From NCBI GenBank assembly GCA_016211945.1, contig JACRHV010000003.1, positions 69,631 through 133,630 of the forward strand: a stretch of 64,000 nt of DNA, written 5' to 3'. The notes under the pieces were generated by a model. It worked only from the letters and a program-made list of their open reading frames with translations, searched no databases and was not told where the DNA came from. The translations under genes and the position numbers were made by a program. Each line of letters begins with the position of its first letter. The first letter of the stretch is position 1. The stretch comes from Minisyncoccota bacterium (GTDB taxonomy: Bacteria > Patescibacteriota > Microgenomatia > UBA1400 > UBA12028). This document shows positions 1 through 64,000 of this stretch, piece after piece.

Positions 1-491
1 TCAAGAAAATGTTTTAACCCATTCGTCGCTTTATTCATTGCCTCGACCGCCGGCATCTCATTTTTCTTCGTCTCCCCACTCGTTGGCTGCACCCAAATCT
101 GTACGCCATATATGGTACCGAGATATATGGGTTCACCCATTGCGAGTGACCCATCTCCGTTTGTTACGTATTGCGCGAACCATTTGTACAGTGGAACTTC
201 ACGTGTTTGTGGAAAAAGATCGCTAAAATCATCGACCCCTTTATATTGAGCATTGCTTAAAAATTCTATAAGCGATGCGAGCATCATTGCTTTCCGCGTA
301 CTACTTGAGCAGAAAATGAGTGCTTTAGGTGGTTTTTTGTCGCCCCAAAACTCATCTTTTGCGCCGGCTTCTTCAGTCAGTTGGAGTAGTGCCTCATCAT
401 TTCCCTCAATTCCCACGTAATACTTCAAATATGTGGCAAGCGCTCCCCGCCCATCTAAACTTGGATCTATTTCTAATGGTTTTTTTGACAT
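1..491 (-). CDS. hypothetical protein, partial (start codon at 489..491 on minus strand; 3' end runs off window start)
   Basis: Minus-strand frame is open from ATG at 491 to position 1 with no stop (MSKKPLEIDPSLDGRGALATYLKYY...). Not in ORF track because it has no stop inside the window. No recognisable motif. Confidence 0.35.
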   Translation of the reverse strand, partial: MSKKPLEIDPSLDGRGALATYLKYYVGIEGNDEALLQLTEEAGAKDEFWGDKKPPKALIFCSSSTRKAMMLASLIEFLSNAQYKGVDDFSDLFPQTREVPLYKWFAQYVTNGDGSLAMGEPIYLGTIYGVQIWVQPTSGETKKNEMPAVEAMNKATNGLKHFL

Positions 492-665
492 AGGAGTAAT
501 GCGTATCTGTGCTTTATGTATCAAACTTTATCGTTCATTTTTTTTCGTATCAACCCCCACTTTCTGTATCAAAACACTACATCTAGTGTTTCTTTGTCGA
601 GCGAAACACTAAATCTAGAAAATTCCTGAAGTTTTTGCGGGAATAGATTGAATAATCAAAGTAAC

Positions 666-2294
666 TTATGCGGGATCCTGGGTATACTCAAGACCTTTAC
701 GAATCGACTCCTCTGCCTTCTGCAGTTCAAGTCCTACATACATCATGTGACCCGGTTCGAGCATATAGTTCCAGTCGGTAATCTGCCATGCAACTTCCTG
801 TGCGGTTCTTCCCTCAAAAATCTTAATTGCAGGACCACCGTCCGGCTCAAACAATGTTGCACGGATCAATTTTCCATGTTTTTTGGGCATGGTTGGCAGT
901 GTTTTTGCAACTGCGTATGGAATTGACTGCGTTTCATACCGTTGTGAAAACATCGGCCACACATACGCCTCCTCCTCCCGAATCACCTCCACGATCACGT
1001 TGCCCCGCTTGTCGAATCCAAAATGGACGGCTGGAGAATATCCCAACTCAGACTCGTAATGCTCCATCAGTAAGTTGTCCACTAATCCAAAATCGTCTGC
1101 GTACATATGTGCGGAGTGTGTAATCATGGTGAGCGGCCCCATCTCCATTCCTGCAGAGTCGGCGATATCTTTCTGAAGCTTGCGCAATGCGAATGTGTTG
1201 CGAGGCCATCCATGTACCATATCCTGTGAACGGAAATGTGCAGTAAAGAAAAATTTATTATCTTGTACCGAGCCAAGCACCATCACTAAACACGGGGTAT
1301 CCCCTTTGTTCACCTCGTTCCAATCGCGCTTGGGATCCATGGTGGTCGCCACCATCTTCTTACTGTCCGGCCGATTTTTTAATAAATCCTTCATTGCAGC
1401 GATCTGATCCACACCCAAGTCCACCCGCATCCGTTTCCCATAGTTATACGCAACTCCCGGAATTTGGCGGCTGGTCAAAATCTCTGCGTAATACGCCTCC
1501 AGTTCCACCCGAGTAAACGGTAGATATTCCGGAAAATAAATGTCGTCGGGATTTTCATCCGTGATCACCGCAGTTAAGTTCAAAATTTCTTTGAGTGAGT
1601 TGTCTTTGCTGTACCGCGTGTGTTTTGGTCGGCCATATTTCTGAATTTCATTGAGTAGTTTCAGCCATGTTTTTGCTACCTTTGGCGCGGAAACACGGAA
1701 GCCTGTTTGTTCGGATGGCATCGTTCGCACCGTCACTTCCGACTGCGGAAACGTCCGTGTTTTTGCTGAGAAAGGTTCCATTGGGGTTGCGCTGAGTTCT
1801 CGAACCTTCTCTACAAAATCTGTTGCTTTCCTCCCGCGCATATCCACCACATCCACAACCTTGCGAAATTCTTCAACCACATCGTTTGACAACTCTTTTT
1901 CAATCTCTCCGCGTGCCGCAACAATTTTTCTTGTCTCTCCCTCGACCCCTTTCATCTTCAGCATCAACAACGAGTGGCCGGAAAGCGACATCTCCGCACC
2001 CCATATCACAATCACGCGAATGTGGGGATTCGCAAAAATATTGCGAATCATTGCATTGATTCCCTGCGCGCTATACAGATTTCCAATCGTGTTGTAGTCC
2101 ACATTTTTGAGTAGCGTTTCTACAACTTGCCGTTCTGTCCACAAACAGCACACCGCAACGTGATGTCGCGGGTTTTTCACTTTAAGAATATCTTTATAAA
2201 AAAGAGGCCAATGAGAGAGATCAATCGAGGTATTTTTGTTCGATGTCTTCACTTGGTTGAGTGATTTCTTTGCTTTTGGCATAGGAACGAGCAT
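666..2294 (-). CDS. thymidylate synthase (ThyA / dCMP-hydroxymethylase fold) family protein with ~250-aa N-terminal extension of unknown function
   Basis: C-terminal third carries ThyA-family signatures: TPCL (catalytic Cys region, PCH in ThyA), FRSQD..G.P.N (QRS.D..LG.PFN in ThyA), HSAHMY (GDAHIY in ThyA). N-terminal ~250 aa has no resemblance to DHFR or ThyA. Confidence 0.6.
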   Translation of the reverse strand: MLVPMPKAKKSLNQVKTSNKNTSIDLSHWPLFYKDILKVKNPRHHVAVCCLWTERQVVETLLKNVDYNTIGNLYSAQGINAMIRNIFANPHIRVIVIWGAEMSLSGHSLLMLKMKGVEGETRKIVAARGEIEKELSNDVVEEFRKVVDVVDMRGRKATDFVEKVRELSATPMEPFSAKTRTFPQSEVTVRTMPSEQTGFRVSAPKVAKTWLKLLNEIQKYGRPKHTRYSKDNSLKEILNLTAVITDENPDDIYFPEYLPFTRVELEAYYAEILTSRQIPGVAYNYGKRMRVDLGVDQIAAMKDLLKNRPDSKKMVATTMDPKRDWNEVNKGDTPCLVMVLGSVQDNKFFFTAHFRSQDMVHGWPRNTFALRKLQKDIADSAGMEMGPLTMITHSAHMYADDFGLVDNLLMEHYESELGYSPAVHFGFDKRGNVIVEVIREEEAYVWPMFSQRYETQSIPYAVAKTLPTMPKKHGKLIRATLFEPDGGPAIKIFEGRTAQEVAWQITDWNYMLEPGHMMYVGLELQKAEESIRKGLEYTQDPA

Positions 2295-2326
2295 ACCCGA
2301 ACACTACATAATGATCAAGTGGATCG

Positions 2327-2881
2327 TTACTCAAAATCTTTCCAGATGCGCGACGGCGTTGGAGGTTCCTGATCCTGATATTTGTTCACCAACTTGGAGT
2401 AGTCCATCTCGACCGGAGAGCTCATCTGCAAGAATGCAAGCTGCGCCACACGCATATCTGCATAGATTTGAATCGGCATATTACTAATGTTGCTCATCTC
2501 AAACGTGAGATATCCAGAAAATCCCGGCTGCACAAAACTCGCGGTTGCGTGAACGATAAGACCGATACGACCTAATGAGGAGCGACCTTCCAACAACCCA
2601 ATAAGATCTGGCGGGAGCGTCACAATTTCCTTTGTAGATCCGAGAATAAACTCACGCGGATGAATCACAATCGATCCATCCTTTTTTGCTTTTACGAGTT
2701 CCGTCACATCAAATTCTTTTTTTACATCAATGTGTGTATGCGCATTGTTGCGGAATACGCGAAAGTTTTCATGCAATCGAAGATCGATCGCCGCAGGGCG
2801 AATTTGTGCGGGATCCAGCGGCTCAATAATAATTTTCTTCTGTTCAATGTACTTGCGAATATCTTTATCTGAAAGAACCAT
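2327..2881 (-). CDS. dcd: dCTP deaminase
   Basis: Start taken at the internal Met (MVLSDKDIRKYIEQ). Motifs IRPAAIDLRL and GRSSLGRIGL.VH.TA.F.QPGFSG are typical of Dcd. Confidence 0.8.
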   Translation of the reverse strand: MVLSDKDIRKYIEQKKIIIEPLDPAQIRPAAIDLRLHENFRVFRNNAHTHIDVKKEFDVTELVKAKKDGSIVIHPREFILGSTKEIVTLPPDLIGLLEGRSSLGRIGLIVHATASFVQPGFSGYLTFEMSNISNMPIQIYADMRVAQLAFLQMSSPVEMDYSKLVNKYQDQEPPTPSRIWKDFE

Positions 2882-2894
2882 AGCGATTATCCTA

Positions 2895-4874
2895 TCATGT
2901 TGTTCCTGGTTTTTTCCAACTCGCAAAATTGCAGGCTGGATACCGAGAACATCCAAAGAAATTGCGTCCACGTTTTGTTCGTTTTATCACAACGTCACCC
3001 TCTCCACAGTCCGGACATTTCATACCGTCCACTTTTTCAACAAGTTTGGCGGTATATTTGCAGTCCGGAAATCGTGCGCAACTGATAAACCGACCAAATC
3101 TTCCCGATCGAATCACAAGTTTTCCTTCTTTGCAGTCCGGACACATCTCACCTGTTTCTTCAACCGGAACTTTCGCACGATCCGCGTCTTTTGTTACCGC
3201 AGCGACGGTTTTCTCAAATGGCTCAAAGAATGATTTGATGACGTTTTTCCATTTTTTCTCACCCCGTGCTATGGAGTCAAGGTCATCCTCCATCTCAGCA
3301 GTGAATTGATAATCCAGTTCTTTCGGAAAATATTTCACAAGGAAATCGGAGACCGTTTCCCCTATGGGAGTTGCCATGAACGCTTTTTCCTTGCGTTCGA
3401 CATATCCGCGATCCAAAATAACACTGATGATACTTGCGTAGGTACTCGGTCTTCCGATACCCAATTTTTCTAGTGTTTTAATAAGTGACGCGTCATTGTA
3501 TCGCGCGGGAGGTTGAGTAAATTTTTGATTCGATTCAACTGTATTTAACTGAAGATTCTCTCCTTCAATAATCGCAGGAAGTATGATGTCCCCTTGATTT
3601 GGAAAGAGTTTCATCCACCCGTCAAACCGCAACACCGATCCCGCAGTCTTTAATGTATACCCATCTTTTTCTACCTGTGCAGTCACGACAAGTGATGTTT
3701 GGTCGTATGTTGCGGACTCCATTTGACTTGCTATGAATCTGCGCCAAATGAGATCATACAGTTTTGCACGTCTTGGATTGCCATCACTCGTATCCTCTAA
3801 AGATCGGAGGCCTGCGTTGGTCACACGAATCGCTTCATGTGCTTCTTGTGCGTTTTTGCTTGAGGTTTTGAAAAGGCGGGGAGTTTGCGGGAGATATGAT
3901 TGGCCATATGTTAAAACAATCAGTGAACGAGCGGCATCAATGGCCTGTGAAGAAAGCGCAACAGAGTCTGTACGGTGGTAGGTGATGTACCCCTCTTCAT
4001 ATAATTCTTGCGCAACACTCATGGTTTGTTTTGCGCTCCATCCCAATCGATTTGCCGCAGACTGTTGGAGCGTTGAGGTGGTAAATGGCGGCAAACTTAC
4101 GCGTGTCCGTTCTGTTTTTTGTACGGATTTCACTGCGTATGTGGCGTGACGAAGCGCTTGAACCGCTACATCAACATCTTGCTGAGTTTTTGGCTCAAAT
4201 ACGTCACTATTTTTCTCAAAAAGACGAACGATGAGGTCTTCTTGTTTTGGTGTGTACAGATGCGCGTCAATTTCCCAATATGCTTCTGGAATAAAAACAT
4301 TAATTTCTTTTTCACGCTCCACAATGAGGCGTAGCGCAACGGACTGTACACGTCCAGCAGAGAGACCGCGACGCACTTTTTTCCACAACACCGGTGAGAG
4401 GTAATATCCCACTAAACGATCAAGTACCCGCCGAGCCTGCTGTGCATCAACAAGTTCCGCACGAACAACCCCTGGGTGTGCGAGAGCATCAAGTACCGCA
4501 TCCTGAGTTATTTCATGAAACGTTGCTCTATCAAAATGTACTGTCGTATCGCTTTTCTTCTTTTTTGCGGTCGCCGTCTTTTCATTTAACAGATATGCAA
4601 GATGCCACGCAATTGCTTCTCCTTCGCGATCGGGATCTGTTGCGAGAATGACTTTCTCCGCAGACTGCGCAAGCTTTTTCAGTTTTGTTACCGTTGTTTT
4701 TTTCCCATCGACAATCTCATATTCCGGTTCAAAATCATGATCGATATCAACACCCAATTTCGCTTTTGGAAGGTCGCGCACATGCCCCATGCTTGCCTCC
4801 ACAATAAAGTCCTTTCCCAAAAATTGAGAAAGTTTTCGTGCTTTGGTTGGAGACTCAACAAGGACTAATTGCAT
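2895..4874 (-). CDS. topA: DNA topoisomerase I
   Basis: N-terminus MQLVLVESPTKARK, TOPRIM DPDREGE and C-terminal C4 zinc ribbons (CPDCKEG...CPDCGEG...). Start set at MQLV rather than the upstream in-frame Met. Confidence 0.9.
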   Translation of the reverse strand: MQLVLVESPTKARKLSQFLGKDFIVEASMGHVRDLPKAKLGVDIDHDFEPEYEIVDGKKTTVTKLKKLAQSAEKVILATDPDREGEAIAWHLAYLLNEKTATAKKKKSDTTVHFDRATFHEITQDAVLDALAHPGVVRAELVDAQQARRVLDRLVGYYLSPVLWKKVRRGLSAGRVQSVALRLIVEREKEINVFIPEAYWEIDAHLYTPKQEDLIVRLFEKNSDVFEPKTQQDVDVAVQALRHATYAVKSVQKTERTRVSLPPFTTSTLQQSAANRLGWSAKQTMSVAQELYEEGYITYHRTDSVALSSQAIDAARSLIVLTYGQSYLPQTPRLFKTSSKNAQEAHEAIRVTNAGLRSLEDTSDGNPRRAKLYDLIWRRFIASQMESATYDQTSLVVTAQVEKDGYTLKTAGSVLRFDGWMKLFPNQGDIILPAIIEGENLQLNTVESNQKFTQPPARYNDASLIKTLEKLGIGRPSTYASIISVILDRGYVERKEKAFMATPIGETVSDFLVKYFPKELDYQFTAEMEDDLDSIARGEKKWKNVIKSFFEPFEKTVAAVTKDADRAKVPVEETGEMCPDCKEGKLVIRSGRFGRFISCARFPDCKYTAKLVEKVDGMKCPDCGEGDVVIKRTKRGRNFFGCSRYPACNFASWKKPGTT

Positions 4875-4887
4875 AGGCCTTAGTGTA

Positions 4888-5766
4888 TCACGTGAGCTGA
4901 AACCGCCCAAACTTCTGTTGTATTTTCCCTTGAATTTCCAGATGTGTAATCTCTTCTTGCATACGAGAAAGCGACATCGTTATGTTTGATTGGAGTTCAG
5001 GAAGCGTTGCGGGGCCGTGGTGCGAAAGATACGATTCTATCTCACTCGTTTGCTGTTTCTGCACTGGTGCCATTGTTTCAATATTCAATGCATCGAGAAC
5101 ATCTTGCGCTGATGTAATAAGCGTTGCGCCTTCATTTACGACACGCTTTATTCCTTCTGTCATCGGACTGGTTGCGGGACCAGAAACCGCAAATACCGGT
5201 CGCCCATACTCCGCGGCCGCGTATGCAGTCAACTGCGTCCCCGATTGTTCACCCGCCTCAATGAGTACAACGGCCAAGCTCATCCCCGCAATGATTCTAT
5301 TTCTATCTCTAAAGTGATATTTTCTTACAATGGTTCCTTGCGAATATTCCGAGTATAGCGCTCCGCCAGACTGCACAATATCTTCCGCAAGGTGGCGATG
5401 TTCAAGCGGCGCAATGACGTCCAGCCCGCAAGGCAAAACAGCAATTGTTTTTCCACCATACTTAAGTGCCGATCGATGCGCTTCACCATCAATCCCCAGT
5501 GCGAGACCGGAAATAATTGTGCAGCCCACAATTACGAGGTCACGCACAATAGTATTTGTCATAAACTTTCCATACGAGGTCATGGTGCGTGTTCCCACAA
5601 CGGCAACTGGAGATGACTGCGCGGAAAGATGATGTCCGCGAACATGTAATACTTTCGGCCGATCAGACAATGGCAATAATAATTGCGGATAGTTTGGATC
5701 GCGCGGTGATATCTGTTGAATTGATGTATACGGATGGAGGATGAGTCCCATCTCGCAAGTGTACAC
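4888..5766 (-). CDS. dprA: DNA processing protein DprA (Smf)
   Basis: Rossmann-like core VAVVGTR..SYG...SGLALGID..AH..ALKYGGKTIAVLPCGLD...RNRIIAG plus C-terminal winged-helix-like tail. Confidence 0.8.
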   Translation of the reverse strand: MYTCEMGLILHPYTSIQQISPRDPNYPQLLLPLSDRPKVLHVRGHHLSAQSSPVAVVGTRTMTSYGKFMTNTIVRDLVIVGCTIISGLALGIDGEAHRSALKYGGKTIAVLPCGLDVIAPLEHRHLAEDIVQSGGALYSEYSQGTIVRKYHFRDRNRIIAGMSLAVVLIEAGEQSGTQLTAYAAAEYGRPVFAVSGPATSPMTEGIKRVVNEGATLITSAQDVLDALNIETMAPVQKQQTSEIESYLSHHGPATLPELQSNITMSLSRMQEEITHLEIQGKIQQKFGRFQLT

Positions 5767-5811
5767 ACCGATTCTTACAATAACCTTACAAAAAGAGAAG
5801 TGCTCAATACC

Positions 5812-6048
5812 TCATGGTGCCTCAGCATAGCCTAATGATTTTCTCGCCCAGTTTAACTCATCTTCTTTAAAAACGGCACGCAAAAGTTTATCAAGTTCTA
5901 ATCCGGATCGGACATACTCATCTACATACATTTTTGCTTGAGATGGCGTATTTTTATTTGCAATAAGCGTGATGTATGCGTTGTACTTCACAACAGCATC
6001 TTTATCACTTTGATCTGGCGGTTTCATTGAAAATTCTGCTTCTGACAT
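5812..6048 (-). CDS. hypothetical small protein (78 aa)
   Basis: ORF only, between dprA and the mrdA-mre operon. No motif recognised. Confidence 0.3.
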   Translation of the reverse strand: MSEAEFSMKPPDQSDKDAVVKYNAYITLIANKNTPSQAKMYVDEYVRSGLELDKLLRAVFKEDELNWARKSLGYAEAP

Positions 6049-6057
6049 ATTTCTGTT

Positions 6058-7662
6058 TTACTTCCCCTCAAACCATCGTGTCAAGAGTTTTTTTGCGATT
6101 GGAGCGGCGTCGCTTGATCCTTCCACAAATTTTTTCTCCTCGTCACCCTCAATAAGTACGGTCATTACGATGGTTGGTCGGTCTGCTGGAGCTATGACGG
6201 TGAACCATCCATGCGTTTTTCTTCTTCCCTTGGCGTCTGCAGGTCCAAACTCAGCTGTACCTGTTTTGCATGCGGTGATTGCAGGTTTTCCATCAAAAAA
6301 AGGAAAGGCTGTTCCTCCGGAGGCGCACGCTGCCTTCATTCCATCCAGGACAATGCGAAGGTGTTCTTCAGAAATTCCAATCTCTTCACATCGGATTTTC
6401 GTATCCTGTTTTATGTGCGGTTCACACCAAACGCCCTTGTTTGCAATCGCAGCAGTCATTTGATTGAGCTGAAGTGGAGTTACAAGAACATCTCCCTGTC
6501 CAATCCCCATGTGATAGGTGTCACCCAAGTACCACTGTTCGCCAATAACTCTTTGTTTCCATTCGGGATCAGGAACGACTCCATCAACCTCCCCGGACAA
6601 CTCAATGTTTGTCGATTTCCCAAAGTGAAATGTTCGCGCAAACGATGCTAATACTTCCGGTCCTATCCATTCCGCAGCTTTATAAAAAAAGATGTCGTTG
6701 CTACGCTGCAGGGCGCGGACAATCCCAATCTCCCCCTCCGTCTTCCCATGTTGGGTAAATAGCCAGTTACGAAAGGTAAACTCTCCTATATCGATTTTTC
6801 CTTCATCTTTCACTGTAGTATCTTTGGTGATAACTCCACGTTTTAGTCCGGCAAGTGCGGTAATAATCTTAAATGTCGATCCGGGAGGATACAGTCCACC
6901 AATCGACCTATTGAGAAATGGAGCGTTTTTGTCCAGTAATGCCGCAGCGATAGCGTGTGGATCATACGACGGACTACTTACCAATGCATATACTTCCCCC
7001 GTACTTGGGTTTGAAGCGATAACACTTCCTTTCCGTCCACCCAATAATTCATATGCATACGCGGAAAATGACGCATCAATGGTGAGATGGATATCCGTTC
7101 CCGGAATAGGGTTTTCTTTGAGTACAGATCGCAAAAGTTTTCCTGTCGCATGCATTTCAAACACCTCTTTGCCTGTTGTACCAACCAATGCATCCTGCAA
7201 TACCTTTTCAAGTCCCGCCTTCCCAACGCTTTCTCCTATATATAACCTAGAGTTCTTCTTTATCTCATCTACCGTAACCTCGCCGATGTATCCCAAAACC
7301 GAGCTTAGTGCGGGACCAAAAGAATACCGTCGTTGCTGATCGATAAAAATGTTCTTTTCGTCACGCGCGAGAAGTGTGATGGCTTCTTCCGAAGTAATTT
7401 CAACAAACATAGGATAGGCAGCGTTCTCTGTTTCCACTGTTGTTTTTTTGTACAACGGAACATTACGGACAAGCATAACGCCGTGCCGGTCATAAAATAT
7501 TCCACGCGGTGCGGGTATATATCGTGTAAATAATCGATTGCGGTCCGCTTGTTCTCGATATTCCTTCCCGGAAATGATCTGTAATTGAATGACACGAACG
7601 AAACCGAGCACCGTGGATATGACGATCAACAGAATGAGCCAATATGTTCGAGAATATTGCAT
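6058..7662 (-). CDS. mrdA: penicillin-binding protein 2 / peptidoglycan D,D-transpeptidase
   Basis: N-terminal TM, transpeptidase motifs STFK (PGSTFKIITALAG), SPSYDP and KTGTAE. Located downstream of mreBCD. Confidence 0.8.
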   Translation of the reverse strand: MQYSRTYWLILLIVISTVLGFVRVIQLQIISGKEYREQADRNRLFTRYIPAPRGIFYDRHGVMLVRNVPLYKKTTVETENAAYPMFVEITSEEAITLLARDEKNIFIDQQRRYSFGPALSSVLGYIGEVTVDEIKKNSRLYIGESVGKAGLEKVLQDALVGTTGKEVFEMHATGKLLRSVLKENPIPGTDIHLTIDASFSAYAYELLGGRKGSVIASNPSTGEVYALVSSPSYDPHAIAAALLDKNAPFLNRSIGGLYPPGSTFKIITALAGLKRGVITKDTTVKDEGKIDIGEFTFRNWLFTQHGKTEGEIGIVRALQRSNDIFFYKAAEWIGPEVLASFARTFHFGKSTNIELSGEVDGVVPDPEWKQRVIGEQWYLGDTYHMGIGQGDVLVTPLQLNQMTAAIANKGVWCEPHIKQDTKIRCEEIGISEEHLRIVLDGMKAACASGGTAFPFFDGKPAITACKTGTAEFGPADAKGRRKTHGWFTVIAPADRPTIVMTVLIEGDEEKKFVEGSSDAAPIAKKLLTRWFEGK

Positions 7663-7667
7663 GGTAT

Positions 7668-8093
7668 TTATTGCACCATAATATCTCTATTTCCGGCGTA
7701 CGACGTCCACATTTTCATTGCGATCCAACCCGTGCAATACACGAAAAATGACATGAGGAGATGACCGCGCAACGGGACAAAAACATATGATGAGAACATA
7801 CCCAACAGAAGATATACGACCACCCGCCATCTACTCCAAACACGAACACCAACCCATACAAAGAAAATCGTTCCATACACCAACGCAGATTGCCCGAATG
7901 CACGGAAAAAAAGAAGGTCATTGATATATGCTGTAAACAAAAATACGACAAAGAATATCCAAGAAGTGTGTTTGTTTTGCGATAACACCCAAATACACGA
8001 CACAAAAAATGCTCCGTACAGTCCGACAATAGACTCAAGAAAAAATCCACACAGCACCGTAAAGTTTATGACAATCCAATCCGTGTATTTCAT
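7668..8093 (-). CDS. mreD: putative rod shape-determining protein MreD (polytopic membrane protein)
   Basis: 141-aa multi-TM protein between mreC and mrdA, the usual mreD position. Assigned on synteny and size only. Confidence 0.45.
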   Translation of the reverse strand: MKYTDWIVINFTVLCGFFLESIVGLYGAFFVSCIWVLSQNKHTSWIFFVVFLFTAYINDLLFFRAFGQSALVYGTIFFVWVGVRVWSRWRVVVYLLLGMFSSYVFVPLRGHLLMSFFVYCTGWIAMKMWTSYAGNRDIMVQ

Positions 8094-8848
8094 CGATCTT
8101 CCTCTCCAATCGGCAGTACTGCCACCGGAAGTCCCTGTTCGGCGTGGATAAACACTTCTATTTCTACAGACTGCGATGTTTCTCCCTGCGTACGAATGAT
8201 TTTTGTTACTTTTCCAATCGGTATATTTGGAAGGATTCCCGTTTCATCACCCCCTGTAACAACTGTTTGTCCATTTTCAATCGGTGTGTTTATATCAATA
8301 TGGTCTACACGCAATCCTTGCTTTCCCAAAGAAAGAACACCGAACGTTCGTGTTCCGCTTAAACGAACTTGTAGTTTTCTTGTAAAATGTTCTATCACTT
8401 CTATCTGGGAGAATTGCATACCCGACTGGATAACAATCCCCAACGCATTTCCCTCTGCAAGGACTAGCGATCCTGGACGTACACCTTGAAGCGTCCCGAG
8501 TGGAATAACAACTCGATCACTTACAATGAGCTGTGTTGGAATGTATCGATCATCAATGTTTTTTGTTTTTTTGTATGCCTCCCACTCTTGCATATCCGTC
8601 TTCCATTGTTCTTTTTCGGCAACAAGTTTTGCATACTGATGTTGAAGTGTTGTGTACTCATCACGCTGTGCCTGCATATCTCGGAGTATTTGCCAAGGTC
8701 TTTCCTCAAGTTGGCGAACCAATGACTGTGTAACCATAAGTGAGGTTATTCCCCGTTCCATCTTTTCTCGAACCGCTTGAAGTATCCCAAATTTTTCTGC
8801 CAAAAGTGTGATTGCCGCGCACATCATGATGATGAAAAAACCACGCAT
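8090..8848 (-). CDS. mreC: rod shape-determining protein MreC
   Basis: N-terminal TM, coiled-coil region, C-terminal beta domain with VVTGGDETGILP..IPIGKV. Start set at the internal Met so it abuts the mreB stop at 8850. Confidence 0.7.
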   Translation of the reverse strand: MRGFFIIMMCAAITLLAEKFGILQAVREKMERGITSLMVTQSLVRQLEERPWQILRDMQAQRDEYTTLQHQYAKLVAEKEQWKTDMQEWEAYKKTKNIDDRYIPTQLIVSDRVVIPLGTLQGVRPGSLVLAEGNALGIVIQSGMQFSQIEVIEHFTRKLQVRLSGTRTFGVLSLGKQGLRVDHIDINTPIENGQTVVTGGDETGILPNIPIGKVTKIIRTQGETSQSVEIEVFIHAEQGLPVAVLPIGEEDR

Positions 8849-8849
8849 A

Positions 8850-9950
8850 CTATCTCCACCGTACACCACGTACGATTCCTGTTTTCTTCAGTAAAAGAGG
8901 ATTTGCAAGAACATCCGCACATCCGCGTACTACAGCCAAATGTGGTTCGTGCGTCACCCACACCGGCATGGTTGTTGCTTCAGCAATGCACTGTTCCAAC
9001 CCACGGAGTTGTGAACTGCCACCGGCCAGTACGATGCCGTGTTTCATAATATCCGACACAAGTTCCGGCGGTGTTTCCTCCAGCGTTTCTGTCACTGCAC
9101 TGATAATCTGCTGGACAATAGGCATGAGTGCTTCCCGAAGCTCCACACTGTTCACTCTGACTGATTTCGGCAGCCCTGATTCCACATCCCGGCCACGAAT
9201 AACATACTGACTTGCATGTTTTTTATCTGTTTTTTCTTCAAACGGCGATGCACTCCCTATCGCAATCTTTGTCTGTTCTGCGGTAGACTCACCAATGAGC
9301 AGTCCATATCGCATTCGCGCAAACGAGATTACCGCTTCGTCAAACTCATCACCTGCCGTACGTAGTGAACGGTTGATCACAATCCCCCCAAGTGAGATGA
9401 TCGCAATCTCTGTTGTTCCCCCACCAATGTCCACGATCATCCGACCCTCTGGATCCTCAACCTTCAATCCTGCACCGATTGCAGCGGCCATAGGTTCCTC
9501 AATCAAATACGCTTGTGTCGCACCGGAACTCAAGGCTGCCGACTGTACTGCGCGACGTTCAACATCTGTCACACCGGATGGAATACCGATAACAACACGA
9601 GGTCTTCTTAAAAAAGAAAATGATGACTCGCCAACCACACGATGAATGTAGTGATCTAACATCGCCTCAGCCGCATCAAAGTCGGCAATCACCCCGTCGC
9701 GGAGCGGGCGCACTGCTTCAATATGCTTTGGTGTTTTCCCCACCATACGTTTTGCTTCCATACCAATCGCCATAATCTCCTTGGTGATGGTGTTCCGAGC
9801 AACAACAGAGGGTTCCTGAATCACAATACCTTTTCCTCGAACATGTATCACGGTATTTGCGGTTCCCAAATCAATACCAATATCCTGAGAAAACACAGAA
9901 AATAACAAGTGTGTCTCAAAAAAACCGGAGAGTAAACTGCTCTTTTGCAT
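8850..9950 (-). CDS. mreB: rod shape-determining protein MreB
   Basis: IGIDLGTANTVIHVRGKGIVIQEPSVVA closely matches the E. coli MreB N-terminus. Actin-like ATPase motifs run throughout. Confidence 0.85.
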   Translation of the reverse strand: MQKSSLLSGFFETHLLFSVFSQDIGIDLGTANTVIHVRGKGIVIQEPSVVARNTITKEIMAIGMEAKRMVGKTPKHIEAVRPLRDGVIADFDAAEAMLDHYIHRVVGESSFSFLRRPRVVIGIPSGVTDVERRAVQSAALSSGATQAYLIEEPMAAAIGAGLKVEDPEGRMIVDIGGGTTEIAIISLGGIVINRSLRTAGDEFDEAVISFARMRYGLLIGESTAEQTKIAIGSASPFEEKTDKKHASQYVIRGRDVESGLPKSVRVNSVELREALMPIVQQIISAVTETLEETPPELVSDIMKHGIVLAGGSSQLRGLEQCIAEATTMPVWVTHEPHLAVVRGCADVLANPLLLKKTGIVRGVRWR

Positions 9951-11985
9951 GTGGTACTATGGTACCATGATTCGGAAGTTCACCGTCTTTTTTTTCCACG
10001 CACTTTTTCTCACTGTTCCGCTTTTTTTTACCTCAATTAATGATGAGTTGTTCGAGTTTAACAAGATCGTTCTGACGTACGCGTATACGACGATTATCGT
10101 GGGATTATGGGTAACGCGCATGATCGTTGAAAAAAAAGTGCTATGGAAAAAAACACCATTTGATATCCCTCTTGCGTTGTTTTTTATCTCACAACTCCTC
10201 TCAACTATCACCTCGATCCACCCTCATACCTCAATTTTTGGATACTATTCTCGATTCAATGGCGGGCTATTGTCCGTCATGAGTTACATTGCCCTGTACT
10301 ATGCCTTCGTGAATACCGTTGAGAAAAAGGAGGTTGGTTCGTTCATAAAAACGCTTTTGTACGCAGGCATGCTTTCAGCGTTCTACGCGTTCATTGAACA
10401 CTTTGGTCATTCTCCAAGTTGCTTCTTCATCACGGGAAAGTTCGATGTTGGGTGTTGGATTCAGGATGTGCAGACGCGTGTGTTCGGGACATTTGGACAG
10501 CCAAACTGGCTCGCGGCGTACCTCATTATGCTCATCCCGCTCGCGGTTTCAGAAACGATTCGCGCGTTTGAGATAAAAAAATCGTGGTACGCTTGGTTTC
10601 TTTTTGGCGTCGTAGGCCTTTTCTTCTCTACGCTTCTTTTCACACAGTCCAGATCTGGATTATTGGGCCTTGCGATGGGCAGCTTTGTATATGGAGTGCT
10701 CTTGATAAAACAGTGGTTCACTGACATTCAAACACGGTCATCTTTTCGACCGCTTCTTTTTCTTGGTCTCTGCTGTGCTTTTCTCGTTTTTCTTTTTGGA
10801 TCACCACTTACTCCTTCAGCAAAACAAATGCTTCAAAAGTTTCGTGCAAAACCGGCAACTGCAACGCCTTCGGCTCCTTCTCAACAACCCGCCGGAACGC
10901 AGTTGGAGGTTGGAGGAACAGAGTCCGGCGCTATTCGCGCTATTGTATGGAAGGGGGCGCTTGCGGTGTGGAAACGATATCCATTGCTTGGGTCTGGTGT
11001 TGAAACGTTTGCATACAGCTATTACAAAGACAGACCCATTGAGCACAACCTCGTGTCTGAGTGGGATTTTCTGTATAACAAGGCACACAACGAGTTTTTG
11101 AACTATTTAGCTACAACGGGAGCGGTGGGGTTAGGTACCTATCTTCTTTTGATTGGATGGGTCTATTGGTGGACGCTTCGTCACTCCGCCGATTCCCCAT
11201 ATTCCATAGCTGCATGGCTTGCGGGATACACCGCTCTTCACATCTCAAACTTCTTTGGTTTCTCTACCGTTGTGGTATCAACATTGTTTTTTCTCGTTCC
11301 AGCATTTGTCTCTGTAGAGTTCTCCATTTCTGATGCTCTGTCATCATTACCCCCATGGGAACGAAAGAAAAAGATACGGGCAAAACAAGAGCCTGTTTCC
11401 CTCTATCAGTGGAGTGTTGTTGGTCTTGTGAGCATTGGTGTGCTGTGGACGCTTCTTATTGTTGTGAACATGTGGCGAGCTGACTACGCGTTTGCGCAGG
11501 GAAAACAACTCCGCACGGCCAAACAAGGAGAGCAAGCGATAGAAAAATTGAAGGAGGCGATTAATCTTGGACCAAACGAGGCAGTATTTCACGAGGAACT
11601 CTCGCTTACCGCTTCTGAACTTTCCGCAGCCGCATATGCACAACAACAGGCAACGCCTGCTGCGGACTTAGGAGAGTTGGCGATTCGTGAATCGGATAAA
11701 ATGTTGGAATTGAACTCGCGTCATTTGAATTTTTATAAGTCCCGCGCACGTATGCTCATCACACTCTCTCAAATTGCGCCAGAGTTGATGGGTGAGGCTT
11801 TACGTGTTCTGGATCGGGCACAAGCACTTGCCCCTACCGACGCAAAACTCACATATAATAGGGCGTTGCTGACCGAGCAAGGCGGGAAAAAAGACGAGGC
11901 TATTACGTTGATGAAACAAGCCATTGATATGAAGCCCAACTACGAAGTTGCAAAGGAACAACTAAAGAGAATTGAGGGAAGGTAA
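9949..11985 (+). CDS. O-antigen ligase (Wzy_C) family polytopic membrane protein with C-terminal TPR repeats
   Basis: About 12 TM segments. O-antigen-ligase signature NKAHNEFLNYLATTGAVGLG. C-terminal ~170 aa are TPR-like (AIEKLKEAINLGPNEAVF...MKQAIDMKPNYEVAKEQL). Confidence 0.6.
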   Translation: MWYYGTMIRKFTVFFFHALFLTVPLFFTSINDELFEFNKIVLTYAYTTIIVGLWVTRMIVEKKVLWKKTPFDIPLALFFISQLLSTITSIHPHTSIFGYYSRFNGGLLSVMSYIALYYAFVNTVEKKEVGSFIKTLLYAGMLSAFYAFIEHFGHSPSCFFITGKFDVGCWIQDVQTRVFGTFGQPNWLAAYLIMLIPLAVSETIRAFEIKKSWYAWFLFGVVGLFFSTLLFTQSRSGLLGLAMGSFVYGVLLIKQWFTDIQTRSSFRPLLFLGLCCAFLVFLFGSPLTPSAKQMLQKFRAKPATATPSAPSQQPAGTQLEVGGTESGAIRAIVWKGALAVWKRYPLLGSGVETFAYSYYKDRPIEHNLVSEWDFLYNKAHNEFLNYLATTGAVGLGTYLLLIGWVYWWTLRHSADSPYSIAAWLAGYTALHISNFFGFSTVVVSTLFFLVPAFVSVEFSISDALSSLPPWERKKKIRAKQEPVSLYQWSVVGLVSIGVLWTLLIVVNMWRADYAFAQGKQLRTAKQGEQAIEKLKEAINLGPNEAVFHEELSLTASELSAAAYAQQQATPAADLGELAIRESDKMLELNSRHLNFYKSRARMLITLSQIAPELMGEALRVLDRAQALAPTDAKLTYNRALLTEQGGKKDEAITLMKQAIDMKPNYEVAKEQLKRIEGR

Positions 11986-11992
11986 AATCGCC

Positions 11993-12598
11993 ATGAAAAA
12001 ACCCATTCTTACTGTCCCCAACCCCATGTTACGTACAAAAAGTGTTGATCTGGACCTCAAAAAAGACTTGCCTCTCATTCAGTCATACATCAAGGATCTT
12101 GAAGAAACACTCGGAAAAAAGGCCAACCCCAAAGGCGTGGGCCTTTCCGCACCGCAAATCGGGAAAAATCTGCGGATGTTTTCGTCCTTCCTCCCCCCCT
12201 CCAGCAACGCCAAGGATCAGGATCGTCCAACAGAGGAAGAAAAAGACGAGGCCGTACTTGCAACCTACCTCAATCCCGTCATCGTAAACACTTCTAAAGA
12301 CAAAACATTCGGACCCAATCCGGAAGATCCTATCTTGGAAGGCTGCCTATCTATCCCACAACTCTACGGCCCCGTTCCTCGATTCTCATGGGTTACATTG
12401 CACTTTTGGACACCAAAACTTGAGGAAAAAGAAGTTGTGTTTCATGGTTTTTTTGCTCGAGTTATTCAACACGAGTTCGACCACCTTGAGGGAATCTTGT
12501 TCGTTGATTATATTCGCGAACTCAACCTCCCTCTCTTTGAACAGCAAAACAAGAAAATGATCGAGATCGATCCTACTATTATTAACGCGCTAGGTTAA
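11993..12598 (+). CDS. def: peptide deformylase
   Basis: Motifs GVGLSAPQIG, EGCLSIP and HEFDHLEG. Contains a low-complexity insertion. ATG at 11993 is preferred over the TTG at 11972; an RBS GAGGGAAGG lies upstream. Confidence 0.85.
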   Translation: MKKPILTVPNPMLRTKSVDLDLKKDLPLIQSYIKDLEETLGKKANPKGVGLSAPQIGKNLRMFSSFLPPSSNAKDQDRPTEEEKDEAVLATYLNPVIVNTSKDKTFGPNPEDPILEGCLSIPQLYGPVPRFSWVTLHFWTPKLEEKEVVFHGFFARVIQHEFDHLEGILFVDYIRELNLPLFEQQNKKMIEIDPTIINALG

Positions 12599-12602
12599 CG
12601 AT

Positions 12603-13511
12603 ATGCAGATACTTCTTGCTGGAACACCCTCCACTACCGTCGCCGTTGCACGCACACTTGTTTCAGCAAACCATACTATTATAGGTGTCCTCTGCCCCTT
12701 CCCGAAGCCTATTGGGCGTAAGCAGATTGTGACACCGTGTGCGCTGGAAATGTGGGCTCGGAATTTTTCTGTTCCGATTTTTCATGTTGATTCGAGTGTG
12801 TTGGCAGATCACAAGAACTTGGCCGAGGTGCCGAAGGCCGATGTTTTCATTGTCGCTGATTTTGGTTTCCTCATTCCACCTTGGCTTCTCTCGTATTGCC
12901 AGCATGGTGCACTTAACCTCCACCCCTCCTTGTTGCCGAGGTGGCGCGGCGCGACTCCGGTACCGTTTACGCTCTTGTTTGGCGACCGCGAAACCGGCAT
13001 CAGTATTATCCAGATGAATGAAAAGTTTGATATGGGCGCCGTCGTCGCACAACGGAAGGTTGAAATTCTTGAGGATGATACGACACCAACGCTTTTGGAT
13101 CGATGTTTTAGCGTTGGAGCACAGCTGCTTCTCGAGGTTTTGCTCGAATATGTTGGGGGAGCGTTGAAGCCTATTCCCCAACCCATATCCTCGCCAACTC
13201 CCATGACACGAAAGTTCACAAAGGAAGACGGATGTGTGCCATATGAGGCCTTGGTAGCCGCGAGACAAGGATTATCATTCGATTCCTCGCCGATCAAGAT
13301 TTTAGCCGAGTACGGCCTTCCCCAAATCCCGGTTGGGATATACCAGATGTGCCGCGGGTTGGCCCCGTGGCCTGGTGTGTGGGCTACCCTACCGAATGGC
13401 AAGCGGCTAAAGGTGTTGTCAAGTACCTTTGATGGAAAACGATGCACTCCCAATCTCGTTCAACTCGAGGGAAAAACGGCGGAAAAATACATGGGTTTTG
13501 ATAGGCTATAA
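12603..13511 (+). CDS. fmt: methionyl-tRNA formyltransferase
   Basis: N-terminal formyltransferase fold with NLHPSLLPRWRGATP. Sits directly after def, the conserved def-fmt pair. Confidence 0.85.
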   Translation: MQILLAGTPSTTVAVARTLVSANHTIIGVLCPFPKPIGRKQIVTPCALEMWARNFSVPIFHVDSSVLADHKNLAEVPKADVFIVADFGFLIPPWLLSYCQHGALNLHPSLLPRWRGATPVPFTLLFGDRETGISIIQMNEKFDMGAVVAQRKVEILEDDTTPTLLDRCFSVGAQLLLEVLLEYVGGALKPIPQPISSPTPMTRKFTKEDGCVPYEALVAARQGLSFDSSPIKILAEYGLPQIPVGIYQMCRGLAPWPGVWATLPNGKRLKVLSSTFDGKRCTPNLVQLEGKTAEKYMGFDRL

Positions 13512-13518
13512 TTGACGT

Positions 13519-14805
13519 ATTGCCTCACGTAATAATGTAACGGAACTCCATATTCGTTGCCTCATCATTTTTGTAACGATGCGTATGCATAAGTTTTGTT
13601 TGAAGTGCATGGATATTTCTTTGAAGATCCATAGGATTTAATCCTTCATAAACATGACGAAGTGTCTGCTGTTGATTTGGCTTGAGCATATCAGACTCTC
13701 GAAGTCTTTGGTATGGGGTTCGTGCTTGATCATAGGTCTTCATCACTTTTGATCCTACACGTACTTTCTTCAGCAGTTTCTGTGAGGGTTGAAAGAAGTT
13801 CACATACACCTCCACACACTTTAAAAGCTCTTGAATGATCTTAAGTTGTTCCTCTGTTTCATATCTGCCATATCCAACAAAGTTGCGTAGGACGGTGTAG
13901 TTTTTTTGCTCCACGTAGCAGTTTTCATTCTTTCTTCCTGCTCTGATTCTGGTAAATGTAATATGATTGTTTTCACAAAACCTCAGCATAATATCGTTGA
14001 TGAACTCACTCCCATTGTCTGAATCAATTCCAAGGATGGGGAAAGGGAGTCGTGTTTGGATTCTTTGTACTGCTTCATGGATTCCAAACTGTCCTTTTCC
14101 CATCACTGCTTCAAGCCCAATCCACTGGAGACAGACGTCTGTAAAGTTGAGTCCATATACATAGTGTCCTTGAGGATTTTCACCACAAAATGCGACTCCA
14201 TCAATCTCAAAGAATCCTGGTTTCTTGTCTTCCCAATCCGCAAAAGTTCTGATCTGAATCTGATTTTTTAACAAGGTTCCTGGCTTCGTCGTTGATCTTC
14301 CTTTCAACGCATAGCGCTTCTTTGTTGCAGCAAGCATACGATCAATCGTGGAGCGGCTCATGGTGAGTAGCTTTCTTCGTATGGGGGCAGTGAGTTTGAG
14401 TTCTTTGTTCTTTTCAAGGATGGGAATGAGCTCGGGGAGAAAAGGGTGGAGCCTCTTCCCACAAATCCATCCTGCTGCCAACCAACATGTCCGTAAAGGA
14501 AGAAAGACTGCGTAATCATACTGATGTGTACGCACTTGCGTTCTTTTCTTTTTCCTTCCATCACACGTGGGGTGTATTTGACCCAATACACGTCGTGCGT
14601 AACTTCTGTTGTATCCACAACTTTCAACAAACTCATCAAGTATGATCGTTTTCTCTGTCTTAGATGCGCGATGATATCGCATGCGTATGGTTGTTGTGAG
14701 TGATGCTTTTTCTCTCATAGTTAACATATGTACCCCTTATGTTTTTGGAGTACATTTTCCTATGAGGCAACGAATCGTGTTCCGTTACATTTCTGATGAG
14801 GCAAT
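13519..14805. mobile_element. insertion sequence (~1.29 kb) with ~44-47 bp imperfect terminal inverted repeats
   Basis: Left end 13519..13565 ATTGCCTCACGTAATAATGTAACGGAACTCCATATTCGTTGCCTCAT. Reverse complement of right end 14762..14805 is ATTGCCTCATCAGAAATGTAACGGAACACGATTCGTTGCCTCAT. Encloses the single transposase ORF. No clear target-site duplication seen. Confidence 0.6.
13525..14727 (-). CDS. DDE-type (rve/integrase-core) transposase
   Basis: N-terminal HTH-like region, then a D..D..E triad: FEIDGV, GIDSDNGSEF, YVEQKN. Family (IS481-like versus ISNCY-like) cannot be decided by eye. Confidence 0.75.
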   Translation of the reverse strand: MLTMREKASLTTTIRMRYHRASKTEKTIILDEFVESCGYNRSYARRVLGQIHPTCDGRKKKRTQVRTHQYDYAVFLPLRTCWLAAGWICGKRLHPFLPELIPILEKNKELKLTAPIRRKLLTMSRSTIDRMLAATKKRYALKGRSTTKPGTLLKNQIQIRTFADWEDKKPGFFEIDGVAFCGENPQGHYVYGLNFTDVCLQWIGLEAVMGKGQFGIHEAVQRIQTRLPFPILGIDSDNGSEFINDIMLRFCENNHITFTRIRAGRKNENCYVEQKNYTVLRNFVGYGRYETEEQLKIIQELLKCVEVYVNFFQPSQKLLKKVRVGSKVMKTYDQARTPYQRLRESDMLKPNQQQTLRHVYEGLNPMDLQRNIHALQTKLMHTHRYKNDEATNMEFRYIIT

Positions 14806-14852
14806 GCGATTGGTTGATTTTAATGTTATAGGGTATATAATAGTCACTTAAG

Positions 14853-15656
14853 ATGCCAAAACAACAATCTCTCGAGTCCATGTATGCTGAGAGGCAGGCT
14901 AACAATCGTTTCCATAGAAATGACGGCATTCCTCGTCAGGAATTATTACAACAAGTTCCTCAAACATTTGTTCTTACTTGTTCCAAGGCTAGTGGAAATG
15001 AAGTGTGTGCAGTTCGTTTTGCTTCTACAAAAACATTCAAAGAATTTCAATCTTCTTTCTCTGGAAAAGGGTTTAATTTTGGACCAATATATGATCGGCT
15101 TGTTGCGCAAGGATTAGTAAAGTCAAATTGTTCAAAACAAATAGCAGACGCAAACCCTCGTTTGATTACACAAAATCCTGGGGCTGAAAAATTTTGGGGA
15201 TGGGGTGATGGATTTACTCTTGAGATTATTGAAAACACATTTATTACTGTCCCCAAAGAGTGTGTTGCGCAAGGAAATACGAGCAATGCGCAAACTGTTG
15301 ATAAAACAGTTGCTCCCACTCCCGCTAAATTAGATACCGTTGCGACACAGCCTTCACATGTGGATCCTATTGTCGTTACTGCAAAAACAAATGAAGTATC
15401 GATTCCAGATTATATTACCGCTGGTATTATAGGGGGAGCTGCGATAGTTGGTGTTGCCGGAGCGATTGCAAAAAATAGTCTGGACAGACGGGCTCGTCGT
15501 CAAAAAGAATTTCAAGAAATAACTCAACAACAACTTAAGAGACAGGCAGAGACATCTGCGCGATTAAATGCTGAAGCCGTTGAAAGAGAAAGGGTTGCTG
15601 AAGAAAAAAGAAAGAAACAAGAAAAGAGGGATGAAGAGTTAAGAAAAAAAAAATAA
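14853..15656 (+). CDS. hypothetical membrane-anchored protein, probably the 5' part of a frameshifted gene
   Basis: Globular N-domain, one TM (YITAGIIGGAAIVGVAGAIA), charged coiled-coil tail. ORF ends ...EELRKKK* inside an A10 run. Confidence 0.45.
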   Translation: MPKQQSLESMYAERQANNRFHRNDGIPRQELLQQVPQTFVLTCSKASGNEVCAVRFASTKTFKEFQSSFSGKGFNFGPIYDRLVAQGLVKSNCSKQIADANPRLITQNPGAEKFWGWGDGFTLEIIENTFITVPKECVAQGNTSNAQTVDKTVAPTPAKLDTVATQPSHVDPIVVTAKTNEVSIPDYITAGIIGGAAIVGVAGAIAKNSLDRRARRQKEFQEITQQQLKRQAETSARLNAEAVERERVAEEKRKKQEKRDEELRKKK

Positions 15657-16075
15657 AGACTGGGAAAAGAGTTTCTGGTAACGTTGTAGAACATATTCTC
15701 CGTCAAGATCCTATAATAGATAAAGCTTTTGAAGATTTAAAGGCTGTTGGACTCGACCCTAAAAAAGTTTCAAGGAAAGTTTTGTTCGAGGCGTTAAACA
15801 ATGCTAGTGCTCGTCAATCTAAGGAAAATAAAGAAGAAGCGCTTATATTGGCAGAACGGAGTGGATTTATAACGGAAGAGGAACTTCTTAATCGTCTCAG
15901 TGAAAAAGGCAAGGCATTGTTCGAGACGATAAAAAATATTATTCCTCACGAAAAACCAATGTCTTCCTCTAAAAAAGGCGGGAGTTCTACATCCGTGGCT
16001 GACGGATCCGTTTCTTCAGACCCTATAGATGGTAAAGTTTTAACAGACCTTTTCAAAGGTGATTCTAATCAATAG
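15635..16075 (+). pseudogene. downstream continuation of 14853..15656 in the other frame (the annotated 97-aa ORF 15782..16075 is its tail)
   Basis: Frame is open from 15635 with a protein-like sequence (GKRVSGNVVEHILRQDPIIDKAFEDLKAVGLDPKKVSRKVLFEALNN...) before the first ATG at 15782. A +1 A in the A10 run would fuse the two into one ~407-aa protein. Confidence 0.4.
15644..15653. repeat. A10 homopolymer at the junction of two reading frames
   Basis: Ten consecutive A at 15644..15653, immediately before the TAA of the 14853..15656 ORF. The +2 frame is open from 15635 through 16075. Confidence 0.9.
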
Positions 16076-16097
16076 AAAGATTTCGCAGTTTTTCTTT

Positions 16098-17113
16098 AGA
16101 CTTGTAGCGAAATAAGATTCGTCATTCCTCTTACCCATAGACCACATCATCTCGTAAAGTTGTAGAGTGCAGCAAGGGTCACGAATGGTGTATGTGCAGA
16201 AGCAATGGTGTTTCTGTAGGTGTGCGCATGGATATTGAAGTGTTTCAACGAGGCAAACACATGTTCCACTCGGACACGGATCTGTGCAATGGTTCTGTTG
16301 GTCTTCTTTTGTCTGGACGTCAACGCTTTCCCTTTTGGTTTGCGCGTGGGATAAACCAAGGCAATAGTGGAATTAATCCGCTCTCCTCCTTGGTAGCCAT
16401 TGTCACTCATGCCGAAAGCTCCGGGTGGGGCACGGAGGAGCATGCCATCATCTTCGGCAAGTTTCTTGTCATGCCGTTTCCCCTCCACAGTCTTGGACAC
16501 GGCAAGGATCTTCATGGTTCTGGGGTTGACGAGAATCTGGTTCTTGACCGTATGCATCTTTTTCTTCCCAGAATAGTAGAACTGTTGGATGTCTGTGTTT
16601 TCGGGACGCTGAATCCGTCGTTCGGTCGCATCGACAAGAAACTCTTGCAAGTCGGGACACACGGTCAAGAGCTGTCCCATATGGGTGACCTTGCGTATGG
16701 GGAGCACAAGCGCGTGGTGGAGGGCCTGCTGAAGGATGGGCTTCATAAACTCCACCCATCGCCAGACATTCATCTTGTCCAATCCAAAGAGCACTTGGGC
16801 AAGCCGAAACGTGGGATACACCTTATAGTACAAGAGAATAAGCAAGACCAAGGATGCATCTGTTCCAAAGACACGTTTCCGTCCACCTCCAGCAGTACGC
16901 CATCTTCCTGGATGGATCGCTCGTGTTTTAAACACACAAAACAAGATGGGATGGACTGTGGCAACCACACGGTCAAACTGCTCTTTGGAAATCCCCAGCA
17001 CAGCTGGAAAACATTCTGGATGTTTGAGAAGATACTGGTACATAGGCAGGACTCCTTGATACGGGTACTGCCTATGATTGTATCCAGAAGCATGCTTATT
17101 TCGCTACAAGTCT
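16098..17113. mobile_element. IS4/IS5-family-like insertion sequence (~1.0 kb) with perfect 19-bp terminal inverted repeats
   Basis: Left IR 16098..16116 is AGACTTGTAGCGAAATAAG. Right IR 17095..17113 is CTTATTTCGCTACAAGTCT, its exact reverse complement. TTT immediately flanks both ends and is a possible 3-bp target duplication. Confidence 0.65.
16147..17043 (-). CDS. IS4/IS5-family DDE transposase (DDE_Tnp_1-like)
   Basis: 298 aa. DATERRIQRP (D), MSDNGYQGG (D), RIRVEHVFASLKHF (E in the Y..R...E....K context typical of IS5-family transposases). Confidence 0.75.
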   Translation of the reverse strand: MYQYLLKHPECFPAVLGISKEQFDRVVATVHPILFCVFKTRAIHPGRWRTAGGGRKRVFGTDASLVLLILLYYKVYPTFRLAQVLFGLDKMNVWRWVEFMKPILQQALHHALVLPIRKVTHMGQLLTVCPDLQEFLVDATERRIQRPENTDIQQFYYSGKKKMHTVKNQILVNPRTMKILAVSKTVEGKRHDKKLAEDDGMLLRAPPGAFGMSDNGYQGGERINSTIALVYPTRKPKGKALTSRQKKTNRTIAQIRVRVEHVFASLKHFNIHAHTYRNTIASAHTPFVTLAALYNFTR

Positions 17114-17388
17114 TTTGGTTACTTCGTCTCTGCCTTCACCGTTCTTATGCACGTTGTACACAACTTCACTTTGCGTTTCGCACCATCAATAAGAATATGG
17201 GCGTTATGAAGATTCGGTTTACGCAAATGACGCACGCGATTCTTCGCGTGTGACACAAGGTGTCCGATATCTGGTCCTTTGAAGCAAACTGCACAGTGTG
17301 ACATAGGGATGTATGGTATCACAGCGGTCAAAACCAGGCAAGCGGGAAATCTACACTCAAAAACTACACGCAATGCTACAATACCCTC

Positions 17389-18006
17389 ATGCTCGGCCTC
17401 CTCTTCTCCAACCCCTTCCTTTTTGCCCTTGAGGCAGTGTCGCTCATTGCCGCCCTCACTATCCATGAGTATGCTCACGCATGGATGGCGGACCGCCTCG
17501 GCGACCCAACCCCCCGCGCTCAAGGCCGCCTGAGCCTCGATCCCCGCCGCCACCTCGATCCCCTCGGCACAGTTCTCCTTCTTTTTATCGGCTTTGGCTG
17601 GGGAAAACCAGTGGAGTTTGATCCATATAATCTCCAACATCCACGCCGCGACTCTGCCCTCATCGCACTCGCCGGCCCCGCAAGCAACATCATCATCGCC
17701 GTTCTTCTCTCGTTCGCACTCCACCTACTCCCCCTCCCGGGGATCCTCGCTGCTCTTCTTGTCTTTACCATCCACATCAGCCTCGTCCTCGCTATATTTA
17801 ATCTCATCCCCATTCACCCGCTTGACGGCGGAAAAATCCTGATTGGCTTTTTGCCCAAAGAAATCGCAATGGAGTGGGATGATATGCTTCATAAATACGG
17901 CATGATTATTCTTCTTTTCCTCATCTTCCCGTTCGGGAATAGTCAATCACCTGTCAGCTATCTTGTCTCACCCATCGTTGAGGGATTATTAAAGTTACTC
18001 ATATGA
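17389..18006 (+). CDS. M50-family (site-2-protease-like) membrane zinc metalloprotease
   Basis: HEYAHAW (HExxH) within a TM helix. Second metal-binding region LDGG (IPIHPLDGGKIL). Polytopic. Confidence 0.65.
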   Translation: MLGLLFSNPFLFALEAVSLIAALTIHEYAHAWMADRLGDPTPRAQGRLSLDPRRHLDPLGTVLLLFIGFGWGKPVEFDPYNLQHPRRDSALIALAGPASNIIIAVLLSFALHLLPLPGILAALLVFTIHISLVLAIFNLIPIHPLDGGKILIGFLPKEIAMEWDDMLHKYGMIILLFLIFPFGNSQSPVSYLVSPIVEGLLKLLI

Positions 18007-18824
18007 ACCGGCCTCCGCTTCAACACAAAACTTCTTGGCAACCGGTAAGCTCGTGGTACAACAAGGCGGTCGGAGAAAGTGGACACTATTTCCACCAGCA
18101 CGTCGTTATTCCAACAACCCTGCGATTACTCGATCTTCACCCACACGACTCGCTCTTAGACTTGGCGTGCGGTCAAGGTGTTTTGGAGCGTCACATTCCA
18201 AAAGATATCGAGTATGTTGGCGTAGATGTTGCTCCATCGCTTGTAAAATTCGCGCAGGAGCATGCGGAACCAGGACATCGATTCATTACTGGAGATATCA
18301 CCCAACCACTTCCTATACAAAAACGCGACTTTACACACGCAGTAGTACTTTTAGCACTCCAAAATATCGAACATCCTCACCTTGCCCTCACTCAAGCCAC
18401 CGATCATCTCCGCCAAAACGGCAAACTCTTGCTCATCATCAATCATCCGTGTTTTCGCATTCCGCGTCAGTCAAGTTGGGGTATTGATGAGCGAAACAAA
18501 ACACAATACCGCCGAGTAGACCGATATCTTTCTCCACTGAGCATCCCCATTGCTGCAACCCCCAGCAAAGGTCAACGATCCGCGGTTACCTGGTCGTATC
18601 ACCTCCCCATTTCCGCATATGCTGAACTTTTGCGAAAAGCCGGTTTTGTGATCGAGATCATTGAGGAACTCGGATCAGACAAGGTAAGTGTTGGAACCGC
18701 AGCCAAAATGGAAAACAGAAGCTGCGCGGAGTTCCCCATGTTTATGGCGATTGTGGCGAGAAAGATAGGACCGCCGCACCCCGAGCATCTGTATAATGCA
18801 TCGGCAATGCCTGTGTCCAGATAA
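18003..18824 (+). CDS. class I SAM-dependent methyltransferase
   Basis: Motif I LLDLACGQGVL, followed by an acidic loop and motif II-like VVLLALQNIEHP. Confidence 0.6.
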   Translation: MNRPPLQHKTSWQPVSSWYNKAVGESGHYFHQHVVIPTTLRLLDLHPHDSLLDLACGQGVLERHIPKDIEYVGVDVAPSLVKFAQEHAEPGHRFITGDITQPLPIQKRDFTHAVVLLALQNIEHPHLALTQATDHLRQNGKLLLIINHPCFRIPRQSSWGIDERNKTQYRRVDRYLSPLSIPIAATPSKGQRSAVTWSYHLPISAYAELLRKAGFVIEIIEELGSDKVSVGTAAKMENRSCAEFPMFMAIVARKIGPPHPEHLYNASAMPVSR

Positions 18825-19572
18825 AATCAAAAAGTTGTTTCTGCATTGCTGCAAGTTGGTCGTTGTAGATTTCAACACAAAAAATCTGATCGTTTTTGTA
18901 CGTGTACGTTGCGTAAACATCGTTATAGATAAGAACCTCAAACATGATCTTCAATTTTTTTGGGTCAATGTATCGATATTCAGAATAGTGTTCAATCATT
19001 TCCTTCACATCCGTAAATCCAGGGAAAGATGTTTTATTTGTCAAATCCTTTGTGTGGATACCATGTTCTACAAGTTCGTTCCGGATGTGTTCAGAAAAAT
19101 TCATAGGGAGAAAATCGGAAAGATGTTCCATTTCAAAGACACGAAGTTCCCCTTTTGCTCGAGTGATGTTATAACTTACCTGCTTCAATCCTTCTATACC
19201 TTCATAGTAGAGCACCTTTGATCTCTCACGCTCTTGATGAGAAAGTGTTTGGAGTTGGGTGAGGAGATCCGGAAATGATGCTTTCAGTTCATGCAACTCC
19301 CCTTCTTTTTCAGCAATAATTCGCTGAAAACGAGTTGGTTGGACCGCACCAAACTGCATGCCACGGTCATCCACACGAAACTCCACAAATTCCTTCTTTT
19401 TCAAAATATCGAGAATTCTGTATACCTTTGTTCTCCCCATATGCAACTCTCTACTCATGCGCAGCGCCGTTGAAAATCCTTTATGTAAAAGAAAGAGGTA
19501 TGCTCTGCCCTCATGAGAGGACAACCCGTAGTTCATTACCTGAGATAATAATATGTCTGTTTGATCGGACAT
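18742..19572 (-). CDS. TrmB-family transcriptional regulator
   Basis: N-terminal winged HTH (GLSSHEGRAYLFLLHKGFSTALRMSRELHMGRTKVYRILDILKKKEFV) plus a TrmB-like C-terminal domain. Start set at internal MSDQ. Convergent 83-bp overlap with the methyltransferase gene. Confidence 0.55.
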   Translation of the reverse strand: MSDQTDILLSQVMNYGLSSHEGRAYLFLLHKGFSTALRMSRELHMGRTKVYRILDILKKKEFVEFRVDDRGMQFGAVQPTRFQRIIAEKEGELHELKASFPDLLTQLQTLSHQERERSKVLYYEGIEGLKQVSYNITRAKGELRVFEMEHLSDFLPMNFSEHIRNELVEHGIHTKDLTNKTSFPGFTDVKEMIEHYSEYRYIDPKKLKIMFEVLIYNDVYATYTYKNDQIFCVEIYNDQLAAMQKQLFDFIWTQALPMHYTDARGAAVLSFSPQSP

Positions 19573-20535
19573 CACGTTGTATCTTACTGTATTGCTGCGT
19601 ATGATGCAACACATATGAATCAAAAAAACCTTGTTGCTCGCAGTTCGTTATGCGTTATTGCCTCCGCAATATTTTTTTCAACATATGGAGTGTGGTCAAA
19701 AATCATGATGGGTTATTTTGGAGAGTTCAGCCAAGCGTGGACACGCGCACTTTTATTGCTCATTATTCTCGTTCCGATTGGAATAATGCGAAAAAGTTTT
19801 CAAACTATACGAAAACAAGACATTCCCTGGTTTCTTATTATCTCGCTTTCTGGAGGTTTGAATCAAGCACCATACTTCTACGGTTTTGAACATCTGTCAG
19901 TTGGGACTGCAACACTCTTGTTCTATCTTATGTTGACCATTGGGACGTTTATCATTGGTGCGTTATTTTTTCATGAAAAATTTACATCAGAAAAATACAT
20001 ATCACTTGGGCTATCTGTTGTTGGACTCGGTATTCTCTACAAATTCTCTCTGTCTCCTTCTCAAATCCTCCCTGCAATTAGCACGATGGCGGCGGGGTTC
20101 ATGGGGGCGTCTGGCGTTGTTTTTTCAAAAAAACTCTCATCGCGATACTCAGAAACACAAATTCTTACTTCTCTTTTCATTGTCATGCTTCTCAGTAATG
20201 GGATATTGAGTATACTATTCAAAGAACAGGTGCCATTACTCACTTTTACCGCCCCGTGGTTTGCGCAGTTCGGGTATACTGGTGCTTTGGTCATCGCAAA
20301 CTCATTTGCCATTCTTGGATTTAAGTACCTCGAACCAAGCGTTGGTGGAATCCTTGGGTTACTCGAGGTCGTGTTTGCCGCCGTGCTTGGCGTTGTGCTC
20401 TTTCAAGAGAATGTAACACCGCAATTATTTTTGGGAAGTATATGCATCATTTTTGCCGCGGCGTATGTTGATCTTTCCTCTTTTATAAAACATACGTTTG
20501 ACAGAGAATACCCTCCCGACTACACTCATATCTAG
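19561..20535 (+). CDS. DMT-superfamily (EamA-like) transporter
   Basis: About ten TM helices in two EamA-like halves. Divergently placed next to the TrmB-like regulator. True start may be the internal Met near 19615. Confidence 0.55.
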   Translation: MIGHHVVSYCIAAYDATHMNQKNLVARSSLCVIASAIFFSTYGVWSKIMMGYFGEFSQAWTRALLLLIILVPIGIMRKSFQTIRKQDIPWFLIISLSGGLNQAPYFYGFEHLSVGTATLLFYLMLTIGTFIIGALFFHEKFTSEKYISLGLSVVGLGILYKFSLSPSQILPAISTMAAGFMGASGVVFSKKLSSRYSETQILTSLFIVMLLSNGILSILFKEQVPLLTFTAPWFAQFGYTGALVIANSFAILGFKYLEPSVGGILGLLEVVFAAVLGVVLFQENVTPQLFLGSICIIFAAAYVDLSSFIKHTFDREYPPDYTHI

Positions 20536-21469
20536 AGTGAAAAAAGTATTCGATATTATCACGTGGTCTGTTCTCTCTTTTCTTCTTATTCCCAGTGGCT
20601 TGGTTTTGGCCTCGTGGAACAGCGTTCCGGGAGAACCACTTTATGCAGTGAAACTCGGGTTAGAAAGATCCTTACTCGCTGTTGTACCATCGTCCGCACT
20701 CCAAAGTTCTCTTCAGGTGAAATATACGGAACGTCGTTTTGACGAAGCATCGCAGACTTTAGATACAACTTTTGCAACAGAAGCGCTCACGAATTTTGAT
20801 CAACAACTTGTTGCAACCACACTGACGATCAGCCAAGTGAAAAATGCTCAGGATCAATCACAGTTGGCAGATTCATACATTCAAACACTCACGAAGGTGA
20901 GCGCAAAACTCGAAGAAAGAAAACAGACTATCGCACTTTCAACGCCAACGGCTCCTGGAGCACAAACCGTGCAAACTCCGCAAACACTCGAGACAATCCA
21001 ACCCACACCGCAATCACAACCAGTACAGCAAGTAACCCAACAAACACCAACGCCAGCCGTCATCCAGCAACCTGCCACCGTAGGCACCGAACAACCACAA
21101 CCTGTTGCAGTACAAATTCCCACAAAAGAGCAAAAATCGACACCTACAACAATACAGACGCAACCACAAGAAACTCTAAAGAAAACACCGGTCCCCTTGC
21201 TCATCACCACTCCAACATCACAACCAAAAACTCAAAACTCACCGGTTTTCACTCCAAGTCCCACAAAGGCGCCCGTGATACGTCAAGCTGAGGTTGCCGC
21301 GCAAATAGTGGAGACGCAGCACAAGATTATTGAGGAAATAAAGCGTGTTGAAGAAATTAAACGCGAGGCAAATAAACATCGTGAAGAAAAAAACAACGAG
21401 GAAAAAAGGGGTGAGAAGAAAAACAGAGAAGAAGAATCAGATAAAAAGAAAGAGAAAGTAAAAGAATAA
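20498..21469 (+). CDS. membrane-anchored hypothetical protein with P/T/Q-rich low-complexity linker and K/E-rich C-terminus
   Basis: One N-terminal TM (ITWSVLSFLLIPSGLVLASW). About 100 aa of PTPQ/TPT repeats (20960..21270). The tail is REEKNNEEKRGEKKNREEESDKKKEK. An in-frame GTG at 20537 directly after the upstream stop is an alternative start. Confidence 0.5.
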   Translation: MTENTLPTTLISRVKKVFDIITWSVLSFLLIPSGLVLASWNSVPGEPLYAVKLGLERSLLAVVPSSALQSSLQVKYTERRFDEASQTLDTTFATEALTNFDQQLVATTLTISQVKNAQDQSQLADSYIQTLTKVSAKLEERKQTIALSTPTAPGAQTVQTPQTLETIQPTPQSQPVQQVTQQTPTPAVIQQPATVGTEQPQPVAVQIPTKEQKSTPTTIQTQPQETLKKTPVPLLITTPTSQPKTQNSPVFTPSPTKAPVIRQAEVAAQIVETQHKIIEEIKRVEEIKREANKHREEKNNEEKRGEKKNREEESDKKKEKVKE

Positions 21470-21497
21470 TAAATAGATCAATTTTACGGATATGTTG

Positions 21498-21568
21498 CGG
21501 GGGTGAAAGGAATCGGACCTATGTTCGCGGTTTTGGAGACCGCTGTTCTACCACTAAACTACACCCCC
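21498..21568 (-). tRNA. tRNA-Trp (anticodon CCA)
   Basis: RNA: GGGGGTG TA GTTT AGTGGTA GAAC A GCGGT CTCCAAA ACCGC ... CACCCCC G. Anticodon loop CTCCAAA. T-loop is TCCGATT with a U-U mismatch in the T-stem. Confidence 0.7.
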
Positions 21569-21683
21569 ATTTTCACTAAAATTTCTCTAGTATTGTATCG
21601 TTTCTTGGGATAAAAGCCAATTCACCATTCTTTCGCATCCTTTTCGTATACCAGAGACAACTGTAATCTGCTACAGTGGTGAT

Positions 21684-23057
21684 ATGCCCAACCACCTCCT
21701 TGACTCCCAACTCACCACTCTTCTCCAAAGCGACAAAACGTTGTTGGAAAAAACACGTTTTCCCATCGTGACTGTTTCATCTACCTTCCGTGAAGATCTT
21801 AAGCAATTTCACGGGATGGATCATGACCCGTTTATGCGCGACATTGTATTTTCCCGCGCACATTTTTCCATGGCATTTGCTGTTGCCGTTCATACATGGA
21901 TGTCTTCCGGTGCAGATCAAGAATGTCCACTGTCAGAAAAAATCACCGCCCCATGTGATGCCAAAACTGCGTGGCTTGTTGACCCCACAAATTACGTTCG
22001 ATCAGAAGATTGGTCAAAAATCCAGTCAACCGAGTATATTGGTAGAAAACTCGCGCGCAACGCATTTCTCAAATGGGTGAAGGACCAAATCGATACCTTT
22101 GCGCGTAATCGCCTTCCCATCACCACCGCCATCACTCCTCCGCTTCTCCATCTTTTTGAACATGTGGAGAAACCGATTATTTCCATGCATTACGAGGCCG
22201 GAAATATCTTGGGTGGAATTGGAAAACGCGTTGTGCAGGTCGTCACTGATCCTCATGTCCGCGACCAATACCTCACCCTTTCTCATCTCAAAAATATGAG
22301 GTACTGCGTCATGGACGAGAAAACAAAACAAGATTTTCTTGAAAAAGCCGCGATATTTGGAAAAGATGTTGATCCGAATCGAATCATTGTCACCGGACCT
22401 CCCATAGATCCGCGCGTTGTTGCGGCTCGCCAAAAGAAAAATGCGTTTTCGCTCAAAAAACGGCCTCTTCGCTTGTGTATTACAACCGGAGGACTCGGCA
22501 CCAACAAAGAGGAAATTCGTGAGATGCTCTCTTTGCTTTTTGATTTACTAAGAAAACGCCCCGCGCACATTCAAGTACTTTGCTACGGAGGAACAAACCA
22601 CGACTTCACTACTATGATTCAAGATGTCGCACGTGATGAACGCGTTGCAATTTCTCCTCTAGAGGATGACTCGGCCCCGTTCCGTCTTATCCACGGAAAA
22701 CACATTGTTGGATTAAATGAACAACTCATCACCTACGGATTCGCTTGGGCAGATGGATTCATTTCTAAACCTTCTGGTGATATGGCGTACGATGCTGCGG
22801 CGGCCGGATGCTTCCTTCTCTTTCTTGCTCCTTGGGGTGAGTGGGAGCGGAATATTCAAGAGGTGTTTGAGCAACGCGGGATTGGACGGCGCGCACAAGT
22901 GCAGCACATCAAAGAACAGATAGAACTTTTAGCCTCTCCGCTGACCCAACATCATGAAAGTTGGTTTGCAAAAGCACAACAAAATGCATTGGATCTTCCG
23001 CCTTTATTTCTCAATGGAGCAAAGAAAATACTCACTGTCGCCAAAGAGTGGAAATAG
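21684..23057 (+). CDS. hypothetical protein; C-terminal half resembles the nucleotide-sugar-binding domain of GT-B glycosyltransferases (MurG / MGDG-synthase-like)
   Basis: CITTGGLGTNKEE...YGGTNHD...ISKPSGDMAYDAAAAG pattern resembles the Glyco_tran_28_C region. Weak; by-eye only. Confidence 0.35.
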   Translation: MPNHLLDSQLTTLLQSDKTLLEKTRFPIVTVSSTFREDLKQFHGMDHDPFMRDIVFSRAHFSMAFAVAVHTWMSSGADQECPLSEKITAPCDAKTAWLVDPTNYVRSEDWSKIQSTEYIGRKLARNAFLKWVKDQIDTFARNRLPITTAITPPLLHLFEHVEKPIISMHYEAGNILGGIGKRVVQVVTDPHVRDQYLTLSHLKNMRYCVMDEKTKQDFLEKAAIFGKDVDPNRIIVTGPPIDPRVVAARQKKNAFSLKKRPLRLCITTGGLGTNKEEIREMLSLLFDLLRKRPAHIQVLCYGGTNHDFTTMIQDVARDERVAISPLEDDSAPFRLIHGKHIVGLNEQLITYGFAWADGFISKPSGDMAYDAAAAGCFLLFLAPWGEWERNIQEVFEQRGIGRRAQVQHIKEQIELLASPLTQHHESWFAKAQQNALDLPPLFLNGAKKILTVAKEWK

Positions 23058-23083
23058 AAAAGACACCCGAAAAAAGAGAGAAA

Positions 23084-23263
23084 CTACTTCAATTTACTTG
23101 ATTCTTTGTGTTCTGTTGGCTTCCTGCATGTTTTGCAGTATTTGCGCAACTTGAGTTTTTCTGGCGTGTTAATTTTATTCCGCTGTGTAATATAGTTAAA
23201 CATACCGCACACTGAGCATTTCAAACCAAATGCTTGTCGTGGACCTTTTTTACCTTTTGCCAT
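23084..23263 (-). CDS. rpmG: 50S ribosomal protein L33
   Basis: Not in ORF track (59 aa). Translation MAKGKKGPRQAFGLKCSVCGMFNYITQRNKINTPEKLKLRKYCKTCRKPTEHKESSKLK has the L33 MAKG start, CxxC...CxxC zinc ribbon and the KNK..PEKL.L.KY motif. Confidence 0.8.
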   Translation of the reverse strand: MAKGKKGPRQAFGLKCSVCGMFNYITQRNKINTPEKLKLRKYCKTCRKPTEHKESSKLK

Positions 23264-23292
23264 ACATTCCTTCCATTGTTACTGAAATACTG

Positions 23293-23364
23293 AGCCATCT
23301 CAGGGATTCGGACCCTGGACCTGCTGTTTACAAAACAGCTGCTCTACCACTGAGCTAAGATGGC
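23293..23364 (-). tRNA. tRNA-Thr (anticodon TGT)
   Basis: RNA: GCCATCT TA GCTC AGTGGTA GAGC A GCTGT TTTGTAA ACAGC AGGTC CAGGG TCCGAAT CCCTG AGATGGC T. Canonical cloverleaf. Confidence 0.8.
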
Positions 23365-23424
23365 GAAATTATAGCACACCAGATTCGTATTGTATCAGAG
23401 GAAACCGCGGGATCAAAGATGGAT

Positions 23425-24432
23425 TTATCTCTTCGTTTTCCCAAATCTTCTCAGACAGGATTGAACAATTCCCCAGATATAGTCCTCAAACGACATTCCC
23501 ACCGCGTGATGTGCAATAGGGATTGCCGACTCATCGTCATCCCCTAACCCAGGGTTACAGTTTGCCTCCAATACAAAGACCCTATCCCTCCGCACACGTA
23601 TATCAGCACGCATATAGTCACGATAATCGAGTTCTGCAAAAATTTTTGTACACACATCCTCTATTCCTTTTCTTAATTGTTTCGACATGTTCTTTGGTAA
23701 ACCAATGTCCGACATTTGATAGTCAGGATGCTTCTCATCCCACCGGCTCTCAAAGGTCAAATATGAATCTTTGCCCCTATATTTAAACAGTATTTCTACG
23801 GGAGGTAACACAACGGGTTTTCCATCCTTTTCTATCACTGCTACCTGAAACTCGCGACCCTCAATAAATTCTTCGGCAAAAACCGGCTCATCAAACCGTC
23901 GCATTTGTTCACGAACTTGTTTCTGCAATGCGCGAGCAGAATCAACAACCATGTCCCGTGATAAACCAATACTGCAATGCTGCAAACTTGGTTTTATGAT
24001 AATAGGATATTTAAAATCTTTTCGAATTGGTTCGTTGCCACGTATAAATGTTTGCCATCGCGGTGTTGGGATCTTTGCGCGATCAAATGCTCGCTTCATT
24101 AATACTTTGTCGGAAATCAAATGAAAATTGTGCGTTGTCGCTCCTGTAAATGGGATGCCAGATTGTTCAATGAGTAAACATGCAAACAATGCATACGGCA
24201 AATCCTTTCCCGTCCACTCGATGAGATTAAAAATGCAATCTGCTTGAATGTTTCGAATAATTTTTTCGATATGCTGCGCGTCAACGGGAACGAAAAATGG
24301 CCGTGTTTTTTTCTTTTTCAATGCATTGAAAATTTCAATCGCTGAATCTTTTGTGGTGTCATCCGTTATTGAAAACGATGTTTTTGCATAATTGTGCGTT
24401 GTTTTGCTATAAACGATCGCAATATTCAACAT
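23425..24432 (-). CDS. D-alanine--D-alanine ligase family ATP-grasp protein
   Basis: Ddl-like N-domain (MLNIAIVYS start), ATP-grasp fold with IIKPSLQHCSIGLS, EEFIEGREFQVAV and LEANCNPGL. Start set at the internal Met. Confidence 0.65.
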   Translation of the reverse strand: MLNIAIVYSKTTHNYAKTSFSITDDTTKDSAIEIFNALKKKKTRPFFVPVDAQHIEKIIRNIQADCIFNLIEWTGKDLPYALFACLLIEQSGIPFTGATTHNFHLISDKVLMKRAFDRAKIPTPRWQTFIRGNEPIRKDFKYPIIIKPSLQHCSIGLSRDMVVDSARALQKQVREQMRRFDEPVFAEEFIEGREFQVAVIEKDGKPVVLPPVEILFKYRGKDSYLTFESRWDEKHPDYQMSDIGLPKNMSKQLRKGIEDVCTKIFAELDYRDYMRADIRVRRDRVFVLEANCNPGLGDDDESAIPIAHHAVGMSFEDYIWGIVQSCLRRFGKTKR

Positions 24433-24582
24433 ATAAAATATTTCCATTTTCCAGATCAAAATTTTTCTTTTTTATATATACATATTGACATTTTTTTTAT
24501 TTCCTATTCTATTAGTATAGAGAAAGAAAAAAAGAAAATGAATAGATCAATGCATTTGAGGATATTTTTCTTCACATAATAC

Positions 24583-25602
24583 TTGCCCATGAACACTTCA
24601 CATTCGTTACAAATCACCGTTATTTACAATCCCGAGGACAAAACACAAGCTGAAGAAATTGCTGTGACCGATGAGGGAATTGAACAAACTGCGGAAACAA
24701 TTGCCGACTCACTTCGTCTGTGTGGCTATGAAACACAGACATACGCCGTTTCTGAAAAGAATCTCTACTATTTGAAGCATAAGAAAACAGATGCTTTTTT
24801 TAATGTCTGTGAGGGCGCAGACATCCAAATGAAGGTTATTAAGCAACTAGAAAAATACGGCAAGGTTTTTACAGGTCCCGGTCCGCAAGTAATGAAGTTA
24901 ACCACGAATAAAATTGCATCAAAGAAAGTTTTTGAGAATATAGGAATTTCAACGCCTAAGTGGCAATTTTTTGTCACAGGAAAAGAAAAAATCGATCCCG
25001 ACCTCCACTTCCCACTCATTGTAAAACCGACAAACGAAGATTGTAGTATCGGAATCACGCAAGGTTCGATTGCGCTAAACGAAGAATCATTGTATGAACA
25101 AATTCAGCGCGTGTGCGAAACATATAAACACGGTGCGCTTGTTGAAGAGTTTATTTTGGGTAGAGAACTTCACTGCACCGTTGTTGGAAATGGTGATGAG
25201 GCTGTCGCGTTGCCGCTCGCAGAACTTCAGTTTACTGATGGACATACCGACGACCAGTTTATTTTTGATTACGAAGCAAAATGGATAGAAAGTTCGCCGC
25301 GAAATAACTATACGTTCATCTCACCCGCTCCAAGTGTTGACGACTCTATTACGCGCATTATCCAAAGCGAAGCAAAGCGCGCGTTTTTGGCCTTGAACAT
25401 GAAAGACTATGCACGATTCGATATTCGGTACAATATAGAGTCGAAGATGTGGTATTTTTTGGAAGCAAATGCAAATCCTTCTATTCAAAACGCCACAAAT
25501 GAAGCAACGACCATTTCTGCGAATGCGTCCGGTATGCGATATCATGAGTTCATTCAATCTATTGTGGAATCATGTACACAGCGTCATTTGTGCCAGGTGT
25601 AA
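24583..25602 (+). CDS. D-alanine--D-alanine ligase family ATP-grasp protein (paralog of 23425..24432)
   Basis: Same architecture: LIVKPTNEDCSIGIT, EEFILGRELHCTV, LEANANPS. Transcribed divergently from its paralog across a 150-bp AT-rich spacer. Confidence 0.65.
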   Translation: MPMNTSHSLQITVIYNPEDKTQAEEIAVTDEGIEQTAETIADSLRLCGYETQTYAVSEKNLYYLKHKKTDAFFNVCEGADIQMKVIKQLEKYGKVFTGPGPQVMKLTTNKIASKKVFENIGISTPKWQFFVTGKEKIDPDLHFPLIVKPTNEDCSIGITQGSIALNEESLYEQIQRVCETYKHGALVEEFILGRELHCTVVGNGDEAVALPLAELQFTDGHTDDQFIFDYEAKWIESSPRNNYTFISPAPSVDDSITRIIQSEAKRAFLALNMKDYARFDIRYNIESKMWYFLEANANPSIQNATNEATTISANASGMRYHEFIQSIVESCTQRHLCQV

Positions 25603-25638
25603 TTGTACAGTAATGTTATATTGAATGAGAAAAATCGT

Positions 25639-25890
25639 TTAGATTTCTAAAAGTGTTTTAAAGCTTTTGAGTTGCCGCGAAAGATCTACTACGGTAGGAT
25701 CTGACATATCTGGTATCAACCCCGTTTCTAGTTCAATAAGTCTCAGATTAAAATGAATTACCAGACTTTCAAAAACGACATACGCAAACTCACCCTCACC
25801 CCAATCAACTTTGGGGTTTTCTTTTTTCAAATCTGCTACAACTTGTTTTACAAGTTCTTCTTTTAATTCTATTGTATTTTCTACACCCAT
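25639..25890 (-). CDS. hypothetical small protein (83 aa)
   Basis: ORF only; acidic with no recognisable motif. Confidence 0.3.
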   Translation of the reverse strand: MGVENTIELKEELVKQVVADLKKENPKVDWGEGEFAYVVFESLVIHFNLRLIELETGLIPDMSDPTVVDLSRQLKSFKTLLEI

Positions 25891-25914
25891 ATATCCTCTT
25901 TATTTACTTTGTTG

Positions 25915-25997
25915 TGCCAGGTGTAGGATTCGAACCTACGGAGACCGAAGCCAACAGATTTACAGTCTGTCCTCGTTGACCGCTTGAGTAACCTGGC
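25915..25997 (-). tRNA. tRNA-Tyr (anticodon GTA), type II with long variable arm
   Basis: Anticodon arm CAGACTGTAAATCTG matches bacterial tRNA-Tyr. Long variable arm TTGGCTTCGGTCTCCG; T-arm TAGGTTCGAATCCTA; acceptor GCCAGGT/ACCTGGC. Confidence 0.85.
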
Positions 25998-26083
25998 AAT
26001 GTTCTGCATTGTATCATTCTAGAAAAAGATTTGGTAGAATTTGTCGTCTCTGCCAAGTAAAATGAAGTATGCGAAGATGACGT

Positions 26084-26158
26084 GCCTGGGTAGTTTAGTG
26101 GTAAAACAAACCCTTGGTAAGGGTTAGACCGTGAGTCCGATTCTCACTCCAGGCTCCA
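26084..26158 (+). tRNA. tRNA-Thr (anticodon GGT), CCA encoded
   Basis: GCCTGGG TA GTTT AGTGGTA AAAC A AACCC TTGGTAA GGGTT AGAC CGTGAG TCCGATT CTCAC TCCAGGC T CCA. Confidence 0.8.
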
Positions 26159-26519
26159 TTACTCTCCAGAGAGAATTTGTTGGGCTTGAACAAGAAAGTC
26201 TCGAACCTCTTCTACTGTAGCCTGACCGCCCCCCCCAATAGCACCATCTTTTTGCATACTTGCTAAGTTTTTGATCGAGGTTTTGGATTTCGTTAGAAAA
26301 ATTACTCGCGTGAAATCCCCATGTCAAAAATATCGCTAATCGACTATTTCTCGTTACGTGTTTCGGTAGAGCGTGATGAAGGAGAATAAAAAGATCTTTA
26401 TCATTCTTTGCAATCTCTATAATTTTTAGCGTAAATGCTATGCAATCAGCGTCGCTGTTTCTTGCTTGTATATCTTGCATCTCATTGATGTATGGAGAGA
26501 TATCAACACGTCGAGGCAT
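26124..26519 (-). CDS. hypothetical protein (doubtful)
   Basis: 131-aa ORF whose last 35 nt overlap tRNA-Thr(GGT) on the opposite strand. No motif. Possibly spurious or shorter. Confidence 0.25.
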   Translation of the reverse strand: MPRRVDISPYINEMQDIQARNSDADCIAFTLKIIEIAKNDKDLFILLHHALPKHVTRNSRLAIFLTWGFHASNFSNEIQNLDQKLSKYAKRWCYWGGRSGYSRRGSRLSCSSPTNSLWRVMEPGVRIGLTV

Positions 26520-26892
26520 ATCTGGTATTCTACCATGACAAAAATAAACCCCTGTAAACAGCTTGCGCTCTCACAGGGGGATTTAGGCTTTATAGAACCA
26601 CGGACTCATAAGAAAAGCCCCAAAACGGAAAGCGAGTTGAGGGTGGTTCCCCGGAAATCCAGGGTGGTAGGGGCGCTGCTTATTCCTCGGAATAAACGGA
26701 CAACCCGAACCGTACAAGTTAAAACTTGTAGAGGAAAAAGCTCCTCAGTTTGCTTTGCCGTTTCAGGGCACCTTCACTATGACAAACGCACAAATTCATG
26801 TCAATGGAAAAGAGACGAGAGTTGTTCTATACACCCTTGAGAGACTCCAGTGAGAATCGAGAGGTCTCGCGCCACACAGGATTTTTGCTCAT
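26520..26892. ncRNA. hairpin-rich ~370-bp noncoding gap; candidate structured RNA or long leader, family unassigned
   Basis: Several near-perfect stem-loops on the plus strand: CCCCTGT..(18 nt)..ACAGGGG near 26551..26582; TTATTCC-tc-GGAATAA near 26681..26696; TACAAGT-taaa-ACTTGTA near 26712..26729. GC-rich patches in an otherwise AT-rich spacer. Confidence 0.2.
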
Positions 26893-27789
26893 TTATATTT
26901 GAGGAACCGAGAACTCAGTGACCCATTCCGCTATCTTTTTTCCGTATTTCTCGTGTTCCATGACAAATTTAAGATGAGCCATAAAGTAATTCTCAGGATC
27001 GCCCGTTGTCATCCATTCGCCCTGCGTATGCTCGACTAACACCTGCTGTGTCTTAGCGATCTGTGTAATGGCATCCACCGTCCAAAGCTCACCGTCTTTC
27101 CCAACATTTTGTGGATTCAAATACTCAAACACGCTCGGCTTTAAGAGATACCGACCATATGACGCCAACAATGACGGCTGTTTACCCTTTTCCGGTTTCT
27201 CGATAATGTTATCGAGTTGATTTGTTGTCCCTTGTTTAAAACTAATGATGCCGTATTTATCCACAACTTCCTCAGACACTTCCTGTGCCATAATGATTCC
27301 CGCAACGCTGGGGTTCGCCTCATACATATCCACCATCACCTTGGCATCACCAACTTGACCGAACACCACATCATCACTATAGAGGACGAGAAACGCCTCC
27401 TCGGCTTCCACGTATTTTTGCGCCGAGGTTACCGGCGAACCATTGCCATACGGCAAACTGGGATCTTGTACGATCACGGTTATTTTTGGAAAGTTCAAAA
27501 CCTGCTGAACCGACTCGTATCGCTCTTCCTTGCCTTGCGCCACAAGTTGTTTACGAATACGGTTCACATTGTTATTAAAATAATCTTCATAAATCGGTTT
27601 CCCCTCCGGCGTTGCCACGATCACAATCTCCTCAATGCCAGCCTGCTGACATTCCTCAACAACAAACTGTATGATCGGACGATTGCCGAGCGGAAGCATT
27701 GCTTTTGGAACAGTTTTTGTGATGGGAAGATACCGGCTTGCAAATCCAGCGTCTGTGATAATTGCCTTTTTGACTCGAGCAGATGCCAT
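26893..27789 (-). CDS. galU: UTP--glucose-1-phosphate uridylyltransferase
   Basis: N-terminus KKAIITDAGFASRYLPITKTVPKAMLPLGNRPIIQFVVEE is the GalU nucleotidyltransferase signature. Confidence 0.8.
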   Translation of the reverse strand: MASARVKKAIITDAGFASRYLPITKTVPKAMLPLGNRPIIQFVVEECQQAGIEEIVIVATPEGKPIYEDYFNNNVNRIRKQLVAQGKEERYESVQQVLNFPKITVIVQDPSLPYGNGSPVTSAQKYVEAEEAFLVLYSDDVVFGQVGDAKVMVDMYEANPSVAGIIMAQEVSEEVVDKYGIISFKQGTTNQLDNIIEKPEKGKQPSLLASYGRYLLKPSVFEYLNPQNVGKDGELWTVDAITQIAKTQQVLVEHTQGEWMTTGDPENYFMAHLKFVMEHEKYGKKIAEWVTEFSVPQI

Positions 27790-27886
27790 AGCAAACCCCT
27801 TTCAACCACGAGGGGGCTTGTCACCCCCAGATTGTTGTATGTAGTGGATATGGTAATACGGAGGCGGTTGGGTGTCAAACGACAGA

Positions 27887-27920
27887 AGGAGAGAGGTCGG
27901 ACCTAGGTCGGATCTCTCTC
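27887..27920. promoter_or_regulatory. imperfect 16-bp inverted repeat in the galU/secE divergent intergenic region
   Basis: GGAGAGAGGTCGGACC ta GGTCGGATCTCTCTCC (14 of 16 complementary). Possible operator or RNA hairpin. Confidence 0.25.
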
Positions 27921-27991
27921 CTTTCTCCCCCCTTCCCTTTCCACTTTTTGCCTGCTACAATTCTCGTTCTTGATCTGTTACAATCTCGGGT

Positions 27992-28174
27992 GTGAATCCG
28001 ATAACGTTCATTCATCAAGTCCGTGAAGAACTGGCCAAGGTCACTTGGCCGAGCAGAAAAGAAACGCTGAACATGACTCTGATCGTCTTAGGTGTCAGCG
28101 TTGCGGTAGGACTGTACGTCGGGGGGTTGGATGCAGTATTCACCAGCCTCTTTGACTACATTATTAAACGATAG
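27992..28174 (+). CDS. secE: preprotein translocase subunit SecE
   Basis: 60 aa: amphipathic N-terminus (EELAKVTWPSRKE) and a single C-terminal TM. Immediately upstream of nusG. Confidence 0.65.
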   Translation: MNPITFIHQVREELAKVTWPSRKETLNMTLIVLGVSVAVGLYVGGLDAVFTSLFDYIIKR

Positions 28175-28191
28175 ACGAAACAAAGGAATCT

Positions 28192-28818
28192 ATGACTGAA
28201 GACGCGCAAGTGCAACAGGTTCCGGAAGTACCAGAGGTCCAGACCGTCACCACCTCGACACCGAACCACGCGATCATCACCTTGTCGGAAGACAAGCGTG
28301 CCAAGTGGTACGTTGTGCACACCTATTCCGGGCATGAAAATAAGGTCGCGGAAACGCTGAAACAACGCACGCTTAATATGGGCCTCGAGAAATTTATCCT
28401 CGAGATGCTCATCCCTACTCAAGAAAAAATTCAGATTAAACGCGGTAAGAAACAGACCGTCAAGGAAAAAATCTTCCCTGGCTACATGCTTGTGAAAATG
28501 ATCTTGACCGATGAGTCTTGGCTCGCGGTTCGCACCACACAGGGTGTGACTGGATTTGTTGGTGTTGGCAATAAACCAACTCCCCTTCCATTAGAAGAGG
28601 TCAAAACAATTCAGAAGTACATGGCACAGGGTGCGCCAACATACAAAGCGAACTTCACTCCTGGTCAAGCAGTCAAAATTGTGGAAGGACCATTCGTGGA
28701 CTTCCTCGGTTCTATTGATTCTATTGACGAGGAAAAGGGTAAGGTTACGGTGCTCGTTTCTATCTTTGGTCGAGAAACACCGGTCGAGCTCGACTTCTTA
28801 CAGGTCGTCAAAATTTAA
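28192..28818 (+). CDS. nusG: transcription termination/antitermination factor NusG
   Basis: NGN domain KWYVVHTYSGHENKV and C-terminal KOW (GQAVKIVEGPFVDFLGSI). Has a ~30-aa N-terminal extension. Confidence 0.85.
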   Translation: MTEDAQVQQVPEVPEVQTVTTSTPNHAIITLSEDKRAKWYVVHTYSGHENKVAETLKQRTLNMGLEKFILEMLIPTQEKIQIKRGKKQTVKEKIFPGYMLVKMILTDESWLAVRTTQGVTGFVGVGNKPTPLPLEEVKTIQKYMAQGAPTYKANFTPGQAVKIVEGPFVDFLGSIDSIDEEKGKVTVLVSIFGRETPVELDFLQVVKI

Positions 28819-28845
28819 TCGTCTATTCAACTCTATAGAGGTACT

Positions 28846-29271
28846 ATGGCAAAAAAAATTAAAACAGTTCTCAAATTAAACCTCCAAGCAGGCGCAGCAA
28901 ATCCCGCACCTCCCGTTGGTCCTATCCTCGGCCAGCAAGGTATTAATATCATGGAATTTTGTAAGCAATACAACGAGAAAACGAAAGACAAACGTGGCCA
29001 AGTGATTCCGGCGGAAATTACGGTTTTCGAGGATCGCTCTTTTACTTTTATCTTAAAACTCCCCCCCGTATCAGCATTGATTAAGCAAGAGCTCAAGTTG
29101 CAAAGCGGTGCAAAAACACCAAGTAAGGAAGTGGTGGGAACATTGACACAGGCACAAGTAAGAAAGATTGCAGAAATGAAACTTCCGGATATGAATACCA
29201 CAAGTGTGGAGTCTGCAATGAACACCATCAAAGGAACCGCTCGAAGTATGGGCGTACAAGTCGCTGGCTAA
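28846..29271 (+). CDS. rplK: 50S ribosomal protein L11
   Basis: [43 protein letters not shown] is the canonical L11 N-terminus. Confidence 0.9.
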
Positions 29272-29291
29272 TTCGCATATCAAGGAGTCTT

Positions 29292-30074
29292 ATGGCAAAG
29301 AAAGTAACATCAACAGAACCAAAAGAAGTGAAAGAAAAAACAGCAAAAGTGGCCAAAATCGAAAAAGTCGCAAAAAACGCAAAAAAAAAGACGAAAAAAG
29401 TCGAGGAAGTTGCGATTGTTGAGACACAGGGAGTCCCGGTTAATCCTCAGACCGGAGAACAAAAAGAGGAAAAAGCAAAAATTATTAAAATTCGCGGTAA
29501 AAAATACGTGACCGCCCGATCATTTATCGATCGAACCCGCCAGTATGGCGCAGATGAAGCTGTTGCGCTCGCAAAAAAAACACATTATGCAAAGTTTGCC
29601 GGTTCACTTGAGGCCAACCTCGTACTCCGTGGTGAAGGGGTTGATGTCGACATCGCCTTCCCCTATGCAACAGGTCGAACCGTTTCTGTGGCTATTGCAA
29701 CGGACGGGCTTCTCGCACAAGTTGAAAAAGGCGTGATCACCTTTACCACCTTGGTTGCACATCCTTCTATGATGCCGAAATTATCGAAACTCGCCCGTAT
29801 TCTTGGTCCAAAAGGACTCATGCCAAACCCAAAGAACGGAACGCTTTCTCCAGATCCAGAGAAGCGCAAAAAAGAATTAGAGAACGGCGCAGTAACGGTG
29901 AAGGCAGAGAAAAAGGCCCCACTTGTGCATCTTGTTATTGGAAAGTTGAAACAGCCTGAATCTGAACTTGTTGCCAATCTTAAGGCTCTTATGAAGGCTT
30001 ACCCTGCCGGCAAACTGGTGAAGTGCACTATTTCTGCAACCATGGGGCCTGGAATCAAGGTGAGGGTGGAATAA
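29292..30074 (+). CDS. rplA: 50S ribosomal protein L1 (with Lys-rich N-terminal extension)
   Basis: L1 core from KKYVTARSFIDRTRQYGADEAVALAKK onward. The first ~60 aa are a K/E-rich extension. Confidence 0.85.
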   Translation: MAKKVTSTEPKEVKEKTAKVAKIEKVAKNAKKKTKKVEEVAIVETQGVPVNPQTGEQKEEKAKIIKIRGKKYVTARSFIDRTRQYGADEAVALAKKTHYAKFAGSLEANLVLRGEGVDVDIAFPYATGRTVSVAIATDGLLAQVEKGVITFTTLVAHPSMMPKLSKLARILGPKGLMPNPKNGTLSPDPEKRKKELENGAVTVKAEKKAPLVHLVIGKLKQPESELVANLKALMKAYPAGKLVKCTISATMGPGIKVRVE

Positions 30075-30175
30075 AGCTCGCTCCTCACATATTGAAAAAT
30101 CTGCTCCCACTATCTCTCTATTGATATCAAAAAAGTTTGATGTATCATCTAATATAAATAAAAAGAGGAGCAAAT

Positions 30176-30490
30176 ATGGCAGATGAAAAAAAGAGACAGG
30201 GGTTAGAAGTATTAGAAAATAAATTAATGGAAGCGAAAATTCCTGATGGAGTGCAAAGGCTTATTCTGGCAGAACTTGCCAAATGGCCCATAGAAGATCG
30301 GGGTCGAATATTTGCTACTGTAGAAACATATGTCCACACAGCTCCAGAGGCTCGTGAACAAGTTGTTCGAGATCTCTATGATAACAAGGGGTTGCGGACT
30401 TTGCTTGTGGCTAGTGGAGTAAATCAAGAATTTCGTAAACAGGTAATAATGGCCTTCTTAGGAACTGAAACCATCGAACAATCAAAGTAG
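30176..30490 (+). CDS. hypothetical protein inserted between rplA and rplJ
   Basis: 104-aa ORF with a strong RBS (AAAGAGGAGCAAAT-ATG). Protein-like composition, no motif. Confidence 0.45.
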   Translation: MADEKKRQGLEVLENKLMEAKIPDGVQRLILAELAKWPIEDRGRIFATVETYVHTAPEAREQVVRDLYDNKGLRTLLVASGVNQEFRKQVIMAFLGTETIEQSK

Positions 30491-30700
30491 TTTGTGTAAC
30501 TCGCAAAGCTAGACTTCTCCATTTTTCGTGCTATACTTATACTGTTCAAGTCCAAAGACAGCGCGCGCCTTTTTCGAGAACGAAAAAGCATAAGACACGC
30601 CGAGGAATATACCAGCATCACATGATGCTTCTCTATCACCTCGCTTTGGCGAGGTTTTTGTTTTTTTAATGCGTTATAGATCAACAAATAAAGGAGTCTT
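30491..30700 (+). promoter_or_regulatory. candidate rplJ (L10) leader with attenuator-like hairpins
   Basis: AGCATCA-ca-TGATGCT hairpin at 30614..30630. CCTCGC-tttg-GCGAGG followed by a T-run at 30639..30667, 34 nt upstream of the rplJ start. Confidence 0.35.
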
Positions 30701-31210
30701 ATGCCAAGTGCAAAAAATGTATCACAACTCCAAACACTCGAGGAAAAAGCAAAGCGAGCAAAATCGACCATCTTAACCAACTATGCAGGTCTTACCCTCG
30801 CACAGCAAACAAAGCTCCGAGCAGAACTCAGGTCAGCTGGTGGTGAGCTCGTCGTTGCAAAAAATACATTGCTGAGCAGAGTATTGAACAAGCCAGAACT
30901 CACCTCTCAACTCCATGGCCAAACTGGCGTTGTGTTCTCGTACGATGACGAGGTTGGCGGCATAAAAAAACTCGTTGAATTTGTAAAAAACGCCGAAAAA
31001 CCGGAAATTAAAGTCGGTTTTATGGGAAAAACCATGCTCACCTTGGCCGAGATTAAGGAACTTGCAAAACTTCCAGGCAAGATGGAGCTCATGAGTATGT
31101 TGATTAGCCGACTTCAAGGTCCGGCATATGGTTTAGTGAACACGTTAAGTGCGACGGCAAGAAATTTGGTGTATGCGGTAAAAGCGATCGAAAAAAAGAA
31201 AGCTCAGTAA
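30701..31210 (+). CDS. rplJ: 50S ribosomal protein L10
   Basis: Typical L10 N-terminal domain ([34 protein letters not shown]). Upstream of rplL. Confidence 0.85.
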
Positions 31211-31238
31211 ATACAAGAAAAATAATAAGGAGGAACCT

Positions 31239-31622
31239 ATGGCATCAGCCAACGTTCAAACATTAGTCGATGCAGTCGAGAAACTCTCACTGCTTGAAGT
31301 ATCCGAGCTTGTGAAGGCTTTGGAAGAGAAATTCGGCGTCTCAGCCGCCGCCCCAGTCATGATGGGTGCTATGCCAGGTGCAGCAGCGGCTGCTCCAGCA
31401 GAAGAGAAAACTGAGTTCACGGTTGTTATCGCAACTGCCGGCGCAAACAAGATCGGCGTCATCAAGGCTGTTCGTGAAATCAAGCCAGAGCTTGGTTTGG
31501 CAGAAGCAAAGGCGTTTGTTGAGTCCGCCCCAAAGGCTCTTCTCGAGAATGTGAAGAAAGAAGTTGCTGAAGAGGCAAAGAAAAAACTCGAAGCAGCTGG
31601 CGCAACAGTTGAGTTGAAGTAA
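31239..31622 (+). CDS. rplL: 50S ribosomal protein L7/L12
   Basis: N-terminal dimerisation helix, Ala/Pro hinge ([21 protein letters not shown]), C-terminal domain [22 protein letters not shown]...AKAFVE. Confidence 0.9.
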
Positions 31623-31645
31623 TTCAACATTTAATTGTCATAGAA

Positions 31646-31668
31646 GCCCCGGGAAACCGGGGCTTTTT
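31646..31668 (+). terminator. rho-independent terminator after rplL
   Basis: GCCCCGG-gaaa-CCGGGGC followed by TTTTT. Confidence 0.7.
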
Positions 31669-31701
31669 GGTATTGAATTCACTCTTTTTGGAATTGGGTC
31701 A

Positions 31702-31731
31702 TTGACATACTTTCATCCACTCTGTTATGTT
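31702..31731 (+). promoter_or_regulatory. sigma70-like promoter candidate upstream of 31814 gene
   Basis: TTGACA (31702..31707), 18-nt spacer, TATGTT (31726..31731). Confidence 0.3.
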
Positions 31732-31813
31732 GAATTATAATCAATTACTAGTAATATCTTGTACGATCCCATGAAAGGAGTACTAAATATATCAGAGTAT
31801 TTAGAAATACAAC

Positions 31814-32122
31814 ATGACAACGCTTACACCACCCCAACCACCAACCGATGTCACTCTTCCAACAGAAAAATCGGCGAATCAAATAACAGTGGCAGTTGCC
31901 GAAAAGGCAAAACGGAGCGTAAAAACAGCACCCAAGGTCGATCTTCAGAACCTTCCAGATCTCCTTACCATCAGCGAGGTTAGTGGGCTTCTCCGCGTTT
32001 CTCCACTCACAATTAAGCGCTGGGGAAAACGTGGAAAACTTCCGGCAATTCGTATCAATTCCAGAGGTGATAGAAGATACAAAAAACAGGCTGTGTTGTG
32101 GATGCTTGGTATGACTGAGTAG
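31814..32122 (+). CDS. excisionase/MerR-type helix-turn-helix DNA-binding protein
   Basis: LTISEVSGLLRVSPLTIKRWGKRGKLPAIRINSRGDRRYKKQAV matches the Xis/HTH_17 pattern. Confidence 0.55.
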   Translation: MTTLTPPQPPTDVTLPTEKSANQITVAVAEKAKRSVKTAPKVDLQNLPDLLTISEVSGLLRVSPLTIKRWGKRGKLPAIRINSRGDRRYKKQAVLWMLGMTE

Positions 32123-32160
32123 TAACATAACGAGACGACATGTTGTTCCGTTCGTAAAAA

Positions 32161-32958
32161 CTATTTCTTTTTTTCTTTGCTTATAAGGTGAACAAATTGC
32201 AAAAGTGCCAGCTGCCTCTTCCAACGCCACGGCTGTTGTATAAGTCTCCATAACCATTCAAATCCCAGAGAAGCAATGAGGCGCGAGGGTTGTCGCACAA
32301 CACCGGCAACTCCGTCAAGCGTTCCACCAACCACCATCGCCACCCGTACGCCACCTCGGTCCAAAAAGGCACGATTGTTCAAAAGCCATTGTTCCTGATG
32401 TGGCGCACCGTATGCTATGCAGACAACGTCTGGGCGAAATGTGGAGATATGTGAGAGAACACGATCATGCTCTTCTCGTGACTCGTGTGTAATATCAAAA
32501 GCTCCTCCGTCACTTGAAAAAACTGCGTGAGGATATTGTTTTTGTAATCGGTTCATCGCCAAATCCGCAACTCCTTTTTTTCCACCAATCAACAACACAC
32601 GGTATTTCTGTTGCTCTGCTCGTGCCATAAGGAAAAAAAACATCTCACGACCAGAAATTCTCTCTTTTATGCGTTGTACGGTTGGATGGAGGAATCGACT
32701 CGCCCACACAACGCCAATACCATCCGGAAGATTACAATCAGACATCTGCAAAAGATTGAAAAAAGATACATTGCGATGTGCCAACATGAGTTGCTCCGGA
32801 TTTGGTGTAAAAACAAGTCGAGCGCGGTGTTTCCACGCTGGATCGGTTGCTTCGAGCCATCGAGAAAACAGTGATTCACATGTAGCCAAAGAGTCGGCAA
32901 AAAAAGGAACGCCTAAAACCTTGGTTGTTCGAATCATGAAATCTCTACGTTCCATCAT
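32161..32958 (-). CDS. WecB/TagA/CpsF-family glycosyltransferase (N-acetylmannosaminyltransferase-like)
   Basis: Family motifs VLGVPF, LVFTPNPEQL, DGIGVVWAS, VLLIGG, GVGAPHQEQW-like. Confidence 0.7.
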   Translation of the reverse strand: MMERRDFMIRTTKVLGVPFFADSLATCESLFSRWLEATDPAWKHRARLVFTPNPEQLMLAHRNVSFFNLLQMSDCNLPDGIGVVWASRFLHPTVQRIKERISGREMFFFLMARAEQQKYRVLLIGGKKGVADLAMNRLQKQYPHAVFSSDGGAFDITHESREEHDRVLSHISTFRPDVVCIAYGAPHQEQWLLNNRAFLDRGGVRVAMVVGGTLDGVAGVVRQPSRLIASLGFEWLWRLIQQPWRWKRQLALLQFVHLISKEKKK

Positions 32959-32970
32959 AAACTTCCTTTT

Positions 32971-33990
32971 TCATCGTTCGCGTAATGCGTGTCTATATGT
33001 TTCTAGATCATCAAGCATCACACCAATTCCCTTTATGACACACTGTAATGGATCTTCAGCAAGAGAAACAGGAATGCCGATCTCCTTCGATAAAAATGTA
33101 TCGAGGTGAGACAGCAAAACCGATCCCCCAGTCATCATTAACCCTTTATCGATAATATCACTCGCCAACTCCGGTGGAACTTCCTCCAACACTTTTTTTA
33201 CCATCTCGAGAATGAGTGCAAGCGGCCGTTGCATCGCCTCCCAAGCATCTTGGCTCGTCAATTGTATTTCCCGAGGTAAACCTTGAACAGTATCACGTCC
33301 TTTTACCTGAATTGTTTTCTCTTTCGATGATGGTTCCGTAGGCAGCGCCGACCCCACCGTCACCTTCACCATCTCCGCCGTGGAGTCGCCGATCATGACG
33401 CCATATTTTTTGCGCACATACTTCTGGATCGCCTCGTCAAAGGTGTTTCCGCCAACGCGAATGCCTTTACTTGCGACCACTCCGCCAAGGGAAACAACAG
33501 CGGCCTCGGCGGCGCCACCGCCAATGTTCAAGATCATGTTGCCACTTGCTTCGCCAATCGGAATTCCTGCGCCAATCATCGCGGCCAGCGGCTCATCAAC
33601 TAAATATGCGACTCGCGCACCTGCTGATAGTGTTGCATCCAGCACTGCACGCCGCTCCACCTGCGTACTCCCCGCCGGGACGGAGACCATAACTTCTGGT
33701 TTGAAAAGAAAACCACGACCCATCACTTTTTGAAGAAAATACCGCAACATTGCCTCGGTTACTGGATAGTCTGCAATCACTCCACTCCTCAGAGGCTTGG
33801 ATGCCACAATGGTTCCGGGTGTTCTGCCCAACATGTTCTTTGCCACGGTTCCCACCGCAACCACACGCTTATCCCGCAATGCCACCGCAACCACAGACGG
33901 CTCGTTGACCACCACACCTCTCCCCTGGACCCATACAAGTGAGTTTACCGTCCCTAGATCAACACCAATGCGACGGGAAAAAGCAATCAT
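32971..33990 (-). CDS. MreB/Mbl actin-like protein (second paralog in window)
   Basis: RIGVDLGTVNSLVWVQGRGVVVNEPSVVA plus the full actin-fold motif set. Distinct from the mreB at 8850..9950. Confidence 0.8.
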   Translation of the reverse strand: MIAFSRRIGVDLGTVNSLVWVQGRGVVVNEPSVVAVALRDKRVVAVGTVAKNMLGRTPGTIVASKPLRSGVIADYPVTEAMLRYFLQKVMGRGFLFKPEVMVSVPAGSTQVERRAVLDATLSAGARVAYLVDEPLAAMIGAGIPIGEASGNMILNIGGGAAEAAVVSLGGVVASKGIRVGGNTFDEAIQKYVRKKYGVMIGDSTAEMVKVTVGSALPTEPSSKEKTIQVKGRDTVQGLPREIQLTSQDAWEAMQRPLALILEMVKKVLEEVPPELASDIIDKGLMMTGGSVLLSHLDTFLSKEIGIPVSLAEDPLQCVIKGIGVMLDDLETYRHALRER

Positions 33991-34085
33991 CCCTCCATCA
34001 TACCATCTGGTGAGCTGTGTGCGTAACGAATATCTTCGCCATAACTGCTCCCCCGAAAAACGCGAAATTCTGGTAAAATACGCTC

Positions 34086-35501
34086 ATGTTTTCCCGCATC
34101 TTCACGAACAGACTTTTTATCACCATCTGTTCTGCGTCAATTATCCTTGTTGGCACCTATGTTGCCATACAATTCGCAAAGGGGTATCGCCCCACAAAAA
34201 ATGGGAATATTACTTCTACTGGTCTCCTGTCCGCAAACTCGTTTCCAAACGGTGCGCAGATGTATTTAAACGGAAAACTTGCAACTGCCACAGACACGAC
34301 GCTGAATCTTGAGCCTGGAAGCTACACCGTTGAGATTAAAAAAGACGGCTATACACCTTGGAAAAAACAACTGACTATTACAAAAGAGCTCGTCACGCAA
34401 ACAAACGCATTCCTCTTCCCAACAGCCCCAAGTCTCACCCCTATCACCTACACTGGAGCGTCCAATGTTACTCCATCTCCAGACGGCCAAAAAATTGTGT
34501 ACTACACCGCATCGGCATCTTCGCAAGTGAAGAATGGACTCTATGTTGTTGAGCTTAGCGACAACGTCTTCTCTTTACAAAAAGGAACACGGCAGATTTC
34601 ACAGGAAGTAAGGGGGTTTGATCTTTCAAAAGCAAAGCTCCTTTGGTCTCCAGACGCATCACAAATTCTCGTTTCATACGACGGGAAAAACGTTATCGTC
34701 GATCCGACAAAAATGAATCCCCTCAACGAACTCCCCGATGTGAGTTATAAACTTCCACAAACATTCAGTGAATGGGAAGAGGATTTGTACAAACGTGAAC
34801 GCGCACGCCTCGCAAAATTCCCGGAAGAGATTCAGCGCATTGCAACAGAGAGCGCGCAGAATGTCTATTTCTCGCCTGATGATGAGCGTGTGTTGTATAC
34901 CGCAACACAAAGTGCTTTCTTGCCAGATGCAATCGTTCCAGAAGTTCCCGCAGCAAGTACGCAACCACAGGAACGAACACTTGTTCCTGGGGGCATCTAC
35001 GTGTATGACCACAAAGAGGATCGAAACTTCCGTATTGGGACCGAAAATATCGTATTACTCCCTACTCCAGTTCAAAAAAACACAAAGAAAAAATCGACAG
35101 TAAAAACACCCACTCAATTTTCTTATCCACGGGGGAAAATATCTCTCGCCGTAGACCTCTACACATCAAAGGTGAAAACGCTCGTGACATCCCCTCTCGA
35201 ATTTAAAAAACTTCAAGCAAATATGTACGCCGAAACCATCGAAAATTTCCACAAATATTATTCTGGTGTATACACACACGGTCTTCAGTGGCTTCCCGAT
35301 TCTAAACATCTTCTTGGCATTCGAGATGATATCGCTTTTGTGAAAGAGTACGATGGGATGAACGAGACAGTATTGTATTCTGGATCTTTGAGCGAGCAAT
35401 TCGTGTACCCCTGGCCAAACGGATCAAAGTTGATCATCTTGACGCGTATCAATCAGGCCTCAGACAATCCAACGAATTTGTATGCGATTTCGTTGAAATA
35501 G
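34086..35501 (+). CDS. PEGA-domain protein with N-terminal TM and beta-propeller-like C-terminal region
   Basis: TM (ITICSASIILVGTYVAIQF), PEGA-like beta-sandwich (SFPNGAQMYLNGKL...PGSYTVEIKKDGYTPWKKQLTI), then ~350 aa of beta-rich repeats. Confidence 0.5.
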   Translation: MFSRIFTNRLFITICSASIILVGTYVAIQFAKGYRPTKNGNITSTGLLSANSFPNGAQMYLNGKLATATDTTLNLEPGSYTVEIKKDGYTPWKKQLTITKELVTQTNAFLFPTAPSLTPITYTGASNVTPSPDGQKIVYYTASASSQVKNGLYVVELSDNVFSLQKGTRQISQEVRGFDLSKAKLLWSPDASQILVSYDGKNVIVDPTKMNPLNELPDVSYKLPQTFSEWEEDLYKRERARLAKFPEEIQRIATESAQNVYFSPDDERVLYTATQSAFLPDAIVPEVPAASTQPQERTLVPGGIYVYDHKEDRNFRIGTENIVLLPTPVQKNTKKKSTVKTPTQFSYPRGKISLAVDLYTSKVKTLVTSPLEFKKLQANMYAETIENFHKYYSGVYTHGLQWLPDSKHLLGIRDDIAFVKEYDGMNETVLYSGSLSEQFVYPWPNGSKLIILTRINQASDNPTNLYAISLK

Positions 35502-35524
35502 TGAAATAGAGAGGAAAAATTATT

Positions 35525-35662
35525 ATGACAGGACAACTTGAAGGCAAATCCCTCAGAGAGCTTAATGCAATCATTGAGGAAGCTAATCTGGAACGATCTA
35601 AGCTCATTCAAAAGGAAAAGGATGCTGAAATCATCAACCTACTTGTTGATAGTCTTCATTGA
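35525..35662 (+). CDS. small ORF, 45 aa (helical, charged)
   Basis: ATG preceded by AGAGAGGAAAAATTATT. Sequence MTGQLEGKSLRELNAIIEEANLERSKLIQKEKDAEIINLLVDSLH. Below ORF-track size cutoff. Confidence 0.3.
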   Translation: MTGQLEGKSLRELNAIIEEANLERSKLIQKEKDAEIINLLVDSLH

Positions 35663-35810
35663 ACTATCAAGGGGACACGATGACGCTGAAAGTCCTCGGG
35701 GGAGGGAACATTTTCAGATGTGGGTTGAAATAGACAAATCGGGTGTTGGTGACCAAGTTAGCAGACTCCTTCATCCGGAAATGTATGATTATTGAATAAA
35801 AGTTCCCTGC

Positions 35811-36722
35811 ATGAGACATACCGTCGAACATCCTCCAACACCTGATGAACAAAAAAATATCATATGCAAGGTGTTCGAGTTTTTCTCTATTGGAACGCCA
35901 AAAGATTTTCTTGCTCTTACTGGAGGAATCGCCAATATCAATTGGCTTGTCACAAATAAAGTTGGGGATAAATTTGTTGTAAAATTTTTAGTTGTACAAA
36001 AAAAAGAACTTCTCGTAAACGACATTGCAATTCAGGAACAACTCGCGCATGCAGGGATAAAGACTGTTGAATATCTCCGCTCTCACTCGGGAGAATATAC
36101 CTATGATGCCGATGGTATCACTGTTGTGATTTCGAAAAATATCGAAGGCGTTCATATTGAAAAAATCACACGAGAATTTTGTGAAAATATCGGAAAAATC
36201 TTGGCAATATTCCATACATCAGTAAAAAAACTCCCTGTTTCACATCGAGGTTGGCTCAATGCACAAACGGCGAAAGAATATGTTCGTCGTACTGATTCTT
36301 CTCTCTTGGCGAAAGCCGCAACACACCTTGTTCAGGAAAACATAGGTATATTCGACATGAGCATAGAAAACGGAATTATTCACGGTGATGTATTTGAGTC
36401 GAATGTGCTTGCAAAAAGTCAAACCGATCCTACTATTGTCGCGCTCATGGATTTTGAAGAATCTGAAGAAAACCTGTACATCGTTGACCTCGCAAGAGCA
36501 ATGATTGGTGTTTGTGTGAATGCGAACACAGCGCGACTAGATCCCGAACTTATTCTTGCTGTGATACAAGGATATGAATCTGTGAGAAAACTCACTTTTA
36601 TCGAGAAGAAAAATTTGCGCCGAGCAATACAATACACTGCGGGAGCGGGCGCTCTTTGGCTTCACGCACATGGATTTGATGAGTATGCGCAGGCATATAT
36701 TGAAAGGGTTCGGGATGTGTAA
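35811..36722 (+). CDS. aminoglycoside/choline-kinase-like phosphotransferase (APH family)
   Basis: Catalytic loop IIHGDVFESNVL (HGD..N) and DFEES metal-binding motif. About 300 aa, typical of APH/ChoK/HSK-II kinases. Confidence 0.65.
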   Translation: MRHTVEHPPTPDEQKNIICKVFEFFSIGTPKDFLALTGGIANINWLVTNKVGDKFVVKFLVVQKKELLVNDIAIQEQLAHAGIKTVEYLRSHSGEYTYDADGITVVISKNIEGVHIEKITREFCENIGKILAIFHTSVKKLPVSHRGWLNAQTAKEYVRRTDSSLLAKAATHLVQENIGIFDMSIENGIIHGDVFESNVLAKSQTDPTIVALMDFEESEENLYIVDLARAMIGVCVNANTARLDPELILAVIQGYESVRKLTFIEKKNLRRAIQYTAGAGALWLHAHGFDEYAQAYIERVRDV

Positions 36723-36899
36723 AAGTATTAATCCCACTTTTGAGTTTTCTTCCAGTCCTGATAAAGATATTGAAAAACAAACCTAGATATATCCCCGCTG
36801 GTTGAGATTTGGAATCAAATACTTGGTGATTTAGAACATAGAACAATTGTTTTTAGATTTTTTAGATAAAAATAGATTTGGATCACACACTCTATTCAA

Positions 36900-38147
36900 G
36901 TGCCGAAATCTAATGGTGTAGAATATTGGGTTATGATTACTTTTGATATCTTTCGTAACATTGCTCAACATACATACGACAAGTCTATTGTTAGACCTTT
37001 GACACGTCATATGTATTGGAATCAAAGAAGATTGAGCCATCTTGCTTGGAAAAGAAGTTTTCCTCGATCTATTCGTATCCCAGAAAGTGATCAACAAGGA
37101 AATACCATCATAGGGCGTGGTGGATTAACACCCATGGAATGGGTTGAATTAACATATCTCCAAAGTATTTCAGAAATAAAGAGAGTTCATGGTAGTGAAC
37201 CATTCGGCCCATACCCTCAACGTTTTCTTGAAGAAGGTAGAGATGGGACTATAAATCACCCCCATAGACCATCTCCCGGTCATGACATATGTGATGCATT
37301 GCCCGGATTGTTGCGTCTGGTAGCAGAGAGTCAAAACGGCATTTATGTCGATCCAGCACACGCACGCGGATATGATCCTTTAATCCTCATTACTCCAGAC
37401 TTTCAATTCATCGCAGTAACAAATAAAGGTCCTGGTTCTATGACGTTGTTATCATTTATATTTCGAGAAGCTTTGGCACATCCTCATTTAATGCGTCGAC
37501 GTTCAGCGGGAAGATTTGATGAAACTATTCAATGGTACAAGCAACATGCTAAACAGTATGCCGAAGCAATTTCTGGGGCGGTATCAGAAGATCAAATCAA
37601 TGCATTTGCAGAACACCTCTCCACTGGTTCAAACATACTGGATGTGGGAGCAAATGGAGGGAGAGATGAAAAACAGTTTACTGATCGCGGTTATCATGTA
37701 ACTGGATTAGACTTAGCATATGAATCACTTGAAATTGCCAAAGATGGAAATCCTGGAAACTTGCAGGTGAATTGCAATATGCTCGCCACACCGTTTCCGA
37801 ATAATTCCTTTGATGGTGTTTGGACACATGCCTCATTGCACCACTTAAACAGTCTCGGTGATTTCAGAGCAGCTATTGATGAACAAAAACGTGTATTACG
37901 TCCGGGTGGGATACTACACATCGCAACACAAGCAAAAATTGATCAATTACGTACAGCAATCGTTGTGGATGAACTCACACGAGAACCAAGACAGTATCTC
38001 TACGTTACCAGCAAGGAATTGACTGCAATATTACAGCAAAAAGGTTTTTCTATCATTGATTTGAAAGAACATGGAGAGGTGGATGATCAGCATGGAACGA
38101 AACGAAAAGCTGTCCGTTGGTTAGTTGCTTTAGCAAGAAAGAATTGA
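36900..38147 (+). CDS. two-domain protein: unknown ~230-aa N-terminal domain fused to a C-terminal class I SAM-dependent methyltransferase
   Basis: C-terminal ILDVGANGGRDEKQF (motif I), GLDLAYESLEIAK, FDGVWTHASLHHL, VLRPGGILHI. N-terminal domain has a His-rich patch (INHPHRPSPGHD) and no recognised family. Confidence 0.55.
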   Translation: MPKSNGVEYWVMITFDIFRNIAQHTYDKSIVRPLTRHMYWNQRRLSHLAWKRSFPRSIRIPESDQQGNTIIGRGGLTPMEWVELTYLQSISEIKRVHGSEPFGPYPQRFLEEGRDGTINHPHRPSPGHDICDALPGLLRLVAESQNGIYVDPAHARGYDPLILITPDFQFIAVTNKGPGSMTLLSFIFREALAHPHLMRRRSAGRFDETIQWYKQHAKQYAEAISGAVSEDQINAFAEHLSTGSNILDVGANGGRDEKQFTDRGYHVTGLDLAYESLEIAKDGNPGNLQVNCNMLATPFPNNSFDGVWTHASLHHLNSLGDFRAAIDEQKRVLRPGGILHIATQAKIDQLRTAIVVDELTREPRQYLYVTSKELTAILQQKGFSIIDLKEHGEVDDQHGTKRKAVRWLVALARKN

Positions 38148-38163
38148 TTTATCAATCTTTTTG

Positions 38164-38235
38164 TGTCCCCGCCGGGAATCGAACCTGGATTTAAGGTTTA
38201 GGAAACCTCCGTTCTGTCCGTTGAACTACGGGGAC
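38164..38235 (-). tRNA. tRNA-Arg (anticodon CCT)
   Basis: GTCCCCG TA GTTC AACGGACA GAAC G GAGGT TTCCTAA ACCTT ... TTCGATT ... CGGGGAC A. The T-stem has an A-C mismatch. Confidence 0.7.
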
Positions 38236-38261
38236 CTTCGCGTATTATACCGCCATATTAC

Positions 38262-38822
38262 TCACGCTTGGGACTGAATATATCTGTCGTACAAGAACAA
38301 TGCAGACAATGTCCAATTATCACAAATCTCACCTTTGACGATGAGATTTTCTATTTCTTTTCGAGAAAATTTCCCTTTCTGAATATCTTCCACTTCGCCG
38401 TTTTCGCTTGTATGAACACCCGTCACTTCCGATAGTCCTCGAGCAATATACGGCCTATATTTTTGATCAAGGCCACCAGGATCGGGGAAAAATTCGCCCA
38501 AGTCGATATATTCCTTTGCAACAAGTCCTAACTCTTCTTTTAGTCCACGTTCCGCTGCGTCCCTCCAAGATTCTCCTATATACTTCCCTTCAACGGGAAA
38601 CTGCCACACAACTCGTCGTATCGGGTGACGGTATAGTTGAACCAACCAAAGCGATTTATTCTCATTTTCTGGAATAATAAGTGGGCCCTCATCGATTCTA
38701 CGAGTGTAGGTATACACAATGTTCTTCCCATGTGATACGCAAGTATCCTCGATCAATTGTATCCACGGGGTGTTGTGGATAATACGTGTAGAGCGCACAT
38801 CCCAGGGGTTTTTACTTGACAT
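38262..38822 (-). CDS. NUDIX hydrolase
   Basis: Nudix box GESWRDAAERGLKEELGL (Gx5Ex7REUxEExGU). Confidence 0.7.
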   Translation of the reverse strand: MSSKNPWDVRSTRIIHNTPWIQLIEDTCVSHGKNIVYTYTRRIDEGPLIIPENENKSLWLVQLYRHPIRRVVWQFPVEGKYIGESWRDAAERGLKEELGLVAKEYIDLGEFFPDPGGLDQKYRPYIARGLSEVTGVHTSENGEVEDIQKGKFSRKEIENLIVKGEICDNWTLSALFLYDRYIQSQA

Positions 38823-38857
38823 ATCTTTTGTACTTTATGTTTTTTCCTCAAATCTTG

Positions 38858-38930
38858 TCGGGGTGCCCGGACTCGAACCGGGGGCCTCATCGTCCCGAAC
38901 GATGCGCGCTACCAACTGCGCTACACCCCG
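38858..38930 (-). tRNA. tRNA-Pro (anticodon CGG)
   Basis: CGGGGTG TA GCGC AGTTGGTA GCGC G CATCG TTCGGGA CGATG AGGCC CCCGG TTCGAGT CCGGG CACCCCG A. The C1-G72 pair is typical of tRNA-Pro. Confidence 0.85.
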
Positions 38931-38965
38931 CTTTGGTGGGGCGCTATCCCCATCTCTATCTCAAG

Positions 38966-39436
38966 TTATTTCTGGCCACGCTCCTCGTTGGAATACACAA
39001 GACAATCAACACCACTCTCGTAACTAAATATCTCGTCCTTGCCAAAAAGCAACTTCAACTCTTTCTCAGCATTCTCTACTGAGTCAGACGCGTGGATCAA
39101 GTTATTCGACTGACTCATCGCAAAGTCGCCGCGAATCGAACCCGCCTCAGCCGCTCTACCCTTCGTCACACCAACAAGCTTACGGATAGTGTCGGCGGCA
39201 TCAAGTCCTTCCCACACCATAGCAACAATCGGTGTCTGCATCATAAATGCTTTTAACCCCGTAAAAAACGGTTTCTCTTTGTGATGTGCGTACCACTCAT
39301 CCAAAACCTCGTGGCTCAACTTGGTCATCTTCAAAGCGACAAGTTTGAGTCCTTTACGCTCAAAACGAGTAACAATCTCTCCGATTAATCCTCGTTGCAG
39401 GCCATCTGGTTTTACTAACACAACTGATCTTTGCAT
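38966..39436 (-). CDS. ndk: nucleoside diphosphate kinase
   Basis: Ndk signatures: RSVVLVKPDGLQRGLIGEIVTRFERKGLKLVALKM...GSIRGDFA...NLIHASDS. Confidence 0.85.
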   Translation of the reverse strand: MQRSVVLVKPDGLQRGLIGEIVTRFERKGLKLVALKMTKLSHEVLDEWYAHHKEKPFFTGLKAFMMQTPIVAMVWEGLDAADTIRKLVGVTKGRAAEAGSIRGDFAMSQSNNLIHASDSVENAEKELKLLFGKDEIFSYESGVDCLVYSNEERGQK

Positions 39437-39561
39437 GGTGTACTCCTTTTCTCTCTTTTTTCGATCAATACATCGCTATTGTACCAGAGACTTCATTGGG
39501 CTGTTTTTTGCAGTTCACATTTTGTAAGGTTGTTGTAAGATTCGCATGATATTCTGCCAAC

Positions 39562-39747
39562 ATGCGTACAAAACACCTTCTCGCAAATTATCTCTATGAC
39601 CTCAGTAAAATCACCTTTACTTCTTTCGTGGTTGGAGGGATACTGAACTACACGAGAGGCGGAACTGTTTTTGTTGTTATGGGAATAATATGTACTTTTA
39701 TGGCAGCGATATTTGGATATTACGTCTCTAAAAATGGAAAGGAATAA
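39562..39747 (+). CDS. small hypothetical membrane protein (61 aa)
   Basis: Two predicted TM helices. ORF only. Confidence 0.3.
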   Translation: MRTKHLLANYLYDLSKITFTSFVVGGILNYTRGGTVFVVMGIICTFMAAIFGYYVSKNGKE

Positions 39748-39749
39748 GT

Positions 39750-39923
39750 ATGTTTATCTCATTTTTCCAAAGATATCTTTTAGAACTTCAAGATAATTTT
39801 CTTATACAAGTCTATACTGTTGTCACAATTGTTCTCGGTTCCCTCTTGATTTGTAACTACATTACAGACAAAATCACGGCGTATAAACGCAAACACAAAC
39901 TCAACAAAAAACGCTTAACCTAA
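39750..39923 (+). CDS. small hypothetical membrane protein (57 aa)
   Basis: ATG 3 nt after the previous stop; one TM, basic tail. Below ORF-track cutoff. Confidence 0.25.
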   Translation: MFISFFQRYLLELQDNFLIQVYTVVTIVLGSLLICNYITDKITAYKRKHKLNKKRLT

Positions 39924-41222
39924 AATAATCTTCTCAAATCTCTCTTGATCCTTAAACGGCCCGATCATCGCAAAGTACAATTTCTTCTCATCCAACAATT
40001 TTTGTGCAATCGCATGAACATCTTCTAACGTAACCGCCTCCACTTTATCCAAGACCTCCTGTTGTGTTGTCACTTTCCCCTCAAGAAGCTGCTTGCTCCC
40101 GTAGTAATTCGCCAAACTTTCGCTGTCCTCAAAATCCAGCACTGTTTTCCCAATCACATAGTCCTTTGCGCGCCGAATCTCTTTCTCTGTTAAGGCACGC
40201 GAACCACGTGTATCTAATAACCCAAACACCTCGTCTTTCACCACCTTCACCGCCTCATCAACACGCGCAGGATCAACTCCAGCGGACGCGCCAAAGTTGC
40301 CAGCATCATGGTAGTAATCCAAGTCTGATCGCACGTAGTAACACAACCCCCGCTTTTCTCGAACCTCGGTGAATAATCGCGAGCTCATATTTCCACCAAG
40401 CACCACAGACAATACTCCCAAGGCATATTTTTCCGGACTCTTACGCATCAACCCCGGAACCGCCATCACAAAATGCGCCTGCTCTGTTTTTTTATACTCC
40501 ACACGCACACGAGGACCATTCGACAACACATCACCAAACTGCCGTTTTCCGCCATTTTCGCGGTCCGAGGTGTCGCTTGTTTTACTGAATACGCGTTCAA
40601 TTTCGGCCAACACATGTTTTGAGGACAGCGCTTCAGCGTCGCCCGCGATTGTTACTACCATGTTCCCCAATCCATACCACTGCTTCATGTACTCGACAAA
40701 ATGAGTTCTGTTCAAACCATTGACCGTTTCTTTTGTCCCAATAATGTCCCGACCCAAATCGCTCCCCGCATACATGAGCTGCTCAAACACATCGCCAATG
40801 TGCCGCGCCGGCGTGTCCGCGTACATGTTCATTTCTTCAATGATCACGCCTTTTTCTCTCTGGAGATCATCCTCAAGTAGCGCAGGAGTGAGTAGCATGT
40901 CAGACACTACGTCTAGCGCAAGTCCAATGTGCGCGCTCGCGGACTTGACGTAATATCCCGTGTATTCTTTTGAGGTAAAGGCGTTAAACTCCGCACCAAC
41001 AGCATCAACCGCTTCTGCGAGAATCTTGGGTGTTGGATATTTCGCAGTCCCCTTAAACACCATGTGCTCCAAAAAATGCGAGATTCCTCCCCATGTTGCT
41101 GGCTCGTATCGCGAGCCCGTGTTCACATACGCAAGCACCGTTGCGGATCGAACCCCCTTCATTGGAATCAACAACACCGTAAGGCCGTTGGATAACACGT
41201 GCTTGGAGTAATCTTGTTTCAT
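39915..41222 (-). CDS. M16-family (pitrilysin/insulinase-like) zinc peptidase
   Basis: Inverted zinc motif HFLEHMVFKGT (HxxEH) near the N-terminus and the two-domain M16 architecture. Start set at internal MKQDYS rather than the TTG at 41366. Confidence 0.75.
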   Translation of the reverse strand: MKQDYSKHVLSNGLTVLLIPMKGVRSATVLAYVNTGSRYEPATWGGISHFLEHMVFKGTAKYPTPKILAEAVDAVGAEFNAFTSKEYTGYYVKSASAHIGLALDVVSDMLLTPALLEDDLQREKGVIIEEMNMYADTPARHIGDVFEQLMYAGSDLGRDIIGTKETVNGLNRTHFVEYMKQWYGLGNMVVTIAGDAEALSSKHVLAEIERVFSKTSDTSDRENGGKRQFGDVLSNGPRVRVEYKKTEQAHFVMAVPGLMRKSPEKYALGVLSVVLGGNMSSRLFTEVREKRGLCYYVRSDLDYYHDAGNFGASAGVDPARVDEAVKVVKDEVFGLLDTRGSRALTEKEIRRAKDYVIGKTVLDFEDSESLANYYGSKQLLEGKVTTQQEVLDKVEAVTLEDVHAIAQKLLDEKKLYFAMIGPFKDQERFEKIILG

Positions 41223-41223
41223 T

Positions 41224-42546
41224 ATGGAATGGATTGTAGCATACGAGAATATGAAGTTTTTGAAACGAGTGATGTCCCTGCTTCCAACCTGCGGCATCGC
41301 GTTCATCGCGTTTCTTATTCCAACGAATCTTTTTCTGAAATACGTGTATGACGGTGCGTTTGTCAACGGAACATTGGTTGATTATCTCCTCCCCAAATTT
41401 TATCTGTCCGATATTCCAATTATGATCCTGCTGGCTCTCTGGATTCCAAAAATTTCAAGTTCCGCAAAAAAACTCATGTTTTTATTTGTGGCCTTTGCAG
41501 GTGTTCATCTACTATTTTTGACCAACAACGTGGAGGCACAGTATTCCATGCTTTCCACCGTGTGGTTTCTCGCCAAACTCGGAGAGATGCTTTGGTTTAG
41601 CTTATGGTGTGTCGGACATGCCTCACACCAGTGGTTTCGAAAAGGCATTGTCATTGGATTGTGCCTTGCGATCGGGGTGCAGGTGGCGGTTGGAACATAC
41701 CAGTATGTTGAACAGCGATCTTTCCTTGGATATCGTTTTCTTGGAGAGCCACTCCTTGAACAGTCACCGATGATCGCGAAAAGTAAAAGCGTTGGAGAAG
41801 TTCGTATACTTGCGTACGGAACCACACCACATCCCAACGTCCTCGCCGGATTCACATCTCTTTCTACATTACTCATTTTTTCATTGATCAATCGAGAAAA
41901 AATAAAACATAAAAAAATATTGATTTTCTTCTTGGGGACAACACTTGCTCTTGTGTTGTTCATTACACAATCACTCTCGGCTCTTTTTGGGTTGATTTTC
42001 GGTGTCATCACGTTGGTCTTCACATCTCACACAAAACAACAATCGCATAAGAAAATGAGCCTACTTGTGGTCTTAGGGGTGAGTATTCTTGTCCTTATGC
42101 CTATTGTGTTGTTCGGCATTAGATATATGCAGCAAATAAAAATATACGATGATCAAAACACCTCGGTTTTGCGAAGAACGCAACTTCAAACAATCGCAAC
42201 ACGCGCTTTTCTCCAAAGTCCGCTCACTGGAATTGGACTGAACCAGTTCACGACTCGTGTCGAGGAGTTCGGAATGGTTTCTGCAACCACACGTTTTCTT
42301 CAACCGGTCCACAATGTACTACTTCTTTGGCTTGCAGAAACGGGAATTTTAGGGATTCTTTTTTTGATCCTTTTTATATATTTTGGAAACAGATATTACT
42401 CACTGAATTTTTCATATATTTCAGTTTTTTTTATTCCATTATCGATCATTTTATCTCTGGATCATTACCTCTTTATGCTCCAACATGGACAACTCTTGTC
42501 TGCGATTTTAATAGGGTTTTTGATAATAAAAAAGATTCATCGATAA
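41224..42546 (+). CDS. O-antigen ligase (Wzy_C) family polytopic membrane protein
   Basis: About 12 TM. Signature QPVHNVLLLWLAETGILGILF (H-N...E.G motif of WaaL/Wzy_C). Confidence 0.6.
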   Translation: MEWIVAYENMKFLKRVMSLLPTCGIAFIAFLIPTNLFLKYVYDGAFVNGTLVDYLLPKFYLSDIPIMILLALWIPKISSSAKKLMFLFVAFAGVHLLFLTNNVEAQYSMLSTVWFLAKLGEMLWFSLWCVGHASHQWFRKGIVIGLCLAIGVQVAVGTYQYVEQRSFLGYRFLGEPLLEQSPMIAKSKSVGEVRILAYGTTPHPNVLAGFTSLSTLLIFSLINREKIKHKKILIFFLGTTLALVLFITQSLSALFGLIFGVITLVFTSHTKQQSHKKMSLLVVLGVSILVLMPIVLFGIRYMQQIKIYDDQNTSVLRRTQLQTIATRAFLQSPLTGIGLNQFTTRVEEFGMVSATTRFLQPVHNVLLLWLAETGILGILFLILFIYFGNRYYSLNFSYISVFFIPLSIILSLDHYLFMLQHGQLLSAILIGFLIIKKIHR

Positions 42547-42600
42547 TTTTATTCGAGTAGTGTAGTCCTTCACTACGAGAAGAAAAATATCGATGAATCT

Positions 42601-44289
42601 CTACATAACCTCGGGAGCCTGCATTCCAAGAAGTGTTAATCCATTTTTCAATACCTGTGCAACCGCTGAAGTGAGAAGAAGTCTGTATCCGGCAAGATCT
42701 CCTCCACTGAGAATGGGATGATCTGCATAGTACGCATTAAACGCCTGAGCAAGGTCAAAAAGATACGTACAGACATGATGTGGTGCATACTCTGTTGCGG
42801 CGCGTTCAACAACTTCAGGAAACTGCTCCAACAGGTGTTCTACTTGCGTGATCTCAAGATCCTGTAAACGGTCGTATTTCTCGGAGATACTCAGTTCTTT
42901 TTCCTTTGCTTTCTTCAAGACGGAAGTTGCGCGTGCATACGTGTATTGAATATACGGTCCGGAATTTCCTTTCAGGTTCAACACATCATCCCATACAAAC
43001 ACGACATCTTTGGACGACTCACGCTTGAGGTCGTTATACTTCAGCGCCCCAATGCCGACTTCCTTGGCAACCTTTGGATTAAACGATGACGCACGCTGGA
43101 TTGCCTCCTGAAGCACGTCCTCCAGCCATATCGTGTTCCCTTTTCGCGTGCTCATTTTCCCATCTTTGAATCGAAGCATACCGTGGCCTACATGCACCCG
43201 TTGCGACTTCTTCACATATCCCAATTTCTCCTCCACCTCGAACAATTGACGGAAATACAAGGTTTGTTCTGCTCCTACCTCGTTCACGATCAAGACATCT
43301 TTCCCCCAAGTCTGCACTCTGTACCGATCAGTTGCGAGATCGCGCGTGGAGTATAACGTTGCGCCATCCTTCTTTCGCACCATAAACGGCGGATACTTCT
43401 CGTTCTCGAAAAACACGAGGAGTGCCCCCTCACTCTCCTTCGCCAACCCCTTATTCTGAAGTTCCTGCAAAACCTCGCCCATTTTGTCCTCGAAGAAACT
43501 TTCGCCCAACATCATGTCGAATGACACATGAAGCAGTTCATAGAGCTTTGCAAACTGCGCCATCGACCAATCTACGCACATCTTCCAAATTCGTTTTGCC
43601 TCGGGATCGCCCTGCTCTAGTCGGACAAACCAGGCGCGAGCCTGATCTTCAAGCGTTGGATCCTTCTCTGCTTCCGCGTGAAACTTTACGTAGAGATCAA
43701 CAAGGTACTTTACCGGATTCTCACTCTTTGCCAACGCATCTTCGTCACCCCAAAGTTTGAGCGCGACAATCTGCTTGCCAAACTGCGTCCCCCAGTCGCC
43801 AAGATGGTTGTCACGCAAAACAGAATAGCCGGAAAACGAGAGAAGTCGTGCGATCGCGTCTCCAATAATGGTCGACCGCAAATGACCGATCGTAAAGGGT
43901 TTTGCGATGTTTGGTGACGAGAACTCGACAATCGCGGTTCTCCCCTTCCCTATGTGTGATTTCCCATACGATTCGCCTTCTTTTCGTATTGTGGATACTC
44001 TGTCTACAAAATACTTTTTTGATAGGAAAAAATTGATAAAACCAGGACCAGCTATTTCAACTTTATCAAGTAATTCATGTTTTTTTTCTAAAATTGAATG
44101 AACAATTTTTGTCGCCAATTCATGAGGATTTTGATTTTTTTGCTGTGCCGCGATCATCGCTGCGTTTGTCGCAAAATCACCATGTGCGTGCTGGGTTGGA
44201 TGTTCAAGAGTAAACGAAACAAGATCGCATTCTTGTTTTGCAAGAGCCTCGTGGAGTATTGCGGTAAGTTGGTCTCGTGCGGATTTCAT
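42601..44289 (-). CDS. argS: arginine--tRNA ligase
   Basis: Class I motifs PFTIGHLRS (HIGH-type) and KMSTRKG (KMSKS-type), plus the ArgRS N-terminal additional domain and a DALR-type C-terminus. Confidence 0.9.
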   Translation of the reverse strand: MKSARDQLTAILHEALAKQECDLVSFTLEHPTQHAHGDFATNAAMIAAQQKNQNPHELATKIVHSILEKKHELLDKVEIAGPGFINFFLSKKYFVDRVSTIRKEGESYGKSHIGKGRTAIVEFSSPNIAKPFTIGHLRSTIIGDAIARLLSFSGYSVLRDNHLGDWGTQFGKQIVALKLWGDEDALAKSENPVKYLVDLYVKFHAEAEKDPTLEDQARAWFVRLEQGDPEAKRIWKMCVDWSMAQFAKLYELLHVSFDMMLGESFFEDKMGEVLQELQNKGLAKESEGALLVFFENEKYPPFMVRKKDGATLYSTRDLATDRYRVQTWGKDVLIVNEVGAEQTLYFRQLFEVEEKLGYVKKSQRVHVGHGMLRFKDGKMSTRKGNTIWLEDVLQEAIQRASSFNPKVAKEVGIGALKYNDLKRESSKDVVFVWDDVLNLKGNSGPYIQYTYARATSVLKKAKEKELSISEKYDRLQDLEITQVEHLLEQFPEVVERAATEYAPHHVCTYLFDLAQAFNAYYADHPILSGGDLAGYRLLLTSAVAQVLKNGLTLLGMQAPEVM

Positions 44290-44296
44290 GCGATTA

Positions 44297-45181
44297 TCAT
44301 ATCACACGCCAGGTTTTCCATACCGTCTTGCCATCCGTCTCCAGTTCGATTTCACCATCGATATCTGTACGAAAGGTTTGGATGTGATATTTCTCGAGTA
44401 ATTGAAGTACTCTCCTTGAGGGGTGGCCGTACCCGTTTCTTTTTCCGACTCCAAGAAGTGCGATATGCGGACGTAACTTCTCGAGGAAATCTTCGGATGT
44501 TGAGTTGTTTGATCCATGATGGCCGATTTTTAGTACCGTCACAGGAAGCAGTTTTCCAGAGGAAATGAGCTCTTTTTCCTGCGGAATCTCAAGGTCTCCA
44601 GTAAACAAGGCGCTAAAACCCCCAAATTCCAGCCGTAATGTCAGCGAGTTGGCGTTTGTACTCTCTTTTTTTGCTGATCTCTTACTTGAATTTTTATCCT
44701 GTACATCATACTTTTCTTCGTTTTTCTCATATGTCCATATTGTGGTCCATGTAAGTGGTCCCCCGAGAAAAACCTCATCTTTTTTTGGATGAAAAACTGG
44801 GATTTTTTGCTTCGAATACGTCTCAGCAAGCGTTTTATACGTTTGTGTCTCGCTGTTCTGTCCATTTGTTATGATTTGATCTATTTTGTATGTGTTCATC
44901 ACATGAATAAGCCCGCCAATATGGTCTTTATCGGGATGTGTTGCGACAATGACCTCGAGTGTTCTGTCAAAGAATGGCATGTTTCTCGATAAGCACTCGA
45001 GGACTTTCTCTGATGATCCTCCGTCAATGAGCACCTCGTACATCTTGTATCGCAAAAGATAGGCATCTCCTTGTCCAACATCACACGCAATGACATGAAG
45101 AGTTGGTGAAATCACTGTTTCAACGGCAAACCAGGCCAATAGCACGAATGTTACCCATATAAAAAGATATTTTTTGTTCAT
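44297..45181 (-). CDS. ComEC/Rec2-type metallo-beta-lactamase-fold protein (C-terminal ComEC domain as a separate ORF)
   Basis: Own signal/TM (MNKKYLFIWVTFVLLAWFAV). MBL motifs HVIACDVGQGDAYLL, VATHPDKDHIGG, LKIGHHGSNNSTS. Confidence 0.7.
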   Translation of the reverse strand: MNKKYLFIWVTFVLLAWFAVETVISPTLHVIACDVGQGDAYLLRYKMYEVLIDGGSSEKVLECLSRNMPFFDRTLEVIVATHPDKDHIGGLIHVMNTYKIDQIITNGQNSETQTYKTLAETYSKQKIPVFHPKKDEVFLGGPLTWTTIWTYEKNEEKYDVQDKNSSKRSAKKESTNANSLTLRLEFGGFSALFTGDLEIPQEKELISSGKLLPVTVLKIGHHGSNNSTSEDFLEKLRPHIALLGVGKRNGYGHPSRRVLQLLEKYHIQTFRTDIDGEIELETDGKTVWKTWRVI

Positions 45182-45226
45182 ATTTCAACTCTTTTTATCT
45201 TCATTCAAACATAGCACTCACCTGCG

Positions 45227-46510
45227 CTATATGCTAATCAAGAGTACTCGAGAGAAAAATCGATATTTTTTTGCGATGATTATAGAGATCAGAACGATAT
45301 GAAAGAGGACAAACCAGATCATCGCGATTATTTCTGCATAAGATGCAAAACTCCACTCAGTATACGGGATTCGAGCAAATATCTCAATTCCCCGCATAAA
45401 TATGTCGAGTATATACCACAAGATTACATTGATAAGTCGAGCTATTTCTGGTGAGATATATGAAACAAGAAATGATGCTATTCCAGTTAAAGTCATTGGA
45501 GGCAGCATCCAGAGGAGAAACGCGTTTGCAATAATGCCGATGACGTTAATTTTATGGAAATACCAGAGGAAAATTGAGCCAGACTCCATAAAAATACTTA
45601 TCCCATAGAGAAAAGGTAAAAACCACGCGTATTTCCATCGAATTACTCGAGGAAAAAGAGGTGGGATGCCGTAAATACCAAAAAGCGCACATGTAGAAAG
45701 TTGGAACGACATGTCGTGTATCAGGAGAGGTTGACAGAGTAAAACGATCATTGTCGCCTGGAAAAAGAACCACAATGTCATGTTTTCTTTGCCAAGAAAC
45801 CGTGCAGTCAACCGAAAAATAACGAGAAGATATGAGCGAATAACCAGAGGTGAGATGCCCAAAAGCAGGATGAAACATGACTCACCAAAAAGAAAAAGGA
45901 GAAAATATGCCGTTGTATGCCTCCACCTCGAGAAAAAGAACTGAAAAATATAGTCAAAAAGGAGCAGATTGTATCCAGAAACGGTCATGATATGAATCAA
46001 GCCCGATTGAATGAGATTCTCATGTGTGGTAAAACTTGTATCTAGAGAATAGCCCAACAGCACCCCGAGAAATACGCGGGCATGGATAAAAGGCAAAGAA
46101 TATACGAAATAATTGATCAGTTTCTCTCGAGTTTTTCCGATATTCCACACTATTTTTTGAATTGAATATTTACCCGAATCTCTACCTCTTAGAATAAAAT
46201 GATGAGAGCTTACTATCAATCTTTTTTTATATGACAATCGATCTGGCACACGACTATATATAGTGCCAGGTTCTGCACGAATAAATACTAGATCTCCCAT
46301 CTCTATCTGGTTTTCCTCTGGTAGGATATACCGAATATGACCCGTATCGAAGACGTAAGAATACCGAATATATTGTGGTGCACTATAGATAAGGAGTGTT
46401 TTTTCAGAAAACGACGTCTTGTTCTCTCGTTGTTCTATTCCATATTCATGCAAATATCGCAATATTATTAATAGTATTAAAGATAGCGTAAGAATATAAA
46501 ATCGAATCAT
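45227..46510 (-). CDS. ComEC/Rec2 N-terminal polytopic membrane (competence channel) domain protein
   Basis: About 10 TM, DUF4131-plus-Competence-like topology. Located directly between comEA and the MBL-domain ORF. Confidence 0.6.
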   Translation of the reverse strand: MIRFYILTLSLILLIILRYLHEYGIEQRENKTSFSEKTLLIYSAPQYIRYSYVFDTGHIRYILPEENQIEMGDLVFIRAEPGTIYSRVPDRLSYKKRLIVSSHHFILRGRDSGKYSIQKIVWNIGKTREKLINYFVYSLPFIHARVFLGVLLGYSLDTSFTTHENLIQSGLIHIMTVSGYNLLLFDYIFQFFFSRWRHTTAYFLLFLFGESCFILLLGISPLVIRSYLLVIFRLTARFLGKENMTLWFFFQATMIVLLCQPLLIHDMSFQLSTCALFGIYGIPPLFPRVIRWKYAWFLPFLYGISIFMESGSIFLWYFHKINVIGIIANAFLLWMLPPMTLTGIASFLVSYISPEIARLINVILWYILDIFMRGIEIFARIPYTEWSFASYAEIIAMIWFVLFHIVLISIIIAKKYRFFSRVLLISI

Positions 46511-46540
46511 ATTGGTTGATTTTTACCACAAAAAATGTTT

Positions 46541-47167
46541 TCACAATTCTTCCTCAGTGGAAAATGTAATGCGTGATTTCGATGTTTCTAGTACTGATTT
46601 CGGCAATTCCGATCGTTTAGCAAAATCGTCAAAAGAAAGATAAGGCCTGTGTTCGATGACTGTTTTTGCTCTCGTCTCACCCACCTCTAATACTTGCTGG
46701 AGTTCCATGAGTGTCGCGGTATTTACAGGTACCTTGCGCGCTCTGCATATCTGCGCAAGTATCTGTGCCTCGTCTTTTGCTGGTACGTAAACGTGAAGCT
46801 CATGCGTGAGACGCTCAGAAAGATTGAAGGACCGTGCAAGATAGTACGGATCTGCCATTTTGGAGAATCCACCCGCCCTCTCTACCCCATCCTGAATGAG
46901 AGATCCTTCGTCAAACATATAGACTCCTGGCTTTTGGACAGCTCCAGAGATATACGTCGCAATTTGTTTTGGTCGTACGGACACGGTAGCTTCCTCTACC
47001 TGGGAAATACAATGTAGTTGTGGTGGATCCTGACGTGGACCTGCAAAATACAGGTAGAGTCCAATGCCAAAAGAAAATATCCCAATGAATGTAGAAATGA
47101 ACGGGAAAATTCGAGCAACGATTGTGTGGTGACCATCGGAAAAGCCGAGCATACGCAGAGCATACAA
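46541..47167 (-). CDS. comEA: competence protein ComEA (DNA receptor, helix-hairpin-helix)
   Basis: N-terminal TM, SLBB-like domain (ATYISGAVQKPGVYMF) and C-terminal tandem HhH (VNTATLMELQQVLEVGETRAKTVIEHRP). Confidence 0.7.
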   Translation of the reverse strand: MYALRMLGFSDGHHTIVARIFPFISTFIGIFSFGIGLYLYFAGPRQDPPQLHCISQVEEATVSVRPKQIATYISGAVQKPGVYMFDEGSLIQDGVERAGGFSKMADPYYLARSFNLSERLTHELHVYVPAKDEAQILAQICRARKVPVNTATLMELQQVLEVGETRAKTVIEHRPYLSFDDFAKRSELPKSVLETSKSRITFSTEEEL

Positions 47168-47218
47168 CTCGATTCTTACAATTAGCTTACAAAAAGGTAA
47201 CTCGTTTTCTTGAGGGCG

Positions 47219-49690
47219 TTATGCACAGACAATGTTCACCAGTTTGCCTGGAACGACGATGATGTTCTTGATCGACATTGTAGAGAGAATCCGGGCAATT
47301 TTTTCCTCTTTTTGCGCGTTGTGTTCAAGAAGTGCTTTGTCCTTTGCATCACTTGACTGTACAGCCATTTTTCCGCGGAACTTGCCATTTATTTGAATAG
47401 CAATCTCAACCATATCATCAAGAGTGAGCGATTCTTCATATGCGGGCCAGTGTAAGGTGTGAATCGAGGAAAATGGTGTTGTTTTCGGTTGAAAAAGCGT
47501 TTGGTAGAGTTCTTCGGTCATATATGGCGCAAACGGAGCTAAAAGGCAGAGAAACTTGAGTGCGTCATCCTTTCCCATCATCTCGCCCTCACTCAGCCAA
47601 AGGTTTGTACACTCCATCATCGCGGCAATGCAGGTGTTGTACTTGAAGTCAGCCATGTCTGTGGTGCATTTTTTGATTGTTTTATGGAGTTTTGTTTGAA
47701 GTTTAGGTGACGTTTTTTGTGAACCGGTAACGAGTTTCTCATGGAAAAGCCGCCAAACCTTCTGCATCCATCGCTCCATACCGGCAATTCCGGTATCTCG
47801 GAAATCGCCCCCTTGATTGTATGGCCCCAAGAACATGAGGTATGTTCTGAGTGTGTCTACTCCAAATTTTTCAATGTATTCATCCGGATTGACAACATTT
47901 CCTTTGGACTTGCTCATCTTGGAACCATCTTTAATGATGAGACCGTGGCCAAAGAGGAACGGAAACGGTTCTTCAAACTCGAGGTATCCCCAATCTTTCA
48001 GCGCCATTGTGACGAATCTTGAATATAGTAGGTGGAGGACTGCGTGTTCTGCCCCACCGATGTAGGTGGTCACAGGAAGCCATTTCTTCGTGATTGCCGG
48101 ATCAAAGGGTTGGGTTGCGGCAGAGGCGGCAAAAAGTGAGGGGTAGCGGAGAAAGTACCAGCTTGAGTCGAGAAAAGTATCAGAGACGTCAGTCTCGCGC
48201 TTGGCTTTTGCCCCGCAGGTTGGACACGCGGTATAGAGCCAAGTTTTTGGTGCTTTCTCTAAAGGAGACTTGCCATCGCCGGTTGGTTTGTAGTCTTGAA
48301 TAAACGGAAGTTCTACTGAAAGTTGGTCCTCTGGGACCGCCTGCCAACCGCACTTCTTGCACTCGACCATGGGGATAGGCGGTCCCCAAAATCGTTGTCT
48401 TGAGATAAGCCAGTCGCGGAGGTGGTAGGAAATAACACGTTTCCCCCATCCATGTTCTTCAAAATAATCCATAGTTTTTTCCATCGCATCGTGGAATTCC
48501 ATGCCGTCCAAAAATTCTGAGTTCACCATCGTTCCACCATCGGTAACAACCTGTTTGAGTGAAGTTATCGCACCATCAAATCCATCTTTTCCTATGACTA
48601 CCCTCGGGATTGGAATCTCAAATTTCTTCGCAAACTCAAAATCGCGCTCATCATGACCAGGACAACCTTGAACAGCGCCCGTTCCCACAGTTCCTAGTAC
48701 AAAATCAGAAATCCAAACAGGAATTTCTTTCTTTGTAACATGATTTAACACATATAAACCCGTGAATACTCCTGTTTTCTTTTTTTCTTCAATTTTCCTT
48801 TGTTGATCGGATTTGTTCAAAGCCTCTTGCGTATATTTTTTTACTTGCTCAAGATTTTTCTTTGGAACTTTAATGATTTCATCAATAATATTGCGAACTA
48901 GTTCATGTTCCGGTGCCAAAACGAGAAATGTTGCGCCAAAGTTCACAGGTTTTGTGGTAAAACAAATGATTGTTGCTGTGCTACCAACCACTTGATAAAC
49001 AATGTTTATTCCTGCCTTTTTCCCAATCCACTGCCGCTGTGCAATCCGAATCTTCTCTGGCCACTTCAAGCCCTCAATATTCGTTAACAGTCGATCTGCA
49101 TAGTCCGTAATTTTGAAGAACCACTGTTTTGCTTCCTTGCGTTCAACTTCTGATTTACATCGTTCACATTTCCCATCCTCAACTTGCTCATCAGCGAGAA
49201 CCGTTTTGCATGAAGGACACCAGTTCACTTGCGAGCTTGCCTTATACGCCAAACCATGTTTGAACATTTGAACGAACAGCCACTGTGTCCATTTGTAATA
49301 CTCAGGATCATATGTTTCCAAACGCTCATTCCACGCGAAACCGTTGCCAATAGTACTGAGTTGGCGATAGAAATTTTTCTCCGAAACCTTTGCTTGCTCC
49401 GCCGGGTGTTTTCCAATCTTGATGGCGTAGTTCTCCGAGTGAATACCAAAACCATCAAGGCCGATCGGCTCAAACACATCATGTCCCAACATTCGTTGAT
49501 ATCGTCCATAAATATCCGCACCTGAGAAAGCGTACATATTTCCAACATGCAAACCTTCAGCCGAGGGATATGGAAACATCATGAGGTTGTAATACGGTTT
49601 TTTTGCGGTTGAAAGATTGGGTTCATACACCGCATGATCCTGCCACATTTTGGACCATTTTTTGCTTGCGGTTTGATGATCATACGCCAT
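47219..49690 (-). CDS. leuS: leucine--tRNA ligase
   Basis: HIGH-type P-Y-P-S...LHVGN, editing (CP1) domain and KMSKSKGN. Start set at MAYDHQTASKKWSKMW rather than the upstream Met at 49840. Confidence 0.9.
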   Translation of the reverse strand: MAYDHQTASKKWSKMWQDHAVYEPNLSTAKKPYYNLMMFPYPSAEGLHVGNMYAFSGADIYGRYQRMLGHDVFEPIGLDGFGIHSENYAIKIGKHPAEQAKVSEKNFYRQLSTIGNGFAWNERLETYDPEYYKWTQWLFVQMFKHGLAYKASSQVNWCPSCKTVLADEQVEDGKCERCKSEVERKEAKQWFFKITDYADRLLTNIEGLKWPEKIRIAQRQWIGKKAGINIVYQVVGSTATIICFTTKPVNFGATFLVLAPEHELVRNIIDEIIKVPKKNLEQVKKYTQEALNKSDQQRKIEEKKKTGVFTGLYVLNHVTKKEIPVWISDFVLGTVGTGAVQGCPGHDERDFEFAKKFEIPIPRVVIGKDGFDGAITSLKQVVTDGGTMVNSEFLDGMEFHDAMEKTMDYFEEHGWGKRVISYHLRDWLISRQRFWGPPIPMVECKKCGWQAVPEDQLSVELPFIQDYKPTGDGKSPLEKAPKTWLYTACPTCGAKAKRETDVSDTFLDSSWYFLRYPSLFAASAATQPFDPAITKKWLPVTTYIGGAEHAVLHLLYSRFVTMALKDWGYLEFEEPFPFLFGHGLIIKDGSKMSKSKGNVVNPDEYIEKFGVDTLRTYLMFLGPYNQGGDFRDTGIAGMERWMQKVWRLFHEKLVTGSQKTSPKLQTKLHKTIKKCTTDMADFKYNTCIAAMMECTNLWLSEGEMMGKDDALKFLCLLAPFAPYMTEELYQTLFQPKTTPFSSIHTLHWPAYEESLTLDDMVEIAIQINGKFRGKMAVQSSDAKDKALLEHNAQKEEKIARILSTMSIKNIIVVPGKLVNIVCA

Positions 49691-50044
49691 AACTTGGGGT
49701 ATTGTAGCATAAAAAAACTCAATAATTTTTTTGCAGTGAACGACTACACTACAAAAAAGATTATTTTCGTTTTTTTCCTTATTCTCACAATGAAGGACTA
49801 CATTGTTCGAAAGGATGATCGACATTTTTATTCTGTTCATCTGTTCAAAAGATTATCTTCGTTTTTATGTCTTCTTACTATTCACCCGCGTATCATTTAT
49901 GTGTGTCTTCCGTATCGTAATGATACGTGAGAATCAAGAACTCTATTACAAAAATGTAGAAAAAACGAGGACAATCTTTTCGAATGATGTAGTCGTTCAT
50001 CATGAGAAAAGTATTGTCGAGTTTTTCCATGTTATGATGAAACT

Positions 50045-50695
50045 ATGTTCACTGCCCAATCATTCGCCGTTGTTGGAGCTATCCTCATAAGTTATATCTG
50101 GGTTCGCACTCCAGAACTTGCGCCATATTCACTTCAGCTTACCGCAGGCCTCGTCCTTGCGTACATCATGATGAAGCGTGTAGCAAAAACACATATCTTT
50201 CATATCGCTCCGTCATCTACTACAGCTGAGGTGGGTGTGTTTACTACCGCATTGTTTATGCTCATTGGGTATACAGGCGGCGTCACCTCAATATTCCTTC
50301 CACTGCTCTATCTCCTCCTCTTTATCGGCGTCCTCTCACTCCACACCACAACCATTATTCTCTTTGAGTTTTGCATTCCACTGTACTTGTGGGCACTCGG
50401 ACCGGTGCCAATGACACAACATCAACTCGCAACACTTCTTTCCTTCCCCATTCTTCTCCCCCTCTTGGTGTTTGCGCGTAAGCAATACACAACCGCACAA
50501 CAAGAGAAAAAAGTAGAGGAAAAACTCGCAGATCAAACATTCTCTGCCGCACTGTTTCTTTCAACATTTCTGAAACCAAAACTTCAGCATATTCTTGAAC
50601 TTTCTAACTATCCTGACCACAATAAACGAGGCATTCAGAAACAGCTTTCCCTAACGATAGAGGAACTCGACGATGTTCTCAAAGAAACAGAGTAA
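50045..50695 (+). CDS. hypothetical membrane protein
   Basis: About 6 TM N-terminal half, soluble C-terminal tail. Overlaps the start of the surface-protein cluster. Confidence 0.4.
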   Translation: MFTAQSFAVVGAILISYIWVRTPELAPYSLQLTAGLVLAYIMMKRVAKTHIFHIAPSSTTAEVGVFTTALFMLIGYTGGVTSIFLPLLYLLLFIGVLSLHTTTIILFEFCIPLYLWALGPVPMTQHQLATLLSFPILLPLLVFARKQYTTAQQEKKVEEKLADQTFSAALFLSTFLKPKLQHILELSNYPDHNKRGIQKQLSLTIEELDDVLKETE

Positions 50696-51425
50696 TCGAA
50701 CGGTGGTTGGTCGAGGGATCGGCATTGTACTCGGTCTCATCTTTTTTGTTTTCTTTCTCCCCAAGGCATCCGCAAACATGTCATCGAACAGTTTTATTAT
50801 TCAGTTCAACAATCTCAACATGACATCCGGATCAAAAACAAGTAGTTCGTATAAGGTGACCGATACTGTCGGCCAAAACGCACCGGGAAAGTACGGAACG
50901 ACGGGGTACATTGTGAAAGCGGGGTTCCAGTACATCTATACCATCGGTAATTTTTCATTTTCTATTTCAAATACGATGATTAATTTTGGATTGCTCACGC
51001 CAAACACCTTTGCCACCGGCACAACAACACTCACTGTTTCCGCAAAAGGCGCCGGAGGATATACCGTAACCACTTATGAAAACTACCCGCTCAAAAAAAT
51101 CGGAACCTCGGCGACAATCGCGGATACGACATGCAACGCGGGGACATGCACAGAGGGCACTGCCGGAGTATGGACCGACGCAACAAAACCAGGATTTGGA
51201 TACAACATGACCGGATCAGACATCCCTGCCGCCTTTGTCGACGCAACATACTTCAAGCAGTTTGCGAACTATTCGCAAAACGAGCCCCCGCAAACTATCA
51301 TGAGTAACGCCGGAGTTGTAAAAAATCGACAAGCGACGGTGACGTATAAAGTCGCGGTGTCCGGAAATCAAACGGCGGGAAACTACGAGAACAACATTAC
51401 ATACATTGCAACACCGGGATACTAG
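50673..51425 (+). CDS. secreted beta-rich surface protein (WxL-like domain candidate), paralogous to C-terminus of 52438..53871
   Basis: Signal peptide ...LPKASA. S/T/G-rich beta sequence. Shared C-terminal block YENYPLKKIGTSATIA...GFGYNMTG...SQNEPPQTI...GNYENNITYIATPGY, versus YELKKMGTSTTIA...GFGYGLNY...SNSEPAQTI...GDYENNITYTATATF in the larger paralog. Confidence 0.5.
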   Translation: MFSKKQSNRTVVGRGIGIVLGLIFFVFFLPKASANMSSNSFIIQFNNLNMTSGSKTSSSYKVTDTVGQNAPGKYGTTGYIVKAGFQYIYTIGNFSFSISNTMINFGLLTPNTFATGTTTLTVSAKGAGGYTVTTYENYPLKKIGTSATIADTTCNAGTCTEGTAGVWTDATKPGFGYNMTGSDIPAAFVDATYFKQFANYSQNEPPQTIMSNAGVVKNRQATVTYKVAVSGNQTAGNYENNITYIATPGY

Positions 51426-51428
51426 CGT

Positions 51429-52418
51429 ATGAAAAAAATAATGTTTTTTACCCTAGTCGTATCTATACTCCTTTTTCCAAAGTCTTTGTCTGCGCAAGAC
51501 CAACAAAAAACATCCCTTTCTATTTCACCACCGCTTTCCGAGATCGTGATTCAACCGGGGAAGTCGGTAACGCAGGCGTTTAACATCACCAATGAGGGGT
51601 CTGTTAATCTTGAGGTCATTCCAACGGTAGTCCCGTTTGCGCCGCATCCGGAAACTGGTGAGCCTGTTCTTTTGCTCAATTCCACACGGTTTCCCTTTGC
51701 GACACTGCAAAATCTGGATAAAGCATTAGATAAGCCGTTTCTTCTGAAAGCAAAGCAGTCCGACCAACTCGTGCTCCGCATCGCCATTCCTGAAAAAGAA
51801 AAAGAGAAAGATTATTACGTCACACTCCTTCTTCAGACAAAACCGTCAGGCCTCACACAACTCAACGAAACGGGTTCTATTTCACAAGCGTATCTTGGTG
51901 TCCATCTCCTTGTCTCGGTTTCAAAATCCGGTGAGGATAAAGGAAATCTCACAATACACCAGTTTAAGTCGGCAAAGTTCCTTGATACGTTCTCGGATAT
52001 CTCTCCAAAACTTTTCGTCAAGAACAACGGAACGACATTCACGAAAGCACACGGTGAAATCAAGATCATTTCGCTGACCGGAGAGATCATAAAACTGTTT
52101 CCCATTCTCCCGGAAAATGTGTTGTCCGGCGGAGTGCGCGAACTCCACACCTCGCTTCCAGATCCGGAGGACGCAAAAAGTGCTATACCCGCACCTTTCA
52201 CATACAAACCTCTATTTCTTCTTGGATCATACACCGTAACGGCACGCGTGTTTGCGGAAAACCAAATAGCGGAAGAGGTGACTATTCAAGTATTTGCGTT
52301 TCCGTTTTCTTTGGTAGCGTTTATTATTTCACTCTACTTTACGCGACATGTTATTGTGTCTGTGAGAGAAAAACGCGAAACGAAGGCGAAAGTTGTTGAC
52401 AGAATATCAAAAGAATGA
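51429..52418 (+). CDS. CscA/DUF916-like cell-surface protein with C-terminal TM anchor
   Basis: Signal peptide (MKKIMFFTLVVSILLFPKSLSA), beta-sandwich start SISPPLSEIVIQPGKSVTQAFNITNEG, C-terminal TM plus basic tail (LVAFIISLYFTRHVIVSVREKRETKAK). Confidence 0.5.
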   Translation: MKKIMFFTLVVSILLFPKSLSAQDQQKTSLSISPPLSEIVIQPGKSVTQAFNITNEGSVNLEVIPTVVPFAPHPETGEPVLLLNSTRFPFATLQNLDKALDKPFLLKAKQSDQLVLRIAIPEKEKEKDYYVTLLLQTKPSGLTQLNETGSISQAYLGVHLLVSVSKSGEDKGNLTIHQFKSAKFLDTFSDISPKLFVKNNGTTFTKAHGEIKIISLTGEIIKLFPILPENVLSGGVRELHTSLPDPEDAKSAIPAPFTYKPLFLLGSYTVTARVFAENQIAEEVTIQVFAFPFSLVAFIISLYFTRHVIVSVREKRETKAKVVDRISKE

Positions 52419-52437
52419 CCTAAATAGCGATGAACAT

Positions 52438-53871
52438 ATGAAAAACCGATGGGTGGTGAAGTTTTTTTTGCTTGCGTGCTTTGTCGTGTTTCTTGTGGTG
52501 CCCGCTCATCTTCAACAAACGCGTTCGGCAAACCTCACTTCCGTATCCGACACGCTTTCAAGCTCCCACCTCTCCTTCTATGGATTGATGGGATCCGGGA
52601 ATACCGTTGGTGAAACACTCATTCTCATCAACACCACAACCGCCCCCTCAACCAGCTCAAGCCAGCTCGCATCGCCATCTGCCGGAACGGTAAAGATCGG
52701 AAGTAATATTTATAACTTGAGTGGCACCATGCCAAATAATGATCAGAGTAAATTTAGTATCTCCAGTGGTCTAACCTCTGGTGATCAAACCGCGGGTAAT
52801 GCAATCATCGCAACACAGTCAGCCAGTCATACCGTTCGCTTCTCTACTGCAACCGCCGTTCCAAGTGGTTCGTTCCGCGTCCTCATTCAGGCAACAACAA
52901 ACTCAGGAAGTTCGAATGACGGTATTCCAGACGGTGACGGATTTGATTTTGGCGCATCTGCACCAACCGTAACCTGTCCAACCGACAACTCGTATTACGA
53001 CTTTGTGACAGGGACAGCAACGGCGCAGGCGGTCACGATAAACTCGGTAAAGTATCACGTGTTTGAGTGCCGCTACTCCGGAACAGGCCAGGCAAGCGCG
53101 AGCTTCGCCTCCAACCCTATTACTGTCACCTCACTCATCAACCCTGCGCCAAAAAGCGGCCATGCTGTTGGGACAAACGACGCCTACAACATCATCGTGC
53201 AGAACATGGACTACACCTACACCATGGTTGATCAAACCGCTCTGCAGGTTGGAGTCATCGAGTCTGTCCGTGTGTCCGCTACCGTAGCGCCGCAAATTAC
53301 CTTCCGTATTGCCGGTCTTCCCTCAGGAAATACCTCCGCCTGCGGGACCGCAACAGACGTGACCACAACCCCAACCACGGTTCCTTTTGGCCAAGTGTCC
53401 ATCACCGCGTTTATGCATGCGGGCCAGGCACTTGATGTTTCTACCAACGCTATTGGCGGGTATGCGGTAACAACACAGGCAAACTACGAACTGAAAAAAA
53501 TGGGAACTTCCACTACTATAGCAGGTGCGACTGGAAACGGTGGAAATGTGACCTACGGCGCAAAGGGGCGATGGGACTCCACAACGTATAAAGGGTTTGG
53601 GTATGGGTTGAACTACATCAGTGCAATTTCCGGATCAGGAACTGCGGCATTTGACTACGCAGATACCGATGGGAACTGTTCCGGCGGAACATTCTGTGCA
53701 AAACAATTCCCAGACCTTTCAAACAGCGAGCCCGCGCAAACCATCTTTTCATCCTCCACGGTTGCAGACACAGAGAACGTCAATGTGTGTTACAAGATCG
53801 TCATCAGCAATGTGCAGGCCGCCGGCGACTACGAAAATAACATTACCTATACCGCGACAGCGACGTTTTAA
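52438..53871 (+). CDS. large secreted beta-rich surface protein (WxL-like candidate)
   Basis: Signal peptide MKNRWVVKFFLLACFVVFLVVPAHL. Long S/T/G/N-rich region. C-terminal ~200 aa homologous to the 250-aa protein upstream. Confidence 0.5.
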   Translation: MKNRWVVKFFLLACFVVFLVVPAHLQQTRSANLTSVSDTLSSSHLSFYGLMGSGNTVGETLILINTTTAPSTSSSQLASPSAGTVKIGSNIYNLSGTMPNNDQSKFSISSGLTSGDQTAGNAIIATQSASHTVRFSTATAVPSGSFRVLIQATTNSGSSNDGIPDGDGFDFGASAPTVTCPTDNSYYDFVTGTATAQAVTINSVKYHVFECRYSGTGQASASFASNPITVTSLINPAPKSGHAVGTNDAYNIIVQNMDYTYTMVDQTALQVGVIESVRVSATVAPQITFRIAGLPSGNTSACGTATDVTTTPTTVPFGQVSITAFMHAGQALDVSTNAIGGYAVTTQANYELKKMGTSTTIAGATGNGGNVTYGAKGRWDSTTYKGFGYGLNYISAISGSGTAAFDYADTDGNCSGGTFCAKQFPDLSNSEPAQTIFSSSTVADTENVNVCYKIVISNVQAAGDYENNITYTATATF

Positions 53872-53882
53872 GGAGTTGTGAT

Positions 53883-54938
53883 ATGAAATGCCACCTGCCC
53901 CATTTTTTCCGCGTACTCGGTGCGTGTGTTGTGTTTGTCAGTCTTGCCGTGATTCCTGTTTTCGCGGTTCAATCGAGCACACCTGAAGAAATACTCGGAT
54001 CACTTGACTCGCTTGCCTTCACCGCAGTTCCCCCTCGAACCGAGGTTATCGAGGTAAAACCCGGAGACACCTATCAGACAAATATCAAGTTCCGCAATCT
54101 CACAAAACAGTCACAAGCAATCTCGACAGAAACGCTAGACTTTGTGATTGATAAGGACGGAAAGACGCCCATCCCTGTTACACAAACCGAGGCCGCTCCG
54201 CTCCGGTGGAGTCTCGCCTCGTGGATCACGGTTTCCCCTTCACAACGTGCCGTTACACCAAACGAACTCGCAACATATGACGTGGTGATCCAGGTGCCAA
54301 AGGACGCACTCCCCGGTGGACACTATGCAATGGTGGTTCACACGCCCGTTGCGATGAGTGCACTCCAGAACAAACCGCAGGAGAAAAATGCACAGTCCGC
54401 CTCTGCAGTCAATCCAAAGCTCGGAACACTCTTTTACGTAAAGGTCGCAGGAAACGTCCACGAGGAGGCCTTTATCCGATCCTTCATCGCTCCGTCATGG
54501 GTCGAGTTTGGACCGGTCAACTTTTCATATAGTGTCGAAAACTTGTCCGACGTCCATATCACTCCGCAGTCCTCGATTGTGGTCAAGGACATGATCGGTA
54601 GAACAGTGGACACGATTGTTGTTGAACCACTGAATATTTTTCCATATTCCACTCGAACGTTTACGGCGATGTTGGATAAGATTTGGGGAGTTGGCCCGTA
54701 CACTGCGCGCCTGTCCGTTCCGTACGGAACCGGAGGTAAGGTGCTCACCACAACGCTCGTGTTCTGGATGTTTCCGTACCGCATTGTGCTTGCAGTCCTC
54801 GTCATACTCATGACGCTTTTGGCGATTGTGATTGTGGTTCGCCGCCACTTGGAACACCGATACGACATGAAGGCAAAACAGATCGAGATACTCGAGGATC
54901 GTATTCGAGAACTGGAAAAGCGTTCGAGAGAACAGTAG
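53883..54938 (+). CDS. second CscA/DUF916-like surface protein with C-terminal TM anchor
   Basis: Signal peptide. TAVPPRTEVIEVKPGDTYQTNIKFRN parallels SISPPLSEIVIQPGKSVTQAFNITN of 51429..52418. C-terminal TM (IVLAVLVILMTLLAIVIVV) plus coiled-coil tail. Confidence 0.5.
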   Translation: MKCHLPHFFRVLGACVVFVSLAVIPVFAVQSSTPEEILGSLDSLAFTAVPPRTEVIEVKPGDTYQTNIKFRNLTKQSQAISTETLDFVIDKDGKTPIPVTQTEAAPLRWSLASWITVSPSQRAVTPNELATYDVVIQVPKDALPGGHYAMVVHTPVAMSALQNKPQEKNAQSASAVNPKLGTLFYVKVAGNVHEEAFIRSFIAPSWVEFGPVNFSYSVENLSDVHITPQSSIVVKDMIGRTVDTIVVEPLNIFPYSTRTFTAMLDKIWGVGPYTARLSVPYGTGGKVLTTTLVFWMFPYRIVLAVLVILMTLLAIVIVVRRHLEHRYDMKAKQIEILEDRIRELEKRSREQ

Positions 54939-54988
54939 AGGTATTCTCTACCCTGCTTTTGTGGCGTTTCTGATACACTGGATGTGGT

Positions 54989-56683
54989 ATGTTTTTCTCT
55001 GCCCGAACTGCTACGCGGATTCTTTTGATTGTCTTTGGGATAGGTGTCCTTTTTTTCTCAAGTCGTGTTTTTTCCGCCATTAACGACACTGGTGTGGACA
55101 CCGAGAATGGTGAGAACCTCGCCACCAATCCTAAAACGCGTACCACAGCCGTAAGCGCAACCGTTGTTGATATCTATCCTCCAACCGCCCCCATTCTCGT
55201 CGCACCGGACAATAACGGAAAGATTCGCACACAACTCGTCACCTTCACCTGGAAATCGAGCGTGGACGAGGAGGGTGGTACCGCAAAATACCAACTGTAT
55301 CTTGACGGGAGCTTGCTGTATGACAGCATTACCACGCCGACAAAAAACGCACCGGACTATACTTATACCGATCGTAATACGGTTTCCAATTTAGTCATGA
55401 AAAACGCGCTCGCCGAAGGATCGCACACCTGGAAAATTCGAGGATTTGATACCAATGGGAACTATGCAGACTCGGCAACATGGAGCTTTACCATCGACAC
55501 CATTGCGCCCGTCCTTTTGGTCAAACAGATCGGCGACCAAACCGTTTCTATCTCTGCACAAGATGTCACCACCATTCCTACTTCTCCCGTCATCACAACC
55601 ACCAACCCGCCAACAGTCTCCGGAACAACCGAGGCAAGCGTGACGGTCAAACTCACCATGACACTTCCCAACGGCCAGGTTACGCAACTGACAACCACAT
55701 CCGGAACCGACGGAACATTTTCCTTCACCCTCCCCACATTGTCGCTCAACATCATTGCGAAACTGCAGATTAGTGCAAACGACAGCGTGGGAAATACCTC
55801 TTTGCTTGATAATATTCCCGTTCAGGTGATTCGAAAAACATTGAAACTCCCCGCACCACTCGATAAAGTCATTCCGGAAATTCCCATTATCCCGCCGGAA
55901 GAAATTAAGCATGAGATCGCGGAAAGATTCATTCGACCATATGTACCCGAACCTGTTGTTGATATTGTGGACACCGTTGCGCCGATCGGAAACTCGGCCA
56001 TTGGGTTTGTGTTGCCGCTTGCTCGTTTGCTTGCTGTTTTGTGGATCACCGGAACGTCATTGTGGAGTATGAGTGTTGGTCTCTTGGCAAAGGCCGCGCA
56101 TACGATCGGCCTTATTCCATTGTGGCTTTTCCCGCCCGTCGATCACATCCATGGCCTCGTGTTCGACAGTCAGACGAAAGACCCCATCCCCTTTGCGCTT
56201 CTCACTATTGTGCAGATGAAGGATCGAGGACCCACCGTTGTTGATCAAGTCGTCGCCGATCAGCATGGTGAATATGAAACCATTGCGCTCGACCTCGCAG
56301 GAAGGTATGAAATTGTTCCAACACATCGCGATTACCTCTTCATGGAAGAGGAAGCGAAACGCAAATTTTCCGGGATTGCGGAGGTGTACACCGGCCAGCC
56401 TATAACGACTGAACTGTGTGATGTTACGCCGTCGATTGGCGATGATGAGCGCGGACTTGAATGTCATGAAGACAAACTCTTGGTGCATTACTATGTGCCG
56501 ATGGAACAGAGGAAAAAATCATCGTTTATTGCACGTGTTATTGAGAAGACTGCGGAACTTCCCTCGAGTGGTCTTGCGGGCGCGGTTGTTTTGATGATCG
56601 GTATCGCCTTCTTCTACCCGACGCCATGGAACATAGGCATGTGCGTTGCGTATATCGCGGTTGCGGTGCATCGGTCGTTTTAA
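54989..56683 (+). CDS. large surface/membrane protein with Ig/FN3-like repeats, CarboxypepD_reg-like domain and C-terminal TM segments
   Basis: Signal peptide. Ig-like repeats (TFTWKSSVDEEGG...HTWKIRGFDTNGN). GLVFDSQTKDPIPFALLTIVQ...DQHGEYE resembles the carboxypeptidase-regulatory-like fold. Three or more TM segments near the C-terminus. Confidence 0.45.
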   Translation: MFFSARTATRILLIVFGIGVLFFSSRVFSAINDTGVDTENGENLATNPKTRTTAVSATVVDIYPPTAPILVAPDNNGKIRTQLVTFTWKSSVDEEGGTAKYQLYLDGSLLYDSITTPTKNAPDYTYTDRNTVSNLVMKNALAEGSHTWKIRGFDTNGNYADSATWSFTIDTIAPVLLVKQIGDQTVSISAQDVTTIPTSPVITTTNPPTVSGTTEASVTVKLTMTLPNGQVTQLTTTSGTDGTFSFTLPTLSLNIIAKLQISANDSVGNTSLLDNIPVQVIRKTLKLPAPLDKVIPEIPIIPPEEIKHEIAERFIRPYVPEPVVDIVDTVAPIGNSAIGFVLPLARLLAVLWITGTSLWSMSVGLLAKAAHTIGLIPLWLFPPVDHIHGLVFDSQTKDPIPFALLTIVQMKDRGPTVVDQVVADQHGEYETIALDLAGRYEIVPTHRDYLFMEEEAKRKFSGIAEVYTGQPITTELCDVTPSIGDDERGLECHEDKLLVHYYVPMEQRKKSSFIARVIEKTAELPSSGLAGAVVLMIGIAFFYPTPWNIGMCVAYIAVAVHRSF

Positions 56684-56751
56684 CGGAAAAACAAAGATAT
56701 CACAGATTGATTGTTTGACAATCGACTAATAATCGACTATTATTTGACTGT

Positions 56752-57783
56752 ATGTTTACTCCTCAATATACAATCACCAATCACCTTCTCTCGAATATTA
56801 TCCGCATTCATGGTCTTGTCAAAGATCTTAACGATCGAAGATTTGCAAAAGTTGTGTTTGTGGAATTTGAAAAAATCGCACGTGAAGTCTCGTCTTATGC
56901 TTCAACCAGTATTGAAGGCAATCCCCTCTCACTTACAGAAGTCAAAAGAGTGTTGAAGTCAAAACCAGAACACATCCGAGATAGTGAAAAAGAAGTCCTG
57001 AATTACAATCAAGCACTTGAACACTTGAACCAATTACTTCAATCCGAAAAACTTGAACTCTCCCTCAAGCTTATCCTGAATATTCATAAACACATAACAA
57101 GAGGACTACTTCTTCGTGATGAATCCGGGAGACTGCGCAAAAATCATGTCGTGGTCCATGATCCAAGAACGGGTGAAATAGTCTACCTTCCTCCTGATGT
57201 AAATCAGGTACGCGGATTGGTGAACGACCTCATCGCTTTCGTTCAGAAAAATAGTAAGAAGATTGATCCCTTGATTCTTGCTGGTATTTTTCATAAACAC
57301 ATGGTGATTATCCATCCGTTCATGGACGGCAACGGCAGAACAACCAGACTTGTAACCAAGGTACTTTTAGCAAACATGGGATTGAACACCTTTAACCTCT
57401 TTAGTTTCGAGAATTATTACAACAAAAATGTTACAAAATACTTTCAAGCAGTTGGAGAATATGGGGACTATAATGAAGTAGCACATTCGATCAACTACAC
57501 GCTTTGGCTCGAGTATTTCACCGATGGGTTAATCGATGAATTGTTACGCGTACAAAAATTGTTACCAACATTTGGCAATACACCAGATACAACACTGGAA
57601 ATACATCATCGTAAAATGCTTGAATACATAAAACAGCATGGATTTATCCGTGATCGAGATTACGCGAAGCTCACCGAGAGGGCCAAGGCAACACGTACCA
57701 AAGACTTCCAAAAACTTCTGGACTTAGGACTCATTGAGCGTAAGGGGAAAGGAAGATCGGTCTATTACACTCAAAAAGTCTAA
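56752..57783 (+). CDS. Fic/Doc family protein (putative AMPylator)
   Basis: Canonical Fic motif HPFMDGNGRTTRL, with a helical N-domain and C-terminal winged-helix-like region. Confidence 0.8.
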   Translation: MFTPQYTITNHLLSNIIRIHGLVKDLNDRRFAKVVFVEFEKIAREVSSYASTSIEGNPLSLTEVKRVLKSKPEHIRDSEKEVLNYNQALEHLNQLLQSEKLELSLKLILNIHKHITRGLLLRDESGRLRKNHVVVHDPRTGEIVYLPPDVNQVRGLVNDLIAFVQKNSKKIDPLILAGIFHKHMVIIHPFMDGNGRTTRLVTKVLLANMGLNTFNLFSFENYYNKNVTKYFQAVGEYGDYNEVAHSINYTLWLEYFTDGLIDELLRVQKLLPTFGNTPDTTLEIHHRKMLEYIKQHGFIRDRDYAKLTERAKATRTKDFQKLLDLGLIERKGKGRSVYYTQKV

Positions 57784-57999
57784 TAAGTGGTATTGTATTT
57801 TCTCCGCAATATAGTTGCATACATTATTTCTAGTTCATTTGAAGATCATTCAGCATCATTTTTGCGGGAATAAAGGAAGAAGTTTGGGACTCATCTACTC
57901 ACCGGCACCTTCCTTTTCACTTATCGTTTTATTTCCGCATAACATGCGTGCATCATTCCAGGCTTGTTTTAGAAGAAGATTAAATGAAATCAAAGTATA

Positions 58000-58824
58000 T
58001 CAGTGTGATCGATCGAGTGAAAAGACGACAGTGGATAAACGGAGGTATTCCTGAACACATGCCACGTGGGGAAACTGCGCGCCTAACACCTGGGTTGGGA
58101 GGTCCGGATCTCGAGCAAGAAGGCTGAAAAGATCACTTGAAAGGCGAGAATATTGATGTTTTCGTCCGTCGTTCAATGCTTTTTCTTTCTGCACAACGCT
58201 TAGCAGACTTGTTGTTAATTTGCTAAGCTTCGTGTAGTCTTTGGCTCGTTCATCCAGATTCCACACCGAGCGACAGAACTCCCGTTCATCCCCAATGAGA
58301 AATCGTTTGGATTCAAGAAAAACAAAAAGGCCCATGACCTTTGCGCGCATAAGCTCGTTCTTTAACTTTTCGCCGATTGGATACGGCGAGATATAAACCG
58401 CACGCTCCAATGAGACAAATCCATGCGTTCTCAGGAGATTCCGAAGGGTCCTGTAGGCGTACAACGACTCCGGCGCATACCGAACATTTGAAAAAATGGC
58501 TAGGCGCCACGCGGCATCCCACTTTTTTTTCTTAAATACTGTTTCCGGCAAAGAAGAAAAGAGATGTTCTCTTCCGGCGGCGGTCATGCGGATAAAGATT
58601 TTTCCGGCTTGCTGGACAGTGACAACCAAACCCTGCTGCTGCATTGTGGAGACAGCACTGCGTATTGAGTTCGGGCTAAAATCGAAGAGCCTCCACTGAA
58701 GCTCTGGATAGGTGAGCAGACGTTGCGCCGCTGAGGAGAAAACGTCTGAAGGATGTTGAACCGATTCATTCTCTGGAATACTGAAAGCGAGCGAGAAAAG
58801 GAGATGCGATTTAAGATCGAGCAT
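58000..58824 (-). CDS. PaaX-family transcriptional regulator
   Basis: N-terminal wHTH-like segment and PaaX C-terminal-domain pattern KKWDAAWRLAIFSNV (W.G.W.LV.F signature). Confidence 0.5.
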   Translation of the reverse strand: MLDLKSHLLFSLAFSIPENESVQHPSDVFSSAAQRLLTYPELQWRLFDFSPNSIRSAVSTMQQQGLVVTVQQAGKIFIRMTAAGREHLFSSLPETVFKKKKWDAAWRLAIFSNVRYAPESLYAYRTLRNLLRTHGFVSLERAVYISPYPIGEKLKNELMRAKVMGLFVFLESKRFLIGDEREFCRSVWNLDERAKDYTKLSKLTTSLLSVVQKEKALNDGRKHQYSRLSSDLFSLLARDPDLPTQVLGAQFPHVACVQEYLRLSTVVFSLDRSH

Positions 58825-59320
58825 GAAACTATCATAGCAGATGGTGCGGAATGACCGGGAGAGTTCCGACCTAGTTCCGATTTCTTTTTCCTCTCTTTTC
58901 TATTTCCGCACCATTAATAATGGTTTTCACGATAAAATGATACTCCTTATCTTCGTCTTTCTTGCATTCGGTATTCCTTTTCTTCGTATTATTTTTCATT
59001 TCTCGGTAAAAATGTTGATAAATCTCAAGTGATTTTTTTCTGTTGTAAATACGTTAAACAAGAGACTAATATATTCATCAATTCACAGTATCAAAAATAT
59101 GGGGAAAAACGGCAAAAAACACAAAAAACATGATCTTCATCGTGCATATTCTGATATATTTGTATGCAAATGAAAAGAAATTGTGAAATATAACACTCTC
59201 ACCGTTTTTCTCTCTTCTGTAGTCTTGATATTCCCTCTTGACCTCAACCTCTGGTCGCGCCTACAGTGACGTTCATGCGCGGAAGCTTGATTGTCTAATC
59301 TCGTCTAACGCCAGAGGAAA

Positions 59321-62300
59321 ATGAGCAAAGAAGAATCTGTCCAAACCATCCAACGCTCAGAGGCATTGCTCCGGCAATTCGCCGATTTTTTGGCAGCACA
59401 ACAGCTCACTGAAAAGTCGATCCGCAACTATGTTTCAGATACACGCAAGTTTTTCGATTGGCTCGGGGGGCAAAAACCCAACGGTCAGGAAGATTGGGAC
59501 TGGATCGCTTCTATCCCCCAATCTGTTCGCGCATATCGCGCCTTTCTTCTTTCCCAGGCTGCACCTCTGGCCACCATTAACCGCCATCTCTCCTCTCTCC
59601 GCCAGTTTGGCGCTTTTTTAAACACCGTTCACCAGCTTCACCTCAAGTTGGATCACCTTCAAAACGTCTCTGTCCACGTCGAGCATGAGCAAGAAGTGTC
59701 GCATGTCCTCAACCACCAGGCTATTCACGCATTCGGTTTAGCACTTGAACATGAGCAGTGCTCACAGTCCACATGCGAAAATTACCTTGGTGATATCCGC
59801 CAATTTGCCGATTTTCTTGGAACAGAGTCGCTCTTTTCTGACCGAATAAAACCCCTTGCCGTGGAGTTTACGGGAAATTTGGCAAAAAATGGGGTCGCAG
59901 AAGCAACGATTCGACGCAAAATGGTGACCCTGAAGCGATTTTATGCGTGGGCAACCAAGTCTCACTACATCAAAACAAATGTTTTTGAATCATTCGGGGA
60001 GAAAGTCGGGCGAGTTGTTGGTGAGACTGCACAAAAATTTGTGCCGTTGGCGTTTTTTGAGAGAAATCGAGAAAACCAACAAAAAACCTCATCTTCCGAT
60101 GAGGTTTATGTCTGTGAAGAGTTACGTCTCCACGCGCTTGATAACCGTAACGAACAGTCTACCAGTCAAACAGGGATCTTGTCAAGACTGTGGCGGAGGG
60201 ATAGGGATTCGAACCCTAACCCCGCTCACGCGGAGTCACATCAGGTATCAACTGAGTTCCCAACCGTTGGGATTACCCCTCCAATTGGAATGTTTGGACC
60301 GACCACCACAGAATCGTCATACTCTCAAATTGCAGATGAAAAATCAACAACATCTTACTCTATCACCAACAAAAAACCCTCTGTTTCCAGAGGGTTTTTC
60401 AATGTAGAGTTTTCTCCCTACACAGTTGATACCTGTAACGTCAAGTCTACCAAACTTCCCCATCCCCTGTCAAGGCTCTACTCCGCCTACACCCGCTGGC
60501 CAGTGAGTTCCTATCTCCATCTTGCCGTTCTCGTTCTTTTTGTCTCGATGCTTGGGATTTTTGGCTATCAACAGTTTTTCCGTGATGCCGAGCAGAAGCT
60601 CGCTTTCCCCACCTCTCTCACCAGACCAAATCGCATTCTCTCCTTCCAGGGTCGCCTCACAGACACTGCCGGCACTCCACTCACTGTTGCAACCAACTTT
60701 ACCTTCAAACTGTATGACGCACTTACCAGTGGCAATCAGCTCTGGACATCTGGGACGTGTTCAATCACTCCGGATCAAGATGGCATCTTCTCTACTTTGC
60801 TTGGGAGTAGTTGCGGAAGCGAGATAGCCTCTGGTGTGTTTAGTGAAAATCAAAATGTATATCTCGAGGTAACAGTTGCGGCGGAGACGCTCACACCAAG
60901 ACAACAGATTGCCACGGTTGGATATGCGCTGAATGCCGAAACGCTCCAAGGCTACCCCGCTTCTGCGAGTGCGGTGGAAAATACGGTCCTTGTGATGAAC
61001 AACTCTGGTCAAGTGTTATTAGGCAACGCCTCGCCCACACTCCGTTCTACTTCTGGTACATTCGCGGTTCAGGGCAATGCGCTCAATGTGTCCACTAATA
61101 CCGGCACCGGAGGAAATATTACGCTTGCTCCGGATGGCGCTGGACAAGTGAGTTTGATTGGCGGCACCACAACACAGGATTTCATCGATATTACAAACGC
61201 GAACCTCACGACGGGAAAGTTGATGAAGGGGACGGTCGGAAATAACAATACTGGGTACAAATTTTTATCATTTGTTGGCGGCTCAACTCCCTCTGAAAAG
61301 TTCTATGTCAATGCCCTTGGAGGGGTGTATGCAGGCAACTCACTTTTTGCTCCAGTGGCGACCATTAGTGCAACGAATACGAGCGCTACACCGCTCATTA
61401 TCAACGGAACTGGAGGACAAATTTTCTCAATCGCAAATGGTGGGAACATTGTGGGTGCCGGAACCTTGACTGGATTAACAGGACTAACCTCGAGTGGAAC
61501 CATCACATTCTCAGGATTAAATACCGCAGGTGCGGTTGCGTATACACAGTCTGGTGGAGTTTTAGGAGTGACGGCACAGGGCGTGTCTGGGTACTTGTTA
61601 GGATCTGGTGGAGCTGGCACACCCACATGGATTGACCCCGCAACGGTTGGAAGCAACTATTGGCAGCTTACGAACAAGGTGATTTCGCCGGGAAACTCGA
61701 CGCATGACTTAGCGGTAGGAGGAAACGCGACAAGTTCTGCGTTGTTCCAGGTTTTTGGAAACACTGGGAATGCGACAACCGCAGGAACACTGACGTTTAA
61801 TGGGGCGGCATACTCGAATAACGTGATTGCGGCAACAAAGATGTCTGGGTTACAGATTGGAAATAGTAGCACGGGGAATATTATTTTTAATGGGGGGAAA
61901 ATAGGAGTTGGAACCGCAAACCCTCAAGGAACTCTTCATGTTGCTAGTAGTGCCAATATTGATGATCTTGTTGTTAATACCGAAGCCACAACGAATAACA
62001 TTGTTGATTCTAGTTTTGAGACTGGATTGGGGGGTTGGTACGCTACTTCAGTCAATGCCACTATTACACAATCAACTACTCAATCATATGTTGGTTCTAA
62101 AAGTTTAAAAAACGTAGCCACTGCAACAAATGAAGGCGCTTATATTACCATGTCTAGTGGATTTACTGCAGGAGTTTTAAATACTTTTTCTTCCTATGGA
62201 TATTTGGAATCAGGAACAGGTTGGCATTTGGTTTTCTTCTATTACGATGGCTCCTGGCATGCAGTTAACTCGCCTACAATAACTACTGTTGGCTCTTGGG

Positions 62301-64000
62301 TCAAGACAAGTGTTACTGTTAGTTTGCCTGCTGGAACAACCCAAATTCAACCGAGATTAGTAAGTGATGGTACGGCAACAATATATTTTGATGGCGTACA
62401 ATTAGAGGCAAAAGACCATGCCAGTCCTTATGCTGATGGTTCATTAGGATCTGGTTATAGTTGGACAGGAACTCCACATGCTTCAACTTCTATACGAAGA
62501 GCTGGGACAGTTTATGCTTATCAAGCAATTAACAGCGCTGGTGGAATAGGTGCCACTTCAGGAAGTTTATATCCAACATTACAAATTGATCAAGCTGGAA
62601 CAGGTGCTCTTTTTGTTGCCTCTGTTTCTGGAACACAAAAATTTATTATTGATAACACGGGCAATGTGGGGGTTGGGACGACAAATCCGTTGAATAAATT
62701 AAATGTTGTCGCGGACACTAACGTCTATACTAGTGCTCAATCTCTGGCCGGTTTAAGAGTTGATGATGGAACAAGTGATACGGCTTTATTATTAGGTGTA
62801 AACGCAGCTGGAGATGCGACTTACATTCAAGGTGTTCAACCACTAATATCTTGGACAAATCGTCCAATTTTATTACAGCCAAATGGTGGTAACGTCGGCA
62901 TCGGCAACACATCCCCTACCTACAAACTTGACGTCACCGGCTCTGCTTCGGTCTCTGCCAACCTCATGGCCGGTGGTCAAGTCCAACTCGGAAGATTCGG
63001 CGCAAATCCAACCGGCATTGGCGCGGGCGCGCTCTACTTCAACACCACAGACAGCAAGATTTACTACTACGACGGATCGAGTTGGTCACAAGTTGGATCG
63101 GGCGCAGGAGGAAACAATAGCCCATGGGATGAGTTAAACGGCACAATTGTCCCCAAAAACTCGACAGAAGATGTGTTGATTGGTGGTCAAGCAACAACCT
63201 CGGCAAAATTTGCGTTCTTAAATGTAAACACCGGCACACCGGTCGCAAGTTTCTCTGGAAACCTCACACTTACTCCTGCAACTTCTGCCATCATCCAAAC
63301 CACCAACATGATTCCATTGGTCATTGGCTCGGCATCAACCGGATCTATCCAGCTCTCGCCAAAAGCATCCACCGGCTTGTTCATCAACGGTTCTGGAAAC
63401 GTGGGCATCGGCAACACCGCACCAACGGTGGCACTCGACGTGACCGGCCAAGGCAAGTTCTCGTCGCTCGTTACCGCATCAAACGCACTCACTGTGACCA
63501 CCGGCCTTACGCAAGCGCTTGGTGGTCTCACGGTCTCCGGCAACAGCGTGGCGGCATCAGGACAAAACTTTGAGGCGTTTGTCACCTCTGGAACAGCGTA
63601 TGTTCAAGGGTATGATCGAGGCGGATCGGCATACATCCCACTCAACATTGCCGGTTCATACACCAAGTTCTCCAACGGAAGCGTTGGGATTGGTACCTCT
63701 GGTGCACCGGCAGAAAAACTCGAGATCAATGCTGGTGCGGCCGCAGGAGGGATTCGATTAAACGCAGATACCGGTGTTGATACGCGTTTGGTGTTCTATG
63801 AAAATGCCGTCTTAAAGGCAGGCCTCACCTACACCACAAGCGACGCAACCTTCCGCCTCTCCAATGCTGGAAGCGATATTGTGACACTCACGAGCGCGGG
63901 AAAAGTCGGCGTTGGAAACACCGCACCAGACGGTAAATTCCAAGTCACGGGTGCGGCAGTTGGAAAAGCGCTCGCCATCTTGAACGAAACTGGCGACCAA
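59321..64000 (+). CDS. giant open reading frame, 3'-truncated by the window end. Contents: N-terminal tandem integrase core-binding (SAM-like) domains; an embedded antisense tRNA-like element; a TM helix; tail-fibre/beta-helix-like repeats with a CBM4/9-like module
   Basis: Checked codon by codon: ATG at 59321 (RBS CCAGAGGAAA; in-frame TAA at 59306) to 64000 with no stop (1560 codons). The ORF track does not list it, consistent with omitting ORFs that lack a stop. Alternative model: a decayed integrase-N-terminal ORF plus a separate giant gene starting at ATG 60290 just past the tRNA-like element. TM helix VSSYLHLAVLVLFVSMLGIFGY at ~60500..60570. Confidence 0.6.
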   Translation, partial: MSKEESVQTIQRSEALLRQFADFLAAQQLTEKSIRNYVSDTRKFFDWLGGQKPNGQEDWDWIASIPQSVRAYRAFLLSQAAPLATINRHLSSLRQFGAFLNTVHQLHLKLDHLQNVSVHVEHEQEVSHVLNHQAIHAFGLALEHEQCSQSTCENYLGDIRQFADFLGTESLFSDRIKPLAVEFTGNLAKNGVAEATIRRKMVTLKRFYAWATKSHYIKTNVFESFGEKVGRVVGETAQKFVPLAFFERNRENQQKTSSSDEVYVCEELRLHALDNRNEQSTSQTGILSRLWRRDRDSNPNPAHAESHQVSTEFPTVGITPPIGMFGPTTTESSYSQIADEKSTTSYSITNKKPSVSRGFFNVEFSPYTVDTCNVKSTKLPHPLSRLYSAYTRWPVSSYLHLAVLVLFVSMLGIFGYQQFFRDAEQKLAFPTSLTRPNRILSFQGRLTDTAGTPLTVATNFTFKLYDALTSGNQLWTSGTCSITPDQDGIFSTLLGSSCGSEIASGVFSENQNVYLEVTVAAETLTPRQQIATVGYALNAETLQGYPASASAVENTVLVMNNSGQVLLGNASPTLRSTSGTFAVQGNALNVSTNTGTGGNITLAPDGAGQVSLIGGTTTQDFIDITNANLTTGKLMKGTVGNNNTGYKFLSFVGGSTPSEKFYVNALGGVYAGNSLFAPVATISATNTSATPLIINGTGGQIFSIANGGNIVGAGTLTGLTGLTSSGTITFSGLNTAGAVAYTQSGGVLGVTAQGVSGYLLGSGGAGTPTWIDPATVGSNYWQLTNKVISPGNSTHDLAVGGNATSSALFQVFGNTGNATTAGTLTFNGAAYSNNVIAATKMSGLQIGNSSTGNIIFNGGKIGVGTANPQGTLHVASSANIDDLVVNTEATTNNIVDSSFETGLGGWYATSVNATITQSTTQSYVGSKSLKNVATATNEGAYITMSSGFTAGVLNTFSSYGYLESGTGWHLVFFYYDGSWHAVNSPTITTVGSWVKTSVTVSLPAGTTQIQPRLVSDGTATIYFDGVQLEAKDHASPYADGSLGSGYSWTGTPHASTSIRRAGTVYAYQAINSAGGIGATSGSLYPTLQIDQAGTGALFVASVSGTQKFIIDNTGNVGVGTTNPLNKLNVVADTNVYTSAQSLAGLRVDDGTSDTALLLGVNAAGDATYIQGVQPLISWTNRPILLQPNGGNVGIGNTSPTYKLDVTGSASVSANLMAGGQVQLGRFGANPTGIGAGALYFNTTDSKIYYYDGSSWSQVGSGAGGNNSPWDELNGTIVPKNSTEDVLIGGQATTSAKFAFLNVNTGTPVASFSGNLTLTPATSAIIQTTNMIPLVIGSASTGSIQLSPKASTGLFINGSGNVGIGNTAPTVALDVTGQGKFSSLVTASNALTVTTGLTQALGGLTVSGNSVAASGQNFEAFVTSGTAYVQGYDRGGSAYIPLNIAGSYTKFSNGSVGIGTSGAPAEKLEINAGAAAGGIRLNADTGVDTRLVFYENAVLKAGLTYTTSDATFRLSNAGSDIVTLTSAGKVGVGNTAPDGKFQVTGAAVGKALAILNETGDQ
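60191..60282 (-). tRNA. tRNA-like element (type-II-like, CCA encoded) with anomalous anticodon arm, embedded antisense in the giant ORF
   Basis: Perfect T-arm TAGGG-TTCGAAT-CCCTA. 7-bp acceptor GGAGGGG/TCCCTCC (one G-U) plus G-CCA. D-arm TCCC-AACGGTT-GGGA. 7-bp extra-arm hairpin ACTCCGC-GTGA-GCGGGGT. The only foldable anticodon arm reads loop TTGATAC (GAT, Ile-like) with a C-U mismatch, which is abnormal for a long-variable-arm tRNA. Confidence 0.5.
61895..63952 (+). repeat. recurrent tail-fibre-like motif G-(N/K)-(V/I)-G-(V/I)-G-(T/N)-(T/A)-x-P-x-x-(K/A/T)-L-x-V-x-G in the giant ORF
   Basis: Copies at 61895..61950 (GKIGVGTANPQGTLHVAS), 62660..62707 (GNVGVGTTNPLNKLNV), 62888..62941 (GNVGIGNTSPTYKLDVTG), 63395..63449 (GNVGIGNTAPTVALDVTG), 63899..63952 (GKVGVGNTAPDGKFQVTG). 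Confidence 0.6.

Follow-up and report, generated by a model that had tools for sequence, protein, structure and literature searches.

Near one end of the 64-kb stretch of DNA that we analyzed (the window), an open reading frame on the minus strand (positions 666 to 2294) runs from an ATG to a stop codon (666 to 668) and encodes 542 amino acids, as an earlier note on this DNA had described. The product is identical to that of a 542-amino-acid open reading frame in a contig of a public assembly; the NCBI version of the protein has 538 amino acids and is annotated as "hypothetical protein HZA34_00495, Candidatus Pacebacteria." Given the open reading frame list, the Pfam matches, the homologs, and the identical public product, we identify the whole frame as a three-domain thymidylate synthase (TS). 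In the matching contig, the gene is part of the string topA-dcd-TS-x-tmk-AA_kinase (pyrH-like)-SHMT (glyA).

On the upstream side, and on the same strand, dcd (2327 to 2881), a member of the dCTP deaminase family (TIGR02274, E = 5e-60; PF22769, E = 2e-50), is separated from the TS gene by 32 nucleotides. The earlier note was right that dcd is adjacent but placed it downstream. It corresponds to a 184-amino-acid gene in the matching contig; the mechanical open reading frame reaches 2971 by way of an upstream GTG. Next comes topA, encoding topoisomerase I (2895 to 4910, minus strand, from the open reading frame list and the matching contig), which is syntenic in 30 of 60 related loci. Downstream of the TS gene, positions 1 to 491 of the minus strand hold the 5' part of gene x, which is cut by the window edge; this is the truncated gene that the note had mentioned. 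In the matching contig, gene x encodes 345 amino acids and is followed by tmk, the pyrH-like AA_kinase, and SHMT. It has no match in Pfam, was found at only one other locus (L036), and shows no conservation past the nearest relative.

Across the 60 related loci, tmk follows the TS gene in the same orientation in 35, and the other neighbors of the TS gene include RNR (17), dcd (13), SHMT (9), and FolD (8); dNK also occurs beside it. Two of the other arrangements are RNR-TS-kinase-HAD-tmk, with SHMT and FolD, and dcd-dCMP deaminase-TS-dNK-TK-tmk. These neighbors, together with the string in the matching contig, argue that the gene encodes a housekeeping TS and not an enzyme of DNA hypermodification. 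The window also contains fmt, which shows that the cell uses folate.

The protein has three Pfam domains (MtrA, Thymidylat_synt, and DUF4346), each of which scores above its gathering threshold. An MtrA-like, Rossmann-type domain (residues 24 to 180; positions 1755 to 2225, minus strand) is supported by PF04208, a profile comparison to PDB entry 5laa, Foldseek, and column counts. It is followed by a linker with a conserved PSExxGF motif and a short, archaeal-type ThyA core (residues 186 to 418; 1041 to 1739, minus strand), as indicated by TIGR03283, PF00303, alignments with HMMs and hhalign, and Foldseek. The last domain is DUF4346 (PF14251; residues 422 to 542; 669 to 1031, minus strand), which also rests on column counts. 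Thus, TS is the central domain and not the C-terminal third of the protein, as had been proposed; the N-terminal extension has about 185 amino acids rather than 250; residues ~200 to 285, which had been counted as extension, belong to the TS fold and form its divergent N-terminal portion; and a two-part layout misses the 120-amino-acid DUF4346 domain. Residue positions in all three domains were checked by translation. An AF2 model of the fusion has a pLDDT of 94 and a pTM of 0.90, and the latter suggests that the domains are held in a fixed arrangement.

Sequence and context show that the central domain is a ThyA core of the short, methanogen type. It belongs to the ThyA superfamily, as the earlier note had recognized: PF00303 matches with 49.1 bits (cutoff, 24.3). 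TIGR03283 aligns to residues 202 to 402 (E = 3e-37; model positions 4 to 198 of 201) with a score of 127.9 bits, which is below the equivalog cutoff of 174.55 bits, so we view the protein as a divergent relative and not as an equivalog. A KSB1 member with the same three domains clears this cutoff (190.4 bits). The TS core of another family member (P0124) is 36 to 42% identical to the standalone TS of Methanobrevibacter, and the core of the window protein aligns with the same proteins. Foldseek matched structures with the TS fold at a probability of 1.0; the best match was to 9iqu (TM score, 0.83; rmsd, 2.8 Å), and TM scores to canonical TS were 0.6 to 0.66.

The motifs that had been quoted for this protein are all present in the core: TPCL at residues 333 to 336, RSQDMVHGWPRN at 355 to 366, and SAHMY at 394 to 398. 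Residue numbers for the E. coli enzyme are those of the ThyA sequence used in the alignments. Pro334-Cys335 is the Pro-Cys motif, and Cys335 (codon at 1290 to 1292, minus strand, checked by translation) matches the catalytic C146. The dUMP-binding residues R166, S167, N177, H207, Y209, and Y94 correspond to Arg355, Ser356, Asn366, His396, Tyr398, and Tyr285 in both HMM and hhalign alignments, and each is conserved in at least 126 of 140 family members. In particular, Cys335 and Tyr285 are conserved in 137 of the 140, Arg355 and Asn366 in 136, and Asp358 (E. coli D169) in 134. At the R126'/R127' pair, which comes from the partner subunit, the window protein has Lys312-Lys313 where Arg-Arg is usual among its relatives. 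The lysines are a conservative change and are invariant within the CPR clade; in the wider family, 91/140 and 76/140 members have Arg at the two positions.

On the folate side, the core keeps Asp358 but lacks the elements that clamp the cofactor in canonical TS. There is no W80/W83 segment, and the core terminates one helix after SAHMY, without the C-terminal tail of ~50 residues. L172 is replaced by His361, F176 by Arg365, and L143 by Asp332. The L143-equivalent position is polar across the whole family. Standalone methanogen TS has Glu there, so an acidic residue looks like a feature of the clade. Still, with Asp332 and without the W80/W83 shield, the last chemical step could differ from that of classical ThyA.

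These same features might suggest a pyrimidine hydroxymethylase or another C5-modifying enzyme, which would add water instead of hydride and form 5-hydroxymethyl-dUMP for modified DNA. The earlier note raised this possibility. An acidic residue at the L143 position has been tied to hydroxymethylases (PMC13326640), the W80/W83 shield is absent, and the closest structure, 9iqu, is a phage dCMP hydroxylase. However, the acidic residue is shared with standalone methanogen TS, and both Asn366 and Asp358 are TS-type residues: at the N177 position, the dCMP enzymes carry Asp, and at the D169 position, the 5-hydroxy-dCMP synthases carry Asn (PMC13326640). Asn366 is of the dUMP type. The gene lies on the chromosome of a small CPR genome, and dozens of cellular genomes share its synteny with tmk, RNR, dcd, and SHMT; its context contains no glycosyl- or other modification genes. 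No viral relatives of the flanking domains were found in PHROGs or BFVD. Furthermore, no other TS (ThyX or canonical ThyA) was seen in the 64-kb window of this one genome or in the flanks of the gene in the related loci. A hydroxymethylase is therefore very unlikely, and the enzyme almost certainly makes thymidylate, a DNA building block.

The N-terminal domain had been described as matching neither dihydrofolate reductase (DHFR) nor ThyA. The first part of this holds: Pfam and NCBIfam gave no match to PF00186 or any other DHFR model at E ≤ 1, and the superpositions of DHFR-TS that Foldseek reported cover the TS part only, so we rejected homology to DHFR. The second part holds for residues 1 to 185 but not for residues ~200 to 285, which align to the N-terminal segment of ThyA. 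In part, this is the outcome that the note had named as a refutation. The extension is not without relatives either. PF04208 matches residues 28 to 169 (E = 3e-12; 46.8 bits, threshold 25), the family profile matches 5laa with E = 4e-25, and Foldseek aligns the domain to 5l8x and 5laa with TM scores of 0.73 to 0.77.

Since MtrA is a cobalamin-binding protein and the homology and shared fold are clear, we considered whether the N-terminal domain might still bind a cobamide and take part in methyl transfer. The family still has the residues around the nucleotide tail: conservation extends over the tail/phosphate pocket (GNLYSxxGIN..RN), in which T53, G57, and N64 of MtrA are kept as S75, G78, and N85. 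Against this, ThyA chemistry runs on a methylene bridge and not a methyl cation. In MtrA, His84 is the lower axial ligand of the cobalt, Glu54 is its hydrogen-bond partner, and both go with the GAIPF/YxEN meander (PMC4915002), yet in the profile alignment to 5laa, His84, Glu54, and two residues of the meander lie in insertions that only MtrA has: the family has lost the cobalt ligands through precise deletions, along with part of the meander. His107 of the window protein aligns to Gln88 of MtrA instead and is His in just 11 of 140 members. Neither the window nor the related loci contain mtr genes, and the domain is followed by TS rather than by a transmembrane helix. We rejected a corrinoid role as highly improbable.

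Relative to MtrA, the family has gained Trp52, which is present in all 140 members. A conserved NPxIR..L.CG strand is shared with MtrA. Two Gly/Ser-rich loops that lie along the C-terminal edge of the Rossmann sheet, GNLYSxxG and GxDxSGSG, are also conserved.

The C-terminal domain matches PF14251 at residues 429 to 540 (E = 2e-12; 48.3 bits, threshold 29.6), as did all 45 domains that we sampled from the family, and it contains a clade-specific insertion of ~35 amino acids. Asp428 (139/140), His516 (137/140), Gly431, Glu523, and Gln539-Asp540 are conserved; Trp52, Asp428, and His516 are as conserved as the catalytic residues. A profile search of the PDB for relatives of this domain returned only chance-level matches to L14e (E ~0.7). 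Among NCBIfam models, DUF4346 also follows a DHPS-like pterin enzyme (TIGR00284) and MtrA-like domains (NF002128). In the literature that we searched, we found no paper on the function of DUF4346, including in TIGR00284 and NF002128 proteins, nor any on the three-domain fusion or the role of its added domains.

The three-domain architecture is widespread. It is common to 477 close homologs, it was found in 417 clusters at 50% identity (E < 1e-30), and nearly all of the best 150 of 4,292 matches have the same domain order. It occurs in Microgenomates/CPR bacteria, Chloroflexota, KSB1, Abditibacteriota, and DPANN archaea, and much of the Microgenomates branch carries it. (Database names for the family were assigned automatically.) Several variants bear on its function. 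In some Woesearchaeota, both flanking domains are retained but the TS between them is a dead remnant, and these TS-dead forms adjoin dCMP deaminase and an AAA_18 kinase. A member from the Nanoarchaeota is fused to dCMP deaminase. In tandem forms, DUF4346 is duplicated along with TS, there is one N-terminal domain per two TS-DUF4346 units, and the catalytic Cys of the second TS is replaced by Ser.

The neighbors and the variants could be read as signs of regulation: in this account, the flanking domains bind a nucleotide effector (such as dTTP, dCTP, or dUMP) or assemble the oligomer, tuning TS activity in a minimal genome without touching folate, and the TS-dead forms are regulatory pseudoenzymes. 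The family conserves the phosphate pocket that it inherited from MtrA, the neighbors are themselves allosterically regulated (RNR with an ATP-cone, and dCMP deaminase), the TS-dead forms lie beside dCMP deaminase and the AAA_18 kinase, and the tandem forms have two TS units per N-terminal domain, one with Ser in place of Cys. But where DUF4346 and MtrA-like domains are known with other partners, those are pterin rather than nucleotide enzymes, and the near-invariance of Trp52, Asp428, and His516, at the level of catalytic residues, would be unusual for a purely regulatory site. We consider a regulatory or scaffolding role to be quite unlikely.

A different possibility is that the protein has a built-in reductase, in which the former nucleotide-tail pocket of the MtrA-like domain would hold NAD(P)H or a flavin as hydride carrier and DUF4346 would hold a pterin. 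It might re-reduce the dihydrofolate that TS makes, as a nonhomologous analog of protozoan DHFR-TS, or, like ThyX, it might pass hydride to the exocyclic methylene intermediate. In both cases, the enzyme would not depend on FolA. TS and DHPS-like enzymes both release 7,8-dihydropterin products, so both of DUF4346's fusion partners are producers of these compounds. The Gly/Ser-rich loops at the edge of the Rossmann sheet would suit such a role, the module is retained where TS is no longer catalytic, and a nonclassical hydride step is hinted at by the acidic L143 equivalent and the absence of the Trp shield. We found no DHFR or ThyX in the window or in the ~795 kb that flank the gene in the 60 loci, even though SHMT and FolD recur there; a motif search and a by-eye pass over small unclustered open reading frames gave nothing further. 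The DHFR search used phmmer with two seed sequences, so the absence of DHFR pertains to the window and flanks as seen with those seeds. More broadly, folA was detected in only 54.8% of 4,581 CPR genomes (PMC11974145), and ThyA normally requires FolA (PMC9931769). There is also precedent for the use of flavin by enzymes with the TS fold (9iqu and 9iqc; PMC13326640).

On the other hand, neither domain matches a recognizable NAD(P)- or FMN-binding family (their weak Pfam matches at E ≤ 10 included none that recurred), the family shares no conserved redox-active Cys or metal motif, and the TS-dead variants would themselves produce no dihydrofolate to reduce. We therefore think that a built-in reductase is unlikely, although more credible than a regulator. 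We would give similarly limited credence to the broader proposal that the MtrA-like domain and DUF4346 together make up a new kind of pterin enzyme that works autonomously, most attractively a dihydrofolate or dihydropterin reductase, or a hydride-delivering partner that frees a TS with the ThyA fold from FolA.

What we slightly favor, at somewhat better than even chances, is a housekeeping thymidylate synthase whose flanking domains form an accessory module that handles folate or another pterin. In this scheme, dUMP would be methylated by the classical route: Cys335 would attack C6 of dUMP, which would be held by Arg355, Ser356, Asn366, His396, Tyr398, Tyr285, and Lys312-Lys313, and Asp358 would contact the pterin. 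Dcd would supply the deoxyuridine nucleotide, tmk would phosphorylate dTMP, and SHMT (glyA) would recharge methylene-tetrahydrofolate. We infer that the MtrA-like domain and DUF4346 act as one conserved module for the cofactor, which may provide the binding surface that the core is missing (the W80/W83 segment, L172, F176, and the C-terminal tail). In favor of one module are the shared domain order, the strong conservation of Trp52, Asp428, and His516, the fixed arrangement in the model, the joint duplication of DUF4346 with TS, the pterin-related and MtrA-like partners of DUF4346, and the pocket residues kept from MtrA. The phosphate/carboxylate pocket derived from MtrA could take the tail of the cofactor, and the Asp/His/Glu/Gln-Asp cluster of DUF4346 could take the pterin-pABA part along with Trp52. 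Binding of folate by the module is a prediction from sequence.

The module probably has an activity of its own, such as binding, retaining, or re-reducing the cofactor, because some archaea have kept it even though their TS is a dead remnant; that it is no more than a lid is unlikely. The same Woesearchaeota argue for a role that is independent of TS, which counts against our favored explanation. Also, if the short core really works alone, as in the standalone methanogen TS, then it does not strictly need a lid. We looked for a partner that might act in trans in methanogens, and we found no MtrA-like or DUF4346 gene beside the standalone TS in the two gene neighborhoods that we examined. As the earlier note surmised, TS is fused to additional, non-DHFR domains in a pyrimidine-deoxynucleotide context, and a second function in the same polypeptide is plausible.

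The usual view is that ThyA and FolA must occur together, with ThyX as the main explanation for life without FolA. In this case, a large and taxonomically broad set of organisms has an enzyme with the ThyA fold and two conserved domains that derive from pterin and one-carbon metabolism, with no DHFR in the DNA examined. Should the module prove to bind, retain, or re-reduce folate, models of thymidylate supply and antifolate sensitivity would change for uncultured organisms that scavenge folate, and DUF4346 and the MtrA homologs without cobalt ligands would have a function. An autonomous pterin enzyme, if that is what the pair is, would likewise assign a function to DUF4346 and to non-corrinoid MtrA homologs, and it would explain ThyA-type synthesis in lineages without a detectable DHFR, the persistence of the module without TS catalysis, and its presence in DHPS-like archaeal proteins. 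If the module is only a lid or a regulator, the gain is a modest one in annotation, from "hypothetical protein" to "thymidylate synthase, three-domain type." In any case, biochemistry has yet to settle which cofactor archaeal-type TS uses (PMC9931769, PMC9012536), and this soluble fusion from bacteria offers a convenient way to approach the question.

Among known systems, methanogen-type TS (TIGR03283, such as Methanobrevibacter ThyA; ~205 to 240 amino acids) has the same short core: both have a WxxL helix start, a KEILN motif, and an acidic residue two before the Pro of the Pro-Cys motif, both lack the W80/W83 segment, and both end just after SAHxY. It differs in being a single domain encoded in a DUF1890-DUF1894-MetE-TS cluster, and the window protein falls under the equivalog cutoff. 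Phage enzymes with the TS fold, namely T4 dCMP hydroxymethylase and the flavin-dependent 5-hydroxy-dCMP synthases (AfhB of HY126, 9iqu, and gp48 of RB69), share the short fold and the acidic L143 position, but they are viral, single-domain proteins with N177D and, in the hydroxylases, D169N (PMC13326640), where the window protein keeps Asn366 and Asp358. The DHFR-TS of protozoa and plants resembles our protein in overall plan, with an N-terminal domain of nucleotide-binding type, a place in the folate cycle, and a total of ~520 amino acids. In contrast, the N-terminal domain here is MtrA-like without PF00186, the Foldseek overlay covers only the TS part (rmsd, ~22 Å), the TS core is archaeal-type and noncanonical, and there is a third domain.

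MtrA itself, the corrinoid subunit of the methyl-H4MPT:coenzyme M methyltransferase, and its cytoplasmic homologs (5laa and 5l8x) are clear homologs of the N-terminal domain with the same Rossmann-type fold, but our domain lacks His84, Glu54, part of the meander, the membrane anchor, and the mtr operon, and it has the invariant Trp52. Finally, the DHPS-like archaeal proteins (TIGR00284) and the 390-amino-acid MtrA-DUF4346 proteins (NF002128) have the same C-terminal domain, and the latter are MtrA-like as well. In those proteins, the partner is a pterin-binding TIM barrel or there is none, whereas here an entire TS core splits the two halves of the module.

The 542-amino-acid protein encoded at 666..2294 on the minus strand (ATG to stop) is very probably a thymidylate synthase (TS): the assignment is well supported by its fold, catalytic residues, uracil-type specificity, fusion partners, and synteny. 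Pfam places three domains in it, all scoring above their gathering thresholds: MtrA (PF04208, residues 28-169), Thymidylat_synt (PF00303, residues 285-411), and PterinBD-DUF4346 (PF14251, residues 429-540). Residues 202-402 align to positions 4-198 of the 201 in NCBIfam's methanogen-type TS model (TIGR03283), or almost the full model. Window coordinates of the domains were checked by translation. An identical 542-aa product is recorded in a public assembly; the NCBI version has 538 amino acids and is named [quoted passage not shown] The earlier note, made from the sequence alone, thought that a TS-fold fusion was worth attention, which was borne out, and the motifs it quoted are present (TPCL at 333-336, RSQDMVHGWPRN at 355-366, and SAHMY at 394-398). 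However, it placed the TS fold at the C-terminal end, while this is the central domain; its unmatched N-terminal extension of 250 residues is really about 185 residues long and matches MtrA; it overlooked the third, C-terminal domain; and its suggestion of DNA hypermodification is not supported.

The three-domain protein is a real and widespread TS variant that is annotated automatically in databases, under names such as "thymidylate synthase," "hypothetical protein," or "DUF4346 domain-containing protein." A close search returned 477 proteins; of the 120 listed, all share the three-domain architecture except for one 446-aa entry without a DUF4346 match. These relatives are 60-100% identical, and the names among the matches listed are Pacebacteria, Microgenomates, Woesebacteria, Cerribacteria, and Patescibacteria. 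When 1.84 billion cluster representatives were searched exhaustively with a profile, 4292 matched (417 at E < 1e-30), and almost every one of the best 150 of the 4292 is 460-530 aa long and keeps this domain order. Names recovered for the matches include those of candidate division KSB1, Nanoarchaeota, and Abditibacteriota. Chisholm-, Beckwith-, Roizman-, Ames-, and Woykebacteria and several Chloroflexota joined the list from a scan of species genomes in GTDB. Our literature search turned up no publication that deals with the fusion or with DUF4346.

To map the TS core, we built a profile from 140 family members and aligned it to E. coli ThyA (E = 4e-25; hhalign probability 99%). Tyr285, Cys335, Arg355, Ser356, Asp358, Asn366, His396, and Tyr398 correspond to E. 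coli Y94, C146, R166, S167, D169, N177, H207, and Y209, and these are kept in 126-137 of the 140 members. Lys312-Lys313 align to R126-R127, and in the wider family, Arg is present in 91/140 at 312 and in 76/140 at 313. Asn at the N177 position indicates a uracil substrate, whereas dCMP enzymes carry Asp there (PMC13326640). An AlphaFold model on a diverse alignment is confident, with a pLDDT of 94 and a pTM of 0.90; one built earlier from 18 close orthologues scored poorly (pLDDT 71). The top PDB match of the TS part is 9iqu, a dCMP hydroxylase from phage HY126 that has a short TS fold (TM 0.83), followed by canonical TS, MilA, and T4 dCMP hydroxymethylase.

The N-terminal domain has the MtrA fold (TM 0.73-0.77 to 5l8x/5laa), and the family profile matches the cobalamin-bound MtrA homologue 5laa across the whole domain (E = 4e-25). 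The cobalt site of MtrA consists of His84 as the lower ligand, Glu54 hydrogen-bonded to His84, and the meander GAIPF/YxEN (Wagner et al., PMC4915002). In the profile alignment to 5laa, all of these elements sit in MtrA-only insertions and so are deleted in the three-domain family. The nearby His107 pairs with MtrA Gln88, and just 11/140 members have His there. Given these deletions and the poor conservation of His107, the sequences make His-on cobalamin binding in the style of MtrA unlikely. MtrA's phosphate/nucleotide-tail loop residues T53, G57, and N64 are kept as Ser75, Gly78, and Asn85, within the domain's best-conserved motif, GNLYSxxGIN..RN. Trp52 is new relative to MtrA and is invariant (140/140).

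DUF4346 begins a few residues past the TS core, with the family consensus DPRGNF...H..P.G...G..A...HAxYLGxELxKAExAL..G..YxQD; the CPR clade has an insertion of about 35 residues in this domain. Asp428 (139/140), His516 (137/140), Gly431 (136/140), Gln539 (132/140), and Glu523 (124/140) are conserved. Neither a PDB profile search nor Pfam at E <= 10 gave further relatives. Among NCBIfam models, DUF4346 is also found at the C-terminus of an archaeal DHPS-like protein (TIGR00284) and, in the 390-aa family NF002128, immediately C-terminal to an MtrA-like domain. MtrA-like and DUF4346 domains thus form a recurring pair (a "module"), whose other partners are pterin enzymes.

Some family members have other architectures. 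In a 733-aa Nanoarchaeota member (P0160/P0271), the three-domain TS is followed at the C-terminus by a dCMP deaminase domain (PF00383), which gives Rosetta-stone support for dUMP supply to TS. P0225 (837 aa) and P0251 (786 aa, Abditibacteriota), from two lineages, have the order N-domain-TS-DUF4346-TS-DUF4346, so TS and DUF4346 duplicate as one unit. In the second TS copy, Ser replaces the catalytic Cys, so the two covalently joined TS units form a pseudo-dimer that has a single active site and is served by one N-domain; in P0251, the D169 position is also Asn, and the His and Tyr of SAHxY are missing. Two Woesearchaeota proteins of 391-399 aa (P0320 and P0321, at L065 10001-11176 and L067 5650-6849) match the family profile in the N-domain (E ~ 1e-48) and DUF4346 (E ~ 1e-33), with only the first TS helix between them; they no longer have the Pro-Cys, RSxD, Asn, and SAHxY motifs. 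These look like pseudo-TS or a stand-alone accessory module, and retention of the module without TS motifs implies a selectable role independent of TS catalysis. Their genes adjoin dCMP deaminase and an AAA_18 kinase.

On a 13-kb public contig that encodes the identical protein, the gene order is mreC-mreD-PBP2-x-dprA-topA-dcd-TS-(345-aa unknown)-tmk-AA_kinase-SHMT. Other members show RNR-x-TS-AAA kinase-HAD-tmk, where SHMT and FolD lie no more than 8 kb away, or dcd-dCMP deaminase-TS-dNK-TK-tmk. Across 60 loci (795 kb in total), we counted tmk downstream on the same strand in 35; RNR in 17 (15 upstream, median gap 333 bp); dNK in 17 (22 copies, 18 downstream and 4 upstream); HAD downstream in 17; dcd in 13 (median gap 177 bp); and SHMT and FolD downstream in 9 and 8, respectively. 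The window also encodes a def-fmt pair (peptide deformylase and a methionyl-tRNA formyltransferase-type protein, 11972..13511, plus strand), so the organism depends on 10-formyl-tetrahydrofolate and uses reduced folates.

The 345-aa protein between the TS gene and tmk (window 1..491, minus strand; full gene at 9092-10129 of locus L068) matches no Pfam family, and the closest relative (L036, 30% identity) was the only other place where it turned up. Its gene is preceded by a 175-nt spacer with a weak promoter-like site (553-525, minus strand) and, by eye, a hairpin with a short T-rich tail at ~585-610 that the terminator scan does not list. Elsewhere in the window are a DDE_Tnp_4/DDE_Tnp_1 transposase (16147..17043, minus strand); a 400-aa ORF without a Pfam match (13525..14727, minus strand), whose DSDNGSEF-type motif resembles an integrase/transposase core; a region of lower GC (0.41) at 14-16 kb; and two divergently oriented, paralogous ATP-grasp genes of the D-Ala-D-Ala-ligase type (23425..24459, minus strand, and 24583..25602, plus strand) within a stretch of low GC (0.38). 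Five or six large Thr/Ser-rich proteins, secreted or membrane-anchored and with no obvious function by eye (50673..56683, plus strand), may form a surface-appendage or adhesin cluster.

What does the flanking module do? From its MtrA ancestry, its DHPS-like partners, the short core's missing folate clamp, and a conserved phosphate/carboxylate pocket with an Asp/His/Glu cluster, we infer a pterin cofactor: the module would handle folate and complete or extend the cofactor site, and it probably has a binding or catalytic activity of its own. The most interesting version of this reading, a built-in reductase or hydride donor that would free the enzyme from FolA, seems unlikely to us. Three observations fit it: no DHFR was found near the gene, both DUF4346 partner enzymes make dihydropterin products, and the residues around the methylene site are non-classical. 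Neither accessory domain, however, has a match among known NAD(P)- or flavin-binding families. With seed sequences as queries, we found no DHFR, ThyX, or second ThyA either in all six frames of the window or in the 60 loci, which cover only the gene's flanks; these absences are suggestive rather than proof. More broadly, folA was detected in 54.8% of 4581 CPR genomes, versus about 80% for glyA and folD (PMC11974145). We consider a regulatory, a hydroxymethylase, or a corrinoid role less probable. As it stands, the protein holds moderate interest, which would become high should the module prove to be a new folate-recycling activity.

The window's TS core is of the archaeal short type, which lacks modern biochemical characterisation (PMC9931769; PMC9012536). 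The core can be aligned with the single-domain TS of Methanobrevibacter and relatives, to which the core of another family member, P0124, is 36-42% identical. In methanogen contigs (L061-L064, genes around 8001-8720), the standalone short Methanobacteriales TS is part of a DUF1890-DUF1894-MetE(core)-TS cluster that is conserved, and in one lineage it lies beside methenyl-H4MPT cyclohydrolase; no MtrA-like or DUF4346 gene is close by in the two neighbourhoods examined. The methanogen enzyme and the window core share the KEILN strand motif, lack an equivalent of the W80/W83 segment, and have an acidic residue at the L143 position (Glu and Asp332, respectively), which is polar across the whole family. 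Both end one helix past SAHxY, so about 50 C-terminal residues of canonical ThyA have no counterpart in the window core. E. coli L172 and F176 are replaced by His361 and Arg365. The nucleotide site is thus classical, but the core is without most of canonical ThyA's folate-clamping elements.

Follow-up and report, generated by a model that had tools for sequence, protein, structure and literature searches.

The locus analysed here lies within a 64-kb stretch of DNA (the window) and comprises a gene that is split at a run of ten adenines and flanked by two insertion sequence (IS) elements, an arrangement that an earlier reading made without database searches (the sequence-only reading) had already recognized and whose elements are now delimited (Table 1). 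The upstream part of the gene is an open reading frame (ORF) with the C-terminus EELRKKK, its stop codon following directly after the A10 run; the coordinates of both ORF and run are confirmed. This ORF is identical in sequence to the product of NCBI gene HZA34_00560 (P0002), labelled as a hypothetical protein on a 137-kb contig of a Candidatus Pacebacteria MAG. A frame scan shows that the −1 (equivalently +2) frame is free of stops from 15635 to the TAG at 16073..16075, continuing for 139–140 codons beyond the zero-frame stop. Translation of this downstream frame is protein-like (KKKKIKTGKRVSGNVVEHILRQDPIIDKAFEDLKAVGLDPKK...). By computation, one additional A yields a single ORF of 407 aa (44.9 kDa), compared with 29.7 kDa for the truncated 267-aa product. 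The earlier description of a long, protein-like frame with no early ATG, which one extra A would fuse to the first, is hence borne out.

Table 1. Features of the split gene and its flanks; positions are those of the window.
Feature	Position	Strand	Description
IS481-like element	13515..14808	-	1294 bp; 400-aa transposase ORF 13525..14727
Putative sigma-70-like promoter	14814..14841	+	TTGATT, 16-nt spacer, TATAAT; 10/12 consensus match
Split gene, upstream part	14853..15656	+	267-aa ORF, from ATG at 14853 to TAA ending at 15656
Predicted TM codons	15414..15470	+	Residues 188-206, ITAGIIGGAAIVGVAGAIA; Kyte-Doolittle 19-residue window maximum 2.05
Two-frame overlap	15635..15656	+	22 nt, both frames open (frame scan), AGAGTTAAGAAAAAAAAAATAA
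A10 homopolymer	15644..15653	+	Zero frame (AG)A AAA AAA AAA; slippery heptamer A_AAA_AAA inside
Split gene, downstream part	15653..16075	+	Begins with ATA (Ile) in the −1 frame and ends with TAG 16073-16075
Premature TAA stop	15654..15656	+	Abuts 3' end of A run
IS5-family element	16098..17113	-	1016 bp; 298-aa DDE transposase 16147..17043

The IS481-like element separates the stop codon of fmt (13509-13511) from the −35 hexamer of the putative promoter that precedes the gene. It has imperfect terminal inverted repeats of ~26 bp and is bounded by a 4-bp target duplication, ATTG (13511-13514 and 14809-14812). Its transposase scores beneath the cutoff against both NF033577 (48.7 bits, 7.3e-13; cutoff 224) and rve (19.2 bits, 1.5e-3; cutoff 32.6), and the element is probably a distant relative of IS481 only. 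The second element sits where the gene and rpmB converge, in the short spacer that separates them. Its terminal inverted repeats (19 bp) are perfect, and TTT is duplicated at the target (16095-16097 and 17114-17116, boundaries ±1 nt). Its transposase matches DDE_Tnp_4 (PF13359; 95.6 bits, 3.1e-27; cutoff 24.8) and, below cutoff, the IS5 model NF033581 (90 bits, 1.5e-25; cutoff 140), and we assign it to the IS5 family on these sequence features. The window has another ORF of 298 aa (26893..27789), but it is unrelated. The two elements belong to different families and each is present once within the window. The sequence-only reading had placed the gene in an IS-rich island; this description was abandoned, as was that of a composite transposon, because both elements are unlike, single-copy and confined to short intergenic spacers within a conserved housekeeping neighbourhood (def-fmt / rpmB-M50).

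Orthology and predicted architecture

Homologues were sought in collections covering about 15 billion public proteins, and one alone was found besides the ORF itself. A search of 5.8 billion protein clusters with the fused 407-aa query returned two matches only: P0002 and an intact 405-aa protein (P0001), which is 74% identical at 99% query coverage and aligns end to end across the break. Around the junction P0001 reads ...ALKKKIIKTGKRLSG..., corresponding to ...ELRKKK/IKTGKRVSG... in the window (the slash marking the break), and the downstream part is 78% identical to P0001 residues 268-405. When P0001 was compared exhaustively with 1.84 billion representatives using phmmer, P0002 was the sole match, and neither the GTDB species genomes nor the JGI metagenomes gave a further orthologue in pattern scans. 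From these searches the known family has two members, and the gene is, on this evidence, a lineage-specific (orphan) gene of Candidatus Pacebacteria (CPR), predicted to encode a single-pass membrane protein.

P0001 is encoded by an unbroken ORF (737-1954) on L001, a 5.2-kb Logan contig from SRR22388145. L001 is syntenic with the window at ~80% nucleotide identity, carrying fmt, the orthologous gene, rpmB (on the opposite strand), an M50 protease, a methyltransferase and TrmB; neither IS element is present, and the alignment shows both insertion sites to be empty. The promoter-like site, which in the window lies just downstream of the IS481-like insertion, recurs in L001 at about 686-713 with the same hexamers and spacing, and it probably functions as the promoter of the gene. 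Since the syntenic gene is intact, the ancestral state would be a single gene of ~405–407 aa. Comparison with orthologous loci had been proposed from the sequence alone, and the one orthologous gene does not terminate at the tract.

Our analyses support the view that the split locus represents one gene of ~407 aa and not two. This reading is based on the intact 405-aa orthologue, which spans both halves, and on purifying selection that acts equally on both (see below). Open stretches of at least 139 codons in the downstream frame were seen in none of 5000 shuffles of the gene region; together with the protein identity of this part to the orthologue, this argues that the open frame has not arisen by chance.

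In the 267-aa part an N-terminal domain is joined by a Pro/Thr-rich linker to a TM helix, after which comes a charged helix; the downstream part encodes a helical C-terminal domain and a Ser-rich tail. A single TM segment is predicted and is followed by NSLDRRARRQKEFQE, with five K/R in 15 residues, so that by the positive-inside rule the C-terminal half of the protein would be cytoplasmic. Residues 31-140 are the most conserved, and four Cys within the N-terminal 140 residues are common to both family members; the cysteines and the linker are compatible with an extracytoplasmic location of the N-terminal domain. No N-terminal signal peptide is present, and the topology is uncertain for this reason. 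Models produced by AF2 without an alignment are of low confidence (pLDDT 54.5 for the full-length protein and 59.5 for the C-domain), and show a helix at residues 187-270 (pLDDT about 80) followed by a helical C-terminal region at 277-364. With the predicted TM segment, these agree with the order of N-domain, TM, helix and C-domain previously read from the sequence. Foldseek found nothing in the PDB with an E-value below 0.78 for a low-confidence model as query, and no family in Pfam, NCBIfam or PHROGs exceeded its threshold. Sub-threshold similarities to DUF4407 (0.046) and to Rz-like spanins (4.5e-4 to 2.4e-3) were discounted, as they involve the TM-plus-charged-helix arrangement only and are most likely compositional. 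The truncated product is without the 140-residue helical C-terminal domain, predicted to be cytoplasmic.

The A10 tract and constraint on the two halves

The A10 run is uninterrupted, intragenic and the longest homopolymer of the window. Its length by itself is statistically unremarkable; when the window was shuffled by mononucleotide 300 times, 63 shuffles (21%) contained an A/T run of at least 10, and the segment around the run is rich in Lys, for which the genome uses AAA and AAG at a ratio of 2:1. Since both frames are open nowhere else, the event is confined to the 22 nt of the two-frame overlap, in which the window has a net deficit of 1 nt relative to the orthologue that gives rise to the premature stop. 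At the break L001 reads GTG GCG TTA AAG AAA AAA ATA ATA AAG ACC and the window GAA GAG TTA AGA AAA AAA AAA TAA AGA CT; at the position of the tract, the orthologue is interrupted (A7-T-AA-T).

Relative to L001, the more parsimonious history would be the loss of one A from TTAAAG (giving TTAAG), accompanied by a T-to-A substitution that joined A7 and AA into A10. The alternative, a loss inside an A11 run together with two or three substitutions, would be favoured by mutation rate, as the rate of homopolymer indels climbs steeply with run length. At a dS of ~0.7 between the two genomes, the sequences do not distinguish these lesions, and comparison with one orthologue and no outgroup does not establish which way the indel went or at which base. 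The sequence-only reading was right to place the break at the A run, but a base lost from within A10 is not required, given the simpler change just upstream. Whichever lesion occurred, a change from A10 to A11 would restore the frame (...LRKKKIKTG).

Upstream of the break (codons 1-267) the Nei-Gojobori dN/dS against L001 is 0.26, and downstream of it (codons 268-407) 0.20, falling to 0.12 and 0.115 for the cores of the N-domain and C-domain respectively. Across its 140 codons the downstream frame is free of stops, and neither relaxed constraint nor decay is seen downstream of the break when its dN/dS is compared with that upstream; purifying selection has thus acted on this frame for nearly the whole period since the two genomes diverged. 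Purifying selection on both halves implies that the break is very recent, or an artefact, or bypassed in expression. If real, the break probably covers at most a small fraction of the time since divergence from L001 and, if the gene is a pseudogene, it would be a very young one. However, the similar dN/dS of the two halves would fit a very recent lesion and, equally well, a gene kept functional through recoding or phase switching.

Origin of the frameshift

Two assemblies agree on the break. A Logan re-assembly of SRR12113407 produced a 12-kb contig that is identical to window positions 11853..18656 at 6804 of 6804 positions, the A10 run and both IS elements included; this contig and its NCBI MAG counterpart probably derive from one shared read set. 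The strain was found in SRR12113407 alone by exact look-up of its fmt protein across samples. Elsewhere in the window there are 17 other homopolymers (14 A/T runs of 8-9 and three G/C runs of 7-8) and none breaks a frame; an A9 at 29381..29389, for example, is in frame within the ORF 29292..30074. All ORF ends in the window were scanned for a continuing alternative frame, and no other case linked to a homopolymer was found. A candidate for a second split gene (32161..32958 / 31748..32257) was rejected, its WecG glycosyltransferase domain being complete. That no other homopolymer breaks a frame in the window argues against an error-prone platform or assembler and against systematic homopolymer error.

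With two assemblies in agreement and no other frame broken at a homopolymer, we rank a genuine and recent frameshift first, and consider it probable that the locus carries a 1-nt frameshift allele that is leaky through slippage. On this reading the event is an ordinary, recent homopolymer frameshift, of a well-known kind and with no new mechanism. (The explanations were each judged independently, and their probabilities need not sum to one.) One nucleotide would have been lost within the 22-nt overlap of the dominant genotype, either inside a former A11 or in TTAAAG just 5' of the tract. The DNA as it stands would encode the 29.7-kDa product, retaining the N-terminal domain, TM segment and charged helix, while slippage of RNA polymerase or ribosome on A10 would probably add a minority of 407-aa protein (...LRKKKIKTGKR...). 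Hence, the allele is probably leaky and not null. The tract would also be mutationally unstable, making reversion from A10 to A11 easy. We would read such a lesion as the onset of gene erosion, or else as a hypomorph that is tolerated, in a place where two intergenic IS elements have also been gained recently; three recent lesions in 3.6 kb around an orphan gene would fit weak selection at the locus, without proving it.

The same facts bear on the other explanations. The sequence-only reading had offered three causes, and the fresh frameshift has come to the fore, leaving phase variation well behind and an indel in the data as the least likely of the three. Evolved slipped-strand phase variation, in which the tract switches the C-terminal domain ON (A11 or A8) or OFF (A10) and the assembly records an OFF majority, would make use of a hypermutable intragenic A10, a fully preserved downstream frame and a membrane-anchored protein with a probably extracytoplasmic, Cys-containing N-domain; homopolymer switches of this kind are widespread in prokaryotes (PMC2831843, PMC1891110). 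Yet the sole orthologue combines an interrupted tract with an unbroken ORF, no other homopolymer in the 64 kb breaks a frame or reaches a length of 10, and runs of this length are frequent enough in shuffled sequence to arise by chance. Moreover, the tract lies two thirds into the gene, such that the OFF state retains most of the protein, and no in-frame variant of this strain's gene was found in public protein collections. It is chiefly the lack of conservation of the tract in the orthologue and of other such loci that sets phase variation back, and we consider it unlikely. A sequencing or assembly indel, under which the true genome would carry A11 (or TTAAAG) and the 407-aa gene would be whole, has to contend with base-for-base agreement of the NCBI MAG and Logan contigs over 6.8 kb and with 17 further runs that leave their frames unbroken, as expected for a short-read consensus; Illumina assemblies seldom carry consensus errors at A10. 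The break does fall at the longest homopolymer of the window, the downstream frame shows zero decay and one metagenome sample supplied all of the data, but this explanation is quite unlikely.

Programmed recoding would have the A10 run and adjacent stop selected as a functional site in a CPR bacterium, setting a fixed ratio of truncated to full-length isoforms of an envelope protein by transcriptional slippage or −1 frameshifting. A10 with an immediate TAA, and a continuation reached by one added A, has the geometry of a tssM1/mxiE-type gene expressed by transcriptional slippage; in C. rodentium tssM1 the C-domain is likewise one A away. A_AAA_AAA is correctly phased for a −1 shift and the required downstream frame is the −1 frame; purifying selection on both halves is also as this explanation would predict. 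Nevertheless, the split arrangement is not conserved, the sole orthologue being unsplit. RNA folding of 15654..15730 revealed no unusual structure that might stimulate frameshifting (MFE z = +0.95; the fold was equally or more stable in 166 of 200 shuffles), and an SD-like motif, GAGGG at 15626-15630, is ~16 nt 5' of the heptamer and absent from L001. There is no sign in these sequences of an evolved frameshift cassette at A10, and we regard programmed recoding as very unlikely; if true, it would be the first site of its kind to be reported from the Candidate Phyla Radiation. Together, the interrupted tract of the orthologue, the lack of a stimulatory RNA structure and the lack of a second locus in the window leave both phase variation and programmed recoding unsupported, and we see no indication of selection for a switch at this site. 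Gene fission, by which the halves are now two separately translated genes, is barely credible. Apart from one late ATG, the only start in the downstream frame is a TTG at 15782; no ATG, GTG or TTG occurs between 15653 and 15782. This TTG is preceded at five nt by AAGGA, but AAGGA-N5-TTG is also found in the intact orthologue as plain coding sequence, translation from here would begin 43 conserved residues into the C-domain, and no gene was called at the TTG in the Logan contig.

Slippage at A10 and comparison with known systems

Slippage on A10 by RNA polymerase or, as a −1 shift, by the ribosome was not mentioned in the sequence-only reading; however the break arose, either process would allow some full-length protein to be made. 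In C. rodentium tssM1, A11 is followed by a stop and transcriptional slippage (reiterative transcription) provides 20–25% full-length product (PMC4256274); in Blochmannia and Buchnera, single poly(A) indels are associated with about 30% in-frame, full-length transcripts, and in one case the tract of the intact orthologue is broken by two T's (PMC3017870). Slippage at runs of nine A/T has been described as general among bacteria (Atkins review, PMC5009743). Runs of at least 9 A being slippery for bacterial RNA polymerase, and A_AAA_AAA being prone to −1 shifts, some full-length product is to be expected, and by analogy we infer a mixed output at this locus of mostly 267-aa product with some 407-aa protein.

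The frameshifts of Buchnera and Blochmannia resemble the window gene in being single indels at A runs of at least 9 in genes that are otherwise undegraded, in having a T-interrupted tract in the intact orthologue, in their occurrence in small-genome symbionts, and in the ambiguity between recent erosion and a lesion corrected by slippage (PMC3017870). They differ in affecting conserved, often essential genes, some being shared between species, and in that heterogeneity of their mRNA has been measured; the window gene is an orphan, represented by one strain and known from DNA alone. Similarly, tssM1 encodes a membrane-anchored protein and has a poly-A run, then a stop, with its C-domain in the frame reached by adding A's (PMC4256274). 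However, both tssM1 isoforms, and a ratio of 3-4:1 between them, are required and a comparable site exists in a second species, whereas the run in the window is A10, its product has no homology to TssM and nothing indicates selection for the split.

Contingency loci of Neisseria, Campylobacter and Bordetella are alike in that the length of an intragenic homopolymer sets the frame of an envelope protein. Such loci display tract-length polymorphism, occur as sets within a genome and usually cause early truncation; the window gene has a tract that its orthologue does not conserve. The dnaX frameshift site (A_AAA_AAG) shares a lysine-codon slippery heptamer in phase and the need for a −1 frame, but the window has neither a downstream hairpin nor a properly spaced, conserved SD-like stimulator; furthermore, the shift in dnaX shortens the product, whereas here it would lengthen it. 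Were reads to show heterogeneity in tract length, the gene would become a candidate for a phase-variable envelope protein of an episymbiont.

Beyond the break itself, the locus provides a record of a two-member orphan family of predicted single-pass membrane proteins in Pacebacteria, and an example of a small CPR genome in which a span of 3.6 kb holds two IS insertions, both apparently recent. For annotation, it follows that the 267-aa HZA34_00560 corresponds to the first two thirds of a gene of 407 aa, the C-domain of which lies unannotated in the other frame.

An orphan family between fmt and rpmB

The split gene and its intact orthologue in L001 (737..1954 of that Logan contig, which represents a related genome) are the only two members of their family among approximately 15 billion public proteins. 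In each genome, fmt lies on one side of the gene and rpmB on the other, the four cysteines of the N-domain are conserved, and dN/dS between the two members is approximately 0.24. Within the C-terminal domain, a 31-nt direct repeat (77% identity) encodes LFEALNNAS in its first copy and LFETIKNII in its second, which could represent an internal helix duplication or mere chance.

Features within the window
Feature	Coordinates (strand)	Remarks
IS481-like element	13515..14808	apparently intact; target-site duplication
Split gene	14853..16075 (+)	orphan family
Direct repeat	15782..15812 / 15917..15947	
IS5 family element	16098..17113	apparently intact; target-site duplication; perfect 19-bp IRs
IS5-family transposase gene	16147..17043 (-)	298 aa
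Antisense ORF	16192..17253 (+)	353 aa; ATG start
Overlapping ORF pair	32161..32958 / 31748..32257 (-)	within 31748..32958
Giant open frame	59321..64000 (+)	ATG start

Flanking IS elements

Two unlike IS elements, no more than 3.6 kb apart in a small CPR genome, accompany the split gene, and neither is present at the syntenic locus of L001. The IS481-like element has its right end 5 nt upstream of the split gene's -35 hexamer. Looked up by exact sequence, the IS5-family transposase yielded no recorded gene, whereas a 298-aa gene is listed at the matching place in the Logan contig re-assembling this locus (SRR12113407); this mismatch is probably a quirk of indexing and not biological. The ORF that runs antisense to the entire transposase gene and reaches into rpmB most likely represents a shadow ORF with no coding role.

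Other unusual reading frames

A second frameshift was considered for a pair of ORFs sharing a 97-nt overlap near the A-rich AAAGAAAAAAAGAAATAG, and was ruled against by the complete WecG/TagA glycosyltransferase domain contained in ORF 32161..32958; because this domain is complete, the pair probably reflects merely overlapping or over-extended ORF calls. At the end of the window, a frame of more than 1,559 codons without a stop is still open at the edge, and residues ~142-227 match phage-integrase N-terminal SAM-like domains in two stretches (PF02899, 1.2e-17). The encoded protein would be giant, its N-terminus carrying an integrase-type DNA-binding module.

What the first reader, a model, noticed from the sequence alone, without database searches (positions are those of the whole stretch)
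50045..56683. Five-gene secreted/anchored surface-protein cluster built from two paralogous pairs, resembling WxL/Csc loci of Gram-positives
Gene order on one strand is A, B, A', B', E. A (250 aa) and A' (492 aa) are signal-peptide beta-rich proteins sharing a conserved C-terminal ~200 aa ending in a WxL-like Y-E-N-N-I-T-Y-x-A-T motif (Y where WxL proteins have W). B and B' are signal peptide plus DUF916-like beta-sandwich plus C-terminal TM-and-basic-tail proteins, the CscA architecture. E is a large Ig-repeat protein with a CarboxypepD_reg-like domain and TM segments. Such clusters are described in Lactobacillales and Enterococcus as polysaccharide-binding surface complexes. A divergent version in this genome would be new and is a candidate host-adhesion system.
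Basis: partly seen in the sequence, partly recalled or inferred. Interest (0 to 1): 0.65.

Follow-up and report, generated by a model that had tools for sequence, protein, structure and literature searches.

The report
Pam-type pilus operon, Candidatus Pacebacteria

Summary
The genes are real, but there are six co-oriented, tightly packed ORFs, not five. They are M (polytopic membrane protein), A, B, A', B' and E. All six keep this order in five relatives of distinct sequence, down to 46% A' identity.

A and A' share a C-terminal domain (42% identity, E 5e-28). B and B' are homologous only at profile level (98.5%, E 2e-15).

A and A' match NCBIfam's CPR Pam-pilin C-domain, and A matches PamT end to end. 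None of the 12 family members matches Pfam WxL.

The A' model has a beta-sandwich, an unpaired conserved linker and a C-terminal Ig-like domain, as published for PamA/PamB. The B' model has two Ig-like domains plus a C-terminal membrane helix. Its best solved matches are Enterococcus WxLIP, then chaperone-usher chaperones. Its first domain aligns to DUF916 at 96% probability.

E carries, just after its signal peptide, the same V-[TS]-A-[TS]-V strand motif as the A' linker. This suggests a strand-donating membrane anchor.

Verdict: a Microgenomatia version of the Pam donor-strand pilus described in a 2026 preprint. It is not a WxL cluster, but its chaperones are homologous to WxLIP. Pilin-to-WxL-domain homology stays unproven. 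The source is a Candidatus Pacebacteria MAG.

The parts
50045..50695 (+). M: 216-aa polytopic membrane protein (4-5 hydrophobic segments plus a C-terminal charged, probably cytoplasmic region). It is the first gene of the unit and its function is unknown.
   Evidence: ORF. It overlaps the start of A by 23 nt. An orthologue sits immediately upstream of A in all related loci, at 29-51% identity. Hydropathy is and the alignment A11. There are no Pfam or NCBIfam hits.
50673..51425 (+). A: 250-aa small secreted pilin, PamT-like (candidate tip subunit). It has a signal peptide, a conserved ~65-aa N-terminal segment and the shared Pam pilin C-domain.
   Evidence: NF058581 CPR_Pam_pilin_C E 4.7e-10, covering model positions 2-148 of 148. 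NF058579 PamT E 2e-8, covering 7-241 of 241. Both are below the curated cut-offs. Of 78 family representatives, 58 hit PamT, best 5.9e-16. There are 968 cluster representatives at E<=1e-3. Cys154/Cys159 are invariant among the six syntenic orthologues and at least 90% conserved across 78 representatives.
51378..51422 (+). C-terminal strand of A (G-N-Y-E-N-N-I-T-Y-I-A-T-P-G-Y-COOH).
   Evidence: Conserved to the very last residue in all orthologues. It aligns with the A' terminus.
51429..52418 (+). B: 329-aa membrane-anchored chaperone-like protein (signal peptide, two beta-rich domains, C-terminal TM at about residues 284-306, basic tail). It is encoded next to A.
   Evidence: Homologous to B' over 261 columns (98.5%, E 1.9e-15). 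Aligns to Firmicutes WxLIP domain 1 at 94.9%, E 4.4e-8.
52438..53871 (+). A': 477-aa two-domain pilin, PamA/PamB-like (candidate major subunit). The mechanical ORF begins at TTG 52393.
   Evidence: NF058581 E 4.3e-5, covering 3-148 of 148. 534 homologues, all CPR, all unnamed. The AlphaFold2 model has pLDDT 92.3 and shows an N-terminal beta-sandwich (36-273), an unpaired linker (274-286) and a C-terminal beta domain (287-477). Six conserved Cys residues suggest three pairs.
53251..53295 (+). A' inter-domain linker GVIESVRVSATVAPQ (residues 272-286): candidate donor strand.
   Evidence: It has no DSSP strand in the monomer model. Mean conservation is 0.825 against 0.687 overall, and the overlapping 13-residue window 277-289 ranks 6th at 0.824. 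The motif [VIL][TS]A[TS][VIM] is present here in 85 of 92 homologues. It corresponds to the donated linker of PamA/PamB in the preprint.
53824..53868 (+). C-terminal strand of A' (G-D-Y-E-N-N-I-T-Y-T-A-T-A-T-F-COOH).
   Evidence: This is the most conserved 13-residue window of the protein, at 0.857.
53883..54938 (+). B': 351-aa membrane-anchored chaperone-like protein (WxLIP-like and PapD-like fold), encoded next to A'.
   Evidence: The AlphaFold2 model has pLDDT 88 and shows beta domains 46-156 and 180-296 plus helix 299-350. Foldseek against PDB gives 9i25_C and 9i1y WxLIP at 5e-12 to 4e-11, then CfaA, CupB2, FimC, Caf1M, DraB and CsuC chaperones. hhalign to WxLIP gives 96.0%, E 4.5e-9. All 6 orthologues give weak PF06030 hits.
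54351..54446 (+). B' residues 157-188: a low-confidence loop followed by the conserved strand LGTLFYVKV. This is the candidate strand-donating element of the chaperone (inference).
   Evidence: pLDDT is 60-76 for blocks 161-180, followed by strand 180-188. V180, G181, L183, Y185 and V188 are invariant or nearly so. The analogy is to the unstructured hairpin of WxLIP that is predicted to order and complete the WxL sandwich (PMC10599100).
54989..56683 (+). E: 564-aa membrane protein. It has a signal peptide, an N-terminal strand, an FN3-like domain and a Big_13 Ig domain, a Pro-rich linker, a TM at about 335-358, a CarboxypepD_reg-like domain and a TM at about 524-542. It is the candidate pilus terminator/anchor, with a PamR-like role.
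   Evidence: Pfam Big_13 9e-12. Homologues carry PF19077 plus PF13620/PF13715. It is syntenic in all loci that extend far enough.
55142..55174 (+). E residues 52-62 (T-T-A-V-S-A-T-V-V-D-I): a conserved N-terminal strand with the same motif as the A' linker.
   Evidence: The motif [VIL][TS]A[TS][VIM] lies within the first 130 residues in 47 of 74 E homologues. Background elsewhere in these proteins is 0.06-0.16 per 1000 residues. Residues N47, P48, K49, R51, V55, V59, D61 and P65 are invariant.

Best explanation
The locus is the Microgenomatia (Candidatus Pacebacteria) version of the Pam pilus operon of CPR bacteria. This is an usher-less pilus assembled by donor-strand exchange on the outer face of the cytoplasmic membrane.

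Proposed mechanism (every step is inferred, nothing has been observed in this organism):
1. All six products are exported or inserted through Sec.
2. The pilins A and A' emerge with an incomplete C-terminal Ig-like domain.
3. The membrane-tethered two-domain chaperones B and B' cap that domain by lending a strand. By gene adjacency, B would pair with A and B' with A'.
4. A, which is PamT-like and consists of little more than the acceptor domain, starts the fibre at the tip.
5. Successive A' subunits displace the chaperone strand with their conserved inter-domain linker (..VRVSATVAPQ..), which builds the shaft.
6. E ends growth by inserting its own N-terminal V-S-A-T-V strand into the last A' subunit. 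E then holds the fibre in the membrane through its TM segments.
7. The role of M is open. It is co-transcribed and always present.
8. The likely use is attachment to a host cell, as proposed for Pam pili of Mycosynbacter.
For: Shown here:
- A and A' match the NCBIfam Pam pilin C-domain across the whole model (E 4.7e-10 and 4.3e-5). A matches PamT end to end. All 12 A/A' family members hit the C-domain model, and 58-59 of 78 wider family members hit both models.
- The A' model (pLDDT 92) reproduces the published PamA/PamB plan: a beta-sandwich, a single linker left unpaired in the monomer, and a C-terminal Ig-like domain.
- The linker and two C-domain strands are among the most conserved stretches of A'. 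The preprint reports the same for the donor strand and its binding site.
- The A' model's weak fold matches include Csu and CfaB chaperone-usher pilins (probability 0.97-0.98).
- The B' model has two Ig-like domains plus a C-terminal membrane helix, which is the PamC/PamD description. It matches chaperone-usher chaperones at E 5e-10 to 3e-7.
- B and B' are homologous.
- E's N-terminal strand shares the linker motif far above background. This parallels PamR's extra N-terminal strand plus TM.
- Paired conserved cysteines are present, as in PamA/PamB.
- The family is CPR-only by source names (Woesebacteria, Pacebacteria, Microgenomates, Patescibacteria).
- The neighbourhood matches the preprint's. 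ATP synthase sits beside the locus in L006 and L007, and a giant protein lies downstream (with Peptidase_S74 in L005).
- The six genes keep their order in five relatives of distinct sequence (L001-L003 carry the same A' protein).
Against: - The NCBIfam scores are below the curated cut-offs (39.7 against 55 bits; 33.9 against 240), so these are distant relatives of the Saccharimonadia proteins, not equivalogs.
- B, B', E and M hit no Pam-named model.
- I could not obtain the Mycosynbacter PamC/D/R/E sequences, so no component other than the pilins was compared directly.
- PamA/PamB structures are not in the PDB copy available.
- No complex could be predicted, so donor-strand exchange, the chaperone pairing and E's anchoring role are all inferences.
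- E is larger and more membrane-embedded than the described PamR.
- M has no described counterpart.
- A has a conserved 65-residue N-terminal segment whose role is unknown, so it may not be a strand-less tip subunit.
- No filament has been seen on this organism.
Confidence: 0.78

Rival explanations
1. It is a WxL/Csc-type surface complex rather than a fibre. B and B' would act like WxLIP: membrane-anchored scaffolds that bind and stabilise A and A' on the cell wall. A' would display its N-terminal domain to a host or polysaccharide, with no polymerisation.
For: - The best solved-structure matches of B' are WxLIP, including the WxLIP-long WxL complex 9i25.
- Domain 1 of B and B' is homologous to DUF916.
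- The cluster grammar (small protein, large protein, two-Ig-TM protein) equals the WxL cluster definition (PMC10599100).
- There is a weak but repeatable A-to-WxL signal at the first WxL motif (hhalign score 24-29, P 0.001-0.016). It lies above all 16 shuffled or reversed nulls. A greedy alignment is collinear end to end and puts both W positions on Y130 and Y244, with spacings of 113 and 114 residues.
Against: - No PF13731 hit in 12 of 12 A/A' proteins at E<=10.
- Deep A' C-domain profiles show no WxL signal, and A6 against A13 gives 3.9%.
- No DUF3324 sequence match was found.
- Both W residues are replaced by Y.
- The positive matches are to Pam pilin models, and those proteins were shown by cryo-EM to polymerise.
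- The conserved unpaired linker in A' and the matching strand on E are expected for a polymer, not for a static complex.
- The two readings may not exclude each other if the systems are homologous.
Confidence: 0.12
2. It is an unrelated set of secreted Ig-like adhesins or envelope proteins that merely sit together, with no shared assembly pathway. The Pam and WxLIP similarities would then be generic beta-sandwich resemblance.
For: - Foldseek on beta-sandwich models returns many unrelated Ig-like proteins, such as integrin legs, RbmA and ciliary proteins.
- TM-scores are modest (0.35-0.56).
- The Pfam hits of B' also include fn3_5, BACON and NPCBM_assoc at similar weak levels.
Against: - The sequence-level evidence does not depend on fold. 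NCBIfam matches cover the full model length at E 4.7e-10.
- hhalign of B/B' to WxLIP gives 95-96%, while seven mismatched control pairs give at most 3.3%.
- Gene order and tight spacing are strictly conserved across 46-77% A' identity.
- The linker motif is shared between A' and E.
Confidence: 0.05

Closest known systems
Pam pilus system of CPR bacteria (PamA/B/E pilins, PamT tip, PamC/D chaperones, PamR anchor), Ca. Mycosynbacter amalyticus; bioRxiv 10.64898/2026.03.03.709456; NCBIfam NF058579 and NF058581
   Same: - The pilin C-domain is homologous.
- A' has the two-domain pilin plan with a conserved linker.
- There is a small single-domain pilin.
- There are two two-Ig-domain chaperone-like proteins with a C-terminal TM.
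- There is a TM-anchored Ig-repeat protein with an extra N-terminal strand.
- Conserved cysteines occur in pairs.
- The host is a CPR bacterium.
- ATP synthase and a giant tail-fibre-like protein lie nearby in relatives.
- The preprint itself reports distant homologues in Microgenomatia.
   Different: - Only one large pilin is present, against three (PamA, PamB, PamE).
- Scores are far below NCBI's cut-offs, so this is a separate, deeply diverged branch.
- E carries an additional membrane module with CarboxypepD_reg domains.
- M, a polytopic membrane protein not described for the pam operon, leads the cluster.
- The gene order differs.
- The chaperone and anchor components were not compared directly with the Mycosynbacter proteins.
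WxL / Csc clusters of Lactobacillales, Listeria, Enterococcus and Bacillus (small WxL, large WxL, WxLIP = DUF916 + DUF3324 + TM); PMC9772566, PMC10599100; PDB 9i25, 9i1y
   Same: - Both have the three-part grammar of a small protein, a large protein and a two-Ig-TM protein.
- Domain 1 of B/B' is homologous to DUF916 (96%, E 4.5e-9).
- B's and B''s closest solved structures (tested on the B' model) are WxLIP.
- WxLIP is predicted to complete the WxL sandwich with a strand from a loop that is disordered on its own. This is the same logic as chaperone strand complementation, and the B' model has a similar low-confidence loop.
   Different: - No WxL domain is detectable in A or A'.
- Tyr stands where WxL proteins have Trp.
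- No DUF3324 sequence match was found.
- No LPXTG partner is present in the window proteins.
- There are two WxLIP-like genes per cluster, where the commonest WxL cluster has one.
- E and M are additional components.
- The host is a CPR bacterium.
- WxL clusters are described as peptidoglycan-bound complexes, not fibres.
Chaperone-usher pili of Gram-negative bacteria (Pap, Fim, CFA/I, Csu, Caf1)
   Same: - The B' model matches CfaA, CupB2, FimC, Caf1M, DraB, CsuC and YadV chaperones (E 5e-10 to 3e-7, TM 0.45-0.56).
- The A' model matches Csu and CfaB pilins weakly.
- Both pilins end in a conserved aromatic-rich C-terminal strand running up to the carboxy terminus.
   Different: - There is no usher and no outer membrane.
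- The chaperones are membrane-anchored rather than soluble.
- The donated strand is an inter-domain linker, not an N-terminal extension.
- The pilin has an extra N-terminal domain.
- There is no sequence-level match to PapD_N or to usher families.

Membership tests
Pam pilus system (CPR) | The pilin C-terminal domain is homologous to NF058581 CPR_Pam_pilin_C. | tested here: met
   A gives E 4.7e-10 (39.7 bits, model positions 2-148 of 148). A' gives E 4.3e-5 (3-148 of 148). All 12 A/A' orthologues hit it, as do 59 of 78 wider family members. Caveat: every score is below NCBI's naming cut-off of 55 bits, so this is homology, not equivalog status.
Pam pilus system (CPR) | A two-domain major pilin: an N-terminal beta-sandwich, a single linker strand and a truncated Ig-like C-domain. 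| tested here: met
   The A' AlphaFold2 model (pLDDT 92.3) has beta strands 36-273, linker 274-286 with no strand partner, and a beta domain at 287-477.
Pam pilus system (CPR) | Polymerisation by donor-strand exchange of the linker into the neighbour's C-domain. | not testable with these tools
   No multimer prediction is available. Indirect support only: linker conservation of 0.825 against a mean of 0.687.
Pam pilus system (CPR) | PapD/FimC-like chaperones that carry a C-terminal TM helix (PamC, PamD). | tested here: met
   The B' model has two beta domains plus helix 299-350. It matches chaperone-usher chaperones at E 5e-10 to 3e-7. B is homologous to B'. B and B' were not compared directly with the PamC/D sequences.
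Pam pilus system (CPR) | A small single-domain tip pilin (PamT, NF058579). | tested here: inconclusive
   A aligns to the whole PamT model (7-241 of 241), but at 33.9 bits against a cut-off of 240. 58 of 78 relatives hit it, best 5.9e-16. Whether A lacks a donor strand was not established.
Pam pilus system (CPR) | A PamR-type terminator/anchor: tandem FnIII/Ig domains, a TM and an extra N-terminal strand. | tested here: inconclusive
   E has FN3-like and Big_13 domains, TM segments and a conserved N-terminal V-[TS]-A-[TS]-V strand. No PamR sequence or model was available for comparison, and E has an extra membrane module.
Pam pilus system (CPR) | [quoted passage not shown] | tested here: met
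   Source names of homologues are nearly all CPR. The window's E is 100% identical to a Ca. Pacebacteria MAG protein. ATP synthase lies beside the locus in L006 and L007. A giant downstream protein is present in all loci, and it carries Peptidase_S74 in L005.
WxL / Csc cluster | A WxL domain (PF13731) with two Trp-x-Leu motifs in both the small and the large protein. | tested here: not met
   None of 12 hits at E<=10. hhalign to 25 verified WxL proteins gives 3-18% probability, and deep A' C-domain profiles give at most 1%. Tyr occupies both putative W positions. The reference set was verified as 25 of 25 PF13731.
WxL / Csc cluster | WxLIP domain 1 (DUF916, PF06030). | tested here: met
   This is remote homology only. 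All 6 B' orthologues hit PF06030 below the gathering score, best 1.5e-4. Four of the top 120 homologues carry a precomputed PF06030 hit. hhalign gives 96.0%, E 4.5e-9 for B' and 94.9% for B. The top PDB matches are WxLIP entries.
WxL / Csc cluster | WxLIP domain 2 (DUF3324, PF11797). | tested here: inconclusive
   There is no Pfam hit in 12 proteins, and hhalign stops at the end of domain 1. The Foldseek alignment to WxLIP spans 265-274 columns, that is both domains, but at TM 0.36-0.47.
WxL / Csc cluster | A C-terminal TM helix on the WxLIP-like protein. | tested here: met
WxL / Csc cluster | Occurrence in Firmicutes, together with an LPXTG-anchored partner (CscD-type). | tested here: not met
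   The host is a CPR MAG. None of the six products has a C-terminal LPXTG sorting signal.
Classical chaperone-usher pilus | An outer-membrane usher and a soluble periplasmic PapD-family chaperone (PF00345/PF02753). | tested here: not met
   No usher or PapD Pfam hit appears in any of the six proteins or their orthologues. The chaperone-like proteins are TM-anchored. Only the fold is shared.

The most novel reading that the evidence does not exclude
Pam pili of CPR bacteria and the WxL/Csc clusters of Firmicutes are two branches of one ancient monoderm system. In both, membrane-anchored two-Ig chaperones (PamC/D, WxLIP, and B/B' here) would complete an incomplete beta-sandwich subunit by lending a strand.

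If the subunits are also homologous (A with small WxL, A' with large WxL, and Tyr-x-Val / Tyr-x-Ala standing for the two Trp-x-Leu motifs), two things follow. WxL proteins may assemble by strand exchange rather than simply sitting on peptidoglycan. And chaperone-usher chaperones may descend from, or share an ancestor with, this membrane-anchored family.

The chaperone half is close to shown here. The subunit half rests on a weak, repeatable signal that is not significant.
Probability: 0.35. Interest if true: 0.75.

Novelty: new member of a known kind. Interest (0 to 1): 0.45.

Why it matters
All six proteins and their hundreds of relatives are annotated as hypothetical or generic Ig-like proteins, in one of the largest uncultured bacterial groups. 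Assigning them to the Pam pilus gives these genomes a concrete candidate for host attachment.

The locus also defines a compact six-gene form of the system: one shaft pilin, one small pilin, two chaperones, one anchor candidate and one unknown membrane protein. That form is easier to reconstitute than the seven-gene Mycosynbacter operon.

The link found here between the Pam-type chaperones and WxLIP (DUF916) is not mentioned in the Pam preprint or in the WxL papers I read. It suggests that a virulence-associated surface system of Enterococcus, Listeria and lactobacilli shares its assembly logic, and part of its ancestry, with a CPR pilus and with chaperone-usher pili.

Tried and rejected
- **Exact-sequence look-up of the window's A'** found nothing on record. 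The source was identified later through E.
- **PDB sequence and profile searches** with A, A', and alignments A4, A3 and A2 gave only chance hits.
- **Two Enterococcus WxL proteins** did not retrieve the 9i25 WxL chain by sequence.
- **Foldseek of the full-length A' model** gave mainly low-TM multi-Ig matches. Domain-level searching was not possible.
It was rebuilt as A10.
- **hhalign in global mode** gave a meaningless alignment.
- **Rejected: a sortase-dependent pilus.** There is no LPXTG signal. An LPSSG before the last TM of E occurs in the window protein and, by eye, in L002's orthologue, but not in the three more distant orthologues in the E alignment.
- **Rejected: a TasA/camelysin-type fibre.** There was only a single weak Peptidase_M73 hit in one B orthologue.
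- **Rejected: a dedicated protease role for M.** It has no conserved His or Cys.
- **The simple sigma-70 scan** gave no convincing promoter upstream of M. The total count (18) was only modestly above the shuffled expectation (13.1, sd 2.9).

Full report
**1. What is in the sequence**

Between the divergently transcribed LeuRS gene (47219-49840, minus strand) and a Fic-domain gene lie six plus-strand ORFs, not five:
- M, 50045-50695, 216 aa.
- A, 50673-51425, 250 aa.
- B, 51429-52418, 329 aa.
- A', mechanical ORF from TTG 52393. The probable start is ATG 52438, giving 477 aa. The closest homologue (97% identity) is 477 aa long.
- B', 53883-54938, 351 aa.
- E, 54989-56683, 564 aa.

The spacing is tight. 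M and A overlap by 23 nt. The remaining gaps are 3, 19, 11 and 50 nt. An 11-of-12 promoter-like site lies just in front of the Fic gene, so the unit probably ends with E.

A simple hydropathy scan gives these layouts:
- A and A': one N-terminal hydrophobic segment.
- B and B': an N-terminal segment plus one C-terminal TM followed by a charged tail.
- E: an N-terminal segment plus TMs near residues 335-358 and 524-542.
- M: four to five TMs plus a charged C-terminal region.

**2. Checking the paralogy claims**

A and A' share their last ~158 residues at 42% identity, E 5e-28. They end in YENNITYIATPGY and YENNITYTATATF.

B and B' are not recognisably similar by BLASTP. The E-value is 0.5 and only the TM region aligns. 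Profiles built from six orthologues each do align over 261 columns covering both ectodomains and the TM, at 98.5% probability, E 1.9e-15 and 15% identity. So both pairs are real. The second is ancient and not 'directly visible'.

**3. Conservation elsewhere**

A' has 534 detectable homologues of about 480-500 aa. Where named, nearly all come from Patescibacteria/CPR MAGs (Woesebacteria and others), and all are called hypothetical.

I fetched seven loci carrying A' homologues of 46-77% identity (L001-L007). L001-L003 carry the same A' protein (P0003), so these represent five distinct relatives. All show the same order M, A, B, A', B', E next to LeuRS. The exception is the short contig L006, which ends inside the ORF that follows B'.

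Orthologue identities to the window proteins:

| Protein | Identity to window |
|---|---|
| A | 49-73% |
| A' | 46-77% |
| B' | 39-59% |
| B | 29-53% |
| E | 32-49% |
| M | 29-51% |

Downstream in every locus lies a giant protein of roughly 1800 to 4900 or more residues. It carries Phage_int_SAM-like segments, and in L005 also Laminin_G_3 and Peptidase_S74. The window has its counterpart as an open frame from 59309 to the window end, at least 1563 aa. ATP synthase genes flank LeuRS in L006 and L007.

The window's E is 100% identical to HZA34_00820 of a Candidatus Pacebacteria MAG. That identifies the source as a CPR bacterium of the Microgenomatia. The class assignment is from my own knowledge of the taxonomy.

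**4. Family searches**

Pfam gives nothing for M, A or A'. B' gets only sub-threshold Ig-like hits, including PF06030 at 0.15. E gets Big_13 at 9e-12 plus weak CarboxypepD_reg.

NCBIfam gave the key lead:
- A matches NF058581 'CPR_Pam_pilin_C' at E 4.7e-10, over model positions 2-148 of 148.
- A matches NF058579 'CPR-type pilus protein PamT' at E 2e-8, over positions 7-241 of 241.
- A' matches NF058581 at 4.3e-5, over positions 3-148 of 148.

All 12 A and A' orthologues hit NF058581. A has 968 cluster representatives at E<=1e-3 in the 1.84-billion-protein library. In a 78-member sample of these, 59 hit the C-domain model and 58 hit PamT, best 5.9e-16.

All of these scores are below NCBI's curated cut-offs. 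The window proteins are therefore distant relatives of the proteins the models were built from, not equivalogs.

**5. The described system**

The models trace to a 2026 preprint (10.64898/2026.03.03.709456). Its main points:
- Cryo-EM of filaments from Ca. Mycosynbacter amalyticus identified two pilins, PamA and PamB.
[quoted passage not shown] That barrel accepts the linker of the neighbouring subunit, which is donor-strand exchange.
- The operon also encodes PamC and PamD (FimC/PapD-like chaperones that, unusually, keep a C-terminal TM helix), PamE, PamT (a single-domain tip pilin) and PamR (RbmA-like tandem FnIII domains with a C-terminal TM and an extra N-terminal strand, proposed to terminate and anchor the pilus).
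- There is no usher.
- Homologues were found only in CPR, mainly in Saccharimonadia and, by language-model search, in Microgenomatia.

**6. Structure predictions**

*A'* (92-sequence alignment; pLDDT 92.3, pTM 0.72):
- A beta-rich N-domain spans residues 36-273 and a beta-rich C-domain spans 287-477.
- Residues 274-286 (IESVRVSATVAPQ) have no strand assignment in the monomer. This is what one expects of a strand that pairs only in the polymer.
- The most conserved 13-residue windows in 92 homologues are:

| Window | Mean conservation |
|---|---|
| C-terminal strand YENNITYTATATF | 0.857 |
| VSTNAIGGYAVTT | 0.851 |
| Mature N-terminus | 0.847 |
| Linker VRVSATVAPQITF (ranked 6th) | 0.824 |
| Whole mature protein | 0.687 |

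- Six conserved cysteines in A' and two in A fit the paired cysteines reported for PamA/PamB.
- Foldseek of the full-length model against PDB gave only low-TM multi-Ig matches. Among them were Csu and CfaB pilins (probability 0.97-0.98) and CfaE and PapG. No PamA/PamB entry appeared.

*B'* (85-sequence alignment; pLDDT 88):
- Two beta domains span residues 46-156 and 180-296, joined through a low-confidence loop at 157-179. A long helix runs from 299 to 350.
- The best PDB matches are 9i25_C 'WxLIP from Enterococcus faecium locus A bound to long WxL' (E 5e-12) and 9i1y (8e-12 and 4e-11).
- The next matches are chaperone-usher chaperones: CfaA (5e-10, TM 0.55), CupB2, FimC, Caf1M, DraB, CsuC and YadV. 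RbmA also appears.

**7. Testing the WxL reading properly**

The WxL literature defines the cluster as three parts: a small WxL protein whose mature form is the domain alone, a large WxL protein with the domain at its C-terminus, and WxLIP (DUF916 + DUF3324 + TM). [quoted passage not shown]

To obtain real reference sequences, I scanned the species-representative genomes for the back-translated WxLIP motif NQIDKxxxYFDLK. This returned 68 Firmicutes loci. From them I extracted WxLIP and small-WxL genes and verified the sets with Pfam: 27 of 27 WxLIPs hit PF06030 plus PF11797, and 25 of 25 small WxL proteins hit PF13731.

Results for the chaperone-like proteins:
- The B' profile against WxLIP gives 96.0%, E 4.5e-9, over 93 columns covering domain 1 only.
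- The B profile against WxLIP gives 94.9%, E 4.4e-8.
- Seven mismatched control pairs in those runs give at most 3.3%.
- All 6 B' orthologues give weak PF06030 hits, best 1.5e-4.
- Four of the top 120 B' homologues carry a precomputed PF06030 assignment.

Results for the pilins:
- No PF13731 hit in any of 12 proteins at E<=10.
- A6 against the WxL set gives 3.9%.
- Deep A' C-domain profiles give at most 1%.

One weak signal recurs with three different A-family profiles. The segment 'GAGGYTVTTYE' aligns to the first WxL motif 'RGxxxGWxLxVKQ' with scores of 22.8-28.8 and P of 0.0013-0.016. Sixteen reversed or block-shuffled null profiles scored 10.5-18.3.

A greedy alignment is collinear from end to end. 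It places the second WxL motif on 'YENNITYIA'. The W-to-W spacing is 113 residues and the Y130-to-Y244 spacing is 114. This is suggestive, but after multiple comparisons it is not significant.

**8. E and M**

In E, a short strand follows the signal peptide and precedes a P-x-x-P-I-L-I-x-P entry into the first FN3-like domain. Nearly every homologue has it: T-A-V-S-A-T-V-V-D in the window and V-T-A-T-V-P-D in most others.

The pattern [VIL][TS]A[TS][VIM] occurs as follows:
- In the A' linker of 85 of 92 homologues.
- Within the first 130 residues of 47 of 74 E homologues.
- At only 0.06-0.16 per 1000 residues elsewhere in these families.

I read this as E presenting a pilin-like donor strand, which is the role proposed for PamR. 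This is an inference.

E differs from the PamR description. It has a second and third TM segment and one or two CarboxypepD_reg-like domains.

M has no family assignment, no conserved His or Cys, and a handful of invariant residues: W19, Y28, S29, Q31, P56, E62, T77, G78, S82, P86, F175, P178, K179, Q200 and E207. Its function is open. Because it is always first in the unit and overlaps A, I count it as part of the system.

**9. Conclusion**

The best-supported reading is a Pam-type, usher-less donor-strand pilus:
- A as the tip-like small pilin.
- A' as the shaft.
- B and B' as membrane-anchored chaperones.
- E as the terminator and anchor.
- M unknown.

What is shown: homology of the pilin C-domain to Pam models, the two-domain-plus-linker plan, the chaperone-like fold with a TM, B/B' homology, conserved synteny, and a CPR host. 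What is inferred: strand exchange itself, which chaperone serves which pilin, the order of assembly, E's role, and host attachment as the function.

Its core perception does hold. The architecture is the same, and the CscA/WxLIP-like proteins are true remote homologues.

The Pam preprint does not mention WxL or DUF916. No paper listed in my searches of the held library links WxL to chaperone-usher or strand-complementation systems. The chaperone-level link between the two systems therefore appears to be a new observation, within the limits of that library.

**10. Novelty and score**

The system as such was described in 2026, and distant Microgenomatia homologues were already reported. This locus is therefore a new member of a known kind. 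Its compact composition, the extra components M and the extended E, and the WxLIP connection give it moderate interest.

Noticed in passing
window 59309-64000 (+), runs off the window end: A giant open frame of at least 1563 aa with Phage_int_SAM_1/4/5-like segments near its N-terminus (E 1e-17). Relatives have a protein of roughly 1800 to 4900 or more residues at the same position, and in L005 it also carries Laminin_G_3 and Peptidase_S74. It probably corresponds to the 'tail fibre-like protein' that the Pam preprint reports as a conserved neighbour of pam operons.
   Followed up: partly
window 56752-57783 (+): A Fic/DOC-domain protein (PF02661, 6.7e-18) sits between E and the PaaX-like gene, with its own strong promoter-like site (11 of 12 positions, 56715-56743). 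No Fic-family gene occupies this position in the related loci L001-L007, so it looks like a lineage-specific insertion.
   Followed up: partly
window 58000-58824 (-): A PaaX-like regulator (PaaX_M 4.6e-10, PaaX_C 4e-4) lies between the pilus cluster and the giant ORF. L001-L003 have a PaaX-family gene in the same position. The other loci have an unannotated minus-strand gene of similar size (249-293 aa) there. It may regulate one of its neighbours.
   Followed up: no
window 44297-47167 (-): A ComEA-like gene (SLBB + HHH_3), a ComEC-like gene (Competence) and an MBL-fold gene lie directly upstream of LeuRS, followed by ArgRS (42601-44289). At least part of this DNA-uptake block sits beside LeuRS in four of the five distinct relatives. 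L006 and L007 have ATP synthase there instead.
   Followed up: partly
window 47219-49840 (-): The mechanical LeuRS ORF (873 aa) has an odd low-complexity N-terminal extension of about 50 residues. Orthologues are 819-858 aa, so the true start is probably an internal Met.
   Followed up: no
window 56555-56683 (E residues 523-564): E in the window and in the closest relative L002 ends in LPSSG followed by a long hydrophobic stretch and a short basic tail. This is superficially like a sortase signal. More distant orthologues lack the motif and continue into another CarboxypepD_reg-like domain, so it is probably just the last TM segment.
   Followed up: partly
L008-L075 (Firmicutes loci): Many of these WxL loci appear to contain two or three small-WxL-sized genes upstream of one WxLIP, for example L010, L029 and L040. 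Some loci (L033, L036, L062, L064) carry two or three adjacent ORFs of about 330-385 aa on the same strand as the motif-bearing WxLIP. These may be tandem WxLIP genes, which would be reminiscent of the two chaperone-like genes here. Pfam was checked only for a subset of the small genes, and the extra ORFs were not checked.
   Followed up: no
PDB entries 9i25 and 9i1y: Solved structures of E. faecium WxLIP alone and bound to a long WxL protein were released on 2026-01-28. No accompanying paper was found in the held library. They would allow a direct structural test of the strand-complementation idea and of the Pam-WxL relationship.
   Followed up: partly
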